This document shows positions 1-64,000 of a stretch of 64,000 nucleotides of DNA, piece after piece (position 1 is the stretch's first letter; every line of letters begins with the position of its first letter). The translations under genes were made by a program, and so were the position numbers. The DNA is from Candidatus Margulisiibacteriota bacterium. GTDB taxonomy: Bacteria > Margulisbacteria > WOR-1 > O2-12-FULL-45-9. The notes under the pieces are model-generated. The model saw only the letters and a list, made by a program, of their open reading frames with translations. It searched no databases and was not told the DNA's origin. Location: contig JAYEOW010000024.1 in the NCBI GenBank assembly GCA_034723395.1, positions 22,205 to 86,204 on the forward strand. Direction: 5' to 3'.

Positions 1-39
1 TCCTGATACTATAAAATGTTTTCAGGAGGGTTTTTTTCT

Positions 40-1602
40 ATGTTATTTACGAACTCTTTATATTATAAAAAGTTGAAGGAGCTTGCCGGCTCCTCCAAGC
101 CAGACCGGCCTAAAGGCTTTGATGAAGCTTTCACCGTAAAAACCGAACATGCTTACTTTGACTTTTCCCGCCAGCTTGTCACCTCGGATGTCATGCAATC
201 GCTCTTTGAACTAGCCAAAGAAAGAAATTTAAAAGATAAGATTGAAGCCATGTTTAAGGGTGATAAAATCAACAAAACTGAAAACCGATCGGTTCTTCAT
301 GTTGCCCTGCGTAGTGGAGAAAATCCTGAGGTAGAGGCAGTCCTGGCCAAGATCAAATCCTTTTCCGAAGAAGTTCTATCTGGAAAGAGAACTGGCGCAA
401 CTGGCAAAAAGCTTAAAAATATTGTATCCATTGGCATTGGTGGATCCTATCTTGGACCCGAATACTTCGCGGTTGCCCTTCGGCCATACGCTCAAAAGGA
501 TATGAATCTTATCTTTGTAGCAAACGTTGACGGGACCGATTTTGCCGAAAAAACTGCCGGGTTAGATCCCGCAGAGACACTTATTATTATTGTTTCGAAA
601 ACCTTTACTACTGCAGAAACGATGTTAAATGCAGATACCGCAAAAAAATGGATTCTGGACGGATTAGAAAATCACCCCGAGGCCATAAAAAAACATTTTG
701 CCGCGGTTTCAACTGCCAAGGATAAAGTCAAAGCTTTTGGAATTGATGCAGAAAACATGTTCGGATTCTGGGATTGGGTCGGCGGACGTTTTAGCGCAAC
801 TTCAGCAGTTGGAGCGGTCCCGCTATCGCTTTATCTCGGATTTGATAATTTTAAAAAGATACTCGATGGCGCCAAGTGGATGGATGAGCACTTTAGAAAT
901 GTCCCTTTTGAACAAAATATACCGGTCATTTCGGCCTTAATAGATATCTGGAATATTAATTTCCTGGGATTAAAGACTCGCGCGCTGCTCCCCTATTCCC
1001 AAGGATTGGCAAAACTTCCCGCCCATACCCAACAGGTAGAGATGGAGAGCAATGGAAAACGGGTAGATCTGGAAGGAAATCCAATTGATTTTGATACGGG
1101 AGAGGTTGTTTTTGGAGAGCCGGGAACAAACGGACAACACTCTTTTTATCAATTGCTTCACCAGGGCGCCCAGATCATCCCCTCTGATTTCGTCGGCTTT
1201 ATTAAACCTCAGTATCAACTAGGTAAATCAACTGATAAAACAGTTACTCATCATCAGGAACTTATGACCAATTTTTTGGCACAACCTGACGCTTTAGCTT
1301 TCGGCAAAAAAGATTCCAACCCGGCAAAGGACTTCCCCGGCAACCGGCCTTCGAGTTCCATGCTATTAGAGGAGCTTAATCCGTTTACTGCTGGTCTCCT
1401 CCTTGCCTGGACCGAACATCGAGCCGCGACCAAAGGATTTATTTGGGGGATCAACAGTTTTGATCAGGAGGGGGTTCAGTTAGGTAAAGTTTTAGGTAAA
1501 GATCATCGAAGGAGAATGTTAGAGTTTAATTCATCTGGAAAAGTTGATGTTAAAGGATTAAGCCCATCGACCGCAGCCATGCTTAAGAGGATATTAGCTT
1601 AA
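40..1602 (+). CDS. pgi: glucose-6-phosphate isomerase
   Basis: Motifs IGIGGSYLGP, SKTFTTAET, FWDWVGGRFS, MESNGK, GTNGQHSFYQLLHQG, INSFDQ.GV.LGK. Start moved from 16 to ATG 40 because AGGAGG lies at 24-29. Confidence 0.97.
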   Translation: MLFTNSLYYKKLKELAGSSKPDRPKGFDEAFTVKTEHAYFDFSRQLVTSDVMQSLFELAKERNLKDKIEAMFKGDKINKTENRSVLHVALRSGENPEVEAVLAKIKSFSEEVLSGKRTGATGKKLKNIVSIGIGGSYLGPEYFAVALRPYAQKDMNLIFVANVDGTDFAEKTAGLDPAETLIIIVSKTFTTAETMLNADTAKKWILDGLENHPEAIKKHFAAVSTAKDKVKAFGIDAENMFGFWDWVGGRFSATSAVGAVPLSLYLGFDNFKKILDGAKWMDEHFRNVPFEQNIPVISALIDIWNINFLGLKTRALLPYSQGLAKLPAHTQQVEMESNGKRVDLEGNPIDFDTGEVVFGEPGTNGQHSFYQLLHQGAQIIPSDFVGFIKPQYQLGKSTDKTVTHHQELMTNFLAQPDALAFGKKDSNPAKDFPGNRPSSSMLLEELNPFTAGLLLAWTEHRAATKGFIWGINSFDQEGVQLGKVLGKDHRRRMLEFNSSGKVDVKGLSPSTAAMLKRILA

Positions 1603-1663
1603 TAAACTCGGCCTCCCCCTACGCTCTCCAAGCTCCGGGGGACATGTCGGAGATTATCTTCAG
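1583..1663 (-). pseudogene. relic ligA 3' end no. 1, interrupted by a 33-nt in-frame palindromic insertion
   Basis: Minus strand reads LKIIS[DMSPGAWRA*G]EAEFIKLISS*, versus intact LigA ...[13 protein letters not shown] and relic no. 2 [12 protein letters not shown]. Overlaps the pgi stop. Confidence 0.75.
1615..1646. repeat. short GC-rich hairpin repeat, CCYCC-TWCGCT..AG.T.CGGRGG type
   Basis: ccccc-tacgctctccaagctcc-ggggg-acatg aligns with the infB-internal copy cctcc-ttcgctaaagtttc-ggagg-gtaag at 8517-8541 (- strand). Confidence 0.6.
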
Positions 1664-1665
1664 GT

Positions 1666-1694
1666 TTCCCAAACATGCAGGAATACGCTATAAT
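1666..1694 (+). promoter_or_regulatory. putative sigma70 promoter, probably giving a leaderless transcript for the DUF5674 gene
   Basis: TTCCCA (1666-1671), 17 nt, TATAAT (1689-1694). ATG follows at 1702 with no Shine-Dalgarno in between. Confidence 0.5.
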
Positions 1695-1701
1695 AAGATT
1701 T

Positions 1702-2043
1702 ATGAAAATTGTTAGCAATCCGATAACACTACAAGAGATCAAGCAAATGGCCAAAAGTAAATTTGGCAACTTCGTTAAAGCAGTGGTAGACATCGAGCGT
1801 TCCTTAATTGTACTCGACGCTGAGCTGCATGCCGATGAGGAAGCTCTATTAATTGAAAACGGATCAAAATCTCATGATTTATGGGGTATAAACCTGTATC
1901 CCGATCTCCCATTTGAAGATTTCATTGAATACGATTCTATGATCAACCTTAAGCCTTCAGAGAACAATCGAAGTCGCGGGGTTGAAAGCCCTGAAATAAG
2001 GGAAAAAATAACCCAGATCGTAAGGAAGTTCATCAAACTATGA
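1702..2043 (+). CDS. DUF5674-like conserved protein
   Basis: KAVVDIER...AELHADEE.LLIENGS...LWGINLYP...IEYDSMINLKP..NNRSR, recognised from memory as the DUF5674 pattern. Start placed at ATG 1702. Confidence 0.75.
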   Translation: MKIVSNPITLQEIKQMAKSKFGNFVKAVVDIERSLIVLDAELHADEEALLIENGSKSHDLWGINLYPDLPFEDFIEYDSMINLKPSENNRSRGVESPEIREKITQIVRKFIKL

Positions 2044-2366
2044 CTCCGCAACATCAAGAACTGGCCTCTGGAAAATGGAAATCTTTGAGCTTTGTCGAGC
2101 AAATGGCAAATATCGGAAGCGAGGTAGAAAGGGCTATAAGCTGGCGGAATAAGGCCAATCAAGAATATAGCCGCTTGGCTTTTGAACGATCTCTTGAGCT
2201 TTTGGATTTATCACTTTCCGCCGGACTATCCTTTCCACGATTAAAAGAACTAACTCGCCTCAGAGAAATGCTTGCTGATTATTTTGTTTTCGGGAATAGT
2301 TTTAATTCGACGGACTCCCAGTGGCAGAAATATTTCTTAGCCTTTAACTTTGCGGCCAGAGCCTAA
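2040..2366 (+). CDS. conserved helical hypothetical protein, translationally coupled to the DUF5674 gene
   Basis: ATGA overlap with the upstream stop. Motif [18 protein letters not shown]...ERSLELLDL; 108 aa that look all-helical. Confidence 0.75.
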
Positions 2367-2478
2367 TAAATTCGGCTTCGGAGATAATCTTGAGGCCGAG
2401 TTTTTTTGCCTTCTCAGCCTTCGATCCAGGATCATGCCCTACCACCACATAGTCGGTCTGCTTAGAAACTGACGAAGA
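2344..2478 (-). pseudogene. relic ligA 3' end no. 2 (BRCT tail)
   Basis: Translates [44 protein letters not shown], versus Lig[42 protein letters not shown]. 32 of the first 37 aa identical; no start codon. Confidence 0.92.
2368..2407 (+). terminator. possible intrinsic terminator lying within the ligA relic sequence
   Basis: Stem aaattcggcttc / gaggccgagttt followed by a T7 run, directly after the 2040-2366 stop. Confidence 0.5.
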
Positions 2479-2501
2479 TTGAAAGATGAATTCCCAGGGG
2501 G

Positions 2502-2574
2502 AACCACCCCTTCTGTCCCTCGACCCCTCGACAAGCTCGGGGCTCGGGACATCTTCCCCTTATAAGGGGGAAGA
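2502..2574. repeat. compound REP-like palindrome with a nested hairpin
   Basis: aaccacccc..[gtccctcga(cccctcgacaagctcgggg)ctcgggac]..tcttccccttataagggggaaga. Confidence 0.8.
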
Positions 2575-2820
2575 ACACGAATGCGCTGATATCTCTTTCT
2601 TGATTTGTTTAACAACAAGATCAATGTCTGAAAAGATCTCATCATTTGTACATCTGAAAACCCGAATTCCAATACTTTCGAATATCCTTTGGCGCTCCTG
2701 ATCATAGATCTTTTGGTCTTCATCAAGATGATATCCACCATCAACTTCAATTGCCAATTTTAATTCGGGCGAGTAAAAATCAATCACAAAACCGCCAATA
2801 CTGTTGTCATGTCTTAATAT
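2560..2820 (-). pseudogene. DUF559 / Vsr-like endonuclease, N-terminally truncated
   Basis: SIGGFVIDFYSPELKLAIEVDGGYH...YDQERQ...GIRVFRCTN is the DUF559 core. The usual N-terminal helix and the KFRRQ motif are missing, and an in-frame stop lies just upstream. Confidence 0.75.
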
Positions 2821-2829
2821 AAATAATAG

Positions 2830-2956
2830 TCTCCCCCTTTATAAGGGGGAGATAAAGAGGGGGTCGTTATACTCAAAACCTTCCTTTCCTTTATAAGGGG
2901 GAGATTTAGAGGGGGTTGTTGGAACCACCCTCCCCTCACGATATCAGAGGGGGTCG

Positions 2957-2959
<3 letters not shown>
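2830..2959. repeat. cluster of REP-like palindromes CCCCCTTTATAAGGGGGAGA...AGAGGGGGT
   Basis: Copies at 2830-2869 and about 2884-2916, plus a tail copy at 2940-2959 (gatatcagagggggtcgtta) that contains the ligA stop codon. Confidence 0.8.
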
Positions 2960-4977
<2,018 letters not shown>

Positions 4978-5400
4978 CAGAATTGTACTGGTCGGGATAA
5001 GAACACTCTCCAGCCGCCCTACTTTTGCAAGGGTGATGATTGTGTCCATGTTTACCGCCTGGGTAATATGGAACGGCCGGGCATAGGTTCGCATTAGTTT
5101 CGAAAGGTGCGCGCCGCAACCTAGATCATCACCTATATCAGAAGCCAGCTGGCGAATGTAGGTTCCCTTCGTACACATAACCTCAATCGTCACCTTAGGA
5201 TGTTCCCCTGCCTCGAAGTTGATCAGCTTAATGCTGTGGACCGTTACCTTCCTCGGCTCCCGCTTAACTTCGATCCCCTCCCTAGCTAGTTTATAAAGCC
5301 GTTTCCCTTTAACCTTAACCGCCGAATACATCGGCGGCGTCTGTAGTATTTCACCCTTATATTTTTTTATTATTTCTTCGATTTCTTTGATTGAAGATTT

Positions 5401-5428
5401 ATTTGTAATTTGACATTTGTCATTTGAA
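5401..5428. repeat. four degenerate 7-nt tandem repeats inside truB
   Basis: atttgta atttgac atttgtc atttgaa, encoding SNDKCQITN. Confidence 0.6.
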
Positions 5429-5687
5429 ATTATTTGTCCGTCACTATCCAAAGTATCAGTCCTAATCCCCAAGGTCATTTCGGCAAGATACCCCTTATCT
5501 CCGCTCATAAAATGCTGAATTGACTTAGTCGCTTTTCCAATGAAGATAGGAAGAACACCGGTCGCGTTTGGATCAAGCGTGCCCGAATGGCCTACCTTTT
5601 TAGTTCTAGAGAGGTTCCTGATCTTAGCGCACACGTCAAACGAGGTCCATCCCTGCGGTTTATTTACGATGATTATTCCATCCATAT

Positions 5688-6665
5688 CTACACCAGATAT
5701 TTCATCGCTTTTAAATATTTTGTTACTTCGGCGATGACCTTTTCCTTGGCATCCTCAATATTACCAGAAATTATCGCTCCGGCGGCGCGTATATGCCCGC
5801 CGCCGCCAAATCGCTTGGCAATATCTGACACATTCACTTTTTCCTTCGACCTTAAATTTACCTTGACCTTATTATGATCTTCACGAAATTGGATCGCTAC
5901 CTCTACCCCTTCGATCGATCGGATAATATCCACCAATCCGACCAGGTCCTCCCCCTTTGCTTTTATTCTATCCATCATCTCCTGGGTAACCGTTATCCAG
6001 GCAGCTTTCCGGTCGGGTGATGTCTCTAATGTGGCCAGCGCCAACGCAAGCATGTGGATACTGGCAATGCTTTTTGTATCATAGATCTTTGTTGTTATGT
6101 CATGTGTATCTACACCGGCTTTGATCAGATCCCCCGCCATTTCAAAGGTTGCGGCGGAAGTATTTTCATAGCGGTAATTCCCGGTATCAGTGATCAGGGC
6201 CGCGTAAAGGTTCTCGGCCATCTCTTCAGTGATTTCAACCTCTAAATATTTTGCCAGCCTGTATACCAGTTCTGCGGCAGAGGAACATTTCTCCACAAAA
6301 TTCATATCGCCGTAGTTTGTATTGTCTGGATGATGGTCGATATTTATAACCTTATTGGCAATCTCCCTGATATCAACGTCATCCCCCAAACGGTTTTTGC
6401 TGGATGAATCTACCGCTACCAAAAGATCATAATTAAGATCGTTCCGCAATTCGTTCTTTACTTTTTCCATCCAGGGGAGAAATCGATAGACGCGCGGGAT
6501 GCCGTCTTTGGAATACATGTCGGTATTGATCCCCATGCTGGTCATGATCATCGCCATGCTGATCATCGATCCGATCGAATCTCCGTCCGGATCGACATGG
6601 GAGACGACCAGCGCGGTGCGGGCTCCTTTGAGCGCTTTTTTAATGGTGGCTAGAATTTCTCTCAC
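5688..6665 (-). CDS. nrnA: DHH-family bifunctional oligoribonuclease / pAp phosphatase
   Basis: H..PDGDS.GS, IDHH, TDTG.Y, GGGGH.RAAG; canonical position between rbfA and truB. Confidence 0.9.
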   Translation of the reverse strand: MREILATIKKALKGARTALVVSHVDPDGDSIGSMISMAMIMTSMGINTDMYSKDGIPRVYRFLPWMEKVKNELRNDLNYDLLVAVDSSSKNRLGDDVDIREIANKVINIDHHPDNTNYGDMNFVEKCSSAAELVYRLAKYLEVEITEEMAENLYAALITDTGNYRYENTSAATFEMAGDLIKAGVDTHDITTKIYDTKSIASIHMLALALATLETSPDRKAAWITVTQEMMDRIKAKGEDLVGLVDIIRSIEGVEVAIQFREDHNKVKVNLRSKEKVNVSDIAKRFGGGGHIRAAGAIISGNIEDAKEKVIAEVTKYLKAMKYLV

Positions 6666-6987
6666 GTTTTAGGATACCCAGGACCTTGTCCCCTTTTTCA
6701 AGCGAATCGTCACGGACAAACCGGATGTTGGGGACCTCCCTTAACTCAAGCACATTACCTAATTTACCGCGGATAAAACGGGTCGCGGAAATAAGCCCGG
6801 CCATGCTATCTTTTTTCTGGGATTCATCACCAAGGATACTGACAAAGATCATGGCGTTTTCGAAGTCAGGGGAAATATCGACATTAGTAATGCTGACAAA
6901 ACCGATGCGCGGGTCCGACACATCTTCGCGGATTATTTCGCTGATCTCTTTCCTGATTAATTTACTTAGACGCTCTACCCTGCTCAC
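6640..6987 (-). CDS. rbfA: 30S ribosome-binding factor A
   Basis: RVERL...I..EIS.II...V.DPRIG.V.IT.V..SPD...LR.VP.I.F..D.S. GTG start at 6987 after AGGAGG. Confidence 0.93.
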   Translation of the reverse strand: MSRVERLSKLIRKEISEIIREDVSDPRIGFVSITNVDISPDFENAMIFVSILGDESQKKDSMAGLISATRFIRGKLGNVLELREVPNIRFVRDDSLEKGDKVLGILKRERNSSHH

Positions 6988-8992
6988 TCTTCCCCCTCCT
7001 CTTTTCCCGGATCTCATAGGCTTCTATGCTATCGCCTTTTCTAAATCCAGGGAAACTGGGGATCACGACTCCGCACTCAAAACTCTGATCAACTGATTTG
7101 ACGTCATCCTTAAAACGTTTTAGCGATTCGAGCTTTCCTTCAAACACCTGATCGGCGCCTCTGGAGATACGGACCATCCCTCCCCTAACTAACTTACCAT
7201 CTTTCACAAATGATCCGGCAATAACGCCGACCTTCGATGATTTAAATATAGAACGGACCTCGGCATGGCCAACGACCACCTCTTCGTACTCCGGTTCGAG
7301 CAGCCCCTCCATTGCCAGCTTTACGTCTTCGATCAATTTATAAATAATATTGTAGCGGCGGACCTCGATCCCCTCTTTCTGGGCGACCGCCTCCGCGCTC
7401 CCCTCAAAACCGACATGGAAACCGATCACGATCGCGGACGATGCGCGCGCCAGCATAATGTCCGATTCGGTGATCGGGCCTACGGCGTGATGGATAATAT
7501 TTATATGGATATTCTCAATAACTAATCCGGTCACCGATTGGGAGATAGCATCGATCGATCCCTGGACGTCGGCTTTTAAGATCAGGGCGAGGTCCTTTTT
7601 CTCGCCCTCTTTAACATGTTTGGAGAAGTCTTCCAGAGAGAGGACCTTTCCAGACAATCTCTTTTTCTTTGTTTCCAGTTTCTGCTCGGCCATTTCACGG
7701 GCCACTTTTTCGGAAGAAACAACTCTTAGCGTATCGCCCGCGCCTGGGACTTCGACACACCCCAAAACCTCGACCGGGGTCGACGGGCCTGCCTTTTTCA
7801 TCCGTTCACCCTTATCGTTAAAAAGCGCGCGGACCTTCCCATAAGTGGCGCCGATGTTAAAAACATCACCAATTTTTATGGTACCGTTCTGGATCAATAC
7901 CGAAGCGACCGGGCCACGCCCTTTATCTAACCTGGATTCAATGACCACCCCTGAAACCGTTCCATCCGGATCCGCTTTCAGCTCCTGCATTTCGGCAACC
8001 AATAAGATCATTTCTAAAAGATCGTTAACTCCCTCTCCTTTTAAGGCGGAGGTGTGGACCATAACCGTTTTGCCGCCCCAGTCTTCGGGGACCAACTCTA
8101 ATTCGGATAATTGCTGTTTAACGCGATCGGGATTAGATTCTTCCCGGTCGATCTTATTGATCGCGACAATGATCGGAACCTTGGCCGCTTTGGCGTGGTC
8201 GATCGCTTCTAATGTCTGCGGTTTTACTCCGTCGTCGGCCGCAACCACAAGGATCGCGATATCAGTTACCCTGGCGCCGCGGGCGCGCATCGTAGTAAAA
8301 GCCTCGTGGCCGGGGGTATCAAGGAAAGTTACGTCTTTACCATGTACCTTTACCTGATAAGCTCCGATATGCTGGGTTATCCCTCCCGCTTCACCTTCGG
8401 CAACCCTGGTTTTCCTGATGGCATCGAGCAGTTTTGTCTTACCGTGGTCGACATGCCCCATAACGGTAACGATCGGAGAGCGATGTTTTAAGTTTTCAGC
8501 TTTAACTTTTACCTTACCCTCCGAAACTTTAGCGAAGGAGGATTTCTTGATCGTGATATCTTTTCCGAGGTTACCTGCGATCTCTTTGGCAGTTTCAGCG
8601 TTGATCCGCTGGTTGATATTGGCCATAATTCCCTTCATCATTAATGCCTTGATCAATTCTGAAGGCTTTACTTTTATTTTCTCGGAGAGGTCTTTGACCG
8701 AAATATCATCGGTCTCGATAACCGGCCCTTTTGGAGCTTCAATTTTCTTCTCTTCTTTTATCGGCTCTTCAACAACTTCTTCTATTACTTCTACTTGCCC
8801 CGAGCTCTGTCGAGGGGCTTCAACTTTTTCTTCGGATGGTTTAACAACTTCTCTAACAACTTTAGCCGATTCTTCATCGATCGATGAAGCCGCGGTTTTG
8901 ACTTCGACCCCTAAATCCTTGAGCATTTTTATGAGCTCTTTGGACGCAATTCCAAGCTCTTTTGCTAATGTCCCTACTTTTACTTTTTTCAT
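6962..8992 (-). CDS. infB: translation initiation factor IF-2
   Basis: [28 protein letters not shown]; two IF2_N regions. Start either ATG 8992 or GTG 9013. Confidence 0.97.
8517..8541 (-). repeat. palindromic repeat in frame within infB (encodes SSFAKVSEG)
   Basis: Hairpin cctcc-ttcgctaaagtttc-ggagg; related to the copy at 1615-1646. Confidence 0.65.
8794..8818 (-). repeat. palindromic repeat in frame within infB (encodes APRQSSGQ)
   Basis: gcccctcgacagagctcggggcaag differs by a one-nt indel from the intergenic cccctcgacaagctcggggc at 2524-2543. Confidence 0.85.
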
Positions 8993-9006
8993 TTTTATTA
9001 TTATAT

Positions 9007-9112
9007 CCCTCACCCAATATTTTCTCTATCCTCCGGCCATCCAGACCGTCCCTCTCCCTGTGGGAGAGGGAGTGAATGAAAAACCATTAGACAGATAGCG
9101 CCTGGGTGAGGG
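9007..9112. mobile_element. 106-bp symmetric MITE/REP-like element between nusA and infB
   Basis: Terminal inverted repeats ccctcaccc (9007-9015) and gggtgaggg (9104-9112). Central palindrome ccctctccc-tgt-gggagaggg (9050-9070). Spacers of 34 and 33 nt. Confidence 0.6.
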
Positions 9113-9121
9113 CTGTAAACC

Positions 9122-10276
9122 CTACCCTTTCAACTTTCCCAAAGCTTCTTCCGGCACAATACTATTTGCCGCTTTGACTTCAAACCCGAGTTCCTTTAAC
9201 TTTTCGATCAACTCTTTGCTCTTAATCCCCATTTCTTTTGCAAGAGCACTAACTTTGACCTTTTGTTCTTTCTCTTCTTTTACTTCTTCTATCTTGGCTT
9301 TTGCCTTCACCGGTTTCTTGTCCTTCTCCGAGTCAGGAAGAATATCCAATTTCCATCCGGTAAGCTTTACCGCCAGGCGGACGTTGATCCCTTCCCGGCC
9401 GATCGCTAAAGAAAGCTCTTTATCCGGCACATAGACTTTGGCGGAGGTATCTTCCTCGTTAAGGACGATCTTGCTCGGTTTTGACGGGCTTAAGGCATTG
9501 TTTATAAAGGCGACTGGATCTTTTTTCCATTCGATAATATCGACCCTCTCCGGCCCTAATTCTCTTACGATATTCTGGATCCGGTTTCCCATATGGCCGA
9601 CGCATGTCCCGACCGCTCCGATCTTATTATCGTTTGAATATACTGCTATCTTAGTTCTCTTCCCCGCCTCTCTGGCGATCGCTTTGACCTCCAGCACTCC
9701 ATCTTTTATTTCCGGGACCTCAAGCTCAAAAAGTTTTTTTATTAATCCGGGATGCGATCTGGAAATTACGACGAACGGCCCGCGCGGGGTCTTTTTTGTT
9801 TCGACAATGTAAACTTTCACGCGTTCACGCTCGGAAAGCTGCTCGCCCGGGATCTGTTCCGGCGGAGTTAAGACGGTCTCAATCCGGCCGATGTTCACCA
9901 GATAGCCGCCGTATTCCCTTCGCTGGACCGTTCCGGTTATCAATTCTCCCTGTTTTTTATCGAACTCACTAAAGGTCATTTCTTTTTCCGCTTCCCTGAT
10001 CCTTTGGATGATAACCTGTTTTGCGGTTTGAGCGGCTAATCTGCCGAAATCTTTGGGGGTAACATCCTGCTTCTTTTTCCCTTCCTTGTGGATTATCCTC
10101 ACTTCTCCGTCATCTTTTATCTCCACTTCAAGGTTTTCTTCTTCCTCACCCCTGAAACGTTTTTTGGCAGCAGATAGTAAAGATACTTTTATAGCATCAA
10201 CGAGGACATCCTTGTTGATTCCCCGTTCTTTTTGGATTTCCTCCAACATCTCAGAAAATCGCTCTATTTTCATCAA
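9122..10276 (-). CDS. nusA: transcription termination/antitermination factor NusA with a C-terminal IF2_N-like domain
   Basis: FGRLAAQTAKQVIIQ.IREAE, S1 domain, AREAG.RTKIAV, AIGREG.NVRLA.KLTGWKLDI. Confidence 0.96.
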   Translation of the reverse strand: MMKIERFSEMLEEIQKERGINKDVLVDAIKVSLLSAAKKRFRGEEEENLEVEIKDDGEVRIIHKEGKKKQDVTPKDFGRLAAQTAKQVIIQRIREAEKEMTFSEFDKKQGELITGTVQRREYGGYLVNIGRIETVLTPPEQIPGEQLSERERVKVYIVETKKTPRGPFVVISRSHPGLIKKLFELEVPEIKDGVLEVKAIAREAGKRTKIAVYSNDNKIGAVGTCVGHMGNRIQNIVRELGPERVDIIEWKKDPVAFINNALSPSKPSKIVLNEEDTSAKVYVPDKELSLAIGREGINVRLAVKLTGWKLDILPDSEKDKKPVKAKAKIEEVKEEKEQKVKVSALAKEMGIKSKELIEKLKELGFEVKAANSIVPEEALGKLKG

Positions 10277-10300
10277 AACTCCCTTGCCCCAAGGCTTATT

Positions 10301-10334
10301 AAAAAGACAAAAGTGGGAACTACGCCCACTTTTG
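10301..10334 (-). terminator. rimP/nusA-leader type attenuator hairpin
   Basis: On -: caaaagtggg-cgtagtt-cccacttttg-tcttttt, between the promoter and nusA. The GTGGG/CCCAC stem is characteristic of rimP-nusA leaders. Confidence 0.75.
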
Positions 10335-10346
10335 CTTATCGTTCAG

Positions 10347-10375
10347 ATTATACAGCCGGTGGCTGTACTTGTCAA
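10347..10375 (-). promoter_or_regulatory. consensus sigma70 promoter of the nusA operon
   Basis: TTGACA (10375-10370), 17 nt, TATAAT (10352-10347). Confidence 0.9.
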
Positions 10376-10382
10376 ACCTAGG

Positions 10383-12035
10383 CTACATCATTCCGCCCAT
10401 TCCACCCATGCCTCCCATACCGCCTGGCGGCATTGCCGGAGCAGCCTTTTCTTTATCAGGCTTTTCGGCAATTAATGCCTCAGTGGTAAGGAGCAGTGAT
10501 GCGATAGAAGCGGCATTCTGCAGCGCGGATCGGGTGACCTTTAAAGGATCGACAATGCCAAACTTGAACATGTCGCCATACTCAAAGTTCTGGGCATTGA
10601 ATCCGCTGCCATCCGTCTCTTTCTTGACATTTTCTACAACGACCGAGCCTTCCATGCCAGCGTTGGTGGCGATCTGCTTCAACGGCTCTTCCAGGGAGCG
10701 TCGAACGATCGATATCCCTACTCTTTCATCACCCTGGGTCCCGGCTTCAAGCTTCTCCAACATTGGTAAAATTCTTACAAAGCTCGATCCGCCTCCGGCG
10801 ATGATCCCTTCCTCAACCGCAGCCCTGGTAGCAGAAAGGGCATCTTCGATCCGATGCTTCTTCTCTTTGAGCTCCGTCTCGGTCGGCGCGCCAGCTTTAA
10901 TTACGGCAACTCCGCCGGAAAGCTTTGCTAATCTCTCCTGGAGTTTTTCTTTATCGTAAGAAGAATCAGAAACCTCGATCTCTTTCTTGATCTGCGCAAT
11001 GCGGGATTTTAATGAATCTTCCCGACCGGCGCCTTCAATGATCGTGGTATCTTCTTTCTTGACGATGATCTTTTTGGCCTTTCCGAGCCAATTGTCTTGA
11101 ATCCCTTCGAGGGTCAACCCTTTATCTTCGGATACGACCTCTCCTCCGGTGACAACTGCGATATCTTCGAGCATGGCTTTTCTTCGGTCGCCAAAGCCCG
11201 GGGCTTTAACCGCAACCGCGTTCAAGGTTCCGCGAAGCTTATTAACAACCAGGGTTGCTAATGCTTCTCCCTCGATATCATCAGCGAGGATGAGCAGAGG
11301 TTTGTTTAACTGGACAGTTTTTTCTAGGGTCGGAAGGAGATCTTTAACCGCTGAGATTTTCTTATCAGTGATCAAGATCATTGCGTCTTCCAGCACACAT
11401 TCCATTCTTTCACGGTCAGTGACCATGTAGGGAGAAGCGTAGCCTTTATCAAACTGCATTCCTTCGACAACTTCAAGAGAATTATCAATTCCCTTTGATT
11501 CTTCAACCGTGATAACCCCGTCTTTACCGACTTTTTCCATCGCGTCGGCGATCAGGTCCCCGATCTCAGAATCGTTGTTGGCAGAGATAGAAGCGACCTG
11601 CGCGATTGCCTCTTTACTCTCTACCGGCCGGCTGAGCTTTTTTAGCTCTCCAACCGCAAGCTCAACTGCCTTGTTGATCCCGCGCTTTAATCCCATCGGA
11701 TTAATGCCGGAAACTACTGCTTTGAGCCCTTCTTTAAAAATGATCTGACCTAAAACGGTCGCGGTGGTAGTTCCATCCCCCGCGATATCGTTGGTCTTGG
11801 AAGCGATCTCTTTTAAAAGTTGTGCTCCCATATTTTCAAACGGATCTTCTAGATCTATCTCCTTGGCAATGGTGACACCATCATTGGTGATGGTTGGAGA
11901 TCCCCATTTTTTCTCGAGTACCACGTTCTTACCGCGCGGCCCCAGAGTTATTTTTACGGCGCTGGCTATTTTAGAGACCCCTTTTTCCATCGATCTCCAA
12001 GCGTCATCGCCGAATTTCATTTCTTTACCTGGCAT
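10383..12035 (-). CDS. groL: chaperonin GroEL
   Basis: [32 protein letters not shown] tail. Confidence 0.99.
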
Positions 12036-12052
12036 ATCTAACCTCCTTAATT

Positions 12053-12349
12053 TTAGCTTTTAATCGCTAATATATCTCTTTCTTGTAAAATTACGTACTC
12101 TTCACCTTCGATCTTGACCTCGGTCCCGCCGTATTTGCTGTAGATCACCTTGTCTCCAATCTTTACCTCTAAAGCGATCTTCTGTCCGTTATCCAATACG
12201 CGGCCGGAACCAACGGCAACTATTGCGCCCTCTGAAGGTTTTTCCTTTGCGCTATCAGGAAGTACTATTCCTGATTTAGTTTTCTCTTCTGAAGGGGCTT
12301 GTTTTACAACCACTCTGTCTCCAAGCGGTTTTAGAATCTTATCTACCAT
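12053..12349 (-). CDS. groS: co-chaperonin GroES
   Basis: [37 protein letters not shown]. Confidence 0.98.
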
Positions 12350-12376
12350 TTATTTCACCTCCTGAAATCCGTGTTG

Positions 12377-12403
12377 TTAGCACTCTAACTGCGTGAGTGC
12401 CAA
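12377..12403. promoter_or_regulatory. CIRCE element (HrcA operator)
   Basis: TTAGCACTC-N9-GAGTGCCAA upstream of groES; one mismatch to consensus. Confidence 0.95.
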
Positions 12404-12431
12404 TTGTAGCATGGGGGTTAAAAGTTGTCAA
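12403..12431 (-). promoter_or_regulatory. sigma70 promoter of groESL
   Basis: TTGACA (12431-12426), 17 nt, TACAAT (12408-12403) with an extended TG; abuts CIRCE. Confidence 0.9.
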
Positions 12432-12448
12432 TAGTTTTAAGGTTCCTC

Positions 12449-12672
12449 AGCAAAAAGTGTGCCAACTATACAAGGGGGTTCGGTGTAACCCCACAATGAA
12501 TTGTGGGGAATTTCTCTCTATTATGATTACGGAGAACAGATATTCCACACATTTTAATGTGTGGTTTCAAGTCTATGTTTTGTAGGCACCAAATTATTAG
12601 AAAGGTTAGTAACAGTTTTGCCTGAAATAAAAAGTACATGTTTTTCTTTTAGTTTTTGGCACACTTTTTGCT
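12449..12672. repeat. 17-bp perfect inverted repeats (each a sigma54 -24/-12 match) enclosing two palindromes
   Basis: agcaaaaagtgtgccaa (12449-12465) and ttggcacactttttgct (12656-12672). Internal ccccacaat-ga-attgtgggg (12489-12508) and ccacacatt-tt-aatgtgtgg (12545-12564). Confidence 0.8.
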
Positions 12673-12706
12673 ATAGACCCGGACATATTTGCAGTGCCAT
12701 TGCAAA

Positions 12707-13750
12707 TTATACATCTCTCGAAGAATATACCTTAACCCGAAGGAGAAATGCCCAGGCAAATGCGGTCATGATTGCAAGAATAAGCAATAATGATATGAAT
12801 TGCTGAAAATTGGCGTTGATCATCGATAATGCGATCGCCCCCAGGATCATCTGTACCGCATAGAGGGTTAAAACGGTCATCTTCTGCGAAAAACCCATCA
12901 GATGAATGCGATGGTGCGAATGGTCCTTGCCCGCCGTGCTCATTTTAATGTGATGCAGAAAACGGTTTACAAACACGAAACAGGTATCGAAGATCGGTAT
13001 TCCAAGGATGATCAGCGGCACAACAAACGATATGAATTGAACTCTCGGGATATTCAAGATCAACGCGATGTTCCAGAGTTTAAATATATTTAGTTTTAGA
13101 CTTATGACCGCCAGCAGAAATCCCATCAAGGTAGATCCTCCCTCGCCTAAAAAGATAGATGCGGGATTAAAATTATATCGTAAAAATCCTAACGAAGCGC
13201 CAGCTAGGGCTAATGCAATTAATGCCAGACTGGGCTGGTTATTGTTCATCGCCAGTATACATAAGAATATCGAAGCAATAAAACCGACGCCAGTTACCAA
13301 CCCATCCATTCCATCCAGCATATTCATCGAATTGGTCATAAAGGTTATAAAACAGGCTACGAGGACCCAATTAATAATATCGATCCTGAATAGATTAAAT
13401 GATATACCAGTTACCAATACAAATATAAAAGAGAAGGCCAAATGAGACCAGATCTTATAACGGGCACGGACCTTTATCCCGGCATCGTCTAAGAGACCAA
13501 ATAAAATAAAAAGCAGACCGATTCCGGCAATGCCTAAAAGTTCTCGAACATCGGCCCCAGAGAGCCAGAAAGATCCGATAAAAGCAAAATAGATCGCGAT
13601 TCCCCCGGTCAGAGGGATTGGCTTATCATGGATTTTACGTTCGCCGGGTTTATCGAGGATGTTAAATTTAACCGCTAGCTGTTTTGCGATCGGAGTAAAA
13701 AGCAAAGAAAAAATAAGGCCGATGGTAAAAACAACAAAATAACTAATCAT
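12707..13750 (-). CDS. WecA/TagO-type undecaprenyl-phosphate HexNAc-1-phosphate transferase
   Basis: D.P..RKIH..P.P..GG.AI, GLLDD, NSMN.LDG.DGL, YNFNPASIFLG; multiple TM segments. Confidence 0.9.
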   Translation of the reverse strand: MISYFVVFTIGLIFSLLFTPIAKQLAVKFNILDKPGERKIHDKPIPLTGGIAIYFAFIGSFWLSGADVRELLGIAGIGLLFILFGLLDDAGIKVRARYKIWSHLAFSFIFVLVTGISFNLFRIDIINWVLVACFITFMTNSMNMLDGMDGLVTGVGFIASIFLCILAMNNNQPSLALIALALAGASLGFLRYNFNPASIFLGEGGSTLMGFLLAVISLKLNIFKLWNIALILNIPRVQFISFVVPLIILGIPIFDTCFVFVNRFLHHIKMSTAGKDHSHHRIHLMGFSQKMTVLTLYAVQMILGAIALSMINANFQQFISLLLILAIMTAFAWAFLLRVKVYSSRDV

Positions 13751-14882
13751 TCGTGACTATATTCTCCCAAAGGTGGCTTAATTTGGCCGTGCCGGTAATT
13801 AATTTAACTACCCTATGCGATACATTATCGATCTCATATTCAAAAGGGATCTTATGCTGTTTGGTATTATTCCACTCGGAAGTGACCAGATCAACCGAAT
13901 TATTTATCGTTGCCGGGTCCAGTCCGGTTAAAATTATGTTTCCAGAATCGATCGATTCTGGACGCTCGGTAGTGTTGCGGATCGTGACCGCCGGGAACGA
14001 AAGGATCGATGACTCTTCGCTGATCGTACCGCTATCGGAGATAACGCAAAAGGCGTTCATCTGCAAGTGGACATAATCGAGAAAGCCGAACGGTTTTAAG
14101 AACTTGATCTTGGGATCTATTTTGATCCCTTTTATCTTCTCCAATTGTTTTCTTGTTCTCGGGTGAGTTGAGACAATGATCGGCATTTTATACTCTTTGG
14201 CGAGCTTGTTTAAAGCGGTAAGCAGCGAAAGCAGGTTTTTCTTTAGGTCAATGTTCTCTTCACGGTGCATACTTACCAGCATATACTGTTTTGGTTTTAA
14301 TTTAAGCTTATTTATGATTTTAGAAGCTTTGATCTTATCCAAATTCGCTACCAGGACCTCTTTCATCGGTGACCCGGTCAGGTATATCTGCCGTGGATGG
14401 ATCCCTTCCGCCAATAAATTTCTTCTCGCATGCTCGGTGTATACCAGATTAAAATCGCTGATATGATCGATGATCCGCCGGTTGATCTCTTCGGGCACAT
14501 TGAAATCAAAACATCGATTGCCTGCTTCCATATGATAGATCGGGATCTTCATCCTCTTGGCAATGATCCCGCCGATCGAGCTGTTCGTATCCCCCAGGAT
14601 CAGGACCGCGTCCGGTTTTTCTTTAACTAAGACTTTTTCAACCTCTATGATTATATTCCCATACGCCTTACCGAGAGATGAGCAATCTACGCCAAGAAAA
14701 TAATCCGGTTTTCTAACATTTAAATCCTTAAAGAAGATTTCGTTTAGCTCATAATCGTAATTCTGTCCGGTATGGACAATAACCTGGTTCATGTATTGAT
14801 CGACCAGCGCCATTACCTGCGAAAGGCGGATGATCTCCGGACGAGTACCCAAGATAGTCATTACTTTTAATTTATTTTTCAA
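13743..14882 (-). CDS. fnlC: UDP-sugar 2-epimerase, non-hydrolysing (FnlC/WbjD/CapG)
   Basis: GTRPEIIRLS, HTGQNYDYEL, HMEAGNRCFD..VPEEINR, SDSGTI.EE; follows fnlA and fnlB. Confidence 0.9.
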   Translation of the reverse strand: MKNKLKVMTILGTRPEIIRLSQVMALVDQYMNQVIVHTGQNYDYELNEIFFKDLNVRKPDYFLGVDCSSLGKAYGNIIIEVEKVLVKEKPDAVLILGDTNSSIGGIIAKRMKIPIYHMEAGNRCFDFNVPEEINRRIIDHISDFNLVYTEHARRNLLAEGIHPRQIYLTGSPMKEVLVANLDKIKASKIINKLKLKPKQYMLVSMHREENIDLKKNLLSLLTALNKLAKEYKMPIIVSTHPRTRKQLEKIKGIKIDPKIKFLKPFGFLDYVHLQMNAFCVISDSGTISEESSILSFPAVTIRNTTERPESIDSGNIILTGLDPATINNSVDLVTSEWNNTKQHKIPFEYEIDNVSHRVVKLITGTAKLSHLWENIVTND

Positions 14883-16006
14883 GATTTAAATACCTCCTCG
14901 GGATATGTATCCTTATCATTTGGATCGTAGAGCTCATTGCACCAAAAAAGCGTATAAAGATCATTCTTACCAACGTTTTCAATATGGTGGGTATGGAAGA
15001 TCGGAATGTCAACAAATGCCGGCCTCCCCGACTTGATCTTGAATTCCTTGATCTCCTTGGTCCCGACCCTTCTCATCCGGATAACCGCATCGCCTTCGAT
15101 AACACAGAATTTCTCCGCTTTCCTTATATGGTAATGGTTTCCCCGGATATGTCCAGGTTTTGTTTTGGAGAAAAACACCTGTCCGCCCTGGGCCAGCTTT
15201 AGTATCTCAAAAAGCTCCCCACGCTGGTCGCTATGAACCTGCGGATTATGGTTGAGTTTTTCATACTCTAAATAAGAGAGGAAAACATTATACAAATTTA
15301 CCAAAAAAGGATCGTTAAGTTTTGGAATAATCCCATTCATGAAATAAGATTCTTTAAATTGCTCTAATATCTCCAGCAATTCAGAAACCTTTATTTTCTT
15401 TGTCCCTTTAATCCTAAGATTATCAACTCCCTTAGGAGAAGATAGGACTATTTCATAAATAGTTTCTGTCAGATCATTGATATAGATAAATTCCACTTCG
15501 CGGTCGGCTAGTATTTTTGGCTCTTCGCCGCGGGTTAATTGATAACAAAATGTGGCAACCACCGAATTATAGAAAGGCCGTCCGCGATCGCCAAAAACAT
15601 TAGGGATAATTAGATTGGCCAGTGAAGCATTGTTCTTTTTCGCCCATTTTTCAAATATCGAACATGAGTCCTTTTTTGACCGGCCAAAAGCAGAATCAGT
15701 TGAGCTCAAAATCGAAGAGGCAAATACCAAATTTATTTTCTTCCCACTTTTCTCTATCGCTTTTACTAAGGTATTTGCCAGATCGATATTTGTCTTATAA
15801 ATATCATCCTCATCGCCTCGGTTCATCCCCGCTAACTGGACAATACAATCACATTTTTTTACCGAGTTGAGTAATTCTGACGGTTGTTTAAATGAAGCAT
15901 CTTCGATCGGAATAGCTGTAATATTATTATCACGGGAGAGACGTTCCAGCAGATGCGAGCCGATAAATCCGGAATAACCGGTTACCCCGATAATTTTTTT
16001 ACTCAT
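14879..16006 (-). CDS. fnlB: FnlB/WbjC/CapF reductase-epimerase (SDR plus cupin)
   Basis: TGYSGFIG, PNVFG..GRPFYNSVVATFC, cupin motif RGNHYH..K.EKF.V. Confidence 0.88.
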   Translation of the reverse strand: MSKKIIGVTGYSGFIGSHLLERLSRDNNITAIPIEDASFKQPSELLNSVKKCDCIVQLAGMNRGDEDDIYKTNIDLANTLVKAIEKSGKKINLVFASSILSSTDSAFGRSKKDSCSIFEKWAKKNNASLANLIIPNVFGDRGRPFYNSVVATFCYQLTRGEEPKILADREVEFIYINDLTETIYEIVLSSPKGVDNLRIKGTKKIKVSELLEILEQFKESYFMNGIIPKLNDPFLVNLYNVFLSYLEYEKLNHNPQVHSDQRGELFEILKLAQGGQVFFSKTKPGHIRGNHYHIRKAEKFCVIEGDAVIRMRRVGTKEIKEFKIKSGRPAFVDIPIFHTHHIENVGKNDLYTLFWCNELYDPNDKDTYPEEVFKS

Positions 16007-17007
16007 GAGAGATCGTTCTGTATTTCGGGCAGTGAAAGAAGGAGCTTTTCCATTTCAGGGATACTGAGACGTTGGGTGTTTGAAGAATTATACCCCTCTT
16101 TAGGGATCTTTCCCTCTTGGCCTTTGGTAAAAAATTTATCATAATCAATTTTTCGATCACCTTTAATCCGATAAAATTTATCAAATTCTTCGGAAGCAAA
16201 AAGTTCTTCCTGGGTAACAAGGGTCTCATGCATCTTTTCCCCTTCACGGATACCGACTTCTTTAATTTCATTATCTACTTTAAATATATTTGTCACCGCT
16301 TTGGCCAGATCACCCATCGTAGCAGCTCCCGCTTTTCGTACAAAAATATCACCGTTCACTGCCTTATCCATAGCAAAAATAACTAGCTCCACAGCAACCG
16401 ATAGCGGCAGTAAAAATCTTGTCATGTCCGCATTGGTTACGGTCAGCGGTTTGCCCGATTTTGCCTGTTTTACAAACAGCGGAATAACTGACCCCCTTGA
16501 GTACATAACATTGCCGTAGCGGACCCCGCAAAACGTTGTTTTTGAATGTGCATTATACGAGCGGGCGATCATCAGCTTTTCCATGACCGCTTTGCTCATC
16601 CCCATCGCGTTTATCGGATAAACCGCTTTGTCGGTGCTTAAAACAACAACTTTATTTACTTCGTTGTATTCGGCAGCATCCATTACGTTGTTGGCGCCTA
16701 AAATATTTGTTTTAACGGCTTCAATCGGGAAAAATTCACAAGAAGGAACCTGCTTTAATGCCGCAGCATGAAAAACGTAGTCTACCCCTTTCATTGCACT
16801 AAAGATCGAATCCCGGTCTCGAATATCCCCAACCACGAATTTGAGCACCGGGTTATTAAGAGTAATCCGCATATCGTGTTGTTTTTTCTCATCCCGGCTA
16901 AATATAATGATCTGTTTGGGGGAATACTTCTCTAAGATCGCATGAAAGAAGGCATTACCAAAAGAGCCGGTTCCGCCCGTTACCATTATCGTTTTTTCAT
17001 GAAACAT
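16003..17007 (-). CDS. fnlA: UDP-GlcNAc 4,6-dehydratase/epimerase FnlA/WbjB/CapE
   Basis: TGGTGSFG, FSRDEKKQ, HAAALKQVPSCEFFP, STDKAVYPINAMGMSK, RYGNV..SRGSVIP. Confidence 0.92.
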   Translation of the reverse strand: MFHEKTIMVTGGTGSFGNAFFHAILEKYSPKQIIIFSRDEKKQHDMRITLNNPVLKFVVGDIRDRDSIFSAMKGVDYVFHAAALKQVPSCEFFPIEAVKTNILGANNVMDAAEYNEVNKVVVLSTDKAVYPINAMGMSKAVMEKLMIARSYNAHSKTTFCGVRYGNVMYSRGSVIPLFVKQAKSGKPLTVTNADMTRFLLPLSVAVELVIFAMDKAVNGDIFVRKAGAATMGDLAKAVTNIFKVDNEIKEVGIREGEKMHETLVTQEELFASEEFDKFYRIKGDRKIDYDKFFTKGQEGKIPKEGYNSSNTQRLSIPEMEKLLLSLPEIQNDLS

Positions 17008-18188
17008 TTAAACAGCTCCTCGTACTTTAAAACGGCGTCTTTACGCGAAAAAACGGCTTCTGCCGCTTTACGTCCGTTTCTACCCATTTTCTCGCACAAC
17101 GGTCTATCATTATATAATTTTAGAATTGATTTTGCAAGGTTATCCGGCTCTCCGGCTCCGACGTATACTCCACAATTATACTGTTCAAGTTTCTTGGGAA
17201 CATCACCACTTAGAGGGACACTGGCAACGATCGGCTTTTCGGCCGCCATAATGCTTAAAACCTTGCCCGGGATCGAGGCAACGGTAAGCTCTTTTCGTAA
17301 AGTAACCAGACAAGCATCGGAAGCGTTGAGGATCTGCGGATAAATATCCAATGGCTGGGTATTAATAAATTTAATATTCCCGATCCTCTCCTTATGAACC
17401 CGTTCCTCTAACAATTTTCTCTCAACTCCGTCCCCTACGAGAACAAACTGGATATCTTTGTTATCTTTTAATAGTTTTGCCGCGTCGATTACGCAGCCAA
17501 GGTCCTGCGCAAAGCCCATGGTCCCGGCAAAAGAGATAATAAATTTATCCAGCAGCTTATATTTCCTGCTGAAATCGTTATCCCTGTTTCCCGGCTTAAC
17601 CATTTCGGGATCGACCCAATTATAAACAACTTCGGTCCGGTCAGCTTTTGCCCCTTTAGATACCACATACTCCTTATTCCCTTCGGTATGCACCGTGATC
17701 ATATCTGATCTTCGATAGATAAAAGACTCCATCATCCGGGATATTTTGATCAACAGCTTATTCTTTAAAAGACCCAGGTCAATTACTCCCTGCGGCAGCG
17801 GATCTTGAATATTAACAATAGAGGGCGTCTTCCTTAAACGGCCGAGCCAGTAACCGGTGATCCCCAGGGGAAGCGGTGGAGAATAAACTAGAATAACATC
17901 TACATTCTTTACCCTTAATGCTCCAAAAAAGAAAATTATCGCCATTAGAAAGTGCTCGAATCCACGGATAAAGGGAATATGCCGGGCTAACTTGGGCATT
18001 TTAACGCGGTAAACTTCGATTCCCGACATCTCTTTGGCCGGTTCGCTGGTAAGATTGTATTGCGGCATCCGGGTTACTACCGATACTTTATTTCCCCGTT
18101 GAACTAAAGATTCAGCTAATTCAAAAAACAAAGTTGAAGCCGACTTAGTTTCGGGAGGGAACGATTCGGTAATGATCAGAATATGCAT
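16986..18188 (-). CDS. GT4 glycosyltransferase, WbuB-like (putative L-FucNAc transferase)
   Basis: FPPE, SPPL, QD..P, NWVD, AGTMG.AQ, PGK..SIMA; adjacent to fnlABC. Confidence 0.8.
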   Translation of the reverse strand: MHILIITESFPPETKSASTLFFELAESLVQRGNKVSVVTRMPQYNLTSEPAKEMSGIEVYRVKMPKLARHIPFIRGFEHFLMAIIFFFGALRVKNVDVILVYSPPLPLGITGYWLGRLRKTPSIVNIQDPLPQGVIDLGLLKNKLLIKISRMMESFIYRRSDMITVHTEGNKEYVVSKGAKADRTEVVYNWVDPEMVKPGNRDNDFSRKYKLLDKFIISFAGTMGFAQDLGCVIDAAKLLKDNKDIQFVLVGDGVERKLLEERVHKERIGNIKFINTQPLDIYPQILNASDACLVTLRKELTVASIPGKVLSIMAAEKPIVASVPLSGDVPKKLEQYNCGVYVGAGEPDNLAKSILKLYNDRPLCEKMGRNGRKAAEAVFSRKDAVLKYEELFKCFMKKR

Positions 18189-18191
18189 CGG

Positions 18192-19001
18192 TTAAAGCGC
18201 CTCTCTGCAAGGAACAAAATTAAAATCGTTTATTAACCGAGTAAATCTTTTTTCGGTTAACTTTAAGTTAGCATAATGTTTAATATTTTGCGGGAAAGGA
18301 AGCTTAACTTTTGGCTGTTTAGGATCAAATTCCCAACTGTGATAATTCAGCGTAGCCCCGATCCCTTTATTATTCAAACGTTTAACCGCCCATTTGGTTA
18401 TTAAATATGGGAATAATCTGAAGTAAGAAGTCGTTGCTATCGGAACTTTGATGCCAAACAGATCGGTGGTAATAAGCGGAAATTCCTTTAATCCTTCCCT
18501 GATCTGAAAATGTTTTTGCGGAAATCCGGCAACTCCCCCCCTGGTGAATAGCCTCAAAGATACCGGATAGATGCTCGAATCATATTTTAATCCGCAATCT
18601 TTTATAATATCCAGTGCCCAGAGTGTATCTTTGGTGATCGTATAGCCGGGGGCCCGGAAACCCAATACATCTTTCCCGGTAATATCTTTTAACACTTTTA
18701 TCGAACGCAACAGGTCCTCCTTAAATTCTTCGGGTGAAAGAGAAGATACCGGCTTGTGAGAATAACTGTGGCTGGCAACTTCATGCCCCGCGTTATCGAT
18801 CATTTTTACGATCTCCGGATCCTCTTCGGCTAATTTCCCGACAATAAAGAAGGTCGCTTTTATCTGCTTAGGCTCTAATAATTCGAGGATTTTTTTAACT
18901 CCGATCTCTACCCTATTCCCTTCCTTAAGCAACTCGTCCTTATTTTTTACAAAAAAGGAATCACACCACGCTTCAACATCAAAAGACAAAATATTTTTCA
19001 T
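18192..19001 (-). CDS. polysaccharide deacetylase (CE4, DUF3473-type)
   Basis: SFDVE.W, ATFFIVG, GHEVASHSYSH, GFRAP, YDSSI.P, YHSWEFDP. Confidence 0.88.
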   Translation of the reverse strand: MKNILSFDVEAWCDSFFVKNKDELLKEGNRVEIGVKKILELLEPKQIKATFFIVGKLAEEDPEIVKMIDNAGHEVASHSYSHKPVSSLSPEEFKEDLLRSIKVLKDITGKDVLGFRAPGYTITKDTLWALDIIKDCGLKYDSSIYPVSLRLFTRGGVAGFPQKHFQIREGLKEFPLITTDLFGIKVPIATTSYFRLFPYLITKWAVKRLNNKGIGATLNYHSWEFDPKQPKVKLPFPQNIKHYANLKLTEKRFTRLINDFNFVPCREAL

Positions 19002-19960
19002 CTTACGTCAAAATTCGATAAATTAACGTTCCAGTTGTTTATATCGAAGACCCTTTCGTCTATTTTGGAATCGATCAATATCCTGCCGGACATCCTGACC
19101 GCCTTTGGCTCGAATCGTTTCGGTACTTTCACTAGATTGATCGGGCGTTTATTTAATTTCCCGAGATAAGCGATTGCATCGATATCTTTTTCGTTATTAA
19201 ATATATATTTGACCGCGCCCTCTAACAATCTTTTATCTAATGGATAAAAATCGATCACAAAAGCGGTCCTTGCTCCATTCTCTATATCTATTTTATAAAC
19301 AAAGAAGGCTCCATCAGCCGCTTTAACTTTTTTATAAGAATCATCATATCGGTAATTTATAAATTCTTCACTGTTTATTTTTTCAATATTGCGATCGGAC
19401 ATTGTCCCCATCTTGTATGAATCAATATCTTTAGCTAGTTTATTGGCCAATCCAGCGATAACAGCCGAACAAGGATTTAATAGCTTCAGCTTTCTTTTAA
19501 TCGCGCCGATCATTAATGGGAGGATAAAATAATCTAATTCACCGATATCGATCCATCTCAGCATCTTTTTCCTGACCAAGTAGACATTTTCGTTGGGAAA
19601 ACCAAAAACAAATGGAATGTTATCTTTAATCAGATTTTCGTAGACTGGATTCGCCATCTTTTTGATATTTGCAGGTTTTCCGCGGTAATCCTTATGGATC
19701 ATCGTATCCACCGACAGGGCAAAAACATACTCTTTACCAAAATATTTATATTTAAAAGGGATGGAGGTGTAACTGCCTACGATCTTTCCGTCCGCAAGCA
19801 TCAATCCATGATAGGAATATCCGAGGGTTGTATTTAAAAATTGCTGATCGAACTTATCGACCGTCTTCGCTTTGTTGAAAACATTCGCAAAGAGATCGCA
19901 GATCTGCTGTTTTTCTTCCGCAGTCAATTCATTGGTTTTTTTATGAATAAATGTCAGCAA
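18998..19960 (-). CDS. GNAT-family acyltransferase
   Basis: SVDTMIHKDYRG and FVFGFPNEN. Confidence 0.75.
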   Translation of the reverse strand: MLTFIHKKTNELTAEEKQQICDLFANVFNKAKTVDKFDQQFLNTTLGYSYHGLMLADGKIVGSYTSIPFKYKYFGKEYVFALSVDTMIHKDYRGKPANIKKMANPVYENLIKDNIPFVFGFPNENVYLVRKKMLRWIDIGELDYFILPLMIGAIKRKLKLLNPCSAVIAGLANKLAKDIDSYKMGTMSDRNIEKINSEEFINYRYDDSYKKVKAADGAFFVYKIDIENGARTAFVIDFYPLDKRLLEGAVKYIFNNEKDIDAIAYLGKLNKRPINLVKVPKRFEPKAVRMSGRILIDSKIDERVFDINNWNVNLSNFDVR

Positions 19961-20935
19961 CTAATCGTCATCCTTTACCGGCCGCTCGCGGAAGGTGTAC
20001 ATGATCTTATGCAGGATATCGGCAAACATCGATTCATAAAAGAAATGGCTGATCGCCGGATGGAGCCAGGACGAAAGCGCCAGATAACTCCACATATCCC
20101 TTTTGAGGAAAAATTTATCTGAAACAAATGGCTTATAGTCCTGATTTAGCTCTATCTCGCCCTCCTTGGGAACTAATCCGTTTTTATATGCTAAGCGATA
20201 GTGCTTGATCGTTTTTAAATCTACTTTCATTAATTTGGCGGCTATCAAATCCGCAGCCTCAAAGCTTGTCGAAGCAATTAACCAGCCTAGATCGATCGCA
20301 TCCCCGGCCATCGGTCCGCTGCGGGTCAATCCATAAGTTCCATCAACGATCGAAATCTTATTCTTTAATTCCTGATTGATCGCGTAAATAGCCTCATTAA
20401 ATACGGAATGATAGCGCAGCCGCATAACGTTTGGCACACAACCCCACTGGTTCTTGTAAGAGAGACTTATTTTAGTCATCGCGTGTACTTTCGGGACCGG
20501 AAGGGTTATAAAAGAGTCGGTCTCATATCTTAAGATATTCGGCATCTCGATATTAAAATCCTTGCCGAACTTGCGTATTTTTATATATTCATACGGGAGT
20601 TTGGATAAATTGACAACCCTGATCCCATATTTTTTCTCAAGCTCAGGAAGACCGAAATCGTGAAAGACATCTTTAACCTCGTGGGAATTGTAGCCGCCGT
20701 CTGATTCACCGACCACGATCTGGCAGTTGTGATCTTTTAAAACTTTTATTAACGCTTCCAATAATTGCGGGGTTGTGGTTACGCCAGCTTTAAACCTGGG
20801 ATAAGTAAGGTTCGGCTTTATAAATACACTGCTTCCCGCTTTTAAAAATGATTCCACATTTAGCCATTTAAAAGCATTGGCGATCTTTTCCTGATATTTG
20901 TTCTCTATGCGGTCGATAAATACTTTTTGTTTCAC
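19961..20935 (-). CDS. DUF362 domain protein
   Basis: VFIKPNL, TTTP, VGES, LPVPKVH......SYKN.WG, IVDG...GP..G. Confidence 0.8.
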   Translation of the reverse strand: MKQKVFIDRIENKYQEKIANAFKWLNVESFLKAGSSVFIKPNLTYPRFKAGVTTTPQLLEALIKVLKDHNCQIVVGESDGGYNSHEVKDVFHDFGLPELEKKYGIRVVNLSKLPYEYIKIRKFGKDFNIEMPNILRYETDSFITLPVPKVHAMTKISLSYKNQWGCVPNVMRLRYHSVFNEAIYAINQELKNKISIVDGTYGLTRSGPMAGDAIDLGWLIASTSFEAADLIAAKLMKVDLKTIKHYRLAYKNGLVPKEGEIELNQDYKPFVSDKFFLKRDMWSYLALSSWLHPAISHFFYESMFADILHKIMYTFRERPVKDDD

Positions 20936-22065
20936 TTTTTTGCCACCTTTCTGTAAACCTGCTCATACCGTTCGATGATCTTTTCCCAGGCAAAGAGCTC
21001 TTTGACCATCTCTTCTCCGTTACAGCCGTATTTTTTTCTTAATTCCTCATTGGTTAGCAGTTTTTCCATCGCTTTTGAAAGTTCCTCATGGTCGAACGGG
21101 ATAACCTCCCCCGCTCTCCCCTTAATGTAGCTGGCGACTCCCTGATTCTTAGTTACGATCACCGGGGTACCGCAGGCACAGGCTTCAAGCACCGATATGG
21201 CAAAGATCTCATACCAGGAAGGAAGCACGTATATATCCGAATCCCTTAAAGCAGAAAATTTGTCCTCGTCATACAAGGGACCGGTAAATATTACATGTTC
21301 TTTAATGTTTAGCGCGTTGATCTGCTCCTTGATCTGGTCAAGATATTCCTCATCCGGCCCCACTATAACCAGTTTTACGTTAGAAACGTGCTTTAAAAGA
21401 TCGTGAAATGCACGGATCAATAGATCGATCCCTTTTATCGGGTGGATCCTGCCCAAGAAAAGGATGATCTTCTCGCCTTCGCTGATATTATTTTTTCTGC
21501 GGAATTGCCCTTTTTCGTGGAATTTTATCGAGTCGAGATCGACCGCGTTTGGGATAACGGTTACTTTATTTGGATCGATATTATGCTGTTTTACCTGATC
21601 GCTCTCCATATTACTGACCGCGATGATCTGCGACGCGTTCTTGATGATCTTTTTACCAAACATCGCTTCAAACAGATATTTCCTCCCATACCCCTTCATC
21701 ATGATCGGCAGCGATCCATGGGGAGAAAGGATGTAAGGAACGTTATTCTTGACCGCGGCATTTGATGCGATTATATTCTGGTATGACCAATAATTGTTCA
21801 TATGGACCACGTCGTAATTTAATATTTCACGTTCAAGCGCCCGTTTCATTGCCGGAGAATATCTTAGAAACCCTAACTTACTCGGGAACGCGATTACTTT
21901 TGCCGGGGCAACCAGATCGGCATAATCCGCGTCGTAAGCGTCGTCGGTAGTAAAAATAGTCACTTCGTGGTCTTTTTTCAATAGCTGTTTGACCAGATTG
22001 TATACGTAATTAACGGTCCCGCCCCGCTTCGGGCTGAAATATTGGATAACTTGTAATATTTTCAT
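20932..22065 (-). CDS. GT4 glycosyltransferase
   Basis: SPHGSL, LFLGRIHPIKG.D.L, LPS.YE.F..SVLEA.ACG.P. Confidence 0.9.
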   Translation of the reverse strand: MKILQVIQYFSPKRGGTVNYVYNLVKQLLKKDHEVTIFTTDDAYDADYADLVAPAKVIAFPSKLGFLRYSPAMKRALEREILNYDVVHMNNYWSYQNIIASNAAVKNNVPYILSPHGSLPIMMKGYGRKYLFEAMFGKKIIKNASQIIAVSNMESDQVKQHNIDPNKVTVIPNAVDLDSIKFHEKGQFRRKNNISEGEKIILFLGRIHPIKGIDLLIRAFHDLLKHVSNVKLVIVGPDEEYLDQIKEQINALNIKEHVIFTGPLYDEDKFSALRDSDIYVLPSWYEIFAISVLEACACGTPVIVTKNQGVASYIKGRAGEVIPFDHEELSKAMEKLLTNEELRKKYGCNGEEMVKELFAWEKIIERYEQVYRKVAKK

Positions 22066-23288
22066 TAGGCCAGTACCTTATTAAATAGATATTCGTATCG
22101 CTCTGCCGCCGATTGGACCGTAAGATTTCTTAATATATACTCTCTCCCGTTCTTTCCGTATTGTTCCCGAAGCTGCGGATCGCTATAAAGCCTTAAGATC
22201 GCGTTATGAAATGCCTCTTCGTCGCCCGCACCAACAACTATTCCGCATTTTGCCCGATTGATCAATTTTGGAGCGTCTCCGCCGATCGGAAAACTTGCCA
22301 AAACCGGCCGTCCGGCCGACATGATACTTTTAATCTTTGACGGTACGGTCGGGGTCGCCACCTTTGGATTTAATGTAACCATTCCAACGTCCGAAGCCGC
22401 TAATAGATTAACATATTTGTCCCGCGGCTGGATAGGAATAACTTTAACATTCTTTAATTCCATTTTCTTGATCTTTTGCATCGTTTCCTCATAACGCGGA
22501 CCATTCCCCGCGATCAGAAATAATATATCATCGTTCTGCTCTAATTTCTTCGCGCTGTTGAGGATGATATCCATATCTTGAGAATCGGCGATACAGCCAG
22601 CGAAGGATAAGATGAAATTGTCGCCAATACCAAATTCTTCTCTAAAGGCATTATTTTTTCCCCCCGGAACTATATAATCGGCATCGATCCAGTTTTCTAC
22701 CACAGATACGATCTCTGGTTTATTTGAAGTCCGATCAACGATCTTCTTATTACCTTCCGACATAACAGTTAAAAGATCAGATCGCCGATAAATATCCTTT
22801 TCCAGAAAACGGCTAAAGGAAATCAGCAGCTTATTTTTCATGCCCCCCAGGTCCACCAGGTTTTGCGGAAAAATATCCTGCACGTTCAAAATCATTTTAT
22901 TGCGGTGGAAAAACCTGGTCAGTACGCCGGCATACCCCATCACCAGCGGCGGCGAAGAAGTCAGGATTACATCCGCCCTGCCCGCCTTTAACGAAGCAAT
23001 GAAAAGAAAAACGATATGCAACAAATAATCCAGCTCCCTCATCAACGGTATTTTCCGGCTGAATTCCGGGATGTTTATCCTGGTGATTTTTATGCCGCCC
23101 TGATCTTCTTTCACCAACCACCCTCGACTGGTCTTCGGGGCGATCTCTTCCGGCAAATGGCGCGGGAACCTGGTCACGACCGAAATCGAATGCCCCCTGG
23201 CCTTTAATGCGTGGGCCAGCTCCGAACAGAGATTGGCCGCCCCTCCGATTTCCGGAGGATAAGCGTTAGTTAAGAGCAGGATTTTCAT
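22065..23288 (-). CDS. GT4 glycosyltransferase, WbuB-like
   Basis: YPPEIG, SSPPL, NVQDIFP, ENW.D, PSKI..IM.AG.P; paralog of 16986-18188. Confidence 0.82.
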   Translation of the reverse strand: MKILLLTNAYPPEIGGAANLCSELAHALKARGHSISVVTRFPRHLPEEIAPKTSRGWLVKEDQGGIKITRINIPEFSRKIPLMRELDYLLHIVFLFIASLKAGRADVILTSSPPLVMGYAGVLTRFFHRNKMILNVQDIFPQNLVDLGGMKNKLLISFSRFLEKDIYRRSDLLTVMSEGNKKIVDRTSNKPEIVSVVENWIDADYIVPGGKNNAFREEFGIGDNFILSFAGCIADSQDMDIILNSAKKLEQNDDILFLIAGNGPRYEETMQKIKKMELKNVKVIPIQPRDKYVNLLAASDVGMVTLNPKVATPTVPSKIKSIMSAGRPVLASFPIGGDAPKLINRAKCGIVVGAGDEEAFHNAILRLYSDPQLREQYGKNGREYILRNLTVQSAAERYEYLFNKVLA

Positions 23289-24729
23289 GCCGCTCTCCTT
23301 CCAAAGATTTATTATAAATAATTACCGTCACCCCCATGAAAGTCCAAAACACCGATGCCTCTTCGAAAGAAGCCCCCACCCCGGTGAAAAATCCGGAAAA
23401 AAGAAAGGTAAAGGTGGCGATAATAAAACCGTTGATCAATTGTTTAAAATACGGGTCCTTCGTTTTCCTTTCGGTAATAAACAGTAATTTTAAATAACAG
23501 CACATCACCCAAAGAAAACACCCCAGCCCGATGATCCCGATATCGTTATACAGCTCCAGGTAATAGAAATCTATAAAACCACTTTTTAGGTCCTCTGAGG
23601 CCAAAGCCTCGGGGACCGCGCCGGTCGTCCCCAATCCCTGGCCGAATAAAAAATCTTTCATGTTATCTGTTTTAAATGCGTAAACGCTGAACGCCTTCTC
23701 AAACCGGCTCTGTTTTGAAATATCTTCTTCATCAAAGATCGATTGGAATCTAAGCATCAGCAACGGGGAACTTAATACCATTAATGCCGCAAGCACAGCT
23801 ACGATCACGATCAGCCAAGCCCTTTTCAATAAATACTTATATTTGATAATGCCCCAAATAGCCGTTCCGGCCACAATCGCTATCCAGGCTCCCCTGGAAA
23901 GAGTGAACAGCAGAGCCACCATAAATGCCATCAATATGACCGAACAAATGATCAGCTGTTTTTTGTCCTTTTCCATAAATATCGAAGCAATTAACACAGA
24001 AGCTAAGAAAGCAAGATAAAAACCTAAAACATTTGCGCTCTGGAAAAATGAGGCTGCCCTGCTTACACTAATATCGTATCCATATAGCCCACCGGAAGCA
24101 AGGGTAGCGGAATGCAGAAGATTTGGAAAAAAGAGCCACTGTATGATAGCCCCTATGGCCAAAATAAAACCCACAGCAAGCACTATGTTCACTAATATTT
24201 TTATATCCTCTTTGCTTTTTATTAATGATCCGGTTAAAAAGAACATAAAGGTAAAAATGATCGTTTTACGGAAACCGATTAAACCGGCAATCAAACTACT
24301 TGAATTTGTCAGGAACAAAATCACATTTAGCGCAATAAATATCAAGACTGGTTTATACATTCTTGAAAGCTTAAAATTATACTGTTTTTTTGTGATGATC
24401 ACCGCCATAGTTGACCCGAGCAGAGAAAAAAGCAATAGATCCTTGTAGATCCCGATGACCGAAGCCAATAATCCGGGCAGGAACAACGACAACACCAGTT
24501 TTAAGAAAAAGCTAAAGGGGATCAATAGGATCAAAAGAAAAAACGTTTTCTTCTTATTAAGAAAGACCAGCAAACAGGCGATAAAAATAATGACTAACAC
24601 AAGAATCATATAATTTTGTTTCACGATCCCTAATCCAATCTGGTAAAGAACTAACGCAAGCCCCGCATACAAGATGATGTCAATCCGTTGCTTAATAATA
24701 TTTAGAATATAATTAATCCTATTTTTCAT
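23266..24729 (-). CDS. O-antigen ligase/polymerase (Wzy_C) family membrane protein
   Basis: About 12 hydrophobic segments; RA.SFF..AN, FTLSRGAW, FGQGLG, YLELY.D.GIIG. Confidence 0.8.
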   Translation of the reverse strand: MKNRINYILNIIKQRIDIILYAGLALVLYQIGLGIVKQNYMILVLVIIFIACLLVFLNKKKTFFLLILLIPFSFFLKLVLSLFLPGLLASVIGIYKDLLLFSLLGSTMAVIITKKQYNFKLSRMYKPVLIFIALNVILFLTNSSSLIAGLIGFRKTIIFTFMFFLTGSLIKSKEDIKILVNIVLAVGFILAIGAIIQWLFFPNLLHSATLASGGLYGYDISVSRAASFFQSANVLGFYLAFLASVLIASIFMEKDKKQLIICSVILMAFMVALLFTLSRGAWIAIVAGTAIWGIIKYKYLLKRAWLIVIVAVLAALMVLSSPLLMLRFQSIFDEEDISKQSRFEKAFSVYAFKTDNMKDFLFGQGLGTTGAVPEALASEDLKSGFIDFYYLELYNDIGIIGLGCFLWVMCCYLKLLFITERKTKDPYFKQLINGFIIATFTFLFSGFFTGVGASFEEASVFWTFMGVTVIIYNKSLEGERHENPALN

Positions 24730-25894
24730 TCAAGGCAACCAAGCTATGTATTTTATCGATCCTCTTTTGCCAGGAATTATTCCTTGCAATTATCTTACGT
24801 TTACTTATTAATTCATCACTATCGTTGTTTAAACTCTTTTCGATCATCTCGATAAAAAGCTCTCTATTTTCCGTTGTCCTAACAACACTTTCATCATATT
24901 CCATTGCGCCCCGCAAAATAACGTTTGAAACGATCGGTCTCCCGGCCGCTAGATATTCATAAAATTTAAGCGGCACCCAAAACATCCGGCTGAACGCACT
25001 CTTTTTATAAGGAAGCAAACAAACATCTAATGCTTTTATATAATTCGGCAGCTCTTCCGGAGCTTTGTTTCCTAAAAAATGAACATTAGGACGCTCTTTT
25101 AATTTTTCGATCCATTGCCGATGGATCTGATCGGCCTCCGCAACCGGCCCGATCAGAACGATCTCCCAATCGCCCCTTCGTTCAGCCACATAATCGATAA
25201 GCTCGTAATCCAATTTCCCACCCAAGACCCCTACAAATCCGATCCTTGGAGAAGAGATCTGTTCATATTCAGTTGGCACAATGGAGCCAGCGTTATTAAA
25301 AAGATCGATGCGTACCCCATGCGGGATCAGATGGGTACTCTTGTTAAATACTTTTTTTTCTTCTACCAGAGTATGAGAAACTGCAAATACAAAATCAACT
25401 TTCTTTATAAGCTCCTGCTCAATTTTTATTATGCCTTCCCTTTTCTTCCCAGCCGGGGCAAACAGATAATGAGGATCATTGCAAAAATAAATACTCACTT
25501 TTTCCTTAAATCTGCCGACTAATTCCCCTGCCGGAAAAGCAAAGACCCACAATATAGGATTTTTCAGCTTAAGCATAGCCACAGCAACTTTGACAAACAG
25601 TAATAGAATTTTTTGATTAACCCAATTTATCCATGGTATCCAGTCCCCTCCCGGAAATATTGGCGGTGGAGCATATAAATACAAGTTATCTTGCTTATGC
25701 CTTATTCCTTTAAAAACCTTTGACAATCTTTTCCATTCAGAAAATCCCTTTAACAAAAGAAACAAATTGACTGGGCGTTCAACAAATAAGACCTTATTAT
25801 CCTTAGCCAATACAGACATTAAATGATGCCGACAGCGCTTAGCCTCATCCCAATCAGACATTGTTATACAAATAATATCTTGATTTTTAAACAT
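24719..25894 (-). CDS. GT-B glycosyltransferase (TuaH-like)
   Basis: R.HHL...LA....VLFVE, IGFVG, PLKFYEYLAAGRPIVS. Confidence 0.82.
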   Translation of the reverse strand: MFKNQDIICITMSDWDEAKRCRHHLMSVLAKDNKVLFVERPVNLFLLLKGFSEWKRLSKVFKGIRHKQDNLYLYAPPPIFPGGDWIPWINWVNQKILLLFVKVAVAMLKLKNPILWVFAFPAGELVGRFKEKVSIYFCNDPHYLFAPAGKKREGIIKIEQELIKKVDFVFAVSHTLVEEKKVFNKSTHLIPHGVRIDLFNNAGSIVPTEYEQISSPRIGFVGVLGGKLDYELIDYVAERRGDWEIVLIGPVAEADQIHRQWIEKLKERPNVHFLGNKAPEELPNYIKALDVCLLPYKKSAFSRMFWVPLKFYEYLAAGRPIVSNVILRGAMEYDESVVRTTENRELFIEMIEKSLNNDSDELISKRKIIARNNSWQKRIDKIHSLVALNEK

Positions 25895-25895
25895 A

Positions 25896-27050
25896 CTAAT
25901 TAGCCCCTAATAACACGTACATCTCTTCAAGTTTATTAAAATTCTTATCCCAATCGGCTCTCTCTTGCGCTATTTGATAGTTTTTCTCGCCAAACTGCTT
26001 CTGTTTCGCATCGTTCTTTAATAGATCAATTATTCTATTCGCCAGCAGCTGCGAGTTTTTACGCGGCACTATGTATCCGTTTTGGTTATTAACTACCCAT
26101 TCCAGATATGAAGGGACATCTGACAGAACCATCGGCAAAGCAGAGGCCATCGCTTCTAAAAGTGCGAGCGAAGTCCCGTCACTCAGCGAGCTAGAAATAT
26201 AGATATCCGCGGCATTCAGATATTCCGGAAGCTCTTCATTTTTTATAAACCCTGCAAAGTGAACATGGTCCTTCAGCTTGTAACTATTAATGATCTTTTC
26301 GAAGTCGTCTTTTAACGGACCATCACCGCATAATATTACCCTTGTCTCCGGACACGATTCGACAACCTTTGGCAAGGCATGGAGAAAATATTCCACTCCG
26401 TATACCGGCCGAAATGAACGGGTCATTAAGAGGATCTTATTTTTCGCCCACCCCAACCGTTCACGGATCCGGTTATTCTCCCTTTTTGAATAAAACAGCT
26501 TCAGGTCAATCCCCCGCGGAAAAACAACGATCTTCTCTGCAGGAAAATTAACGTAATCGATTATTCTGTTTTTAACATTTTCGCAATCACAGGTTATCAT
26601 GTCAGCTTTTGATAAAGCGTATTTTGTTTTCAACATCATCCCCCTACTCTTTTTGGGGACGATCAGGATATCCGATCCCCAGGGCATTAAAAGCAGTGGA
26701 CGGAATCCTGAAAGAGCGGCCATAAATCCATCAGCCTGTGTCCAGCCGGCATGGATCACATCCGGTTTTATCTTTTTCATATCTCTTCTTAACCTAAAAA
26801 TACTCTTTAAGAACGCAAACCAACATCTTATCTTCCGCGTGAATATCGAATACTTTTCCGCCCCGGAAGCGAAAGCGAGCGGATTTTTGTAATGGATCTT
26901 ATTTATCCCCTTAAGCTCCTGAATATATGAAGGAAGCTTTTCCCCGTCATAATGGGTGATCAAAAATACTTCATGATCGGAATCGGAGAGTTTTTTTAAG
27001 AAACGATGGTCATGAATACTCAGATTCGATGATAAATAGATTATCCGCAT
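25896..27050 (-). CDS. GT4 glycosyltransferase
   Basis: PWGSDIL, GIDL, SSLSDGTSL.LLEAMA. Confidence 0.88.
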   Translation of the reverse strand: MRIIYLSSNLSIHDHRFLKKLSDSDHEVFLITHYDGEKLPSYIQELKGINKIHYKNPLAFASGAEKYSIFTRKIRCWFAFLKSIFRLRRDMKKIKPDVIHAGWTQADGFMAALSGFRPLLLMPWGSDILIVPKKSRGMMLKTKYALSKADMITCDCENVKNRIIDYVNFPAEKIVVFPRGIDLKLFYSKRENNRIRERLGWAKNKILLMTRSFRPVYGVEYFLHALPKVVESCPETRVILCGDGPLKDDFEKIINSYKLKDHVHFAGFIKNEELPEYLNAADIYISSSLSDGTSLALLEAMASALPMVLSDVPSYLEWVVNNQNGYIVPRKNSQLLANRIIDLLKNDAKQKQFGEKNYQIAQERADWDKNFNKLEEMYVLLGAN

Positions 27051-27051
27051 C

Positions 27052-27894
27052 CTATCCCCACTCTTTTAAATACTCCTTAAGCGCCGCTTTCCATCCCTGC
27101 ATCGGATTGATCTCCATCAGGTCTAATTTATAATTCCTCATCGCCTCGGACGCTGCCCGCGGAGCAGGAAGAGGAAAACGATCGGAGGTAACCGGCTTTA
27201 CCTTTGCTTTCGATCCTAATATCTTAACTATTTCTACTGCGATATCGTAACGGGTGCAGGAACCGCTGTTTACCAAATGATAAAGACCGTAATTCCCAGT
27301 TTTAACGATCTTCTTTATACCGCTGACCAGGTCCCGGGCAAAGGTCGGACTCCCATATTTGTCATCTACCGCTTCCAGCTTATCCCTTGTTTTAAGCAGT
27401 TCAACAATCTTACCCACAAACTTTTTATCCCGCTTTGGCCCTCCGCCGATCATCCATCCCGCTCTGAATATGCAATATTTATTTAAAAGGTCCTGGACGA
27501 TCTTCTCCCCTTCATATTTCGCTTTACTATATACATTCACTGGATCAGGGGTGTCGAATTCAGTATGGATCTGCTTTTCTTTACCGTTAAATACACCGCC
27601 GGTGCTGATATAAACCATCTCCGCGTTAAACTTTTGGCACGCAAGCGCAACATTATAAGTGCCGATCGTGTTCGTCTTATAAGCGTGGTCCACCTCGCTT
27701 TCGCAGGCGTCGACATTGGTCTCCGCCGCGAGATGCAGGACCAGCGATGGTTTATTCTCCGCTACTGCCGCAAAAACCAGCTTCTTATCCCTGATATCCA
27801 TTTCGGGGACATCGGTTAAAACCAGTTTTTCGTCCGCAAATACATCCTGAACATACGAACCTACCATCCCTTTTGCTCCGGTAACTAAGATCAT
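27052..27894 (-). CDS. rfbD: dTDP-4-dehydrorhamnose reductase family protein
   Basis: VTGAKGMVG, HLAA.TNVD.CE, YS.AK..GE, GSPT, A.R. Confidence 0.8.
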   Translation of the reverse strand: MILVTGAKGMVGSYVQDVFADEKLVLTDVPEMDIRDKKLVFAAVAENKPSLVLHLAAETNVDACESEVDHAYKTNTIGTYNVALACQKFNAEMVYISTGGVFNGKEKQIHTEFDTPDPVNVYSKAKYEGEKIVQDLLNKYCIFRAGWMIGGGPKRDKKFVGKIVELLKTRDKLEAVDDKYGSPTFARDLVSGIKKIVKTGNYGLYHLVNSGSCTRYDIAVEIVKILGSKAKVKPVTSDRFPLPAPRAASEAMRNYKLDLMEINPMQGWKAALKEYLKEWG

Positions 27895-28805
27895 CTTATT
27901 TTCTCCTTTCCTAACATCGTTTTTAACGTTATCTTCGCGACCTTAATATATAAAGAAATAAACAATGGATCTGCCTTAAATGACTTCCATAAATATTTCA
28001 AAAACGGTTTTCTTAAACAAAATCGGTAATATGCCCAGTTATAATAAATGTTCGCTTTCGTTCTTCTAAAACGAAACCAGTCGGAGAGTTTTCTCTTCTC
28101 AAGCCGGCAATAATGGTCATCTATAATATTAATTACGCTTTGGAACATCTCTTCCCTGCTTGAATTCGTAAAATTATTTTCATGCAGCGTATAGCCGCCC
28201 AGTATCTCCGGAATAAAATGGAAAAGATGGCCGGCCTTTGCCGCCCTTAACCACAGGTCATAATCTTCACAAAGATAGGTTAACTTGCTTTCAGAGAAAT
28301 ACCCTACGTCCTCCATTATCTTTTTCTTAAAAGTTACGGCCGGAGTTGACAATAAATTTCCGGAATAAAGCAGCGCACGGTGCATATCTTTCGCTCCAGG
28401 GCCATTTTTCCGTATCCCAGATATCTCTCCATCTTTATGGTCGTGTAGATCGTGGCTGATGATTGCTATGTCCGGATGGTTCTTAAATGCTTGTATCGTT
28501 ATTTCAAGCTTATCTGAATACCAGATATCATCCTGATCGAGGATCGCAATAACCTCACCGGATGCCTGCCTGACCCCGCTATTTCTAGCCCCACCCAATC
28601 CTTTATTTTTCTGTTCAATATAAACAAAGTCCGTCTCTTGATGCTTCTCCATATATTCATTAACTACTTCTCCAACATTATCCGGCGATTCATCGTTCAC
28701 CAGAATGATCTCGTAATCTTTGTAGGTTTGCGCCAAAACACTATCGAGCGTTCGCTCAATCAGTTTTGCCCCGTTATATAAAGGTATGATCACTGATACT
28801 TTCAT
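27891..28805 (-). CDS. GT2 glycosyltransferase
   Basis: VSVIIPLYN, VND.S.D, ARN.G, LDQDD.W, EDYDLWLR. Start at ATG 28805, overlapping the upstream stop. Confidence 0.92.
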   Translation of the reverse strand: MKVSVIIPLYNGAKLIERTLDSVLAQTYKDYEIILVNDESPDNVGEVVNEYMEKHQETDFVYIEQKNKGLGGARNSGVRQASGEVIAILDQDDIWYSDKLEITIQAFKNHPDIAIISHDLHDHKDGEISGIRKNGPGAKDMHRALLYSGNLLSTPAVTFKKKIMEDVGYFSESKLTYLCEDYDLWLRAAKAGHLFHFIPEILGGYTLHENNFTNSSREEMFQSVINIIDDHYCRLEKRKLSDWFRFRRTKANIYYNWAYYRFCLRKPFLKYLWKSFKADPLFISLYIKVAKITLKTMLGKEKIR

Positions 28806-30601
28806 AAAAATACCGCTAAACTTTCTTCGTTGACCGGGGAGAAGCATTGGGCAATTAATTCTCTCCCCTTTTCACGCAGTTTTATCTCCTTTGCTTGATC
28901 GATGCTTTTTATTTTCTCAATCTCTGCCGCGATCTCTTCCGTAGTTCGGGCGGTAAACTGAAAATCGTCTTTGGAGAACCAGTCCATCGGATCGAGGCTG
29001 ATATCAAGATCGCTACGCACTCTTATCACAGGCACCCCCCACGCCAAAGCATCAAATATCGTAGCAGAAGCAGTAGCTATCAACATTGTCGCATTTGGCA
29101 AAACGTCGCTCATTCCTCCGCCAACAAGCTCATATTCATCTGTTTTTAAACCGGCTAAATTTATTATTTCACTAAGATCTTCTTTGGCCATCATTGGATG
29201 CGGTTTGAGCACCAGCTTCATATGCTTGGTATTCCTAAGTGCTGACCAGCTCTTTGAAAGAAGTTCCAGCGCGTTCGGTTTCGCTAGCGGAAGGGTGATT
29301 AAAACAGTATTTTGGGGCCTATCCCCTCTCCCATATTGTCTTATTAGATATTGGAAACGCAGAGCCGGGCCATCGACTAAACACTCTGAGGAAAATCCTT
29401 CTTTAGATAAAATCTCTCTAAAATAACTGCCGGAGCAAATAATCTTATTCGGTGTCGGCAGCACACCCGCCTCATTTTTTGAGGCATAACAGCTTAGAAG
29501 TAATGGAAACAGAGAGGCGTGCTGAAAACCTAGTATAGTAGCATCCGGCAAGTATTTTTCTGCTCCTAGAAGAATCGGCTTCTCAGGAAACATATTTTCA
29601 AAAGTGATAATGATACGTTCGATTTTAACTCCCTTTTCGCTCAGCCTTTCCATTAAATAGTAATGCATCACAACCTCAAAAGCCGATCCGCCGGCAAATG
29701 CAGTTCTTCTCGCCTCTTCCCGGTAGATCAGCCCAAGTTCGTGCCCTTGAAAAACGAAAGATCCCTTGAAAAATGTCAGCGACCGAAACATAACATATAG
29801 TCCCTTAAAATAATCGGTAATTCGATAATAATCGTCCGCAATAATAAAGTTTTCCTTTGCCTGCCTGAGCCAAGCAAAAGTCTCTCTGATCGACCGCCTT
29901 AAATTGTAAAATATCGGGAGAATAGCGACCGTTTCCCCTTTTCCCCTTAATTCACCAGCTAAATTAGCAAAATAACTATCCTTAAATTCCCCGTTTTGGC
30001 TTAAATGTTTATCTCCAATCCAGGTCCTTAGAATAGTTAACGGTTTATTATCACTAATTGATGGTTTTCGCGCCCATAACTTTCTGGTAAAAGCTTGTTT
30101 AAGCGACAAAAAGAATCGTGCTGCCGCACGCAAATATGATTTAAAAGCATTAGTCTTATATAGTTTTATATTTTTATATCCATTGAATAGATCAGACCTT
30201 GATATGGTCTCTAATACCGCCGTGCTCTCCGAAAAGATGCAGACATTTTTCCCGGAAAGTTCCTTTTTTAACCGATTCACAACTTCAAGATAACAAATAT
30301 AAAGATACACCGGGCTGTCCATCACATTTTTTTCCGCTATCTTTGAGCACCACCATGCCAATGAGTTAAAGCAGACGCTCAACTCTCCGACGTAATCCAA
30401 ATAAGACCGCCGCAGGTCATTGGCCGCATCTTCTAACAACGAACCAATTTCTACATAGTGCCAATTAGCGGGAGCTTGGTTTTTTAATTCTAAAAGCCGC
30501 TTATAATCCCTTCCTAAAAAAACCCAGTAATGGTGTTCACTGAATTCCCTTTTAGCGGGAAAACCTTTGTCAGCCTGAATTAATCTAATCGTATTAGGCA
30601 T
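28802..30601 (-). CDS. uncharacterised glycan biosynthesis protein, candidate CMP-ulosonate transferase
   Basis: FEN..PEK, GFQH, G..RF, LKPHP, SAT.FDA...G.PV give a GT-B-like C-terminal pattern; directly after kdsB. Confidence 0.5.
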   Translation of the reverse strand: MPNTIRLIQADKGFPAKREFSEHHYWVFLGRDYKRLLELKNQAPANWHYVEIGSLLEDAANDLRRSYLDYVGELSVCFNSLAWWCSKIAEKNVMDSPVYLYICYLEVVNRLKKELSGKNVCIFSESTAVLETISRSDLFNGYKNIKLYKTNAFKSYLRAAARFFLSLKQAFTRKLWARKPSISDNKPLTILRTWIGDKHLSQNGEFKDSYFANLAGELRGKGETVAILPIFYNLRRSIRETFAWLRQAKENFIIADDYYRITDYFKGLYVMFRSLTFFKGSFVFQGHELGLIYREEARRTAFAGGSAFEVVMHYYLMERLSEKGVKIERIIITFENMFPEKPILLGAEKYLPDATILGFQHASLFPLLLSCYASKNEAGVLPTPNKIICSGSYFREILSKEGFSSECLVDGPALRFQYLIRQYGRGDRPQNTVLITLPLAKPNALELLSKSWSALRNTKHMKLVLKPHPMMAKEDLSEIINLAGLKTDEYELVGGGMSDVLPNATMLIATASATIFDALAWGVPVIRVRSDLDISLDPMDWFSKDDFQFTARTTEEIAAEIEKIKSIDQAKEIKLREKGRELIAQCFSPVNEESLAVFL

Positions 30602-31331
30602 ATAAGCTTTTGGTTTTATCCTTTTTCATTAGATCTACAACTATTTCCAGATCGGCCGGTGTATCTACGCTGATCTTCGCTCCCTCAATCTTAACCGCTT
30701 TCATCTTCACCCCGTGCTCTAAAACCCGTAAATATTCGTTATACTCGATAGTTTCTAAGGGAGTCGGTTCCCATGAGGTATATTTGAGCAAAAACTCCTT
30801 ACGAAACGGAACAATAAAGCACATTTTTAACAGTCCATTAACCGGTGTCCGCGCATCACTAGGCAGATCGGTTCTTGAACAGTAAAGAATATTTCCATTC
30901 AGGTCTAATACTGCTTTTATATCTGAATGACTATTCTTACCAGCATACGGAGTAACCCCAACCGAAATCTGGATATTTTGATCTTTCTTTAGTGGTGCAA
31001 CGATTTGATTAATATGTTCTGGATCAACTAACGGTTCATCTCCCTGGATATTTACTACGATGTCGCAATCGACTTTCTGGGACGCTTCGGCTAAACGGTC
31101 GGACCCGGTTTTATGATGATTTCCAGTCATGATTACTTTTATTCCATGCTTTTCACCGGCACTTTTAATTTTTTCATTATCGGTCACCAAATAAACCTCA
31201 TCTAAAGCCTCCGCTAACAAAGAACGCTTACAAGTGTGGATCACCATCGGCAATCCTTCGATCTCAATCAATGCTTTGCCGGGTAAACGGCTCGACTCTA
31301 ATCTTGCCGGAACCATTCCTACAGTTTTCAT
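30594..31331 (-). CDS. kdsB: 3-deoxy-manno-octulosonate cytidylyltransferase family
   Basis: PARL.SSRLPGK.L..I.G.PM, TGSDR.AE, VNIQGDEP, LE.IE..E.LR.LE.G, SVDTP.DL. Confidence 0.88.
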   Translation of the reverse strand: MKTVGMVPARLESSRLPGKALIEIEGLPMVIHTCKRSLLAEALDEVYLVTDNEKIKSAGEKHGIKVIMTGNHHKTGSDRLAEASQKVDCDIVVNIQGDEPLVDPEHINQIVAPLKKDQNIQISVGVTPYAGKNSHSDIKAVLDLNGNILYCSRTDLPSDARTPVNGLLKMCFIVPFRKEFLLKYTSWEPTPLETIEYNEYLRVLEHGVKMKAVKIEGAKISVDTPADLEIVVDLMKKDKTKSLYA

Positions 31332-31332
31332 C

Positions 31333-32100
31333 TTAAGATTTAAACTCCTTGATCGTATGCTTAAAGCTGCGGCACAATTCAGTCGCATCCAAAGAGTATG
31401 TTATAAATTGGATCCCGATCTCTTTGAACCAGCGAAGCTGTTCCATGCTTGCGGTAAAAGCACCGGCCGCCTTGTTCTTGGTTCTAACCTTTTTTACACA
31501 TTCCTCAACATATTCCTTTAGTTTTGGGCTCTCCAGCTCTCCAGGGATCCCCAACGCTTGGGATAGATCACATAAACCGAAATAGACCACGTCAATATTT
31601 TCGTCATCAATGATCGCGTCGATATTTTTAACTCCCTGCTCTCCCTCTACAATTAAAATAGTCATCGTTTCATCATTTTCTTTTCTAGTATGCTCATCGG
31701 TCTTTTCGGGAGCATATCCAGCGGCGCGAGTAAACGGAGAGAATCCTCTCTCCCCGATTGGCGCATACTTCATCCCCTTGATCGCCAGTTTTCTCTGCTC
31801 AACCGATTCGATATGCGGAACCACAATCCCGTGTGCTCCGATATCCAATCCGCGCAGTATTTCCGCTTCATCATTGCGGGGAACGCGAATAATCGGAGTG
31901 CAATCTTCCAATTCCGCGGCACGCACCATATCTTCGGCAGTCTCATAGCTGATAGGACCATGCTCCATATCAATGACCACAAAATCCAATCCGGCGGCTC
32001 CTAAAACATTAACTGCTGAAGCGGACGGGAGGATACACCAGGTTCCCAGCACGGATTCCCCTTCTTTTAACATCCGCTTTAATTTATTTAGTTTTCTCAT
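31333..32100 (-). CDS. HpcH/HpaI-family class II pyruvate aldolase
   Basis: GLDFVVIDMEHG, RVP, LDIGAHGIVVP, Y.P.G.RG, G..DLSQ.LG.PG. Confidence 0.88.
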   Translation of the reverse strand: MRKLNKLKRMLKEGESVLGTWCILPSASAVNVLGAAGLDFVVIDMEHGPISYETAEDMVRAAELEDCTPIIRVPRNDEAEILRGLDIGAHGIVVPHIESVEQRKLAIKGMKYAPIGERGFSPFTRAAGYAPEKTDEHTRKENDETMTILIVEGEQGVKNIDAIIDDENIDVVYFGLCDLSQALGIPGELESPKLKEYVEECVKKVRTKNKAAGAFTASMEQLRWFKEIGIQFITYSLDATELCRSFKHTIKEFKS

Positions 32101-32111
32101 CGTTTACTCCT

Positions 32112-32867
32112 TTAGACCACCTTTATTTGTGATACATCATCAATCACGTAGTTAGTCAGATTTTGTAGTTGTTCTCTCGGCGTTATCCCGGAACAGACCG
32201 CGATACTAGCTTTAACTTTGGCGTTATTCCCCATTTTAATATCAGTTTCAGCATCACCCACCATGACCATCCGATTCTTAGCAATTTTAAGCTCTTGCGA
32301 GATCAAATCGATCATATCCGGAGCAGGTTTTGAGAGCTCAACTCCATCTGCTCCGATTACAAATGACATCTTTTCGGAAAGCCCAAGAAAATCCATCGAA
32401 AGTTTAGCCCTTTCTGTTTTATCAGTCGTTGCGATCGCCGTTTTACATCCTTTGGCATGTAAAGTATCGATCAAGTCGTATGTCCCATCGATTACTTTTA
32501 TAAGGGTGTCCAGCATATCTCTTGATATTTCATCAACCTTACTAAATGCTTCAAGACAAGCCGTTCGCCCGTCTTTTATCCCAAACTGATGCAGATAATC
32601 GATTGCCGCCTGCATAACCACCTCGCGCTTTTTAATTCCGACCGGTCCTTCCGAACGCAGTTTTTTGTTCTCTAAATCTACCCCCATCTCAAACATCATC
32701 TTTTGCCTATGATCCCCGTCCAAATTGAACTTTTCGCAGATCAACTCTGCCCTTTTGCCAATCATTTGCGACCAGTAATGGTAGAGATCAATCAGTGTAC
32801 CGTCGCGATCGAAGATCACCAGATCAATATCTTTTATTACCTGACCATTAACTTTAATATCAGCCAC
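32112..32867 (-). CDS. HAD-superfamily phosphatase
   Basis: IFDRDGTLID, KP.PD, MVGD..TDI.MG. Confidence 0.88.
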   Translation of the reverse strand: MADIKVNGQVIKDIDLVIFDRDGTLIDLYHYWSQMIGKRAELICEKFNLDGDHRQKMMFEMGVDLENKKLRSEGPVGIKKREVVMQAAIDYLHQFGIKDGRTACLEAFSKVDEISRDMLDTLIKVIDGTYDLIDTLHAKGCKTAIATTDKTERAKLSMDFLGLSEKMSFVIGADGVELSKPAPDMIDLISQELKIAKNRMVMVGDAETDIKMGNNAKVKASIAVCSGITPREQLQNLTNYVIDDVSQIKVV

Positions 32868-33864
32868 GGATGTCCTCCAGGTTTTCTTTCACTAATTTCT
32901 CCGCAACCGTAACTGCTTTACCGATCAGATCGAGATCGTTCTCAAAATTATCCTTATTAATATAATCTGCGACTAATTTACGCGCAAAAGTACCGATCGA
33001 AACCCCATTAATGTCTACGCCGCACAACTTTGCCAGATTTCCGGTTTTACTATTCGTTCCTCCCGAAGCTAGGATCATCACTGGCACATTGCTTTTCCGC
33101 ACGATATCCGAAATAGCGATCGTTTGCAGAGTTGTATTATAATCGTCTTTACCACCGCTCATCGGTACTCCATCCGCTTGCACGATCATTCGCTCACCCG
33201 TGATCTCATACGCGGCTTTGATCCTCCTGATCACTTCGGTATCGGACAACTGCGATCGGTCAAGACACATGCTTATATAATTATCAGCAAGAAACTTGTT
33301 AACTAGTTTCCAGTCTGCCATTACCGATTCCTCATCGGGGATAATTGCATGGAGTTCAAATGTTTCCGTTCCGTTCGCCAGGCAATCGGGCAGGATCTTT
33401 TTCAATTCATTCCTCTTATCGAAGAAACTAACCGCATTAGCCGGACATACGCGGCCGCATTCGCCGCAGCCGATACAGCGTTTCTCGATTACTTGAAAAT
33501 CATTGGTAATCGCCTTTTGCAGGCAATATTCAAGACAGCTACCGCAAGAGGAACAAATATCAGCGTCTATTTTTGCCTTCCGGATATGCGGATCCCCCCG
33601 CATCCCGATACTTACATTAATAAATGGCCTGGTTTTAAGCTTTTTACCAAGCTTAGGCGCTAATTCAAAAGCTTTATTAACTCCCAGCACCGAATTCTTA
33701 ACCACATCTACGTTTGCTGATACATCGATCCCTAGTGCTCCTGCGAGTGTATATACCAGAGAGAGCTTTCGTACTTCGTCAGCATCCTCGTTACCCGCGC
33801 CGCAAACGATCTTAAAATACTCTCGATCCCTCAATATCTGCCTTAATTCTTCAAATCTGCTCAT
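32860..33864 (-). CDS. LdpA-like iron-sulfur protein (two 4Fe-4S)
   Basis: FKIVCGA...L.LVYTLAGA..IDV.A, DPH.RKA, CxxCxxCxxxC and CIGCGECGRVCP, QADG.PMSG, GGTN match the cyanobacterial LdpA pattern. Confidence 0.75.
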   Translation of the reverse strand: MSRFEELRQILRDREYFKIVCGAGNEDADEVRKLSLVYTLAGALGIDVSANVDVVKNSVLGVNKAFELAPKLGKKLKTRPFINVSIGMRGDPHIRKAKIDADICSSCGSCLEYCLQKAITNDFQVIEKRCIGCGECGRVCPANAVSFFDKRNELKKILPDCLANGTETFELHAIIPDEESVMADWKLVNKFLADNYISMCLDRSQLSDTEVIRRIKAAYEITGERMIVQADGVPMSGGKDDYNTTLQTIAISDIVRKSNVPVMILASGGTNSKTGNLAKLCGVDINGVSIGTFARKLVADYINKDNFENDLDLIGKAVTVAEKLVKENLEDIRG

Positions 33865-35579
33865 ATGTAATTCTTCATCCCCTTATAAAATTCCTTGTAA
33901 TTCGTTGGGGTTAGGATATGCAACCCTTCTCCTCCACGGTTTTCCAAATATTGATTGATCTCTTTTAAATAGCGAAGATTCCAGTTATGCTTTTCTTTAA
34001 TATCTTCAAGTTTTTCCGCCTCGTTGGCCTCATTATAGAAATGGTGAATCCCATCTTTTGACGTCCCCATATATCCATCCATCCCCGCGATAAATACTCT
34101 TTCTCCGCCCATTACTAACGCTAAACCAGCCAAAAGAACAGAAACCGTCCTGCAGCTTGATGAAATAATCCCATTTTCGATATTAAATGGATTTTCTAAA
34201 GAATCTTCATAATAAATAATTTCGTAATCACGGTTAACATATTCTCTGATCATCTCTTCTGAAATATGCTGACCAATTAACAATTTTGATTCAGGACTTA
34301 CTTTATCGACATAATCTGTAAATCGCCTTTTATTAGTAAAAGCATGATAATGTGGAACGAATAATCCCCCGAGATAATTTCCTCCCAAGACTATCGGATC
34401 GTACTTCTTTATAAATGCTAAGATCTTATCCTGGTTTTCTTTTAAGCTGGGACCGTTGGCCAGGACTAAAAAGTCCCGTCTTTTATAGCGATTAATATAC
34501 GGAACATCAATTTTTTTATCGTTTACATTTTCATCTTTTTTGACACCCGATATTGTTTTAACTTTCTTACCAAACAACCCTTTTCTTAAAACATCTTCAA
34601 TCAGCTCTTTATTGAATCCTACCGGATTGTTCATTTTAATGACTTCAAATATATTCCAGATATCTTCGATATCGTACTCTTTGCGGTCAACCAGGTTTTT
34701 AGCGTATGTCGGATGGCAGCCATAAGTGCCGGAAAGCATGTACGGGAGGTTATATCCCCAGTTAAACTTTTTGTGCAGATCGGTATAATAATGATCGATG
34801 ATATTTAGAACCGGTATAACGTTATAGCGATCCGGATCTTGATGGTGCAGATAAGCGAGCATGATCTCGGTCGGGAGGTTCCCCGCACCACGCCCCATCC
34901 CAAAGATCGAACCATCAACTATCCTCGCCCCGGCATCGATCGCAGCTAAAGAATTAGCAAAGGCCATCTGCAGGTTATTATGCGGATGAAAGCCCCATTT
35001 AATATGTTTTATTTCTAATAACGGCTTATAGAAATCGGCAAGCTGATTAGGGAACATCGATCCGTACGAATCGGCAACGTAAGCATAATCCAGTGGAAGA
35101 TCTTTAAGGATCGACAAGAGCTCCTGCTTTTCTTTATCTGAATAAGCAGAAAAGCCCATCAGATTGACTGAGGTTTTTAATCCAAGCTCTTTTATTTTTG
35201 CCGTATCAATTAAAGCATCCCTTAATTTATCTTTATGAAATGCAACTCTGATCAGATCAACCGGGGTCTCCTGGTATTGTTTAAGGTCCTCCAGATCGTA
35301 TTTGCCATGGTCGACCATTAAAGCAACCTTTGAACCGTCAATTCCTTTGGTTGCCGCTAGAATCTCATCGGCAGAGCTAAAGCGGTAAGCTCCGAATTTA
35401 TCTTTATTAAAATACTTTTCTGTGCCGTGATAACCCAGCTCAACATAGTCCACTCCCGCTTTGGAGAGCGCCCGGTAAGTCTCGCGGACCAGTTTCTTAT
35501 CAAAATCCCAATTATTCACATATCCGCCGTCACGGATCGTGCAATCGAGGATTTCCAGATTATGCGGCTTCTTTTGCAT
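33861..35579 (-). CDS. DRE-TIM (HMGL/DmpG-like) aldolase fused to a Maf/DUF115-like domain
   Basis: LDCTIRDGGY.N.W.F, DSYGS, GFH.HNN.Q.AFAN, GMGRGAGN.PTE; C-terminal LVLANGPSL and IAGMDGY. Confidence 0.75.
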   Translation of the reverse strand: MQKKPHNLEILDCTIRDGGYVNNWDFDKKLVRETYRALSKAGVDYVELGYHGTEKYFNKDKFGAYRFSSADEILAATKGIDGSKVALMVDHGKYDLEDLKQYQETPVDLIRVAFHKDKLRDALIDTAKIKELGLKTSVNLMGFSAYSDKEKQELLSILKDLPLDYAYVADSYGSMFPNQLADFYKPLLEIKHIKWGFHPHNNLQMAFANSLAAIDAGARIVDGSIFGMGRGAGNLPTEIMLAYLHHQDPDRYNVIPVLNIIDHYYTDLHKKFNWGYNLPYMLSGTYGCHPTYAKNLVDRKEYDIEDIWNIFEVIKMNNPVGFNKELIEDVLRKGLFGKKVKTISGVKKDENVNDKKIDVPYINRYKRRDFLVLANGPSLKENQDKILAFIKKYDPIVLGGNYLGGLFVPHYHAFTNKRRFTDYVDKVSPESKLLIGQHISEEMIREYVNRDYEIIYYEDSLENPFNIENGIISSSCRTVSVLLAGLALVMGGERVFIAGMDGYMGTSKDGIHHFYNEANEAEKLEDIKEKHNWNLRYLKEINQYLENRGGEGLHILTPTNYKEFYKGMKNYI

Positions 35580-37401
35580 ATCCAACCCCTTCCTTTTCAG
35601 TATTTTTTATCTGCGTATTATATAGACTCCAATAGTGTCTGCCTTTTTCCATTAACTCTTCGTGGTTTCCTGATTCGATCACTTTCCCCTTATCAAGCAC
35701 GATAATCTTATCTGCATTAATGATCGTACTTAAGCGATGGGCAATAACAATTAAGGTATGGTCTTTGGATAATGCATTGATTGTCTGCTGAATTATCTTT
35801 TCTGAAACGTTATCTAAGGCGCTGGTCGCCTCGTCAAAGATAAGGATCTCTGGCTTGCGATAGATCGCCCGGGCAATCGCGATCCGCTGGCGCTGCCCGC
35901 CCGATATCTTCATCCCCCGGTCACCGACAACCGTATTATATCCATCCGGAAATTCAGAAATAAACTCGTGGGCATGCGCTACTTTAGCAGCTTCAACCAC
36001 CTCATCCATTTTCTCAGCGGTATCTCCGCCAAAAGTAATGTTTTCTGCAATGGTTGCATTAAAAATAAATGTATCCTGGGTAACGAATCCGATCTTTTTC
36101 AACCAGGACGATATCCTGCTAATATTTAACTCAATACCATCAATTAATATTTTCCCGTCCTGCGGCACAAATACCCTGACGATCAAATCCGCAATGGTAG
36201 ATTTTCCTGCACCGGAAGAACCAACGATCGCAGTCGTCTCCCCCTTCTTGAAGATCGAATTAATTTTATTAATGACCCTATCCCTTCCCGGATAAGAAAA
36301 ACTGACGTTTTCAAAACGGATCCCTTCTGAAAATGATTTAATCTCTTTTTCACCATCTTTTATCTTGTTTGAATCTTCATGCAAAACGTAGTAAAGCAAT
36401 TCTAAAGTGGGCAAAATCCCCATAAACTGGATCCTAAAATTACCCAAGATCGCCATTGAAGGAGTCACTTTTTGGAACGCATAAGCAAAAACTCCTAAAA
36501 TCGGCAGTAGGCTCATATAGCTGGTTGGCAGCAATAATTTCACTACAATCAGCAATACTGCCAATAATATAACCGAGAGTGATTCCAACAATACTTTAGG
36601 AAGGTTTTTCCAGATAACATCTCTTCGGGCGAGGTTAAAATATTGCTTCATCGCTTTGACGAATTCGGTTACCCACCGATTTTGTGAATTATATACTTTG
36701 ATCTGCCGGATCCCGCTTACACTTTCATTGGCTAAAACATTCATCCGCTCCCCGGCATATATTCGCCCCTTCCCTAAATTATAAGATATGTTGGTAGCGA
36801 TGTATTTTGTTAAATAATAATACAATCCTCCGATAACGATAATTCCGATCGAGGCATACATATGAATGTTAAGTAGAACCAGCCCAACGACCGCCAATCT
36901 TACTATTTCGGTAAGCATACGCGGAATATAGTCAAATATCGCGCCCGCCGATGAAGGAGCCGATATTATCCGATAGATCAGCTCTCCCTGTTTATGATCA
37001 AGAAAAAATTGATAATCAGCACTGATGTATTTATTAAAGATCCCTTTCTGCGTGTCTGCCCAAATATGATAAGCAGCAAACATCCCGTAGATCACGTTCC
37101 AGTAAGCAAATACACCTTTTAAGACAACAGATAATATTAAAAGTACCGCAGATGCAACCATCTTATCCTGGATCGGAACGATCCCGATCAGGCCTTCTGT
37201 GAATTTTATAAAACTACCTCCGACCGTACCGGTCATCCCGGACGGCAGCATTTCACTTAATACGGTAAAGAGAATCGCCAGATTCAATCCGTCAAAGACT
37301 GAAGCCAAAAATGCCAATAGGATGATCCCAAGCACGTATACCGGATGCTGTCTGATAAAATACCAGATGATCTGAAACTTTGTAATGCTGTTATTCTTCA
37401 A
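35560..37401 (-). CDS. ABC transporter permease/ATPase, PglK/MsbA-like glycan flippase
   Basis: 6 TM segments plus GSSGAGKST, ISGGQRQRIAIARA, DEATSALD, AHRLST. Confidence 0.85.
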   Translation of the reverse strand: MKNNSITKFQIIWYFIRQHPVYVLGIILLAFLASVFDGLNLAILFTVLSEMLPSGMTGTVGGSFIKFTEGLIGIVPIQDKMVASAVLLILSVVLKGVFAYWNVIYGMFAAYHIWADTQKGIFNKYISADYQFFLDHKQGELIYRIISAPSSAGAIFDYIPRMLTEIVRLAVVGLVLLNIHMYASIGIIVIGGLYYYLTKYIATNISYNLGKGRIYAGERMNVLANESVSGIRQIKVYNSQNRWVTEFVKAMKQYFNLARRDVIWKNLPKVLLESLSVILLAVLLIVVKLLLPTSYMSLLPILGVFAYAFQKVTPSMAILGNFRIQFMGILPTLELLYYVLHEDSNKIKDGEKEIKSFSEGIRFENVSFSYPGRDRVINKINSIFKKGETTAIVGSSGAGKSTIADLIVRVFVPQDGKILIDGIELNISRISSWLKKIGFVTQDTFIFNATIAENITFGGDTAEKMDEVVEAAKVAHAHEFISEFPDGYNTVVGDRGMKISGGQRQRIAIARAIYRKPEILIFDEATSALDNVSEKIIQQTINALSKDHTLIVIAHRLSTIINADKIIVLDKGKVIESGNHEELMEKGRHYWSLYNTQIKNTEKEGVGYAKEAA

Positions 37402-37405
37402 TATC

Positions 37406-38776
37406 TCATGCTCCTTTTCTTTCCAGTGTTTTCAATGACTCTAATATCCTCCGGGAATATGACCTCTCATCATGATAAACAATATGCGCCAAGCTATCTT
37501 TTATCTTTTGCCTAATGCCCTTTTCCTGGGAGATCTTCAATACCTTGTTGATCTCTTCCAAAAATCTATCCTTTTCTTTGCATTCTACAAACCACGGAAA
37601 TTTCTTTAAATACGTAAAATGTTCTCTTTTTGACATTTCCTGCACAGAATTTGGGCCCGCATGTACACCATCGCTGCATGCCAATCCTAATATTAGATTG
37701 CCAAAAAGGCCCGCCTCGACCATTACCGAAGAGAACGGTGAAATGATGAAGTCAATCGCATTATACAGATCGAGGAAATTACGCAGGTCCGGGATGTATC
37801 CGCTCTTATGATTCAGGTACGCTCCCCGCATCTCCCCGTCAAAAGTGACGTTTTCGAACTTGCAATCAAAAAACGACTTTTCCTTTATTCTGGCATCGCG
37901 CTCCGGATGCGGCCGGTATATCACATGAGCATCCTTTAACAATCCCCTGGCGATCAGATCATCGAGCATTATAAGGAAGGAGGTTTCATCGAAGGGACGC
38001 AACGATCCCCCCAGTAGAATGACCACTTTATCCGCCGGAATACCCAGCCTGCCGAGGTATTCCTTCCTTTTCTTTTCGCGGTCGGTTTTCTTCTGAAATT
38101 CATAATACATTTCGTAATGGGGCACCCCTATACGGAAAATTCTTTCTCTCTTCAGCCCGAAGATCTTCTCACATATATCCTTATTCTGCGTTCCCCTCTC
38201 CAAAATAACGTCCGGCGGCAGGTAAAGGAAAAGCTTGCTACTGGCGTTATCCCATCCGGTGGGAATTACGACGCTTAAAATACCCAGTTCCCTGCATATT
38301 TTGATCAGGTCGATCCCGATATTCCCCGGCGTGGCAATGGGGATGATCATATATTTAAGGCCCAGAGGCTTTAGTTTTTCTTTCAATTCTTTGTCCAACG
38401 GGATCATCTTTTCGGCCAAATATACCAATACTCTATAAATATAATCGTTAAACAATAGCCGGTACAAATAATATTTTTTCCGTGGTCGGCCGTCCGGCGC
38501 AAAATAACCCCGCGCATAAGTGGAAGAATGCTTTGCCGCCCTAGCAACGAACAACTTAACCAAATATTTCCTGATCTTATCTTTAAAGCGGCTTAATTTT
38601 GGATCGTACGTTATCGTTTTCCCCTGGAGCAATCCCAGAATCTTGTCGTTCCTGGAATTATTCTCCAGCAAATAATAAACGTCATATTCCCCCTCTAGGG
38701 CGGCAAAGGCCTTCGTCTGGACATATTTCTTATAGATCTCCTCTCCAGACAGATATATCAGTATTTTATTTTTCAT
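37406..38776 (-). CDS. uncharacterised GT-B-like protein, candidate CMP-ulosonate transferase
   Basis: GWDN.SSK, G.PHY, YRPHP, SS..VEA...G; directly after a NeuA-family gene. Confidence 0.5.
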   Translation of the reverse strand: MKNKILIYLSGEEIYKKYVQTKAFAALEGEYDVYYLLENNSRNDKILGLLQGKTITYDPKLSRFKDKIRKYLVKLFVARAAKHSSTYARGYFAPDGRPRKKYYLYRLLFNDYIYRVLVYLAEKMIPLDKELKEKLKPLGLKYMIIPIATPGNIGIDLIKICRELGILSVVIPTGWDNASSKLFLYLPPDVILERGTQNKDICEKIFGLKRERIFRIGVPHYEMYYEFQKKTDREKKRKEYLGRLGIPADKVVILLGGSLRPFDETSFLIMLDDLIARGLLKDAHVIYRPHPERDARIKEKSFFDCKFENVTFDGEMRGAYLNHKSGYIPDLRNFLDLYNAIDFIISPFSSVMVEAGLFGNLILGLACSDGVHAGPNSVQEMSKREHFTYLKKFPWFVECKEKDRFLEEINKVLKISQEKGIRQKIKDSLAHIVYHDERSYSRRILESLKTLERKGA

Positions 38777-39528
38777 GCGCTCTCCGGCATAGGGAACGGT
38801 TTTTTATCGATCTGCGGCAGATGCGCTTCGCCGTTTTTTAGCATAATATCCGCCAGGGCCCAATCTCTTTCATAATCGATCACAAAACCTTCTTCTTTAC
38901 TGGTGAGAAACGGTGCGATTATCTTTCCCTCTCTTGAATTATGCTCCCAAACCACTCGGACCCAGGCTATCTCCAGCGAGCTATTTTGTACGTGAACTTT
39001 GGGCAGCGCTTGATATTGGCCCGCATGCCAAGGTTTCTCCAGGTGCGATTGGTCCAATAATGGCCTCATCCTGTTCCCTTCAAGAACCCACATTTTACCC
39101 GGATGTTGTGAACAAAGCTCAACTGCACGCAAAGAATCTATCCCCTCATTGCCCACAAATTCTTTCCAGGCCCGCTTTACAGTTTCCACCGTGCGGAACG
39201 GGCTGGTCGGCCGGATAATACTAAATGCTCCATCTTTTATATCGAGCTCGGTCAATGCATGTTTTATCCATTCGATCCCCGGAGAGGTTGCCGTTGCGTA
39301 CTCAGCCGGCCGCAGAAAAGGCGCTTCTGCCCCATAATAAAGCGCGATCTCTCTAAATAACTCGGAATCAGTAGATACGATCACCCGATCAAAAAGATTG
39401 CTTTGGATCGCAGTTTGAATAGAATAAGCAATTAGCGGATGTCCGCCCAGATAGCGGATATTTTTATTTTTTACCCGCTGCGATCCCGCACGTGCAGGAA
39501 TTAATGCAACTACTTTACTCTTTTTCAT
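38773..39528 (-). CDS. acylneuraminate cytidylyltransferase family (NeuA-like)
   Basis: LIPAR.GS.RV.NKNI..L.GHPLIAY, VSTDS, PFLRP, RPTSPFR. Confidence 0.9.
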   Translation of the reverse strand: MKKSKVVALIPARAGSQRVKNKNIRYLGGHPLIAYSIQTAIQSNLFDRVIVSTDSELFREIALYYGAEAPFLRPAEYATATSPGIEWIKHALTELDIKDGAFSIIRPTSPFRTVETVKRAWKEFVGNEGIDSLRAVELCSQHPGKMWVLEGNRMRPLLDQSHLEKPWHAGQYQALPKVHVQNSSLEIAWVRVVWEHNSREGKIIAPFLTSKEEGFVIDYERDWALADIMLKNGEAHLPQIDKKPFPMPESA

Positions 39529-40436
39529 CCATTTTCCCTACTTTCTATCATTTCGATCATACTTTTTATTACAGGAGAATTAAGTCCATACTTTTCACCG
39601 GTCCTAACCACCGCTCCGGCGATCGCATCGATCTCTGAAGGTCTCCCGGCCAAAACATCACGCTGCATCGAAGTACCTAAGGTCTCAGGCATTGAATCGA
39701 TCTTCTTCATCTCTGCAATCGGATCGATCGTTACTCCATCTTTCGCCGCAATCGATGCTCCTTCTTTAATGCTCCCCTCCAACTTTTCCCGCCAAGCACT
39801 ATCGCTGCGGATAAATCCAAGCATTTTTTTAGAAGCAGCCGTGGTACAAGCAAGCGCATTAAGCCTAACTAATTTTCTCCAAACTACTTCTGCCTCTGAA
39901 CCTAAAACAGCAGCATCGATCCCGACCTCGGTTAAAATATTTTTAACTTCATCTGCTCCCGTTTTTTTTGCTAATTCGATCCTCACCGTTTTTGTAGTAT
40001 GTTGAATATGGTTGGCTGATATTCGTTTTAATTCAACATTCCCAATCGTTGCGGCAATTATCCGATCGCCAAAGATTGATCTTAAGTATTCATTATGTTC
40101 AATCCCGTTTAACAGCGGGACAATAACTGCATTCTTTGTTCGCTCTGGTTTTATCCGTTTTACCGCATTCTTTAGATAAGTAGCTTTGGTTGTGATAAAG
40201 ATAATATCAGCATCAGTATCAAGCTCACTGATAACTTTTGGCTTAACCGTAAAATCACCAAACACTTTACTCTCAAGCCTGATACCTTTTTCTTCAATCT
40301 CTTTGCCTGAGGTCTCTTCATCAATACAGACCACATTATAACCATACTTTATCAGCAAAGCCGTCAGGAAACCCCCTACCGCTCCCGGACCTAAAATCGC
40401 GATTGATATATCCTTATTTTTCCCAGGGATGGGCAC
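39525..40436 (-). CDS. ketopantoate reductase (PanE/ApbA) family 2-keto acid reductase
   Basis: GPGAVG, TTKA, LLNG, W.KL..LN, TSMQRD...GR.SEIDAI.G. GTG start after GAGGAGG. Confidence 0.85.
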   Translation of the reverse strand: MPIPGKNKDISIAILGPGAVGGFLTALLIKYGYNVVCIDEETSGKEIEEKGIRLESKVFGDFTVKPKVISELDTDADIIFITTKATYLKNAVKRIKPERTKNAVIVPLLNGIEHNEYLRSIFGDRIIAATIGNVELKRISANHIQHTTKTVRIELAKKTGADEVKNILTEVGIDAAVLGSEAEVVWRKLVRLNALACTTAASKKMLGFIRSDSAWREKLEGSIKEGASIAAKDGVTIDPIAEMKKIDSMPETLGTSMQRDVLAGRPSEIDAIAGAVVRTGEKYGLNSPVIKSMIEMIESRENG

Positions 40437-41589
40437 GAATAACCTCCTCATTCAGCTCTAATCCCCAGCCGGGTCGCTGAGGAACGGTCATATAGCCATC
40501 TCTGATCTCCGGAACTTCGGTCACGATCTCATCTTTCCAGGGGACATCATCAATATCCACTTCAAGGATCTTAAGATTTGGTATCGCCGCGCAAAACTGG
40601 GCGCTAATAAACGTGGAGAGATGGCTATAATAATTATGCGGAGTAACATTTATCTCATAAAGCTCTGCCATATCAGAAATCTTCTTCGACTGGATAAAAC
40701 CGTTCCAGATAATATCTATACTACAGACATCCATCGCATGTTTTTCCAGGTAAGGGCGATAATCTCTGGTTGTATATAGATTTTCACCGGAACAGATCGA
40801 AGTTCTGGCCGATTGTTTAATCTTCAACAACGCATTTGGATCGTAGGAGTCGATCTCCACCCAGAAAAGATTATATTTCTCTAACGCTTGGGCTATTTTA
40901 ATATACCCTTCGGTTTTAAAATTAAAATTCAGGTCGAGGATTATTCCAACATCATCTCCGGTCCCCCTGCGAAACGCGCTGATCTGTGAATTAATCGTGT
41001 CAATTATCTTATTGTTCACGTTAAGCTCAGGGCTGCCTAATCCACCCTTAAATCCAGGCATATAGACTGTTGGATTTTCTCCCGTAAAAATAATATTAGT
41101 TTTTAGCGCGGTAAACCCTCTGGTTTTAACTTCATTCCCCAACTTTTCTATATCGCCTAGTGTCTTTAATGGATCTTTACCGACCATCTGCCATGCTCTG
41201 GCTCTGGTTGTGCCGCAATGCGACCAATAGACTTGCACTTTGTCCCTGATCGGACCGCCAAACAGTTCATATACCGGAACTCCTAAAGCCTTCGCTTTAA
41301 TATCTAATAAAGCATTTTCTATGCCACCAATTGCCTTTTGGATAATACTTCCAGGACTTTGACGTGTTATCGAATACAAATCCCAGTATATTTTCTCTAC
41401 CGGCCGTGGATCTTTACCAATTAAGTGCTTTTTTAAATTCTCTATTACTCCTTTAATTCCTAATGGCGAACCATGCGAATCTGTACATTCACTGTAACCG
41501 ACAATACCTTCATCAGTTGTTATTTTAATAAATAACCAAGGTCTCCATCCAGCATCACACTGTAGTAACTCAACATCTTTTATTTTCAT
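40414..41589 (-). CDS. enolase-superfamily (mandelate racemase / acid-sugar dehydratase) enzyme
   Basis: TDEG.VG.SE, IGKDP, ENAL.DIK.KALG.PVY.LFGG, GENL, PHN, PG.G.E. Confidence 0.88.
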   Translation of the reverse strand: MKIKDVELLQCDAGWRPWLFIKITTDEGIVGYSECTDSHGSPLGIKGVIENLKKHLIGKDPRPVEKIYWDLYSITRQSPGSIIQKAIGGIENALLDIKAKALGVPVYELFGGPIRDKVQVYWSHCGTTRARAWQMVGKDPLKTLGDIEKLGNEVKTRGFTALKTNIIFTGENPTVYMPGFKGGLGSPELNVNNKIIDTINSQISAFRRGTGDDVGIILDLNFNFKTEGYIKIAQALEKYNLFWVEIDSYDPNALLKIKQSARTSICSGENLYTTRDYRPYLEKHAMDVCSIDIIWNGFIQSKKISDMAELYEINVTPHNYYSHLSTFISAQFCAAIPNLKILEVDIDDVPWKDEIVTEVPEIRDGYMTVPQRPGWGLELNEEVIRAHPWEK

Positions 41590-42527
41590 AGTTTACCTCC
41601 GCAAAGGTTAACAACCTCATCAACAATTTTCTTAATCGTTAATCCTTCTTCTTCCATAAGGCAAGTTGCGGAACCAACCCCGCAGAATTTATCATTAATT
41701 CCTATTCGTTTTACTTTCGCATTCCCTTGTTCCGCAACAACTTCACAAACTGCTCCACCTAATCCGCCTAAAAGATTGTGTTCTTCAACGGTAATAATTT
41801 TTCCAGTCTCTTCGGCTGCTTTCTGAACAGATATTTCATCCAAAGGTTTTACCGAAGCCATTTGTAGCACTCTAACATTTAACCCATGCTCTTTTTTAAG
41901 GATATCAGCCGCCTGCATACCTTCATACATCATAATTCCAGTGGTAATGATCGTCGCATCATTCCCTGATCTTATTTCAGTTGCTTTCCCGATCTCGAAC
42001 TTATCTTTCTCAGTATAAATATCCCAGGCATCCCCTGCACCTAAACGAATATAAACTGGCCCATTATGTTTAAAAGCAGCTTCAACAACCTGTTTCATCT
42101 CTGCAACATCACCAGGAACCAACACGGTCATATTTGGAATCGAACGCATAATTGCAATATCTTCGATCGCATGATGAGTTGTTCCTGCCGTACCTGTGCT
42201 TATCCCTCCATGAGTAACAAGAAATTTAACATTAAGATTCGGATAAGCAATTGTTGTCCGCACCTGTTCACAAGATCGCATTGAAATAAAACAGGCAAAC
42301 GAATGGGCAATGGGAATCTTGCCAGCCAGAGATAGTCCAGCCGCAATCCCAACCATGTTCTGCTCGGCAATCCCAACTTCGACATATCTTTCGGGATACG
42401 CTCTTTGAAATTGAATCGATTGCGTTGACTCTTTCAAGTCAGCCTCAAGTGCAACAATATTTTTATTTTTATTTGCTAATTCAACAATATATTTTCCATA
42501 TTCGTTTCTCATGCCCTGCATAGCCAT
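41586..42527 (-). CDS. transketolase, C-terminal subunit
   Basis: GIAEQNMVG.AAGL, R..EQ.R, THH..ED, VEEH...GGLG. Confidence 0.92.
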   Translation of the reverse strand: MAMQGMRNEYGKYIVELANKNKNIVALEADLKESTQSIQFQRAYPERYVEVGIAEQNMVGIAAGLSLAGKIPIAHSFACFISMRSCEQVRTTIAYPNLNVKFLVTHGGISTGTAGTTHHAIEDIAIMRSIPNMTVLVPGDVAEMKQVVEAAFKHNGPVYIRLGAGDAWDIYTEKDKFEIGKATEIRSGNDATIITTGIMMYEGMQAADILKKEHGLNVRVLQMASVKPLDEISVQKAAEETGKIITVEEHNLLGGLGGAVCEVVAEQGNAKVKRIGINDKFCGVGSATCLMEEEGLTIKKIVDEVVNLCGGKL

Positions 42528-43366
42528 TATTCGTGCTCCTTGATCAATACCGCAGCCTCTTTTTTAGCAACCTCGGCGTCTTCACCCTTAAGCCCGCCGC
42601 CATGCCACTTATGGGTATCTTCCATAAAAGAGATCCCTTTACCTTTTACCGTATTAGAAATTATTAATGACGGCTTACCACTTTCAAATGGAATCTTTTT
42701 TAGTGTAGGAAGAATCTGCTCAAAGTCGTGCCCATCGATTTCGACTACGTTCCAGCCAAACGCTTTCCATTTTTCAACATACGGTTCTAAATCCATTACA
42801 TCTTCAGTTCTTCCATCGATTTGGATCATATTCCGGTCAACAATGCCAATTAGGTTATCCAACTTATAATGCGCTGCCGACATTGCTGCTTCCCAGATCG
42901 ATCCCTCCTGGGTTTCGCCATCGCCCATCAATACATAAGTTTTATAATCTTTTTTATCCATCTTGGCCGCTAATGCTAGACCGATTCCGACCGAAAGCCC
43001 GTGGCCTAAAGAACCGGTACTCATTTCTACCCCAGGAACTTTATGCATATCGGGATGGCCGCCTAAAATACTATTATCCTGCCTAAAAGTTAGTAACGTC
43101 TCCTTATCAAAGAATCCTCTAAAATGCATTACCGCATACAATCCGATAGAAGAATGTCCTTTACTTAAGATAAAGCGATCCCGCTCATCCCAATCCGGAT
43201 TTTTTGGATCGATCTTTAACTGGTCAAAGAAAAGGGCGGTCATCATATCGACACTCGACATCGCTCCCCCCGGATGGCCGCAGCCGGCGCAGATCAGCAT
43301 ATCGACCATCGCATGCCTGGCTTGGGCCGAAAGTTTTTTTAGCTCTTTTATTTTACTTTTATCCAT
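42527..43366 (-). CDS. transketolase, N-terminal ThDP-binding subunit
   Basis: GHPGG.MS, DRFILSKGH, STGSLGHGL, GDGE.QEG..WEA, DGHD, KGKG. Confidence 0.92.
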   Translation of the reverse strand: MDKSKIKELKKLSAQARHAMVDMLICAGCGHPGGAMSSVDMMTALFFDQLKIDPKNPDWDERDRFILSKGHSSIGLYAVMHFRGFFDKETLLTFRQDNSILGGHPDMHKVPGVEMSTGSLGHGLSVGIGLALAAKMDKKDYKTYVLMGDGETQEGSIWEAAMSAAHYKLDNLIGIVDRNMIQIDGRTEDVMDLEPYVEKWKAFGWNVVEIDGHDFEQILPTLKKIPFESGKPSLIISNTVKGKGISFMEDTHKWHGGGLKGEDAEVAKKEAAVLIKEHE

Positions 43367-43376
43367 CAAATACTCC

Positions 43377-44834
43377 CTACTTCATCTTATATTGTGACTG
43401 CTGCGCGATACCGCTGTAATCGATATAAATGGTTTTCCATTCTGAGAATACATCGACCGCTTGCGTTCCCGGCTCCCGATGGCTATTGCCCGATTTTTTT
43501 AGCCCGCCAAAAGGCATATGCGGTTCAGAGCCAAAGGTCGGTCCGTTAATATAACAACAGCCGGCCTCCAGCTTATCCATTGCATGGACAGCTGAATCAA
43601 CATCTTTGGTAAATATCGAAGCGGTCAAACCATAATCAACTGAATTGACCATTTTAATTCCTTCCCCCAGCGATTTTATTTTAAATACGCACAATACCGG
43701 TCCAAAAATCTCTTCCTGGGCAAGCTTTGAATTGTGATTAACATCGGTAAAGATTGTCGGTTCAATATAATATCCTTTGGCATATTTTCCTTCAGCAAGC
43801 GCGTTCCCTCCATAGGCAAGCTTCGCCCCTGACTTCTTACCCTCTTCAATATATGAGAGGATGCGATCAAATTGCCGTTTATTAATGATCGGGCAAGAGA
43901 TCGAATCGGCTTTCGCTTCGGCCAGTAAAAGCTCCATAAACATTTCATAAACTTGTTCATGGATAAAAACACGGCTGGTCGCCGCACATCTTTGTCCGGC
44001 GGTTGAAAATGCTCCCGCAGCCACCGCTTTTGCCGCCGTTTTAAGATCGGCATCCGGCATAACGATCAATCCGTTTTTACCGCCCATCTCTAAAGAACAG
44101 GTTTTATTCTGTTTACCGCACTCCTCCGATATTTTTACCCCAACCTGGCTGGAACCGGTAAATGAAACTAATTTAACATCCTGATTTTTTACCAATGCCT
44201 CACCAGTTCCCGGACCGCTGCCGTATACTATATTAACCACTCCGTCAGGGATCCCCACTTCTTTTACCAACTCACCAAAATAATGGGCGGTTAGCGGCGT
44301 ATCTTCTGATGGCTTTAATACAACCGTATTGCCGCAGATAAGGGCCGGGAATAATTTCCAGGTGATAATCGCCATCGGCGCGTTCCAAGCGGTGATTAGG
44401 CCGCAAACTCCTACCGGATAACGTTTGGTCAACGCCCAACGCCTGGGGAGCGATGAATATGTAGTCTGCCCATACATTCTTCGCCCTTCTCCAGCCATAA
44501 AGTAAGCTACATCGGCGCTTGACTTAATGTCCCCCATCGCGGCCGGTGTCGGTTTGCCGTTTTCGTGAACAATAATTTCGGCTAGTTTTTTTTGGTCCCT
44601 CATCAACAGCTCCCCAACCTTATAGATCAATTCCCCTCTTCTAGGTGGCGGCATGTCGCTCCATTCCGCGTAAGCATTTTTAGCGGCTTCAATCGCTGCC
44701 TCAACATCTTTAGCATTAGATTTTGGAAATTTTCCGACTATATCCGATTTATCTGCTGGATCTATATTATCGAAATATTCCCCCGAACTTGGTTCAATTA
44801 GCTTTCCCCCGATTAGATTCTTGTACTTATCCAT
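43377..44834 (-). CDS. aldehyde dehydrogenase (2,5-dioxopentanoate dehydrogenase-like)
   Basis: [41 protein letters not shown]. Confidence 0.93.
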
Positions 44835-44845
44835 TATTTATCCTC

Positions 44846-45616
44846 CTACCAGGCGGTTAAACCGCCGTCGATTATAATATTTGATCCGGTAACATAAGAC
44901 GATGCGTTAGAAGCGAGAAAGATCACTGCTCCGTTGTATTCATCTTCGTTGGCCATCCGACCTAATGGAACCTTATTACAGTAGCCTTCAAGAAACTTTT
45001 CATCCTGTCCGTTAAATACCCCGCCCAATGACAATGTGTTGACTCTGACTCCCTTCTTTGCCCAGTAAGTAGAAAGATAGCGGGTTAGGTTTAATACCGC
45101 TGATTTAGTAACCGAATAACTGACCGGCTTATAAAAGTTATTCCGGTATTCGTAAATTCTCTGGTCTGGAGAAACATTCCCATAGATCGATGAGATATTA
45201 ATGATACTTCCTCCGCCATTCTCTGCCATGTGCTTCCCGATTACCTGGCAGCAAAAGATCATCCCTTTTAAATTAACATTATAGGTTTGATCAAGCGAAC
45301 TTTCGGGATAATCTTCAAACGGGCCATTTTCATCGGCAGAAGCATTTGGCGGCGCGTCCAACGCTGCGTTGTTAATTAGAATTGTCGGCGAACCTAGATC
45401 GTTCACTGCTTTATCCAACGCTTCTTTAATCGAGCTTTTTTTTGTAATATCTACTTTATAAGAAGCGTAGTTTTCGCTATTTTCCTTCTCAGCATCGGTC
45501 CGAATATCAAAAACAGCAACTTTAGCTCCAGCATCAAGCAAAGCTTTTGTATATTGAGATCCCAATTGACCCAAACCTCCGGTCACGATCGCTATTTTAT
45601 TTTTTAAGTTAAACAT
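44846..45616 (-). CDS. short-chain dehydrogenase/reductase (PtmA-like)
   Basis: TGG.G.LG, NNAA, SSIYG..SPD...Y, YSVTK, P.GRMA...E. Confidence 0.88.
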   Translation of the reverse strand: MFNLKNKIAIVTGGLGQLGSQYTKALLDAGAKVAVFDIRTDAEKENSENYASYKVDITKKSSIKEALDKAVNDLGSPTILINNAALDAPPNASADENGPFEDYPESSLDQTYNVNLKGMIFCCQVIGKHMAENGGGSIINISSIYGNVSPDQRIYEYRNNFYKPVSYSVTKSAVLNLTRYLSTYWAKKGVRVNTLSLGGVFNGQDEKFLEGYCNKVPLGRMANEDEYNGAVIFLASNASSYVTGSNIIIDGGLTAW

Positions 45617-46100
45617 TTTCTATCACCTTAACTGCAGCAATCATGTCACACACTTCTCTAACCGCACCACAACCACCTTTGTTTTTGGTCGTATATTTCG
45701 CATATCCCAAAACATCCTTATGAGCATCTGCTACAACAATTGGTAATCCAACCGATTTTAAACATTCAAGATCATTTATATCATTTCCCATAAAAGCAAC
45801 TTCTTCCATCGTCAAGAATTTTTTCTGAACCTCTTCCTCTAGTTTATTTAATTTATCTTCGCATGCATTTACACAATATATCTTTAATTTTTCAGCCCTC
45901 TTTTTAACTACTCCATTTACTTCAGTAGATAAAATCATTAGATCAATACCAATGTTTTTCAATTTTGACAAGCCGATCCCGTCCGATCTATTACAAACAA
46001 CCGACTCTTCACCCTTCTCGCTAACCATCACTAAATTATTTGTAAACACACCATCAAAATCAAATACGACAAATTTAATTTTAGAAAAATCCAAAGTCAT
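45609..46100 (-). CDS. KdsC/YrbI-type ulosonate-phosphate phosphatase
   Basis: FDFDGVFT, R.DG.G, GNDIND, GG.GAVRE. Confidence 0.88.
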   Translation of the reverse strand: MTLDFSKIKFVVFDFDGVFTNNLVMVSEKGEESVVCNRSDGIGLSKLKNIGIDLMILSTEVNGVVKKRAEKLKIYCVNACEDKLNKLEEEVQKKFLTMEEVAFMGNDINDLECLKSVGLPIVVADAHKDVLGYAKYTTKNKGGCGAVREVCDMIAAVKVIENV

Positions 46101-46103
46101 TTT

Positions 46104-47156
46104 TTATTGCTCCAAATACTCAAAGGATAAGAGAGCTTCTTCTTCCAGGTCCTGTTTAATCTTCTTCCCAATTACGTCATGTATTCGCGAAGGCGGGATC
46201 CCCGATCCCGGGCTCTTGTAAACGATCAGCTCCTCAGATATTACAGTCCCTTTTTTAAGATCATTCTTTAACATAATACTTTTACCCATTTTCTCTTTAG
46301 CTGACCGCTCAAAATCGTGGCATTTTTTCTCATATGAGCCAAAAGCCTCCCTGATTCGGTTAAGGTCACGGACCATTTTTCTTAAACCTTGCGGTTCAAG
46401 CGAAAATTTATGGTCGGTCCCTTTCATCGTTCGATTTAAGGTGAAGTGTTTTTCGACCATTCTCGCGCCTAATACATAGGCAACGACCGGAATAACGATC
46501 CCGTTATCATGGCCCGAATAGCCGATAATCGCTTCAGGGAACTCCTCCTTCAATGTCTTTATAACATTAAGGTGAATATCCTCAGGTTTTGCCGGATAGG
46601 ATGCGGTACATTGCATAATACATATCTGGTCGGTATGTTTTCTTAAGATTACGTAAGCAGCTTTTACCTCCTCCAGATCACAAGCCCCGCTTGAAATAAT
46701 TACCGGCTTCTTCTTGCTTCCCACATAATCGAGCAGTGGATGGTTAGTTATATCTCCAGAAGCAATCTTATAGGCGGGGACGCCGATCTCCTCAAGAAAA
46801 TCTACACTCTCAAAATCGAAAGCGGTGGCAAAAAAGATCAGCCCTTTATCTTCCGCATACTTTTTTAGCTCCAGATATTCAGCCTTGCCAAATTCCAGCG
46901 CCTCCCGGTGAGCGCCATAGGTCAGACCGAAGCTATTCTCATTCTCATATGGTTTGTTAAACATCGCCGTGGTATAAAGCGATCGATTGGCTCTCTTTTG
47001 CAGTTTTACTGCCTGGGCGCCGCAAAAGGCCGCTTCATCGATCATCTTCTTGGTGGTCTCGATATTCCCCTGATGGTTGTGTCCGATCTCGACGATCACG
47101 AAACAGGGGGAATCGTCAGATATTATCTTACTTCCTATTTTAATTTCCTTTTTCAC
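46104..47156 (-). CDS. NeuB-family ulosonate(-phosphate) synthase with SAF domain
   Basis: EIGHNHQG, KLQKR, KIASGD, GYSGH, EKHFTL.R...GTDH..SLEP. Confidence 0.9.
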   Translation of the reverse strand: MKKEIKIGSKIISDDSPCFVIVEIGHNHQGNIETTKKMIDEAAFCGAQAVKLQKRANRSLYTTAMFNKPYENENSFGLTYGAHREALEFGKAEYLELKKYAEDKGLIFFATAFDFESVDFLEEIGVPAYKIASGDITNHPLLDYVGSKKKPVIISSGACDLEEVKAAYVILRKHTDQICIMQCTASYPAKPEDIHLNVIKTLKEEFPEAIIGYSGHDNGIVIPVVAYVLGARMVEKHFTLNRTMKGTDHKFSLEPQGLRKMVRDLNRIREAFGSYEKKCHDFERSAKEKMGKSIMLKNDLKKGTVISEELIVYKSPGSGIPPSRIHDVIGKKIKQDLEEEALLSFEYLEQ

Positions 47157-47878
47157 GAAATGCCTCCTTGTCGTAGTATTTCAAACACCTCAGCATGCTT
47201 AAAATCTTTATTTTTTGCCCTCATTTCTGATAGCTCAAAAACAGATTGAGGAGAAAGAGACGCTGGATACTCCCGTAGCTCACTTTTATAAGCTCTTAGA
47301 GCCTCAAGCTTTAACTGAATGGAAATTGTAATGTCAACAAAATGATTGGGCTTAATATTATTTACAGCTTTTGGAGGCAACACATCTATATTCCCCGGTA
47401 TTTCATAACAATATATCGACTCTGCCTCTTTGCTTATTTGACGACTCTTCCTAAATGCAGTTATGGTTGCCTCACAGCATACTCGATGATCCTTGTTCAG
47501 ATCACCCCAGTGGTGCGTATAAACTATATTAGGCGGAAAGTCTTGAGCAACATATTCTATTTTTTTAACTATATCAAGTAATGGAAACTGGTCTAAGCGT
47601 TGGTCAGGCAAACCAAAATAATGAATATCATCTTTCTGCAAACCTATGATCTTGGCTGCCTCATAAAGTTCGTTCTTTCGTGTTTCTATTTGATCATGTG
47701 CTATTTTATTAAGTTCCACATTCTGCATCCCAGGAGAATAAAAACGTGAAGTCACCCCATCTGCGACAATAACAACGCGTACTTTATCTCCGCCTCGATA
47801 ATGCTTGGCAATTGTTCCTCCGCAGCCTAATATCTCGTCATCGGGATGAGCTGCAATAACTAATACATTTTTACTCAT
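47153..47878 (-). CDS. PIG-L/LmbE-family N-deacetylase
   Basis: AAHPDDE.LG.GG, YTH..GD...DH. Confidence 0.88.
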   Translation of the reverse strand: MSKNVLVIAAHPDDEILGCGGTIAKHYRGGDKVRVVIVADGVTSRFYSPGMQNVELNKIAHDQIETRKNELYEAAKIIGLQKDDIHYFGLPDQRLDQFPLLDIVKKIEYVAQDFPPNIVYTHHWGDLNKDHRVCCEATITAFRKSRQISKEAESIYCYEIPGNIDVLPPKAVNNIKPNHFVDITISIQLKLEALRAYKSELREYPASLSPQSVFELSEMRAKNKDFKHAEVFEILRQGGIS

Positions 47879-48569
47879 TATCTTCTCCAGCTAAACTGAT
47901 TTTTACCTTTGCATCAATATAATGATCCTTAAACTTTGCCTGAGAAAACTCAATTTTTACGTTTTTATTCTTTAAAAATGCTGCAGGATAGCCCTCTGCG
48001 TCTAACATCCTGATATGATCATATATTTCCATTAAGGAATTTAACGCGGCAATACTGCTCTCTTCCGGTTTTCTTCGCTTAAATATTGTCACTTCTCCTA
48101 CTTGCTTTTTTGGAGCCGGACTATGCTCAATTATCTGCGGGATCATTTCTTCGAATATAGTTTTACTAGCACGCCGATAGATTTCTCCGGCCGAACCAGC
48201 TAAATCCAGCTCTTTTTTTAAATATACCGGTCCCGCATCCAATTCTTCCACAACTTTAATCGCAGATATTTTAGTGTTACGAATCCCCCGTTGAATTAAA
48301 TTTTGCAACGGGCTTCCGCCTCTACCAAAAGGAAGATCGGTCATGTGGAATAAAATACATTCCCAGTGATTATATACTTCGTTCGGGATCTTCCAGGACC
48401 AATGCGGAAAAAATATATATTTTGGATTTATTTTTTCTAAATACTCCTTCGACAACATAGATTTTTCAGACACAACAAAAACATCATAGCCGATCTGTCC
48501 TCCGATTTTATTCGCATAGTCGATGTTCCACGATTTTATTGTAGCGATCACAATACTGCCTTTGCCCAC
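47871..48569 (-). CDS. sugar N-formyltransferase
   Basis: FPHWSW, FHMTDLP.GRGGSPLQN, LDAGP, IRMLDAEGYP.AF. Confidence 0.82.
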   Translation of the reverse strand: MGKGSIVIATIKSWNIDYANKIGGQIGYDVFVVSEKSMLSKEYLEKINPKYIFFPHWSWKIPNEVYNHWECILFHMTDLPFGRGGSPLQNLIQRGIRNTKISAIKVVEELDAGPVYLKKELDLAGSAGEIYRRASKTIFEEMIPQIIEHSPAPKKQVGEVTIFKRRKPEESSIAALNSLMEIYDHIRMLDAEGYPAAFLKNKNVKIEFSQAKFKDHYIDAKVKISLAGEDNE

Positions 48570-49205
48570 CTAAGCCTCCTCCTTATATATCTTCAATAAG
48601 TATTTTTTGCCTTTATTCGAGAAAAAGGCAGGGTAACGGTCGTTATCAACTACCCTCAGCCTGTTAAATAAATCTTTCAAAGGAACATCAATTGGCAACT
48701 CACTGTCCCTTGGGCCTCTCCTAGGATAAAAACTTTCGCTGCCTTCTTGTTTTTTACGGACATTATCTGGATAATCTTTAAAGAACCTGCATACCAACTC
48801 AACAGTTTTTTTTCCTTGTTTTTCCCTAAGCTCACCTATAAGTTCATGCCCCTCGAATACTATTTCGTCTTTCAGATAAATATCCCCACTATCAACATCA
48901 GCATTAGCTCCAAATAACACTATTGGAACCCTGTTTTTCCCCTCAATAATTTGCCAAGTTAATGGGGACCAGCCTTTACCCGACGGCAAATCGCTCTCAT
49001 GCACAACTAGATTATGTTTATTTCTATCAAGAATTGACTGAGGAATTATTTTTTCATAACCCAAAATAACTAAACATCCCCCTCTTATAACATCATTATG
49101 ATCATAAAAAACTTGCACAGCATGCTCCCGGTTCAGCTTTTCGCGAATCTGCTCTACAAAAGGCCTAATCCAGCTCTTTTTTTCAGTAAGAATTGATACA
49201 ATCAT
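48570..49205 (-). CDS. sugar N-formyltransferase
   Basis: VVHESDLP.GKGWSPL.WQI, VDSGDIY, LRVVDN..YPAFF. Confidence 0.82.
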   Translation of the reverse strand: MIVSILTEKKSWIRPFVEQIREKLNREHAVQVFYDHNDVIRGGCLVILGYEKIIPQSILDRNKHNLVVHESDLPSGKGWSPLTWQIIEGKNRVPIVLFGANADVDSGDIYLKDEIVFEGHELIGELREKQGKKTVELVCRFFKDYPDNVRKKQEGSESFYPRRGPRDSELPIDVPLKDLFNRLRVVDNDRYPAFFSNKGKKYLLKIYKEEA

Positions 49206-49206
49206 C

Positions 49207-50256
49207 TCAGCTATACATGCTCCTACCTAAAGGCGTGCCGGCCTTAACCGTTTTACGAGCTTTTCTTCCTAATATCGCCTCATAATGCTTTGGTTTCATC
49301 CCATTTGAAGGGCGCACAATACGCAAATTTCCTTCATTAAACAATTCCCCTTTTTGCGTATCCTTTACGATAAATATTGACCTTCTAAATACTTTACTCA
49401 TCTTCTCTTTTTGTGTTAACCCATAAAACCTTTTACCAATTGCTTTCTCCACCAATCTGACATTTTTTACGAGGTCTCCCATTTCTCCCGGTTCAATAGA
49501 GAAGAATGAGTCAGGGTTTTTTATCTTTCTCGATATTGTAAAGTGCTTCTCGATTACTTTTGCGCCTAAAACTACTGATGCTATAGCCACCCCTATCCCC
49601 AAACTATGATCCGACAGACCAACATGGACCTTAAAACGTTCTCTAAGGTCTTCAATTGTCTTAATGTTCATGTCGGAAGGATCAGCAGGATAACTACTGA
49701 CACATTTTAAAAGGACCAAGTCCTCACAGCCATGCTTCCTTAAGGCGGCCACGGCTTCCTTGATTTCTTGTAAATTCGCCATCCCCGTAGACATAATTAC
49801 TGGTTTCCCCGTCTGAGCAATGTATTTAAGAAGAGGAATGTCTACCAGCTCAAATGAAGCAACCTTATAAACAGGAACATCCTGCTCTTGAAGAAAATCT
49901 ACCGCACTTTTATCAAAAGGCGTAGAAAACAAGGCTACCCCTTCATCTTCCGCTACTTTCTTTAAATCTTTATGCCATTTCCACGGGGTATAGGCCTTTT
50001 TATATAAATCATACAAGCTTTGACCACCCCATTTTGGGTGCTTAACCATAAACCACTTCCGCTTCGAAGGAATAGTCATCGTATCCGGCGTATAAGTTTG
50101 GATCTTTACCGCATCCGCCCCCGATTTTTTAGCCGCACGGATAATCTTTTTTGCAATCTTTAGATCTTGTGCATGATTTGCCGACATCTCCGCAATGATA
50201 AAGCACGGCTCTTTCTCTCCGATATATTTATTTTTTCCGATTTTTATCTTCTTCAT
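49207..50256 (-). CDS. pseI: pseudaminic acid synthase
   Basis: IAEMSANH, K.QTYTPDTMT, LY.LY..AYTPW.WH, KVASFE..D, GLSDH, DS.FS.EP. Confidence 0.9.
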   Translation of the reverse strand: MKKIKIGKNKYIGEKEPCFIIAEMSANHAQDLKIAKKIIRAAKKSGADAVKIQTYTPDTMTIPSKRKWFMVKHPKWGGQSLYDLYKKAYTPWKWHKDLKKVAEDEGVALFSTPFDKSAVDFLQEQDVPVYKVASFELVDIPLLKYIAQTGKPVIMSTGMANLQEIKEAVAALRKHGCEDLVLLKCVSSYPADPSDMNIKTIEDLRERFKVHVGLSDHSLGIGVAIASVVLGAKVIEKHFTISRKIKNPDSFFSIEPGEMGDLVKNVRLVEKAIGKRFYGLTQKEKMSKVFRRSIFIVKDTQKGELFNEGNLRIVRPSNGMKPKHYEAILGRKARKTVKAGTPLGRSMYS

Positions 50257-51284
50257 TCACTCATCTCCCGCATCTCAGATACTACTCTTTTTCTCCCTTC
50301 TCCATCCACTAAATTACCGAAATTATCCGCAAGCTGATGCCTAAATATTTTGTCTTTATAAATCCTTTTAATCATCTCAACCATTCCATCCGTATTCAGC
50401 TGGTCCAACCAGCCCATATTTACGCAACATTTTTTCTGGTCCAAACTTTCTGCAATGGGTAATTGGTTTTGTGCAATTACTACGGTCAGTGTAGGAACTT
50501 TGAAATAAGCTAGCTCCCACAGTGTGCTTCCCGCCGCGCTGATGGCCATGTCTGCATTTCTTTCTATTTCTGGCGAGAACTTATCAGCGCCAATAAAACG
50601 AATCTTATGCTTGGAGCGGCTTTTCATCTTTTCTAAGTTATCCATCAACATACCGTTCATTCCAGTTAGCACGTCGATCTCAATTTTTTCCTCTATTGCC
50701 TGATCAATTGCAGATACTAGAGCAATTATCCCTTCTGCGGTAGCCATCCCTGCGCCAAGATTTACTAGAACCTTTCGAATATCTCCATTTTTTTCTCCAG
50801 GACTTAAGTGCAAAAACTCGTTCCGGACCAATGCATATTTTGTTCCTAACAACATTTTAGAGCCGTCATGCTGATAATCTGAAACATCCACCCAAGGATT
50901 TTGATTTACCACTATATCCGTTACGTATTTTGTTTCAGCAATATCATCAATGCATAACAGTTTGTATCCGGCTCCTTTTATCTCCTTCTGATACGTATCA
51001 ACAAAGCGATAACCATCGAGAACAACCCACTCGACCTCAAAAGATTTAGCGATAGCAATTGTCTCCTTTGCATCAGCCAACAAATCATCGGATTCGATCA
51101 TCTTGCAAGATATTCCGTTATTCGCTAAGTTCAACTCCATTTGCGCAAACAAATGTCTGGCCACAAAAATAATATCGAATCCCTGCAGCTTTAACTCCTG
51201 GGCCAGCGCTATGCAGCGCATAACATGTCCTCCGCCAATTTTTGAACTTGCATCCGCCCTAAATAATACTTTTAGTTTGCTCAT
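50253..51284 (-). CDS. pseG: UDP-2,4-diacylamido-trideoxy-altropyranose hydrolase
   Basis: FRADA...IG.GHVMRC.ALA, DGY, IDD, G..YAL.R.EF, AAGST.WE, A.NQ. Confidence 0.85.
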   Translation of the reverse strand: MSKLKVLFRADASSKIGGGHVMRCIALAQELKLQGFDIIFVARHLFAQMELNLANNGISCKMIESDDLLADAKETIAIAKSFEVEWVVLDGYRFVDTYQKEIKGAGYKLLCIDDIAETKYVTDIVVNQNPWVDVSDYQHDGSKMLLGTKYALVRNEFLHLSPGEKNGDIRKVLVNLGAGMATAEGIIALVSAIDQAIEEKIEIDVLTGMNGMLMDNLEKMKSRSKHKIRFIGADKFSPEIERNADMAISAAGSTLWELAYFKVPTLTVVIAQNQLPIAESLDQKKCCVNMGWLDQLNTDGMVEMIKRIYKDKIFRHQLADNFGNLVDGEGRKRVVSEMREMSE

Positions 51285-51285
51285 T

Positions 51286-53064
51286 TTATTTACTAATCGT
51301 TGTATTGGCCTTTATTCTGGCAATTAAATCTTTATCCGTATGATATTTAACGATACAATTATTATTAATATCCGCAAGCTGAGGATTTTGGTCTAAATAC
51401 TCAAAAATGTCAGTTATCTTATACTGCTCTTCTTGCCCGGAAAAATACTCTTCGATAATGCGAAATAGTTTTAGATCGTCTTCATAATCGAGCGTAAGCC
51501 TATAATCTCGTATCAGGTCATCTGGCAAGTCAACATAATTCAGATTAAAATGAGAAGGATTATTTTGAAAATAATATGTCATATATTCAGAATAATTTGC
51601 TGATGGAAAATATTCGCTTACTCTGCGCAAAGCCTCTGCATTGATAATTTCCAGGTTCGTCCCAATTGCCGCTTTACGCGCTGCCGTATAATCTGCGCCA
51701 TTTCTAAAATGAGATTCTAACAATACCTGCAGAATATCATTACAAATATATGGCATGTCAGCGGTGACCCGCACAAAAACGTCAATATCTAACTCATTAA
51801 TGATCCCCAAGTATCGATTAATTACGTCCTCAGGATGACCAGTATGGAATATTACATCCTTATGATAGGTATAATCTTTCAAAACAGAATCTTCTTCTAA
51901 ATACGAAGTGGCCAATACAGTATGATTGATCCCTTTGAATTTTAAGGCATTTTTTATGCATAATTCTACAGAAGCGATCTCCCCGATCTTAAGCGTTGCT
52001 TTTTTAGGCAATCTGCTTGATTTCATCCGGCAAGCAATAATCGTAGCAATTTTTGCTTTTTTAAAATCGCTTTTCATCAAAGTGCGATTGCCTTCTTTGG
52101 CATTGGCCAAAATAAAACGCTGATTTGCTGGCTGATTTAACGAATAAATATCTAGGCCTGGCATATCTGTCCTTTTAAAATCCAAGTCCTTCTTTAAATC
52201 AACCAGCATCCCTTTATTTTTTGGCTTATTAAGGACAGGCTTTTGAACGCTCTTTAATAGATATTTGCGCTCTTTTTCGCTTACAAAAGGAGCTAAGAGG
52301 ATCTGCTGATAGTTGTTCTGGACACTTAAGTATTTCGAATACTTTTCAAAAGTCAAACTCGAATAATGGTCATATTTAGTTTCTAAGGTTGAATGCATTA
52401 TATGCTTTTCAATTATCGAAGCGCCCAGAACAGCTGCCATCACGGGAAGATGCAGTGCGTACTCATCATTACCATCAACGTGGTCCGCAAAGGAAATTCG
52501 ATGCGAGAAATTCTCGCTCAATACTTTTATTTTACCCAAGCCGGAATCGGATATCTCCGTCGGATAATCCTGAAAACCAACCTGAAGGATAACTTCCTTT
52601 GCCTTTAAATATTGACCGCACTGCTTAATAACTTCATTTATCTCATCAACGGCAAAAGAGGCAATATTAATGATTGCAATTTTATCTGACAAATCAACTT
52701 TGCTTAGCGCCGTTAATAAATTAAAATTATTTACAACAGAAGCTTGAAGCTTAATTCCAGTAATATTCGGAAGGTTTTCGCGCAGGATTTGGACAGAATA
52801 AACATCAAACATATCAAGCCAAACATCTTTTGTCTCCGACGCCTTAGTTATTATTTGCTTCCACGAATCAGGGTCAAAAAACAACTCCTTATAAACAGGA
52901 AACCAAGAATAATCCTTTAAGGCAATTTCATCGCACTTAAAAGGCTGGAATTTAATGCCGAAACCCGACTTAAATGATTCAAATTGTTTGAGCAAAGAAA
53001 AAACGTACCCTTTGCTCCCGCCGTGCGTATTGGCAATTTCCATTAGGTTATATATTTTGTTCAT
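51286..53064 (-). CDS. fusion of a divergent NeuB-like domain and an SpsF/PseF-like cytidylyltransferase
   Basis: N-terminal EIANTH.G, KFQ, FADH, IEKH; C-terminal ACRMKSSRLP.K, EDV..R, RVTAD.P, RLTLDY.DD. Confidence 0.78.
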   Translation of the reverse strand: MNKIYNLMEIANTHGGSKGYVFSLLKQFESFKSGFGIKFQPFKCDEIALKDYSWFPVYKELFFDPDSWKQIITKASETKDVWLDMFDVYSVQILRENLPNITGIKLQASVVNNFNLLTALSKVDLSDKIAIINIASFAVDEINEVIKQCGQYLKAKEVILQVGFQDYPTEISDSGLGKIKVLSENFSHRISFADHVDGNDEYALHLPVMAAVLGASIIEKHIMHSTLETKYDHYSSLTFEKYSKYLSVQNNYQQILLAPFVSEKERKYLLKSVQKPVLNKPKNKGMLVDLKKDLDFKRTDMPGLDIYSLNQPANQRFILANAKEGNRTLMKSDFKKAKIATIIACRMKSSRLPKKATLKIGEIASVELCIKNALKFKGINHTVLATSYLEEDSVLKDYTYHKDVIFHTGHPEDVINRYLGIINELDIDVFVRVTADMPYICNDILQVLLESHFRNGADYTAARKAAIGTNLEIINAEALRRVSEYFPSANYSEYMTYYFQNNPSHFNLNYVDLPDDLIRDYRLTLDYEDDLKLFRIIEEYFSGQEEQYKITDIFEYLDQNPQLADINNNCIVKYHTDKDLIARIKANTTISK

Positions 53065-54837
53065 TTATTTCTCACCAGTTATAATACTTCTATATCTATC
53101 CAAAGATAACTCATCGTTATAATAATCGTATTCTTTCAATATATTATCCGGCACTATCGTCGAGGCCCCTTCCTCTAACATTCCAGTTATTTTGTTCAAT
53201 ATCTCATCAGCATTATCAAAAACAATCTCTCCTGCAAATTGGCCTGCAAAAGGATGGTCATAGTTTGCCTGATCAAAATACAGTCCGTTTATTCCACTTA
53301 CTATTGCTATGGTCGAAGAACTTGTCATACCTTGAGTAACCACAATATCTGATACTCCGATCACTTCAATAAACGACACCTCCTTATCTATGAGTATATT
53401 TACATTTGCCATCTTCTCTAACTCTTGCTTAATCAACACAAATCTATCGATCAATTCTTTTGGCAAACCCAAATATCTTTTAATCTCCTTTGGCTTTACT
53501 ATTATTAACTTATCTTTCTGTTCTTTGGCGCATTTTAATATTAGTTCCCAAAAAGAGACATAATTCTCGGCCGTCATTTTGCACGTCCCGCCAAATGTCT
53601 CATCAAAAAATGAAATTACTTTACTCGAATCATTAATGCCTAATTTATGTAAATAACTAGACTTATCGATTTTTACATTGTTTATAGCTTCTTTGAACAA
53701 ATATCCCACCCGCTGATAAATATCCGGAGGCCCTTCAACCCCCCGAATATGCGCATCTCCCCATACGAGATATTTATCACATCCCAAAAATGCACTAATG
53801 TAACGATTTATTTTTAAGGAATGATCTGACCAATGCATCAAATAGTATTTCGTCCCATAGTTTTGACATACGATCGCTTCTGCAATATGGCTGGCCGAAA
53901 AATAATTATGTCCCAGCTCCGCATTCAACTTATAGTTAGAAAATATCTTCTCATATGGAATCGCATAAGATACATAATTATAATTAATACTAGAAAACAG
54001 GCAAAAACACGGTGATAACAGGTTCCTCATCAAAATAAAAAATAAATAAACAAAATACTTTGGCATTATCCTTTTAAGCAATACACGCACACTAATTGGC
54101 AGTTTATTTATGTCAATGTGGTTATAACCAAAGGCTTTCGCATCACTATACGCTTGTAGTCTTCCTTCTTCAGTTGGTAGACCCCGCGAATACAGCAATA
54201 ATTCGTCTTTCTTAATCAATTTACCATCTACAATAAAATCGTCGCAAAAATACCGTCCTCGAGAATTTATCCCCCAAATCGCCTCCCTCATCACTTTATA
54301 GTTTTCTTTTCTTCTAGACAGCTTTAGCCCGCTTATCATACTTATTAGTAAAACATAAACCCCTTTAATAAAAACGTTCAAAAAACGTTCAACTATATTT
54401 TGTGATTTTAACCATATTACTTTCAGCATCCTTGTTTTTTCATACTGTTTGAATTTATCAACGGCATATCTGTTAATTATATTATCAACCAAATAAACTG
54501 ATTGCGGCTGAAGTGAATCGCCATTAACAACCTCATAAAAATACGTTAATATCTTTTGAAAATATTCAATCAACATTTTTCTTAACAATAGATTAAAACG
54601 AGAGGTCTTAAATATATTATTCATGCCCAATATATATTTAGAATTGTCAAGATTGTTCATTTCAACAAATTCTTTAGCAAATTCAATTAACCCCATATCT
54701 AGCCATTGAATGAATTGGGGTGATTGTTGGATTCCACAGATTGAAAATAAACCCACTTGCACCCTCATCTCACCTACTAAATACTTATTTAAATATTGCA
54801 TTAAATCTGTTTTTATTTTTCTAATATAACTATTCAT
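53065..54837 (-). CDS. uncharacterised polysaccharide biosynthesis protein, candidate nonulosonate transferase
   Basis: 590-aa AT-rich ORF inside the pse block; VWG, ISFFDE, IVKPK, SDIVV....TS pattern. Confidence 0.5.
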   Translation of the reverse strand: MNSYIRKIKTDLMQYLNKYLVGEMRVQVGLFSICGIQQSPQFIQWLDMGLIEFAKEFVEMNNLDNSKYILGMNNIFKTSRFNLLLRKMLIEYFQKILTYFYEVVNGDSLQPQSVYLVDNIINRYAVDKFKQYEKTRMLKVIWLKSQNIVERFLNVFIKGVYVLLISMISGLKLSRRKENYKVMREAIWGINSRGRYFCDDFIVDGKLIKKDELLLYSRGLPTEEGRLQAYSDAKAFGYNHIDINKLPISVRVLLKRIMPKYFVYLFFILMRNLLSPCFCLFSSINYNYVSYAIPYEKIFSNYKLNAELGHNYFSASHIAEAIVCQNYGTKYYLMHWSDHSLKINRYISAFLGCDKYLVWGDAHIRGVEGPPDIYQRVGYLFKEAINNVKIDKSSYLHKLGINDSSKVISFFDETFGGTCKMTAENYVSFWELILKCAKEQKDKLIIVKPKEIKRYLGLPKELIDRFVLIKQELEKMANVNILIDKEVSFIEVIGVSDIVVTQGMTSSSTIAIVSGINGLYFDQANYDHPFAGQFAGEIVFDNADEILNKITGMLEEGASTIVPDNILKEYDYYNDELSLDRYRSIITGEK

Positions 54838-55963
54838 TTACTAATTCCTTAATCAATTCTATTACATACTTTTGTTCTTCATCACTCATCTTGGGATACA
54901 TCGGAATCGACATAGCCCTTTTATAATACGCCTCAGCATTAGGACAAACTACATCCTTATACCCGCTCCTCTGATAATACGGCTGTTTATATACCGGGAT
55001 ATAATGGACATTCACAATAATATTTTTTTCTCTTAACGCTTCAAATATCCGCTTACGCTCATCAATTTCAATAACATAAAGATGCCAGGATGATTTACCA
55101 TCTTTGGTTTCCGCAAGACACCTAACTTTATCTGATCCTGAGAAAGCTTGGTTATATATTTCAGCGATCTCTTTTCTCCTTACTACAAACTTATCAAGTT
55201 TTTTTAGTTGACTGATCCCTAAAGCACTTTGAATATCTGTCAAACGATAGTTATAACCTAATTCGTGCATTTCGTAATACCAGGCCCCTGGATTTGTTTT
55301 CATATACTTTTCATTTCGCGTAATACCATGGGAACGATGAAATATCAGTTTATCCCTTAATTCCGGATCATTAGTAAGAACCATCCCTCCCTCTCCCGTA
55401 GTAATATGTTTGACTGCGTGAAAACTTAAGATCGTCATATCCGAATATTGACAGCTACCAATCTTGATCCCTTTATATTCTGCGCCAATCGCATGCGCGG
55501 CGTCTTCGATCAGGGTAAGATTATTTTCTTTCGCGATACTTGAGATCTCTTCCATACGGCAGGGATTTCCCGCAAAGTGAACCGGAATAATTGCCTTGGT
55601 TTTTGCATTAACTTTAGCCTTAATCTCTTTCGGATCAATATTGATCGTATCTTCTTCCACATCCGCAAAAACTGGTTTACCACCGCAATACAAAACCGAA
55701 TTGGAAGAAGCGGTAAAGGTGATTGGAGAAGTGATAACTTCATCCCCTTCAGATATCCCGGCAGCTAAGGTCGCGATATGCAGCGCTGAAGTTCCGCTGT
55801 TTACCGCCACTCCATATTTAGCGCCGGAATATTGGGCAACTTTTTCTTCAAATTCAGCGGTCTTGGGCCCCTGGGTCAGCATATCCGACTTCAAAACGTC
55901 GACTACCGCTTTTATATCATCATCTTCGATCCATTGTGTCGCGTAAGGAATTCTATCGTTCAT
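54830..55963 (-). CDS. pseC: UDP-4-amino-4,6-dideoxy-AltNAc transaminase
   Basis: IPY..Q.I..DDI.AV..VL.SD.LTQGP, SFH.VK.ITTGEGG, RSHGI, LGYNYR.TDIQ.ALG, VHYIPV. Confidence 0.9.
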   Translation of the reverse strand: MNDRIPYATQWIEDDDIKAVVDVLKSDMLTQGPKTAEFEEKVAQYSGAKYGVAVNSGTSALHIATLAAGISEGDEVITSPITFTASSNSVLYCGGKPVFADVEEDTINIDPKEIKAKVNAKTKAIIPVHFAGNPCRMEEISSIAKENNLTLIEDAAHAIGAEYKGIKIGSCQYSDMTILSFHAVKHITTGEGGMVLTNDPELRDKLIFHRSHGITRNEKYMKTNPGAWYYEMHELGYNYRLTDIQSALGISQLKKLDKFVVRRKEIAEIYNQAFSGSDKVRCLAETKDGKSSWHLYVIEIDERKRIFEALREKNIIVNVHYIPVYKQPYYQRSGYKDVVCPNAEAYYKRAMSIPMYPKMSDEEQKYVIELIKELVNE

Positions 55964-57091
55964 TTAATTTACCGCCTCAGCTACGATCTCCCAAAAATAT
56001 TTATTTGGAGAGCTCGCCTTTTTGATATATTTCTCTTTAAACCGTACATACATTTTATTATCAATATTGCGCTCTTTATTAATATCTAGCTCAGTGATCG
56101 AATCCAAGTCAAATGGTGATTTTCCAAATTGTTTCGCGTAGTTAGAAATATAGGAACCGTAGTATCCACCCTTCACCTTTTCCGGCATCAAAAAAACGAT
56201 CGGTTTTTTAAAAAGGACCGCATAGTTAATGGAAGTGCTGCCATGGGCGAGCGCGCAATCCGCATGCGACACTAAATTTATCGTATTATTTTTCATGATT
56301 TTTCTCCCATTAAATATGCCGGGCATCTCTTCATAATTTGACCGTGGATGTGCGGTAATTACTACCGGAATTCCAGTTTTTTTCTCAAATTGGCCAAAGA
56401 TCTTATTCATTTCGGTAAAATACTCATCGGGATCATGATACGGATTTTTCCTAGCCCCGCTGACTAAATGGTCAGGATGAAGTGGAAAATATTCATCCAG
56501 AAAGACCGCATATTTCCCTTCAACCTCAGATCTATCATCCTCTGACCGATGATCCAGATAGAGATCGTAATCCAGAGTGTGCGCCCATATAAATTTAGTG
56601 TGTTTATCCGGCGAAGGTCTTTTGTTCAGGTATTTATCTCCTCCCGCTAAAACATAGCTTGGAGCATACATTTTTGGCTGGAGGTTAATAACTTTACTTT
56701 TTATTCTTCGCAGCAGGGATCTGATGCTGATGTTTTCAGGCAATGCAGGAATAGCGTTCGCGCAGAAACTGGCATACTTTATCCTATAGTTCTCTAATAT
56801 ATGGTAAATAAAATAAGAATTATTCCGCGCGCCGATCAGATCAATAAAAAGAACATCATCCTTATCACATTTTTTGACTAGTAGTTCAAAATCCATCTCT
56901 GATTTTATTAGATCTACCATTTCATACTGCGACCTTTTAACCTTATGATTTTTTATATACTCCGGATTTAATAATGGGGTCATATCCGCAAAAGAGACTT
57001 CGATCCCGCGGGATCCCAACAGTTCGACCCCGAACCGTTTATAATCCCTCTCCGTTAAAGGAGTCTGCAATAAGATCTTTAACTTGTTCAT
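55964..57091 (-). CDS. uncharacterised glycan biosynthesis protein, candidate nonulosonate transferase
   Basis: H.LDYD, VFLD.Y.P.HPD, AHPRS, H.STS..YAV.F.KP; last gene of the neu/leg block. Confidence 0.5.
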   Translation of the reverse strand: MNKLKILLQTPLTERDYKRFGVELLGSRGIEVSFADMTPLLNPEYIKNHKVKRSQYEMVDLIKSEMDFELLVKKCDKDDVLFIDLIGARNNSYFIYHILENYRIKYASFCANAIPALPENISIRSLLRRIKSKVINLQPKMYAPSYVLAGGDKYLNKRPSPDKHTKFIWAHTLDYDLYLDHRSEDDRSEVEGKYAVFLDEYFPLHPDHLVSGARKNPYHDPDEYFTEMNKIFGQFEKKTGIPVVITAHPRSNYEEMPGIFNGRKIMKNNTINLVSHADCALAHGSTSINYAVLFKKPIVFLMPEKVKGGYYGSYISNYAKQFGKSPFDLDSITELDINKERNIDNKMYVRFKEKYIKKASSPNKYFWEIVAEAVN

Positions 57092-58263
57092 TTACCTATC
57101 TTTTCCCGGTTTAGATATATTCTTTCCAACGCCGAACATACTTTTTTAACATCATCAATAGATATATGTGAGAAGAGAGGCAGGCTTAACGCATTATCGG
57201 CAACGCTAATCGTATGCTTTAGGTCATTCTGCACCTGATAATTTGCAAATGCCTTCTGCTTATGTACCGGTGGATAAAAATATTTCTTTACTACGATATT
57301 CTCTTTTAAAAGCGCGTCAGATAATTTATCCCTGCTCATTCCAAATTTATCCTGATCAACCAGTATTGAAAAATCTTTAAAACTGCTTTGATCATTCCGG
57401 TCGATCTTTTGAAACCCGATCCCCGGCAGATTCGATAATAGCTTTTTATACAATCTCACCGCTCGATTCCTCTTTTTTACGTTCTTATCAAGGTGTTTGA
57501 GGCTTTCGATGCCAAGCAGTGCGTTAAATTCGCTCATCCGCGCGTTAAAACCGGAAAATTCACAGTCGTAGTTACCTGCATCACCGTAGTTCCTGCCCAC
57601 TCTGATGCTTGCGGCAAGCTCATCATTGTTGGTCGCAACAATCCCACCCTCTCCCGCAGTTAAAAGTTTCGTAGGACTCAAGCTGAAAGATTCAGCATCG
57701 CCAAATCCTCCTATTGCTTTTCCATTCCGCTTTGCGCCAAAACCGTGGGCAGCGTCAAACATCAATCTGAGATCATTTTCCTCTGCAATTATTTGAAGCT
57801 CTTCAACCTTAGCTGGGTTTCCAAAAATATGGACCCCAATGATTGCCGACGTGTCAGGAGTTATTGCTTTTTTAATCGCTTCTGGATCAATATTGTAGGT
57901 AACTGGTTCACAATCAACAAAAACCGGTTTTAATCCGTTCCAAACCACTGCATGTGCTGTAGCATGAAAAGTAAAACTGGGTAAAATAACTTCCCCTTTT
58001 AGTCCCATTATTTTCATAAGAAGCATTAGGCCGCTTGTACACGAATTGGTAGCTACCGCGTTCTTTACTCCCAAATATTCAGCAACGTTTTTCTCAAACT
58101 CCCTTACATTCTCCGCATTAGTGATCATTCCGCTCTTTAACACCTGCTGATACCTCTTTTTCAATCCGCTAATTGGCGGCATCGTAGGTTTAGTGATCGG
58201 GATCGGGGTATCAAATACCGGTTCTCCTCCTAAAATTGCTGGTACATTTTTATTGTTTTCCAT
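57088..58263 (-). CDS. DegT/DnrJ-family sugar aminotransferase (VioA-like)
   Basis: PSFTF.AT, FDAAH.FG, FSL.PTK...GEGG, N.RMSE. Confidence 0.88.
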   Translation of the reverse strand: MENNKNVPAILGGEPVFDTPIPITKPTMPPISGLKKRYQQVLKSGMITNAENVREFEKNVAEYLGVKNAVATNSCTSGLMLLMKIMGLKGEVILPSFTFHATAHAVVWNGLKPVFVDCEPVTYNIDPEAIKKAITPDTSAIIGVHIFGNPAKVEELQIIAEENDLRLMFDAAHGFGAKRNGKAIGGFGDAESFSLSPTKLLTAGEGGIVATNNDELAASIRVGRNYGDAGNYDCEFSGFNARMSEFNALLGIESLKHLDKNVKKRNRAVRLYKKLLSNLPGIGFQKIDRNDQSSFKDFSILVDQDKFGMSRDKLSDALLKENIVVKKYFYPPVHKQKAFANYQVQNDLKHTISVADNALSLPLFSHISIDDVKKVCSALERIYLNREKIGK

Positions 58264-59624
58264 TAGTAACACTCCACGTTATAATATTTTGGATCATCTA
58301 ACTTATCGACTTCTTTATTTATAATCGCATCCTTTATTCTTAAAACCGATCGACCGATCTCCATTCCAACATTAAAACCCAACAAACTCTCGATCTTGCT
58401 AAAAGAGACCACATAATTCCGCACATCCATAGTCTCTCCTTCTACGATCAAATCGGCGGTGGGGATATGCTCTTTTACCGTTTTTCCGATCTGGATTATC
58501 TGGTAGTTTTGTTTACTCGAACCTACATTAAATATTTGACCTTTGATCTTACCTAATGGTGCTTCCAAACATTTAATATATGCCTCCGCTGCATCATCCA
58601 CGTGCAGTAATGGGCGCCACTGTTTTCCCCCTCCATGTACGGAAATGGTTTTATCAATAATCGCATTTTTTGTCATGGTATTAACCACCAGGTCAAAACG
58701 CATCCTTTGGGAAAATCCGTACAGGGTACTCATCCTTAAGATAGTTGGAGAAAAGTTCTCATCCTCGAGAGAAAGAATCCCTTCTTCTGACTGGATCTTT
58801 GATCTGGCATAGAGAGAAACCGGATTTAAAGGGGCGTTCTCATCCAATTCGCTATCGCCGTCCATCTGTCCATAGACACTGCAGGTTGAGGCATAGATGA
58901 ATCTATTGATCTGGTGGTATTTGCAGGCTTCGGCCAGCGCTTTATTGGCTAAATAATTTGTTTCAATGGTCGTCTCCGGCCCCTTGTTACAAGCCGGATC
59001 ACCAACTACTGCCGCTAAATTAATCACCGCGTCAATATCGGCCAACGCTCTTACCAAAGTTGAAATATTCCGCATATCCCCCTTGATGAGTTCAAATTTT
59101 TTATTCTCCAGAAGATCTTCAATCGGTTCGATACCAAACATAAGAACATCCAGCACTTTTACCCCATAACCCTTAGCCAACAACTTTCTCACCAAAATAG
59201 ATCCCAGATATCCAGCCCCCCCTACAACCAACACACTTCTGGTAACGCTGTGGTTTTCAACATCTTTCTTAAGCAACTCCGAAAACATACTCAATTTTAA
59301 CGGTCGGTCATCATTATCCAATACAAGAATATAACGGCTATCGGGCATTAACTGCTGCAATTTTCCGATCCGCTCACTAACCGCCACCATGTCGCTTAGT
59401 TCATTTTTTCTTAATAGGATAGGATTGGGATTAACAATATCCTTGACCGGTTGTTTAATATCTTTTCCCTTTAAAATCGCTTTCCTGATTTCGCTGTCAC
59501 TAACTACCCCGCTTAATTTATTGGCTTCATCCACTATGTAGGCTACCCTTAAGCCCGAATGATCGATCAGCCTCATTACTTCTTTGATCGGAGAATTTTC
59601 AGATATCAATACTTTATTTAGCAT
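58263..59624 (-). CDS. CBS-like domain fused to an NAD-dependent sugar epimerase/dehydrogenase
   Basis: N-terminal IVD....L.GVVSD..IR.AIL.G; GGAGYLGS, ASTCSVYG, YARSK, RMRFDLVVN, QWRP..HV.D. Confidence 0.82.
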   Translation of the reverse strand: MLNKVLISENSPIKEVMRLIDHSGLRVAYIVDEANKLSGVVSDSEIRKAILKGKDIKQPVKDIVNPNPILLRKNELSDMVAVSERIGKLQQLMPDSRYILVLDNDDRPLKLSMFSELLKKDVENHSVTRSVLVVGGAGYLGSILVRKLLAKGYGVKVLDVLMFGIEPIEDLLENKKFELIKGDMRNISTLVRALADIDAVINLAAVVGDPACNKGPETTIETNYLANKALAEACKYHQINRFIYASTCSVYGQMDGDSELDENAPLNPVSLYARSKIQSEEGILSLEDENFSPTILRMSTLYGFSQRMRFDLVVNTMTKNAIIDKTISVHGGGKQWRPLLHVDDAAEAYIKCLEAPLGKIKGQIFNVGSSKQNYQIIQIGKTVKEHIPTADLIVEGETMDVRNYVVSFSKIESLLGFNVGMEIGRSVLRIKDAIINKEVDKLDDPKYYNVECY

Positions 59625-60249
59625 TCTTTATCACCTTTGCCGGCACACCAACTGCCGTTACCCCATCGGCCAAATCATTTAAAAGCACCGCTCCAGCTCC
59701 AAGCATAACTTCTTTGCCAATATTAATATTCTGGATGACCGATGCTCCAGTTCCCACGTAAGATAACCTTCCAACCCTAACCGTTCCCGCCAAAACCGCA
59801 CCCGGCCAGATCTGGCAAAAAGCACCAAGCTGGCAATCGTGATCGACTGAGGCTCGAGTGTTAATTACTGCGCCCGCATCGATAACGACACCGGGATTAA
59901 CGATCGCACCGGGCATGATCGTTACTCCATCCGCGACCTGAACATCCCGTGAAACGATCGCTTTTGGGTGAATTGCTGAAACTACTTTGATCCCTTTAGC
60001 TTTTGCTTTTTTATAAATACGTTCGCGTATCTTATTATTGCCAATCCCCAAAGCGATCAGTGTCGAATCTTTGTTCCCGGTTAATTGATCAAGATTACCG
60101 AATATCTCAAATGCGCCAACTTTTTGCCCTTTTCTTTCGGCATTGTCATCCAGGAATCCTGCAACTTCGCGGCCAGATTCTAATAAAATATCCAGCACAA
60201 CCTTACCGTGCCCACCGGATCCATAAATATATATTTTTTCTTTACTCAT
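59614..60249 (-). CDS. NeuD/PglD-family hexapeptide acetyltransferase
   Basis: G.GGHGKV, IG.N..R, IHP.A, INT.A.VDHDC, GVPA. Confidence 0.9.
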   Translation of the reverse strand: MSKEKIYIYGSGGHGKVVLDILLESGREVAGFLDDNAERKGQKVGAFEIFGNLDQLTGNKDSTLIALGIGNNKIRERIYKKAKAKGIKVVSAIHPKAIVSRDVQVADGVTIMPGAIVNPGVVIDAGAVINTRASVDHDCQLGAFCQIWPGAVLAGTVRVGRLSYVGTGASVIQNINIGKEVMLGAGAVLLNDLADGVTAVGVPAKVIKNAK

Positions 60250-61396
60250 AACTTAGCTGTTTCTGCAGCATATCCTTATTAATTTCTACTTCACTTAACA
60301 CTTTAGCTATTTTTTTGCCCGCTTTCCCTTTTCCATACGGATTTTTACATTTAACAACTCTTTTTCTATATCTTTTGTCGGAAAACGCTTTTTTAATAGC
60401 CCGCTTTATCTCTTTCTCATCATGGCCGACGTCAATCACATTTACGCTTCGCTCCCGGCAATCCTGGCGGATCCCGATATTAATGACCGGCAGCTTAAAG
60501 GAAGAAGATTCGATGATCCCGCTGCTTGAATTACCGATCAAAAGCTCCGCATGTTTTAAAAGACTTAAATAATGCTTATGGGGGAAATTTTTATGAATCC
60601 TGATAAACGGAAGCCCTTTTAGCGCCTCGATCTCCCGGATAATCACCCTCCCCCCCGCATCAGAATTCGGGTAGATAACAAGGGTCGTCATTTTTAGCCC
60701 TTTAATTACCCGTAAAGTTTTTTGTATTTGGGAGCGGGCATCTTCGATCTGGGTAGTGACCGAATGCTGCAGCAACACAATATATGGTTCAGCTGAATTT
60801 ATATTTAATACTTTTAACAATTCTTTTTTTGATAAATGTTTTTCATTTAATATACTGTCCAAGCCCGGGGCGCCGGTTAAATGAACATTTTTCGGATTCT
60901 CTCCCATCTTCAATATCCTCTGTTTGCTTGTTTTTGTAGCCGCAAAATGGATATGGGCAAGCTTAGTGATCGCATGCCGCGCCGATTCGTCCAGCCCCGC
61001 TTTACTGATATCCCCGCCATGGATGTGGGCAACCGGGATATTCAGATAAGCGCTGGCAATCGCCCCCGCCAAAGCTTCTGTCCTATCACCTAATATCAAA
61101 CAAATATCCGGCCTCTTTTTCTCAAAAGCCTTGGTTATTTCTACAATCCCCCGTCCGATCGCTTTAGCCATCGATCCAGCCTTATCTTTTTTAGGATGCA
61201 TCTTTACTTTGTATGCGATCTTAAAGCCATCTTTTCTAATAAGATCTACCGTTTTACCGAACTCATTGGAAAAATGCATGCCAGTAACCATCAACAACAG
61301 TTCCAGGTCTTTATGCTCGTTGATCGCCCGCATTACCGGCCTTAAAAGACCGTATTCTGCCCTGGTTCCGCTAATTACACATACTTTTCTTCTCAT
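60242..61396 (-). CDS. neuC: hydrolysing NDP-HexNAc 2-epimerase (NeuC/LegG)
   Basis: GTRAEYG, TGMH, LGDR.E, HIHGG, DE..RHAITKL.H.HF, GNSSSGI.E, IG.RQ..R. Confidence 0.9.
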   Translation of the reverse strand: MRRKVCVISGTRAEYGLLRPVMRAINEHKDLELLLMVTGMHFSNEFGKTVDLIRKDGFKIAYKVKMHPKKDKAGSMAKAIGRGIVEITKAFEKKRPDICLILGDRTEALAGAIASAYLNIPVAHIHGGDISKAGLDESARHAITKLAHIHFAATKTSKQRILKMGENPKNVHLTGAPGLDSILNEKHLSKKELLKVLNINSAEPYIVLLQHSVTTQIEDARSQIQKTLRVIKGLKMTTLVIYPNSDAGGRVIIREIEALKGLPFIRIHKNFPHKHYLSLLKHAELLIGNSSSGIIESSSFKLPVINIGIRQDCRERSVNVIDVGHDEKEIKRAIKKAFSDKRYRKRVVKCKNPYGKGKAGKKIAKVLSEVEINKDMLQKQLSYE

Positions 61397-62151
61397 TGTT
61401 CAATATCCTGCAGTTCTGCTTTCCAGATCACCAATTTTTTATTACCTTTTTTTATATAAGCCCCGCGATATGGCTTGGATAAACTTCTGATCTTGTTATA
61501 AATTGCTTCTAAATCCTCATTCTCAAGATCGATTTCATTATTTTTTAGCGATGGTTTATCAAATAGAATTGCTTGCTCATGATTTTGCGGAATTCTAGGG
61601 GCTTTCCCTTTAATAACTAATGGCAGATATTGCTTGACCAATTTTTTACCGTTTTTTATCAGATATTTATAAACATCCGGAGTGTGGTCGCTTTTTTTGA
61701 TCCGATATTCTTCCTGGCCAATAATATCCCCGTCATCCAATCCCTCAGACAAATAGAACATAGTCAATCCGGACTTTTTTCTCCCTTTCTGGATTGTATT
61801 AATTATCGGAGCGGGACCTCTGCCATACGGCAATAAAGTCGGATGAAAGCCGATCACTCCCTGAGTAGGGACATTAAGAATAGCTTTATCAATTAGCTGG
61901 CGCCAGCCGCACATTATAATTAAATCGGGATCCAGGCTCTTGATTAAATCTTTTTCTTGATTAATCTGTTCGATCTCAAATGTTTTGATGCCTAACTCTT
62001 TCCATTTTTTGTTTTTAACGCCATCATACATAACAGTCTTTGCTTTTTCACTTAAGGTTATGACCGCAGCAATCTCAACGTCTTCGATCTTTAACGCTTC
62101 CTTAAGCAGTTCATAACCCAATTTATTAGCCGACAGCCAGATGATTTTCAT
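61393..62151 (-). CDS. sugar N-formyltransferase
   Basis: GW.QL, GFHPTLLP..RG.AP, D.GDI, IR.L..PY.GA. Confidence 0.85.
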   Translation of the reverse strand: MKIIWLSANKLGYELLKEALKIEDVEIAAVITLSEKAKTVMYDGVKNKKWKELGIKTFEIEQINQEKDLIKSLDPDLIIMCGWRQLIDKAILNVPTQGVIGFHPTLLPYGRGPAPIINTIQKGRKKSGLTMFYLSEGLDDGDIIGQEEYRIKKSDHTPDVYKYLIKNGKKLVKQYLPLVIKGKAPRIPQNHEQAILFDKPSLKNNEIDLENEDLEAIYNKIRSLSKPYRGAYIKKGNKKLVIWKAELQDIEQ

Positions 62152-62796
62152 TTAGTTTTGAATATCCTTTATCAGCATAAACGCTTCCGCATATTCCACA
62201 CAGATCTCGGAACCGCGCTTCTTTGCCAACACTCTAATTCCTTCTCCGCTCCTTGGATGCGGCCATTTTTTAACTTCTGATTTATAGATCTCAAATGCTT
62301 TGACCTTATTGTCAATTTGATCTTTAATTTCGTTCCAAACATTTGGCAGAAAAGGTTTGTTGTTCCACTCTGTTTCAGATACTGTTTCATAAGATAATAG
62401 CTTGATCCGCTTAGGCGGTCGGGTTGCAACCAGACAAGCACGGAAGATAATGGTGTGGTCGTAATTTAGGTCGTTTTCGAAATGGGTGTAAATGACGTCC
62501 GGGTTAACCTCATCAACCACACCAGTTATTTTCTTATTTAACTCACCGTGTGGAATCGTATTCAATTTAGTGGTCATCAGGTCGAGATTATATCGTTTTT
62601 TAATTCCGACCAGTTTATCAACTTCCGCCTGTTCTTTTATCTTTGTCTCCATATACTCTTTTGACCATTGCGGCTCAAAGGCTTTAGTCACGATACAAAC
62701 AAATACTTCGTCTCCCTTTGAAGCATGCCTTAATAATGTCCCGCCGACTCCTAATATTTCATCATCCGGATGGGCTGCCACAACTAATATTTTCAT
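62152..62796 (-). CDS. PIG-L/LmbE-family N-deacetylase
   Basis: AAHPDDE.LG.GG, YTH...D...DH, YET.SETEW, PHPRS, A..RG, AEAF. Confidence 0.9.
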   Translation of the reverse strand: MKILVVAAHPDDEILGVGGTLLRHASKGDEVFVCIVTKAFEPQWSKEYMETKIKEQAEVDKLVGIKKRYNLDLMTTKLNTIPHGELNKKITGVVDEVNPDVIYTHFENDLNYDHTIIFRACLVATRPPKRIKLLSYETVSETEWNNKPFLPNVWNEIKDQIDNKVKAFEIYKSEVKKWPHPRSGEGIRVLAKKRGSEICVEYAEAFMLIKDIQN

Positions 62797-63806
62797 CTTT
62801 TCACCTTATCCCAGGTTAATACCTGGTCTTTTTTTATATTTTTGTTAGCCAATTTCCCAATTATTTTATTCATAAATCTTGGCTCAATTCCACTCCCCGG
62901 CCGTTTTACTCCTATTTTCCTCAATACGATCTTTTCTCCTCGTGCAATATCAGACAAAGCAATTAGGCTCTTGCGGATAACTCTACTTACCCCTTTTTCC
63001 GCAATCCGGGGGCGTTTTATCCCGTCACCTAATGATTTTTCAACATTCCTGATCGCTCGAACCATTGCCGCTAATTCAACTGGTGATAATGATGCTTTAT
63101 GATCCGGCCCCGCCATTTTTTTATCCAACGTAAAATGCTTTTCGATCACTGCGGCTCCCATCGCGACCGCGGCTACCGAGACTTCTATCCCCTCAGTATG
63201 ATCTGAGTACCCAACTGGAACATTAAACTTGGTTTTTAATGTCAGCATTGCTTTTAAATTAACGTCATCATATTTTGTCGGATAATTCGAGGTGCAATGG
63301 AGTAAAGTTAACTTTCTATTGCCTGCAGCATATATAGCCTGTAGCGCACGCTTAACTTCATCAATTGTTGACATCCCAGTGGACAGAATAATCGGTTTTT
63401 TATATTTCGCAATTTTAGTCAATAAAGGAATGTTCGTTATCTCCCCGGAGCTGATCTTGAACAAGGGAAGCTTTAATCCGTTTAAAAAATCAGCGCTTTG
63501 TAGATCGAACGGGGTTGAGAGGAACATTATCTTCTTTTTCCTGCAATATTTTGAAAGGTCATCGAATTCTTCTCTTGAAAGCTCTAGCTCCTTGAGCATG
63601 GCAAGCTGTGACTTTCGGGGAACGGTCTTTTTTTGATAGGCGGCTTTGGGAGCGCTGGCGGTTACCAGTTCTTCGGAATTAAAGGTCTGGAACTTAATTG
63701 CGTCCGCTCCCGCAGATTTTGCGGCATCCACCATCTTTTTAGCCAGCTTTAAACTGCCGTTATGGTTAACTCCCGCTTCTGCGATAATAAATACTTTTTT
63801 ACCCAT
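62793..63806 (-). CDS. neuB: N-acylneuraminate/legionaminate synthase (NeuB/LegI)
   Basis: IIAEAGVNHNG, KFQTF, FLSTPFD, KI.SGEITN, HCT..YP, GYSDHT.G, GPDHKASL. Confidence 0.92.
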   Translation of the reverse strand: MGKKVFIIAEAGVNHNGSLKLAKKMVDAAKSAGADAIKFQTFNSEELVTASAPKAAYQKKTVPRKSQLAMLKELELSREEFDDLSKYCRKKKIMFLSTPFDLQSADFLNGLKLPLFKISSGEITNIPLLTKIAKYKKPIILSTGMSTIDEVKRALQAIYAAGNRKLTLLHCTSNYPTKYDDVNLKAMLTLKTKFNVPVGYSDHTEGIEVSVAAVAMGAAVIEKHFTLDKKMAGPDHKASLSPVELAAMVRAIRNVEKSLGDGIKRPRIAEKGVSRVIRKSLIALSDIARGEKIVLRKIGVKRPGSGIEPRFMNKIIGKLANKNIKKDQVLTWDKVKR

Positions 63807-64000
63807 GATTCCTCTTTAAAACCTGCTCCGCCATCCAAAATTCAAATTCATCATCGATTTCAACATTCTGGTCTTTCGATATTTCAAATCTCTCTGCTCT
63901 ATCCCCGTGCATCTTTCCATTGCGTATTTGATCAGCTTTTATAACATAAACATTTCCATCGTCATAAAAGAATCCCTCTAACTCCTGCCTCCGCTGTGTA
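63799..64000 (-). CDS. acylneuraminate cytidylyltransferase, C-terminal part (cut by window edge)
   Basis: My translation (not in the ORF track): TQRRQELEGFFYDDGNVYVIK...QNVEIDDEFEFWMAEQVLKRNHG*. RRQ.L, G..Y and EID...F..AE are NeuA C-terminal motifs. Confidence 0.8.
   Translation of the reverse strand, partial: TQRRQELEGFFYDDGNVYVIKADQIRNGKMHGDRAERFEISKDQNVEIDDEFEFWMAEQVLKRNHG

Follow-up and report, generated by a model that had tools for sequence, protein, structure and literature searches.

A widely conserved gene cassette that probably builds a sialic-acid-like cell-surface sugar with a second acid group

The KDN route of Bacteroides thetaiotaomicron proceeds via KDN-9-phosphate and uses a synthase, a HAD phosphatase and a CMP-KDN synthetase. 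The block described here resembles it in combining a NeuB-family synthase, a KdsC-family HAD-IIIA phosphatase and a CTP_transf_3 protein in the absence of amino-sugar genes. It differs in that its phosphatase scores below the KDN-9-P phosphatase equivalog (97.3 < 180), its synthase, here called NeuB3, passes no equivalog, and the cassette adds a core SDR, an aldehyde dehydrogenase (ALDH) and a non-canonical transketolase (TK), together at this locus with a dehydratase and a 2-ketoacid reductase. A pathway to KDN (3-deoxy-D-glycero-D-galacto-nonulosonic acid) is described also for Prymnesium (PMC6200933). In the Kdo8N pathway of Shewanella, KdnB oxidises Kdo at C8 (Gattis et al. 2013, as cited in PMC5125639). 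In this pathway, as in the one proposed for the cassette, an ulosonic acid already freed of its phosphate undergoes oxidation at the distal carbon ahead of activation; however, KdnB is an iron-type alcohol dehydrogenase rather than an SDR, the outcome is an amine rather than a carboxylate, and the Kdo8N pathway is without transketolase, ALDH, dehydratase or reductase.

To our knowledge, Dha is the only natural 3-deoxy-2-ulosaric acid known, and the predicted cassette product would fall into one sugar class with it. If the facial selectivity of NeuB is conserved, this product would presumably not be D-lyxo, unlike Dha. No link to Dha producers was found in rhizobial plasmids, which gave only NeuB paralogues of 35-38% identity. 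Both are points against the explanation given below. The passages on Dha in PMC3355719 and PMC12168206 list its activated form and biosynthetic enzymes as unidentified; for the sugar itself PMC5713287 cites Russa 1991.

The block and its locus

The window, i.e. the whole 64,000-nt stretch of DNA analysed, carries ten contiguous ORFs on its minus strand at 37406-47156 (Table 1). The gene order from NeuB to an orphan transferase given in the first-pass annotation was confirmed for all ten ORFs and families by coordinates and by Pfam domain calls above the gathering cut-offs. Neighboring ORFs overlap or are separated by at most 11 bp, except for a 38-bp overlap of the enolase-family and PanE-like ORFs. 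An ABC exporter gene starting 4 bp past the end of the transferase gene is possibly linked to the block, with uncertain membership; it falls below the HepA-family cut-off (428 < 725) and shows no conservation with the cassette at the other NeuB3 loci compared. That aminotransferase and NeuC are absent, as also annotated, is correct inside the block but not for the locus, which upstream holds PseC, a DesI-like aminotransferase, NeuC, NeuD, PseG, PseI and a second NeuB/LegI; four NeuB-family genes are present in the whole window.

Table 1. Genes of the block and the adjoining exporter, with window positions and Pfam matches
Feature	Position	Strand	Pfam match
NeuB3, divergent NeuB-family PEP-condensing ulosonate synthase, 350 aa	46104..47156	-	NeuB + SAF
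KdsC-family HAD-IIIA phosphatase, 163 aa	45609..46100	-	Hydrolase_3 32.6 bits
Classical SDR oxidoreductase, 256 aa	44846..45616	-	adh_short_C2 143.8 bits
NAD(P)-dependent aldehyde dehydrogenase (ALDH), 485 aa	43377..44834	-	Aldedh 527 bits
Transketolase N-terminal (ThDP/PP-domain) subunit, 280 aa	42527..43369	-	Transketolase_N 216.6 bits
Transketolase C-terminal subunit, 313 aa	41586..42527	-	Transket_pyr 141.3 + Transketolase_C 95
Enolase-superfamily (MR/MLE) acid-sugar dehydratase-like, 391 aa	40414..41589	-	MR_MLE_N 63.8 + MR_MLE_C 142
PanE/ApbA-family 2-ketoacid reductase, 308 aa	39525..40451	-	ApbA 95 + ApbA_C 68
CMP-ulosonic acid synthetase (cytidylyltransferase), 251 aa	38773..39528	-	CTP_transf_3 72.6 bits
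TagF-like (Glyphos_transf) transferase, 456 aa	37406..38776	-	PF04464 36.3 > 22.1
ABC exporter (MsbA/PglK/HepA-like), 613 aa	35560..37401	-	ABC_membrane + ABC_tran

NeuB3 (Pfam NeuB 277.9 bits) lies below both equivalog cut-offs, NeuB_NnaB (316.6 < 399.65) and PseI (250.6 < 340.25), and, set against solved NeuB and PseI chains, contains a conserved insertion around residues 55-90. The phosphatase retains the DxDGV motif, passes TIGR01670 (109.3 > 106.95) and stays below the KdsC equivalog (115.8 < 208). It is the only KdsC-family gene of this 97% complete genome, in which no KdsA scored over cut-off. This lack of KdsA, together with the NeuB3-HAD fusions described below, supports the KDN-type phosphorylated route annotated earlier. 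Neither a NeuB3 orthologue nor the enolase-family gene was found in any of 40 relatives, which with the missing KdsA and the sole KdsC-family gene points to a dedicated cassette role in this genome; the PanE family occurs in 1/40, weakly (E 6e-11), and so is not the housekeeping reductase of the lineage, despite the presence of panB. In this genome the cassette is an acquired module inside a giant, hypervariable glycan locus.

Conservation of the cassette

NeuB3 orthologues are widespread at 48-73% identity, in glycan contexts of Acidobacteriota and Chloroflexota MAGs and on many metagenome contigs. Among 86 loci with an orthologue of at least 48% identity, 32 have at least 5 kb of downstream sequence, and these carry the SDR (28/32), ALDH (27/32), CMP-synthetase (28/32), any TK (28/32) and KdsC (16/32); the counts overstate independence, many loci being from related MAGs (e.g. 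L003 and L004 look identical). Where at least 7 kb is available (32 loci), SDR, ALDH, TK and CMP-synthetase are all present in 27 and SDR, ALDH and TK all missing in four, and SDR plus ALDH without TK was seen in none; L067 is without ALDH. NeuB3, SDR, ALDH, transketolase and CMP-synthetase are thus a core module conserved across distant phyla. The KdsC-type phosphatase goes with it, adjoining NeuB3, in half of the loci, and its lack in the other half, like that of ALDH at L067, is a point against the route proposed below. Unbiased ORF clustering of the loci gave no further widely conserved partner; a conserved kinase, isomerase, aminotransferase, ligase or acyltransferase was absent.

The first four proteins of the module are also found as pairwise natural fusions: NeuB3-KdsC (P0017, P0021), KdsC-SDR (P0241), NeuB3-SDR (P0243, P0303) and SDR-ALDH (P0242, P0246, P0284). 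Further partners of the SDR are the CMP-synthetase and a class-III aminotransferase (P0277), and a TK domain is absent from all 74 SDR fusion proteins recovered. The fusions and the 27-28 of 32 syntenic NeuB3 loci with SDR, ALDH and TK support the earlier inference that catabolic-looking enzymes are used here biosynthetically; the case that would have refuted it, middle genes missing from syntenic loci, did not arise. The enolase/PanE pair accompanies the cassette in just two of the 32 loci (L058 and L079), with PanE also in the truncated L083; the pair is therefore an accessory add-on rather than core.

Taken alone, each protein is named like a catabolic enzyme in family scans, and homologues are labelled "galactonate dehydratase" or "transketolase" in their sources, as would fit an unrelated acid-sugar catabolic operon, from SDR to PanE, inserted between NeuB/KdsC and the cytidylyltransferase. 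Such an insertion is hardly credible given the recurrence of the genes in colinear order at 27/32 NeuB3 loci, which span phyla and lie in glycan contexts, the fusions to NeuB3 and KdsC, the distribution among the 40 relatives given above, and the housekeeping TK that the genome already has; by Pfam, the block is also free of the transporters, kinases and aldolases that catabolic operons typically have. On the best explanation, the block is a single operon that makes a tailored, CMP-activated 3-deoxy-2-ulosonic acid by the route set out below; taken as a whole, we give this explanation about an even chance.

Predicted route to the product

A literature search aimed at pathways of this type found none, and the widely conserved, undescribed pathway of the cassette probably builds a sialic-acid-like sugar with a second acid group for the cell surface. 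On the best reading of the sequences, the product would be a CMP-activated dicarboxylic 3-deoxy-2-ulosaric acid. Every chemical step rests on family-level similarity, with the SDR at most 35% identical to characterised enzymes. NeuB3 would join PEP to one of the common aldose phosphates; as in the KDN route, this is probably a hexose-6-phosphate. The KdsC-like enzyme would remove the terminal phosphate. The SDR would then form a ketone from the penultimate (omega-1) hydroxyl in the glycerol-like tail, and from this ketose-type end the specialised transketolase would take off the terminal two-carbon ketol unit; ALDH would turn the resulting aldehyde into a second carboxylate, giving a 3-deoxy-2-ulosaric acid two carbons shorter, so that a nonulosonate, for instance, would end as a heptulosaric acid. 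The product is somewhat more likely than not to have a second carboxylate; the specific SDR-TK-ALDH order of truncation is proposed tentatively, at somewhat less than an even chance.

Of the product types suggested at first pass, "dicarboxylic" and "deoxy" are favored and "chain-extended" and "hydroxy-acid substituent" are not, a chain-shortened product being more likely than a chain-extended one. Small hydroxy acids are frequent acyl substituents of nonulosonic acids, and TK, ALDH, dehydratase and 2-ketoacid reductase could jointly yield a C2-C4 hydroxy acid or other small acid to decorate an ordinary KDN-like ulosonic acid without remodelling its backbone; just upstream of the block are PIG-L deacetylase and formyltransferase-like genes. 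These genes, however, are part of the Pse block and do not accompany NeuB3 elsewhere, conservation of the cassette extends to no ligase, acyltransferase, or enzyme of CoA or ACP activation, a block without amino-sugar genes offers no amine to acylate, and the fusions of SDR and ALDH to NeuB3 and phosphatase in other organisms point to the sugar itself as substrate, which leaves the substituent very little probability.

The SDR, for which we propose oxidation of the ulosonate at its distal end, retains the TGxxxGxG and YxxxK motifs; its best NCBIfam matches are PRK09186 (173.6 < 255), gluconate 5-dehydrogenase (152.7), GolD/DthD (148.4) and KduD (119), and its nearest families, i.e. gluconate 5-DH, KduD and the polyol 2-dehydrogenases (GolD/DthD), act by oxidation at the penultimate carbon. 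For ALDH, the proposed maker of the second carboxylate, the nearest equivalogs are 2,5-dioxovalerate DH and alpha-ketoglutaric semialdehyde DH (~472 bits, below cut-offs of 750-770), whose substrate for oxidation is the omega-aldehyde of a 2-keto-3-deoxy acid; the copies in L047 and L035 share 66% identity with it, and as a query its only match in the genome is the block copy.

The TK N-subunit keeps the GDGE..QEG..N ThDP motif and the conserved catalytic His positions, and the C-subunit matches (284.7 bits) the split TK of C. hydrogenoformans (ChTK, PDB 6yaj/6yak), which likewise has separate PP and Pyr/TKC subunits. In the C-subunit GEDG is replaced by GTAG, the EcTK D469 equivalent being Ala114, and the R520 equivalent is Ala164. 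Both are lost in the TKs of the window and L047, and the fused cassette TKs retain none of R358, S385, D469 and R520. Contig C51 carries a second split TK, 48.8% identical to the cassette N-subunit and likely the housekeeping copy, which keeps GEDG and the Arg, with all four equivalents retained. The window TK keeps the R358, S385 and H461 equivalents, which we take to be three of the four phosphate ligands, so binding of a sugar phosphate may still be within its reach. In all cassette TKs the ThDP machinery is intact while the canonical Asp and Arg of the substrate site are gone, and unlike canonical and split TKs they are encoded inside a glycan cassette. Like the C51 TK, ChTK keeps the D469 and R520 equivalents (PMC7661550), and substrate specificity is set by these residues (PMC7661550, PMC5073344).

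The SDR-ALDH fusions, none with TK, are most simply read as the SDR acting directly before ALDH, i.e. terminal CH2OH to aldehyde to carboxylate with unchanged chain length. The TK would then act elsewhere, e.g. upstream in making a possibly unusual aldose for NeuB3; pathway-specific transketolases act in this manner in aminoshikimate (AHBA) biosynthesis. The gene order NeuB3-KdsC-SDR-ALDH with pairwise fusions in that order, the absence of TK from the 74 SDR fusion proteins and the three phosphate ligands of the window TK agree with this, as does the Kdo8N precedent (PMC5125639), in which a free ulosonate is oxidised at its terminal carbon. However, fusions mirror gene adjacency, so the absence of SDR-TK fusions is not decisive against the truncation order. 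Direct oxidation leaves unexplained an altered-site TK beside the SDR in all 28 SDR-bearing loci with enough flank and in a Streptomyces megaplasmid variant, and why SDR and ALDH never lack TK; no other precursor-making genes are conserved, the nearest characterised families of the SDR oxidise secondary rather than primary alcohols, and the loss of all four phosphate/hydroxyl ligands in fused cassette TKs argues against ordinary sugar-phosphate substrates. It is on balance unlikely, though a serious competitor to truncation. The Streptomyces variant (NeuB3-SDR-TK with HAD and a class-III aminotransferase, without ALDH) and the P0277 fusion fit a carbonyl intermediate that is either oxidised or aminated, and parallel the KdnA aminotransferase of the Kdo8N pathway.

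Accessory enzymes, activation and transfer

In the window and the few loci with the accessory pair, the dehydratase would use the new carboxylate to eliminate the beta-hydroxyl and the PanE-like enzyme would reduce the resulting alpha-keto group, for a net gain of one deoxy position. Enzymes of the enolase superfamily depend on a carboxylate with an alpha proton. A 2-keto-3-deoxy acid offers no such proton at its C1 end, so the presence of this enzyme would imply the new carboxylate. The ORF lies below the galactonate dehydratase equivalog (173 < 311) and has 392 bits to PDB 2oo6/3go2/3sn0/3sn1/3sn4; its AF2 model (pLDDT 94.6) matches these at Z 58, rmsd 1.4 A and 46% identity, and all other structural neighbors are acid-sugar dehydratases. 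That this nearest solved homologue is without known function is a point against the explanation, as is the rarity of the accessory pair. The cassette copies are 58% (L058) and 52% (L079) identical. The PanE-like ORF passes TIGR00745 (182.3 > 141.35) and no equivalog, with copies in L058, L079 and L083 at 39-40% identity.

Activation to the CMP-sugar would be by the cytidylyltransferase, which keeps the N-terminal RxGSxR..KN motif, is below the PseF cut-off (119 < 205.7) and is nearest among solved structures to N. meningitidis CMP-NeuAc synthetase (79 bits); copies at other loci are mostly 52-57% identical. The TagF-like protein, which would transfer the activated sugar, is a candidate for this step. 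TagF-like transferases of Streptomyces are presumably linked to Kdn transfer, and in the block, too, a TagF-family (Glyphos_transf) protein stands beside ulosonic acid synthesis genes; the window protein matches Glyphos_transf weakly and has no NCBIfam match. The Streptomyces polymer is a Kdn-containing teichulosonic acid (PMC7831098). Most other cassettes carry instead an unrelated protein of ~575 aa without Pfam match ("unk572", 14/32 loci), and at L096 a 41% identical homologue of the window transferase follows a NeuB3 orthologue of 67% identity.

The NeuB3 cassette in its glycan locus

Nearly the whole window is a single minus-strand glycan locus that runs from about 12.7 kb to the contig end. 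It encloses a compact block of ten open reading frames, placed exactly by the first-pass annotation and separated or overlapping by a few bases only. In order these encode a divergent NeuB-family synthase (NeuB3), a KdsC-family HAD phosphatase, a classical short-chain dehydrogenase (SDR), an aldehyde dehydrogenase (ALDH), a split transketolase (TK) in two halves (TK-N and TK-C), an enolase-superfamily protein, a PanE/ApbA-family reductase, a putative cytidylyltransferase of the CTP_transf_3 family (CMP-synthetase) and a weakly matching TagF-like transferase. All family assignments made in that annotation are backed by Pfam and NCBIfam matches, which also bear out its statement that the block contains neither an aminotransferase nor NeuC.

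Coordinates of the cassette, its neighbors and the variant loci discussed
Feature	Sequence	Positions	Strand	Content
Glycan locus	window (contig C24)	12707-64000	-	at least 51 kb
NeuB3 cassette	window	37406-47156	-	ten ORFs
Six-gene module	window	28802-35585	-	HMGL-like aldolase-MptE/Maf-like fusion; LdpA-like 4Fe-4S protein; HAD; HpcH/HpaI/GarL-family pyruvate aldolase; KdsB-like cytidylyltransferase (over cut-off); TIGR04326-like protein
Six-gene module, counterpart	locus L109	6853-13680		same six families
Deacetylase/formyltransferase set 1	window	47153-49205	-	PIG-L-type deacetylase and formyltransferase-like genes
Deacetylase/formyltransferase set 2	window	61393-62796	-	PIG-L-type deacetylase and formyltransferase-like genes
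592-aa ORF	window	51286-53064	-	weak NeuB-like domain (61.8 bits) and CTP_transf_3 cytidylyltransferase domain
Metagenomic variant	locus L096	1-13700		NeuB3, sulfotransferase, TagF-like protein
Streptomyces variant	locus L110	8413-19267		NeuB3, SDR, fused TK

NeuB3 belongs to the NeuB family by its PF03102 match (277.9 bits, cut-off 22.1), an SAF match of 32.9 and retention of the EKH and GxSGH motifs, and this membership is confirmed in the protein atlas. It falls below both the NeuB/NnaB (TIGR03569, 316.6 against 399.65) and PseI (TIGR03586, 250.6 against 340.25) equivalog cut-offs, and carries an insertion that may resemble animal Neu5Ac-9-P synthase. The adjoining phosphatase barely exceeds its subfamily cut-off (TIGR01670, 109.3 against 106.95) and scores 97.3 against the 180 required for the KDN-9-P phosphatase equivalog NF058599. 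Synthase and phosphatase are joined in single polypeptides: the NeuB3-HAD fusions P0017 (whose HAD half shares 52% identity with the phosphatase of the window) and P0021 couple the synthase to a KdsC-family phosphatase, as in the KDN-type phosphorylated route, for which mannose-6-phosphate is the defining substrate. A housekeeping role for the KdsC-like gene was considered and rejected. No KdsA (KDO-8-P synthase) over the cut-off is found in the genome (1.68 Mb, 97% complete; best score 134.9 against 314) and the cassette copy is its sole KdsC-family gene; the cassette phosphatase is therefore not serving Kdo synthesis. The cytidylyltransferase has a PF02348 match (72.6 against 22.6) confined to residues 7-92, scores 119 against 205.7 for PseF, and has CMP-NeuAc synthetase as its nearest solved structure (79 bits); the TagF-like match is partial (PF04464, 36.3 against 22.1, profile positions 145-281 of 367).

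In 40 relatives that share its family, order or class, neither a NeuB3 ortholog nor the enolase-family gene was found, and the cassette is a dedicated, acquired module in this genome. The PanE-like protein belongs to its family (TIGR00745, 182.3 against 141.35) and passes no equivalog (best 160.4 against 252). It was rejected as the lineage's housekeeping pantothenate enzyme, since the family is seen in only one of the 40 relatives, weakly (E 6e-11), and recurs beside the cassette elsewhere; panB is present in the genome. The distinct six-gene module downstream was likewise rejected as part of the cassette: in the comparison genome G040 the whole set is found in unchanged order, at 48-74% identity, without the NeuB3 cassette. 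This independent conservation marks the cassette boundary.

Recurrence, fusions and variants of the cassette

The first-pass annotation had proposed asking whether the gene set recurs in glycan loci, and it does. Scanning one genome per species with NeuB3 yielded 22 loci; the top six, at 51-56% identity, are from Pyrinomonadaceae, Chloroflexaceae/Chloroflexota and Altiarchaeota metagenome-assembled genomes. Colinear NeuB3-KdsC-SDR-ALDH-CMP-synthetase-TK genes occur in five of these six, among glycosyltransferase and methyltransferase genes; at the sixth, an archaeal locus, the contig stops past the SDR. A metagenome scan with the NeuB3 ortholog alignment confirmed at least 486 relatives, of which the best 80 (48-66% identity) were kept, giving 86 loci in all for comparison. 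Where at least 5 kb follows NeuB3 on its 3' side (32 of the 86), SDR is found in 28 loci, ALDH in 27, CMP-synthetase in 28, TK in 28 and KdsC in 16, at each of which it adjoins NeuB3; these counts are not wholly independent, as they include near-duplicates such as L003 and L004. Within the set having at least 7 kb downstream, SDR, ALDH, TK and CMP-synthetase are all present together in 27 of 32; one further locus (L067) has SDR, TK and CMP-synthetase with a GDSL protein in the place of ALDH, two have the synthetase alone and two have none. Query-free clustering of all ORFs led back to these families and brought out no further partner of wide occurrence. A ~575-aa protein without annotation is present in 14 of the 32 loci with 5 kb or more downstream.

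The enolase-family and PanE-like genes form an accessory pair of the cassette, found again beside it in L058 and L079, with PanE alone in the truncated L083. Homologs of NeuB3 and of the enolase-family protein number in the thousands, and four of the enolase-family homologs match NeuB3 homologs exactly in the length of their longest contig (61,445, 174,146, 55,962 and 7,580 bp), which suggests, short of proof, further co-occurrence. Little weight is given to the possibility that the middle genes act on a side chain or are a passenger catabolic operon.

A search for longer proteins carrying the block-type SDR gave 74 matches, representatives of which were compared with the window proteins. They include fusions of KdsC to SDR (P0241; 57% and 52% identity to the window proteins), NeuB3 to SDR (P0243, with 52% and 47%, and P0303), SDR to ALDH (P0242, with 57% and 41%, P0246 and P0284), CMP-synthetase to SDR (many, e.g. 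P0244, with 33% and 50%) and aminotransferase to SDR (P0277; SDR half 38%). SDR and ALDH are thus tied to the synthase and phosphatase in one pathway. The SDR fusions with CMP-sugar synthetase (~500 aa) are common among P0244-P0314, including records named Thaumarchaeota, Agrobacterium and Hyphomicrobium, and the same range holds two SDR fusions with a Gfo/Idh/MocA oxidoreductase; the block-type SDR family seems to have a general, so far unexplained role in nonulosonic acid pathways.

Two variants separate the synthase from parts of the set. At L096, the closest metagenomic NeuB3 among the matches listed (67%), the next genes encode a sulfotransferase and a TagF-like protein with 41% identity to the one in the window, B12-radical-SAM, SPASM and methyltransferase genes lie upstream, and SDR, ALDH and TK are absent. 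This set points to a differently tailored ulosonic acid, possibly sulfated or methylated; the synthase is thus a module that can be combined with more than one set of tailoring enzymes. On a linear megaplasmid of Streptomyces sp. NBC_01237, NeuB3 (49%), SDR (42%) and a fused TK (42%) are consecutive, near glyoxalase/dioxygenase-like, FMN-dehydrogenase, class I/II aminotransferase, LuxR regulator, RmlD-like reductase, HAD and class-III aminotransferase genes; neither ALDH nor a cytidylyltransferase is found in this context. The locus resembles a gene cluster for a secondary metabolite in which the synthase-SDR-TK triad has been redeployed; the triad thus persists when the aldehyde-consuming enzyme changes. 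A tblastn search of plasmids with the fused TK gave an ortholog-level match at this locus only.

Transketolase and a possible truncation route

Both the window and cassette TKs conserve the ThDP motif GDGE..QEG..N and the catalytic His positions (GH, SKGH, GHPD). The canonical sugar-phosphate binding residues are taken here to be R358, S385, H461, D469 and R520 in E. coli TK (EcTK) numbering. By alignment with the closest solved split TK, that of Carboxydothermus (284.7 bits to TK-C), and by a MAFFT alignment that takes in every cassette TK, the equivalents of D469 and R520 in the window are Ala114 and Ala164. Its closest relative, at L047, has likewise lost both, the Asp of GEDG and the distal Arg, and the fused cassette TKs (~640 aa), which are nearest to human-type TK, lack all four canonical ligands. 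The window TK does not retain the full canonical sugar-phosphate site of EC 2.2.1.1, with three of the four phosphate ligands still in place, and its subunits score singly 318.8 and 275.5, both below the 488 of the TK equivalog NF004559. The genome has in addition a DXS-like gene and, on contig C51, another split TK, about 48% identical to that of the window and probably the housekeeping copy, which retains the canonical substrate positions. One report describes altered TK specificity on mutation of R358, S385, D469 and R520, with the Carboxydothermus enzyme (ChTK) given as without any such mutation (PMC7661550), and another describes a S385Y/D469T/R520Q variant whose acceptor preference is shifted off phosphorylated aldehydes (PMC5073344). 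With canonical ligands replaced, the ThDP motif and His residues kept and a canonical copy on C51, the cassette TK is probably not just an extra enzyme of the pentose phosphate pathway.

The characterized families nearest to the SDR are gluconate 5-dehydrogenase, KduD and polyol 2-dehydrogenases, and that nearest to the ALDH is alpha-ketoglutarate-semialdehyde dehydrogenase. The enolase-family protein has the superfamily domains (MR_MLE N-terminal 63.8 and C-terminal 142 bits) and fold (Z 43-58 to enolase-superfamily structures), reaching no equivalog (NF010624, D-galactonate dehydratase, 173 against 311; ManD 139.7 against 550; others lower). Its model (pLDDT 94.6) is closest, at Z 58 and 46% identity, to the Burkholderia xenovorans structures 2oo6/3go2/3sn0/3sn1, and all remaining structural neighbors are acid-sugar dehydratases; the B. 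xenovorans entries presumably hold fumarate, tartrate and 2-oxoglutarate.

The conserved trio of SDR, TK and ALDH could be accommodated in one linear scheme. A nonulosonate built by the NeuB-type synthase would be dephosphorylated before tailoring; the SDR would then oxidize the penultimate hydroxyl (C8) to a ketone, creating a ketose-type terminus from which the specialized TK would clip the two-carbon ketol (C8-C9), leaving an aldehyde; and the ALDH would convert this new C7 aldehyde to a carboxylate, the product being a 3-deoxy-heptulosaric acid that would be CMP-activated. On stereochemical grounds, the tail of a KDN-like nonulosonate is assumed to be D-threo, as TK donors require, and the ring oxygen to fall at the position normally contacted by the lost TK Asp. 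Enolase-superfamily chemistry depends on a proton in the alpha position of a carboxylate, which is missing at the C1 end of a 2-keto-3-deoxy acid; the presence of such an enzyme in the block therefore argues for a second carboxylate. In this window the product would lose a further hydroxyl through dehydration and subsequent reduction of the resulting 2-keto group by the PanE-like enzyme, which would make it additionally 3,5-dideoxy.

That the cassette product is dicarboxylic is considered moderately probable. The order SDR-TK-ALDH is a tentative assignment, at somewhat less than even chances, against which stand the three phosphate ligands kept by the window TK, the local absence of KdsC from half of the loci and the rarity of the enolase/PanE pair in the sample. 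Alternatively, and more simply, the SDR itself could make the terminal aldehyde for direct oxidation, the TK acting elsewhere, and the existence of SDR-ALDH fusions, together with the absence of a TK domain from all 74 SDR fusion proteins, is in favor of this. It is rated somewhat less probable than the truncation order; against it stands the constant company of TK with SDR, in 28 of 28 SDR-bearing loci and in the variant from Streptomyces, and none of the loci compared (32 with sufficient flank) combines SDR and ALDH without TK. The broader proposal, of a TK-dependent truncation in bacteria and archaea of many phyla that leads to CMP-3-deoxy-heptulosaric acid as the first genetically defined ulosaric route, is likewise put at somewhat less than even chances.

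The cassette represents a real and conserved tailoring branch of CMP-ulosonic acid biosynthesis that is apparently undescribed and for which an unusual role of TK is proposed; no published description of the gene set was found among the matches listed from the openly accessible literature. It shares with the KDN-type route the scaffold of synthase, HAD phosphatase and putative cytidylyltransferase, but differs in that its phosphatase and synthase fall short of the specific equivalogs. To our knowledge Dha is the single natural member of the predicted sugar class, the 3-deoxy-2-ulosaric acids, and the expected cassette product would differ from it in stereochemistry. Within the plasmid collection, Dha-producing Rhizobiaceae gave only NeuB paralogs at 35-38%, and no link of the cassette to Dha producers was seen there. 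In reviews of 2012 and 2025 the enzymes and activated form of Dha are still given as unidentified, and green algae are believed to have their Dha genes from prokaryotes (PMC3355719, PMC12168206). Precedent for oxidation of a free ulosonate at its distal end comes from Kdo8N synthesis (PMC5125639). If the truncation scheme is true, many genes of wide phylogenetic spread that currently carry the names transketolase, aldehyde dehydrogenase, galactonate dehydratase or 2-dehydropantoate reductase would belong to an undescribed surface-decorating branch of ulosonic acid biosynthesis. The formation of dicarboxylic ulosaric acids would for the first time have an enzymatic rationale, and transketolase would gain a new biosynthetic role in glycan tailoring. 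New anionic surface sugars are relevant to recognition by phages and the immune system, to metal binding and to glycoengineering, and the cassette is small enough for direct reconstitution.

Other nonulosonic acid genes of the locus

The glycan locus occupies about 3% of the 1.68 Mb genome, ends about 160 bp short of the contig end, and contains at least four cytidylyltransferase domains. There are four NeuB-family genes in the window on account of the complete pseudaminic acid (Pse) and legionaminic/neuraminic (Leg/Neu)-type gene sets that lie upstream of the cassette; of these four, the two full-length paralogs besides NeuB3 exceed their own equivalog cut-offs (PseI, 473.7; NeuB, of NeuB/LegI type, 480.7). 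The 592-aa two-domain ORF is inside the Pse block, between PseG and a PFTS-motif-like protein. Atlas structural neighbors of NeuB3 include clusters of ~796-aa proteins in which a NeuB domain is combined with a flavoenzyme domain of the amine-oxidase/NAD_binding_8 type, which is another synthase-oxidoreductase coupling. Since the genome has no KdsA over the cut-off, the downstream six-gene module may lead, by way of an aldolase, to a different keto-deoxy acid in CMP-activated form. The two PIG-L/formyltransferase-like sets flank the Pse and Leg/Neu genes and suggest N-acyl exchange, e.g. to N-formyl, on these nonulosonic acids.
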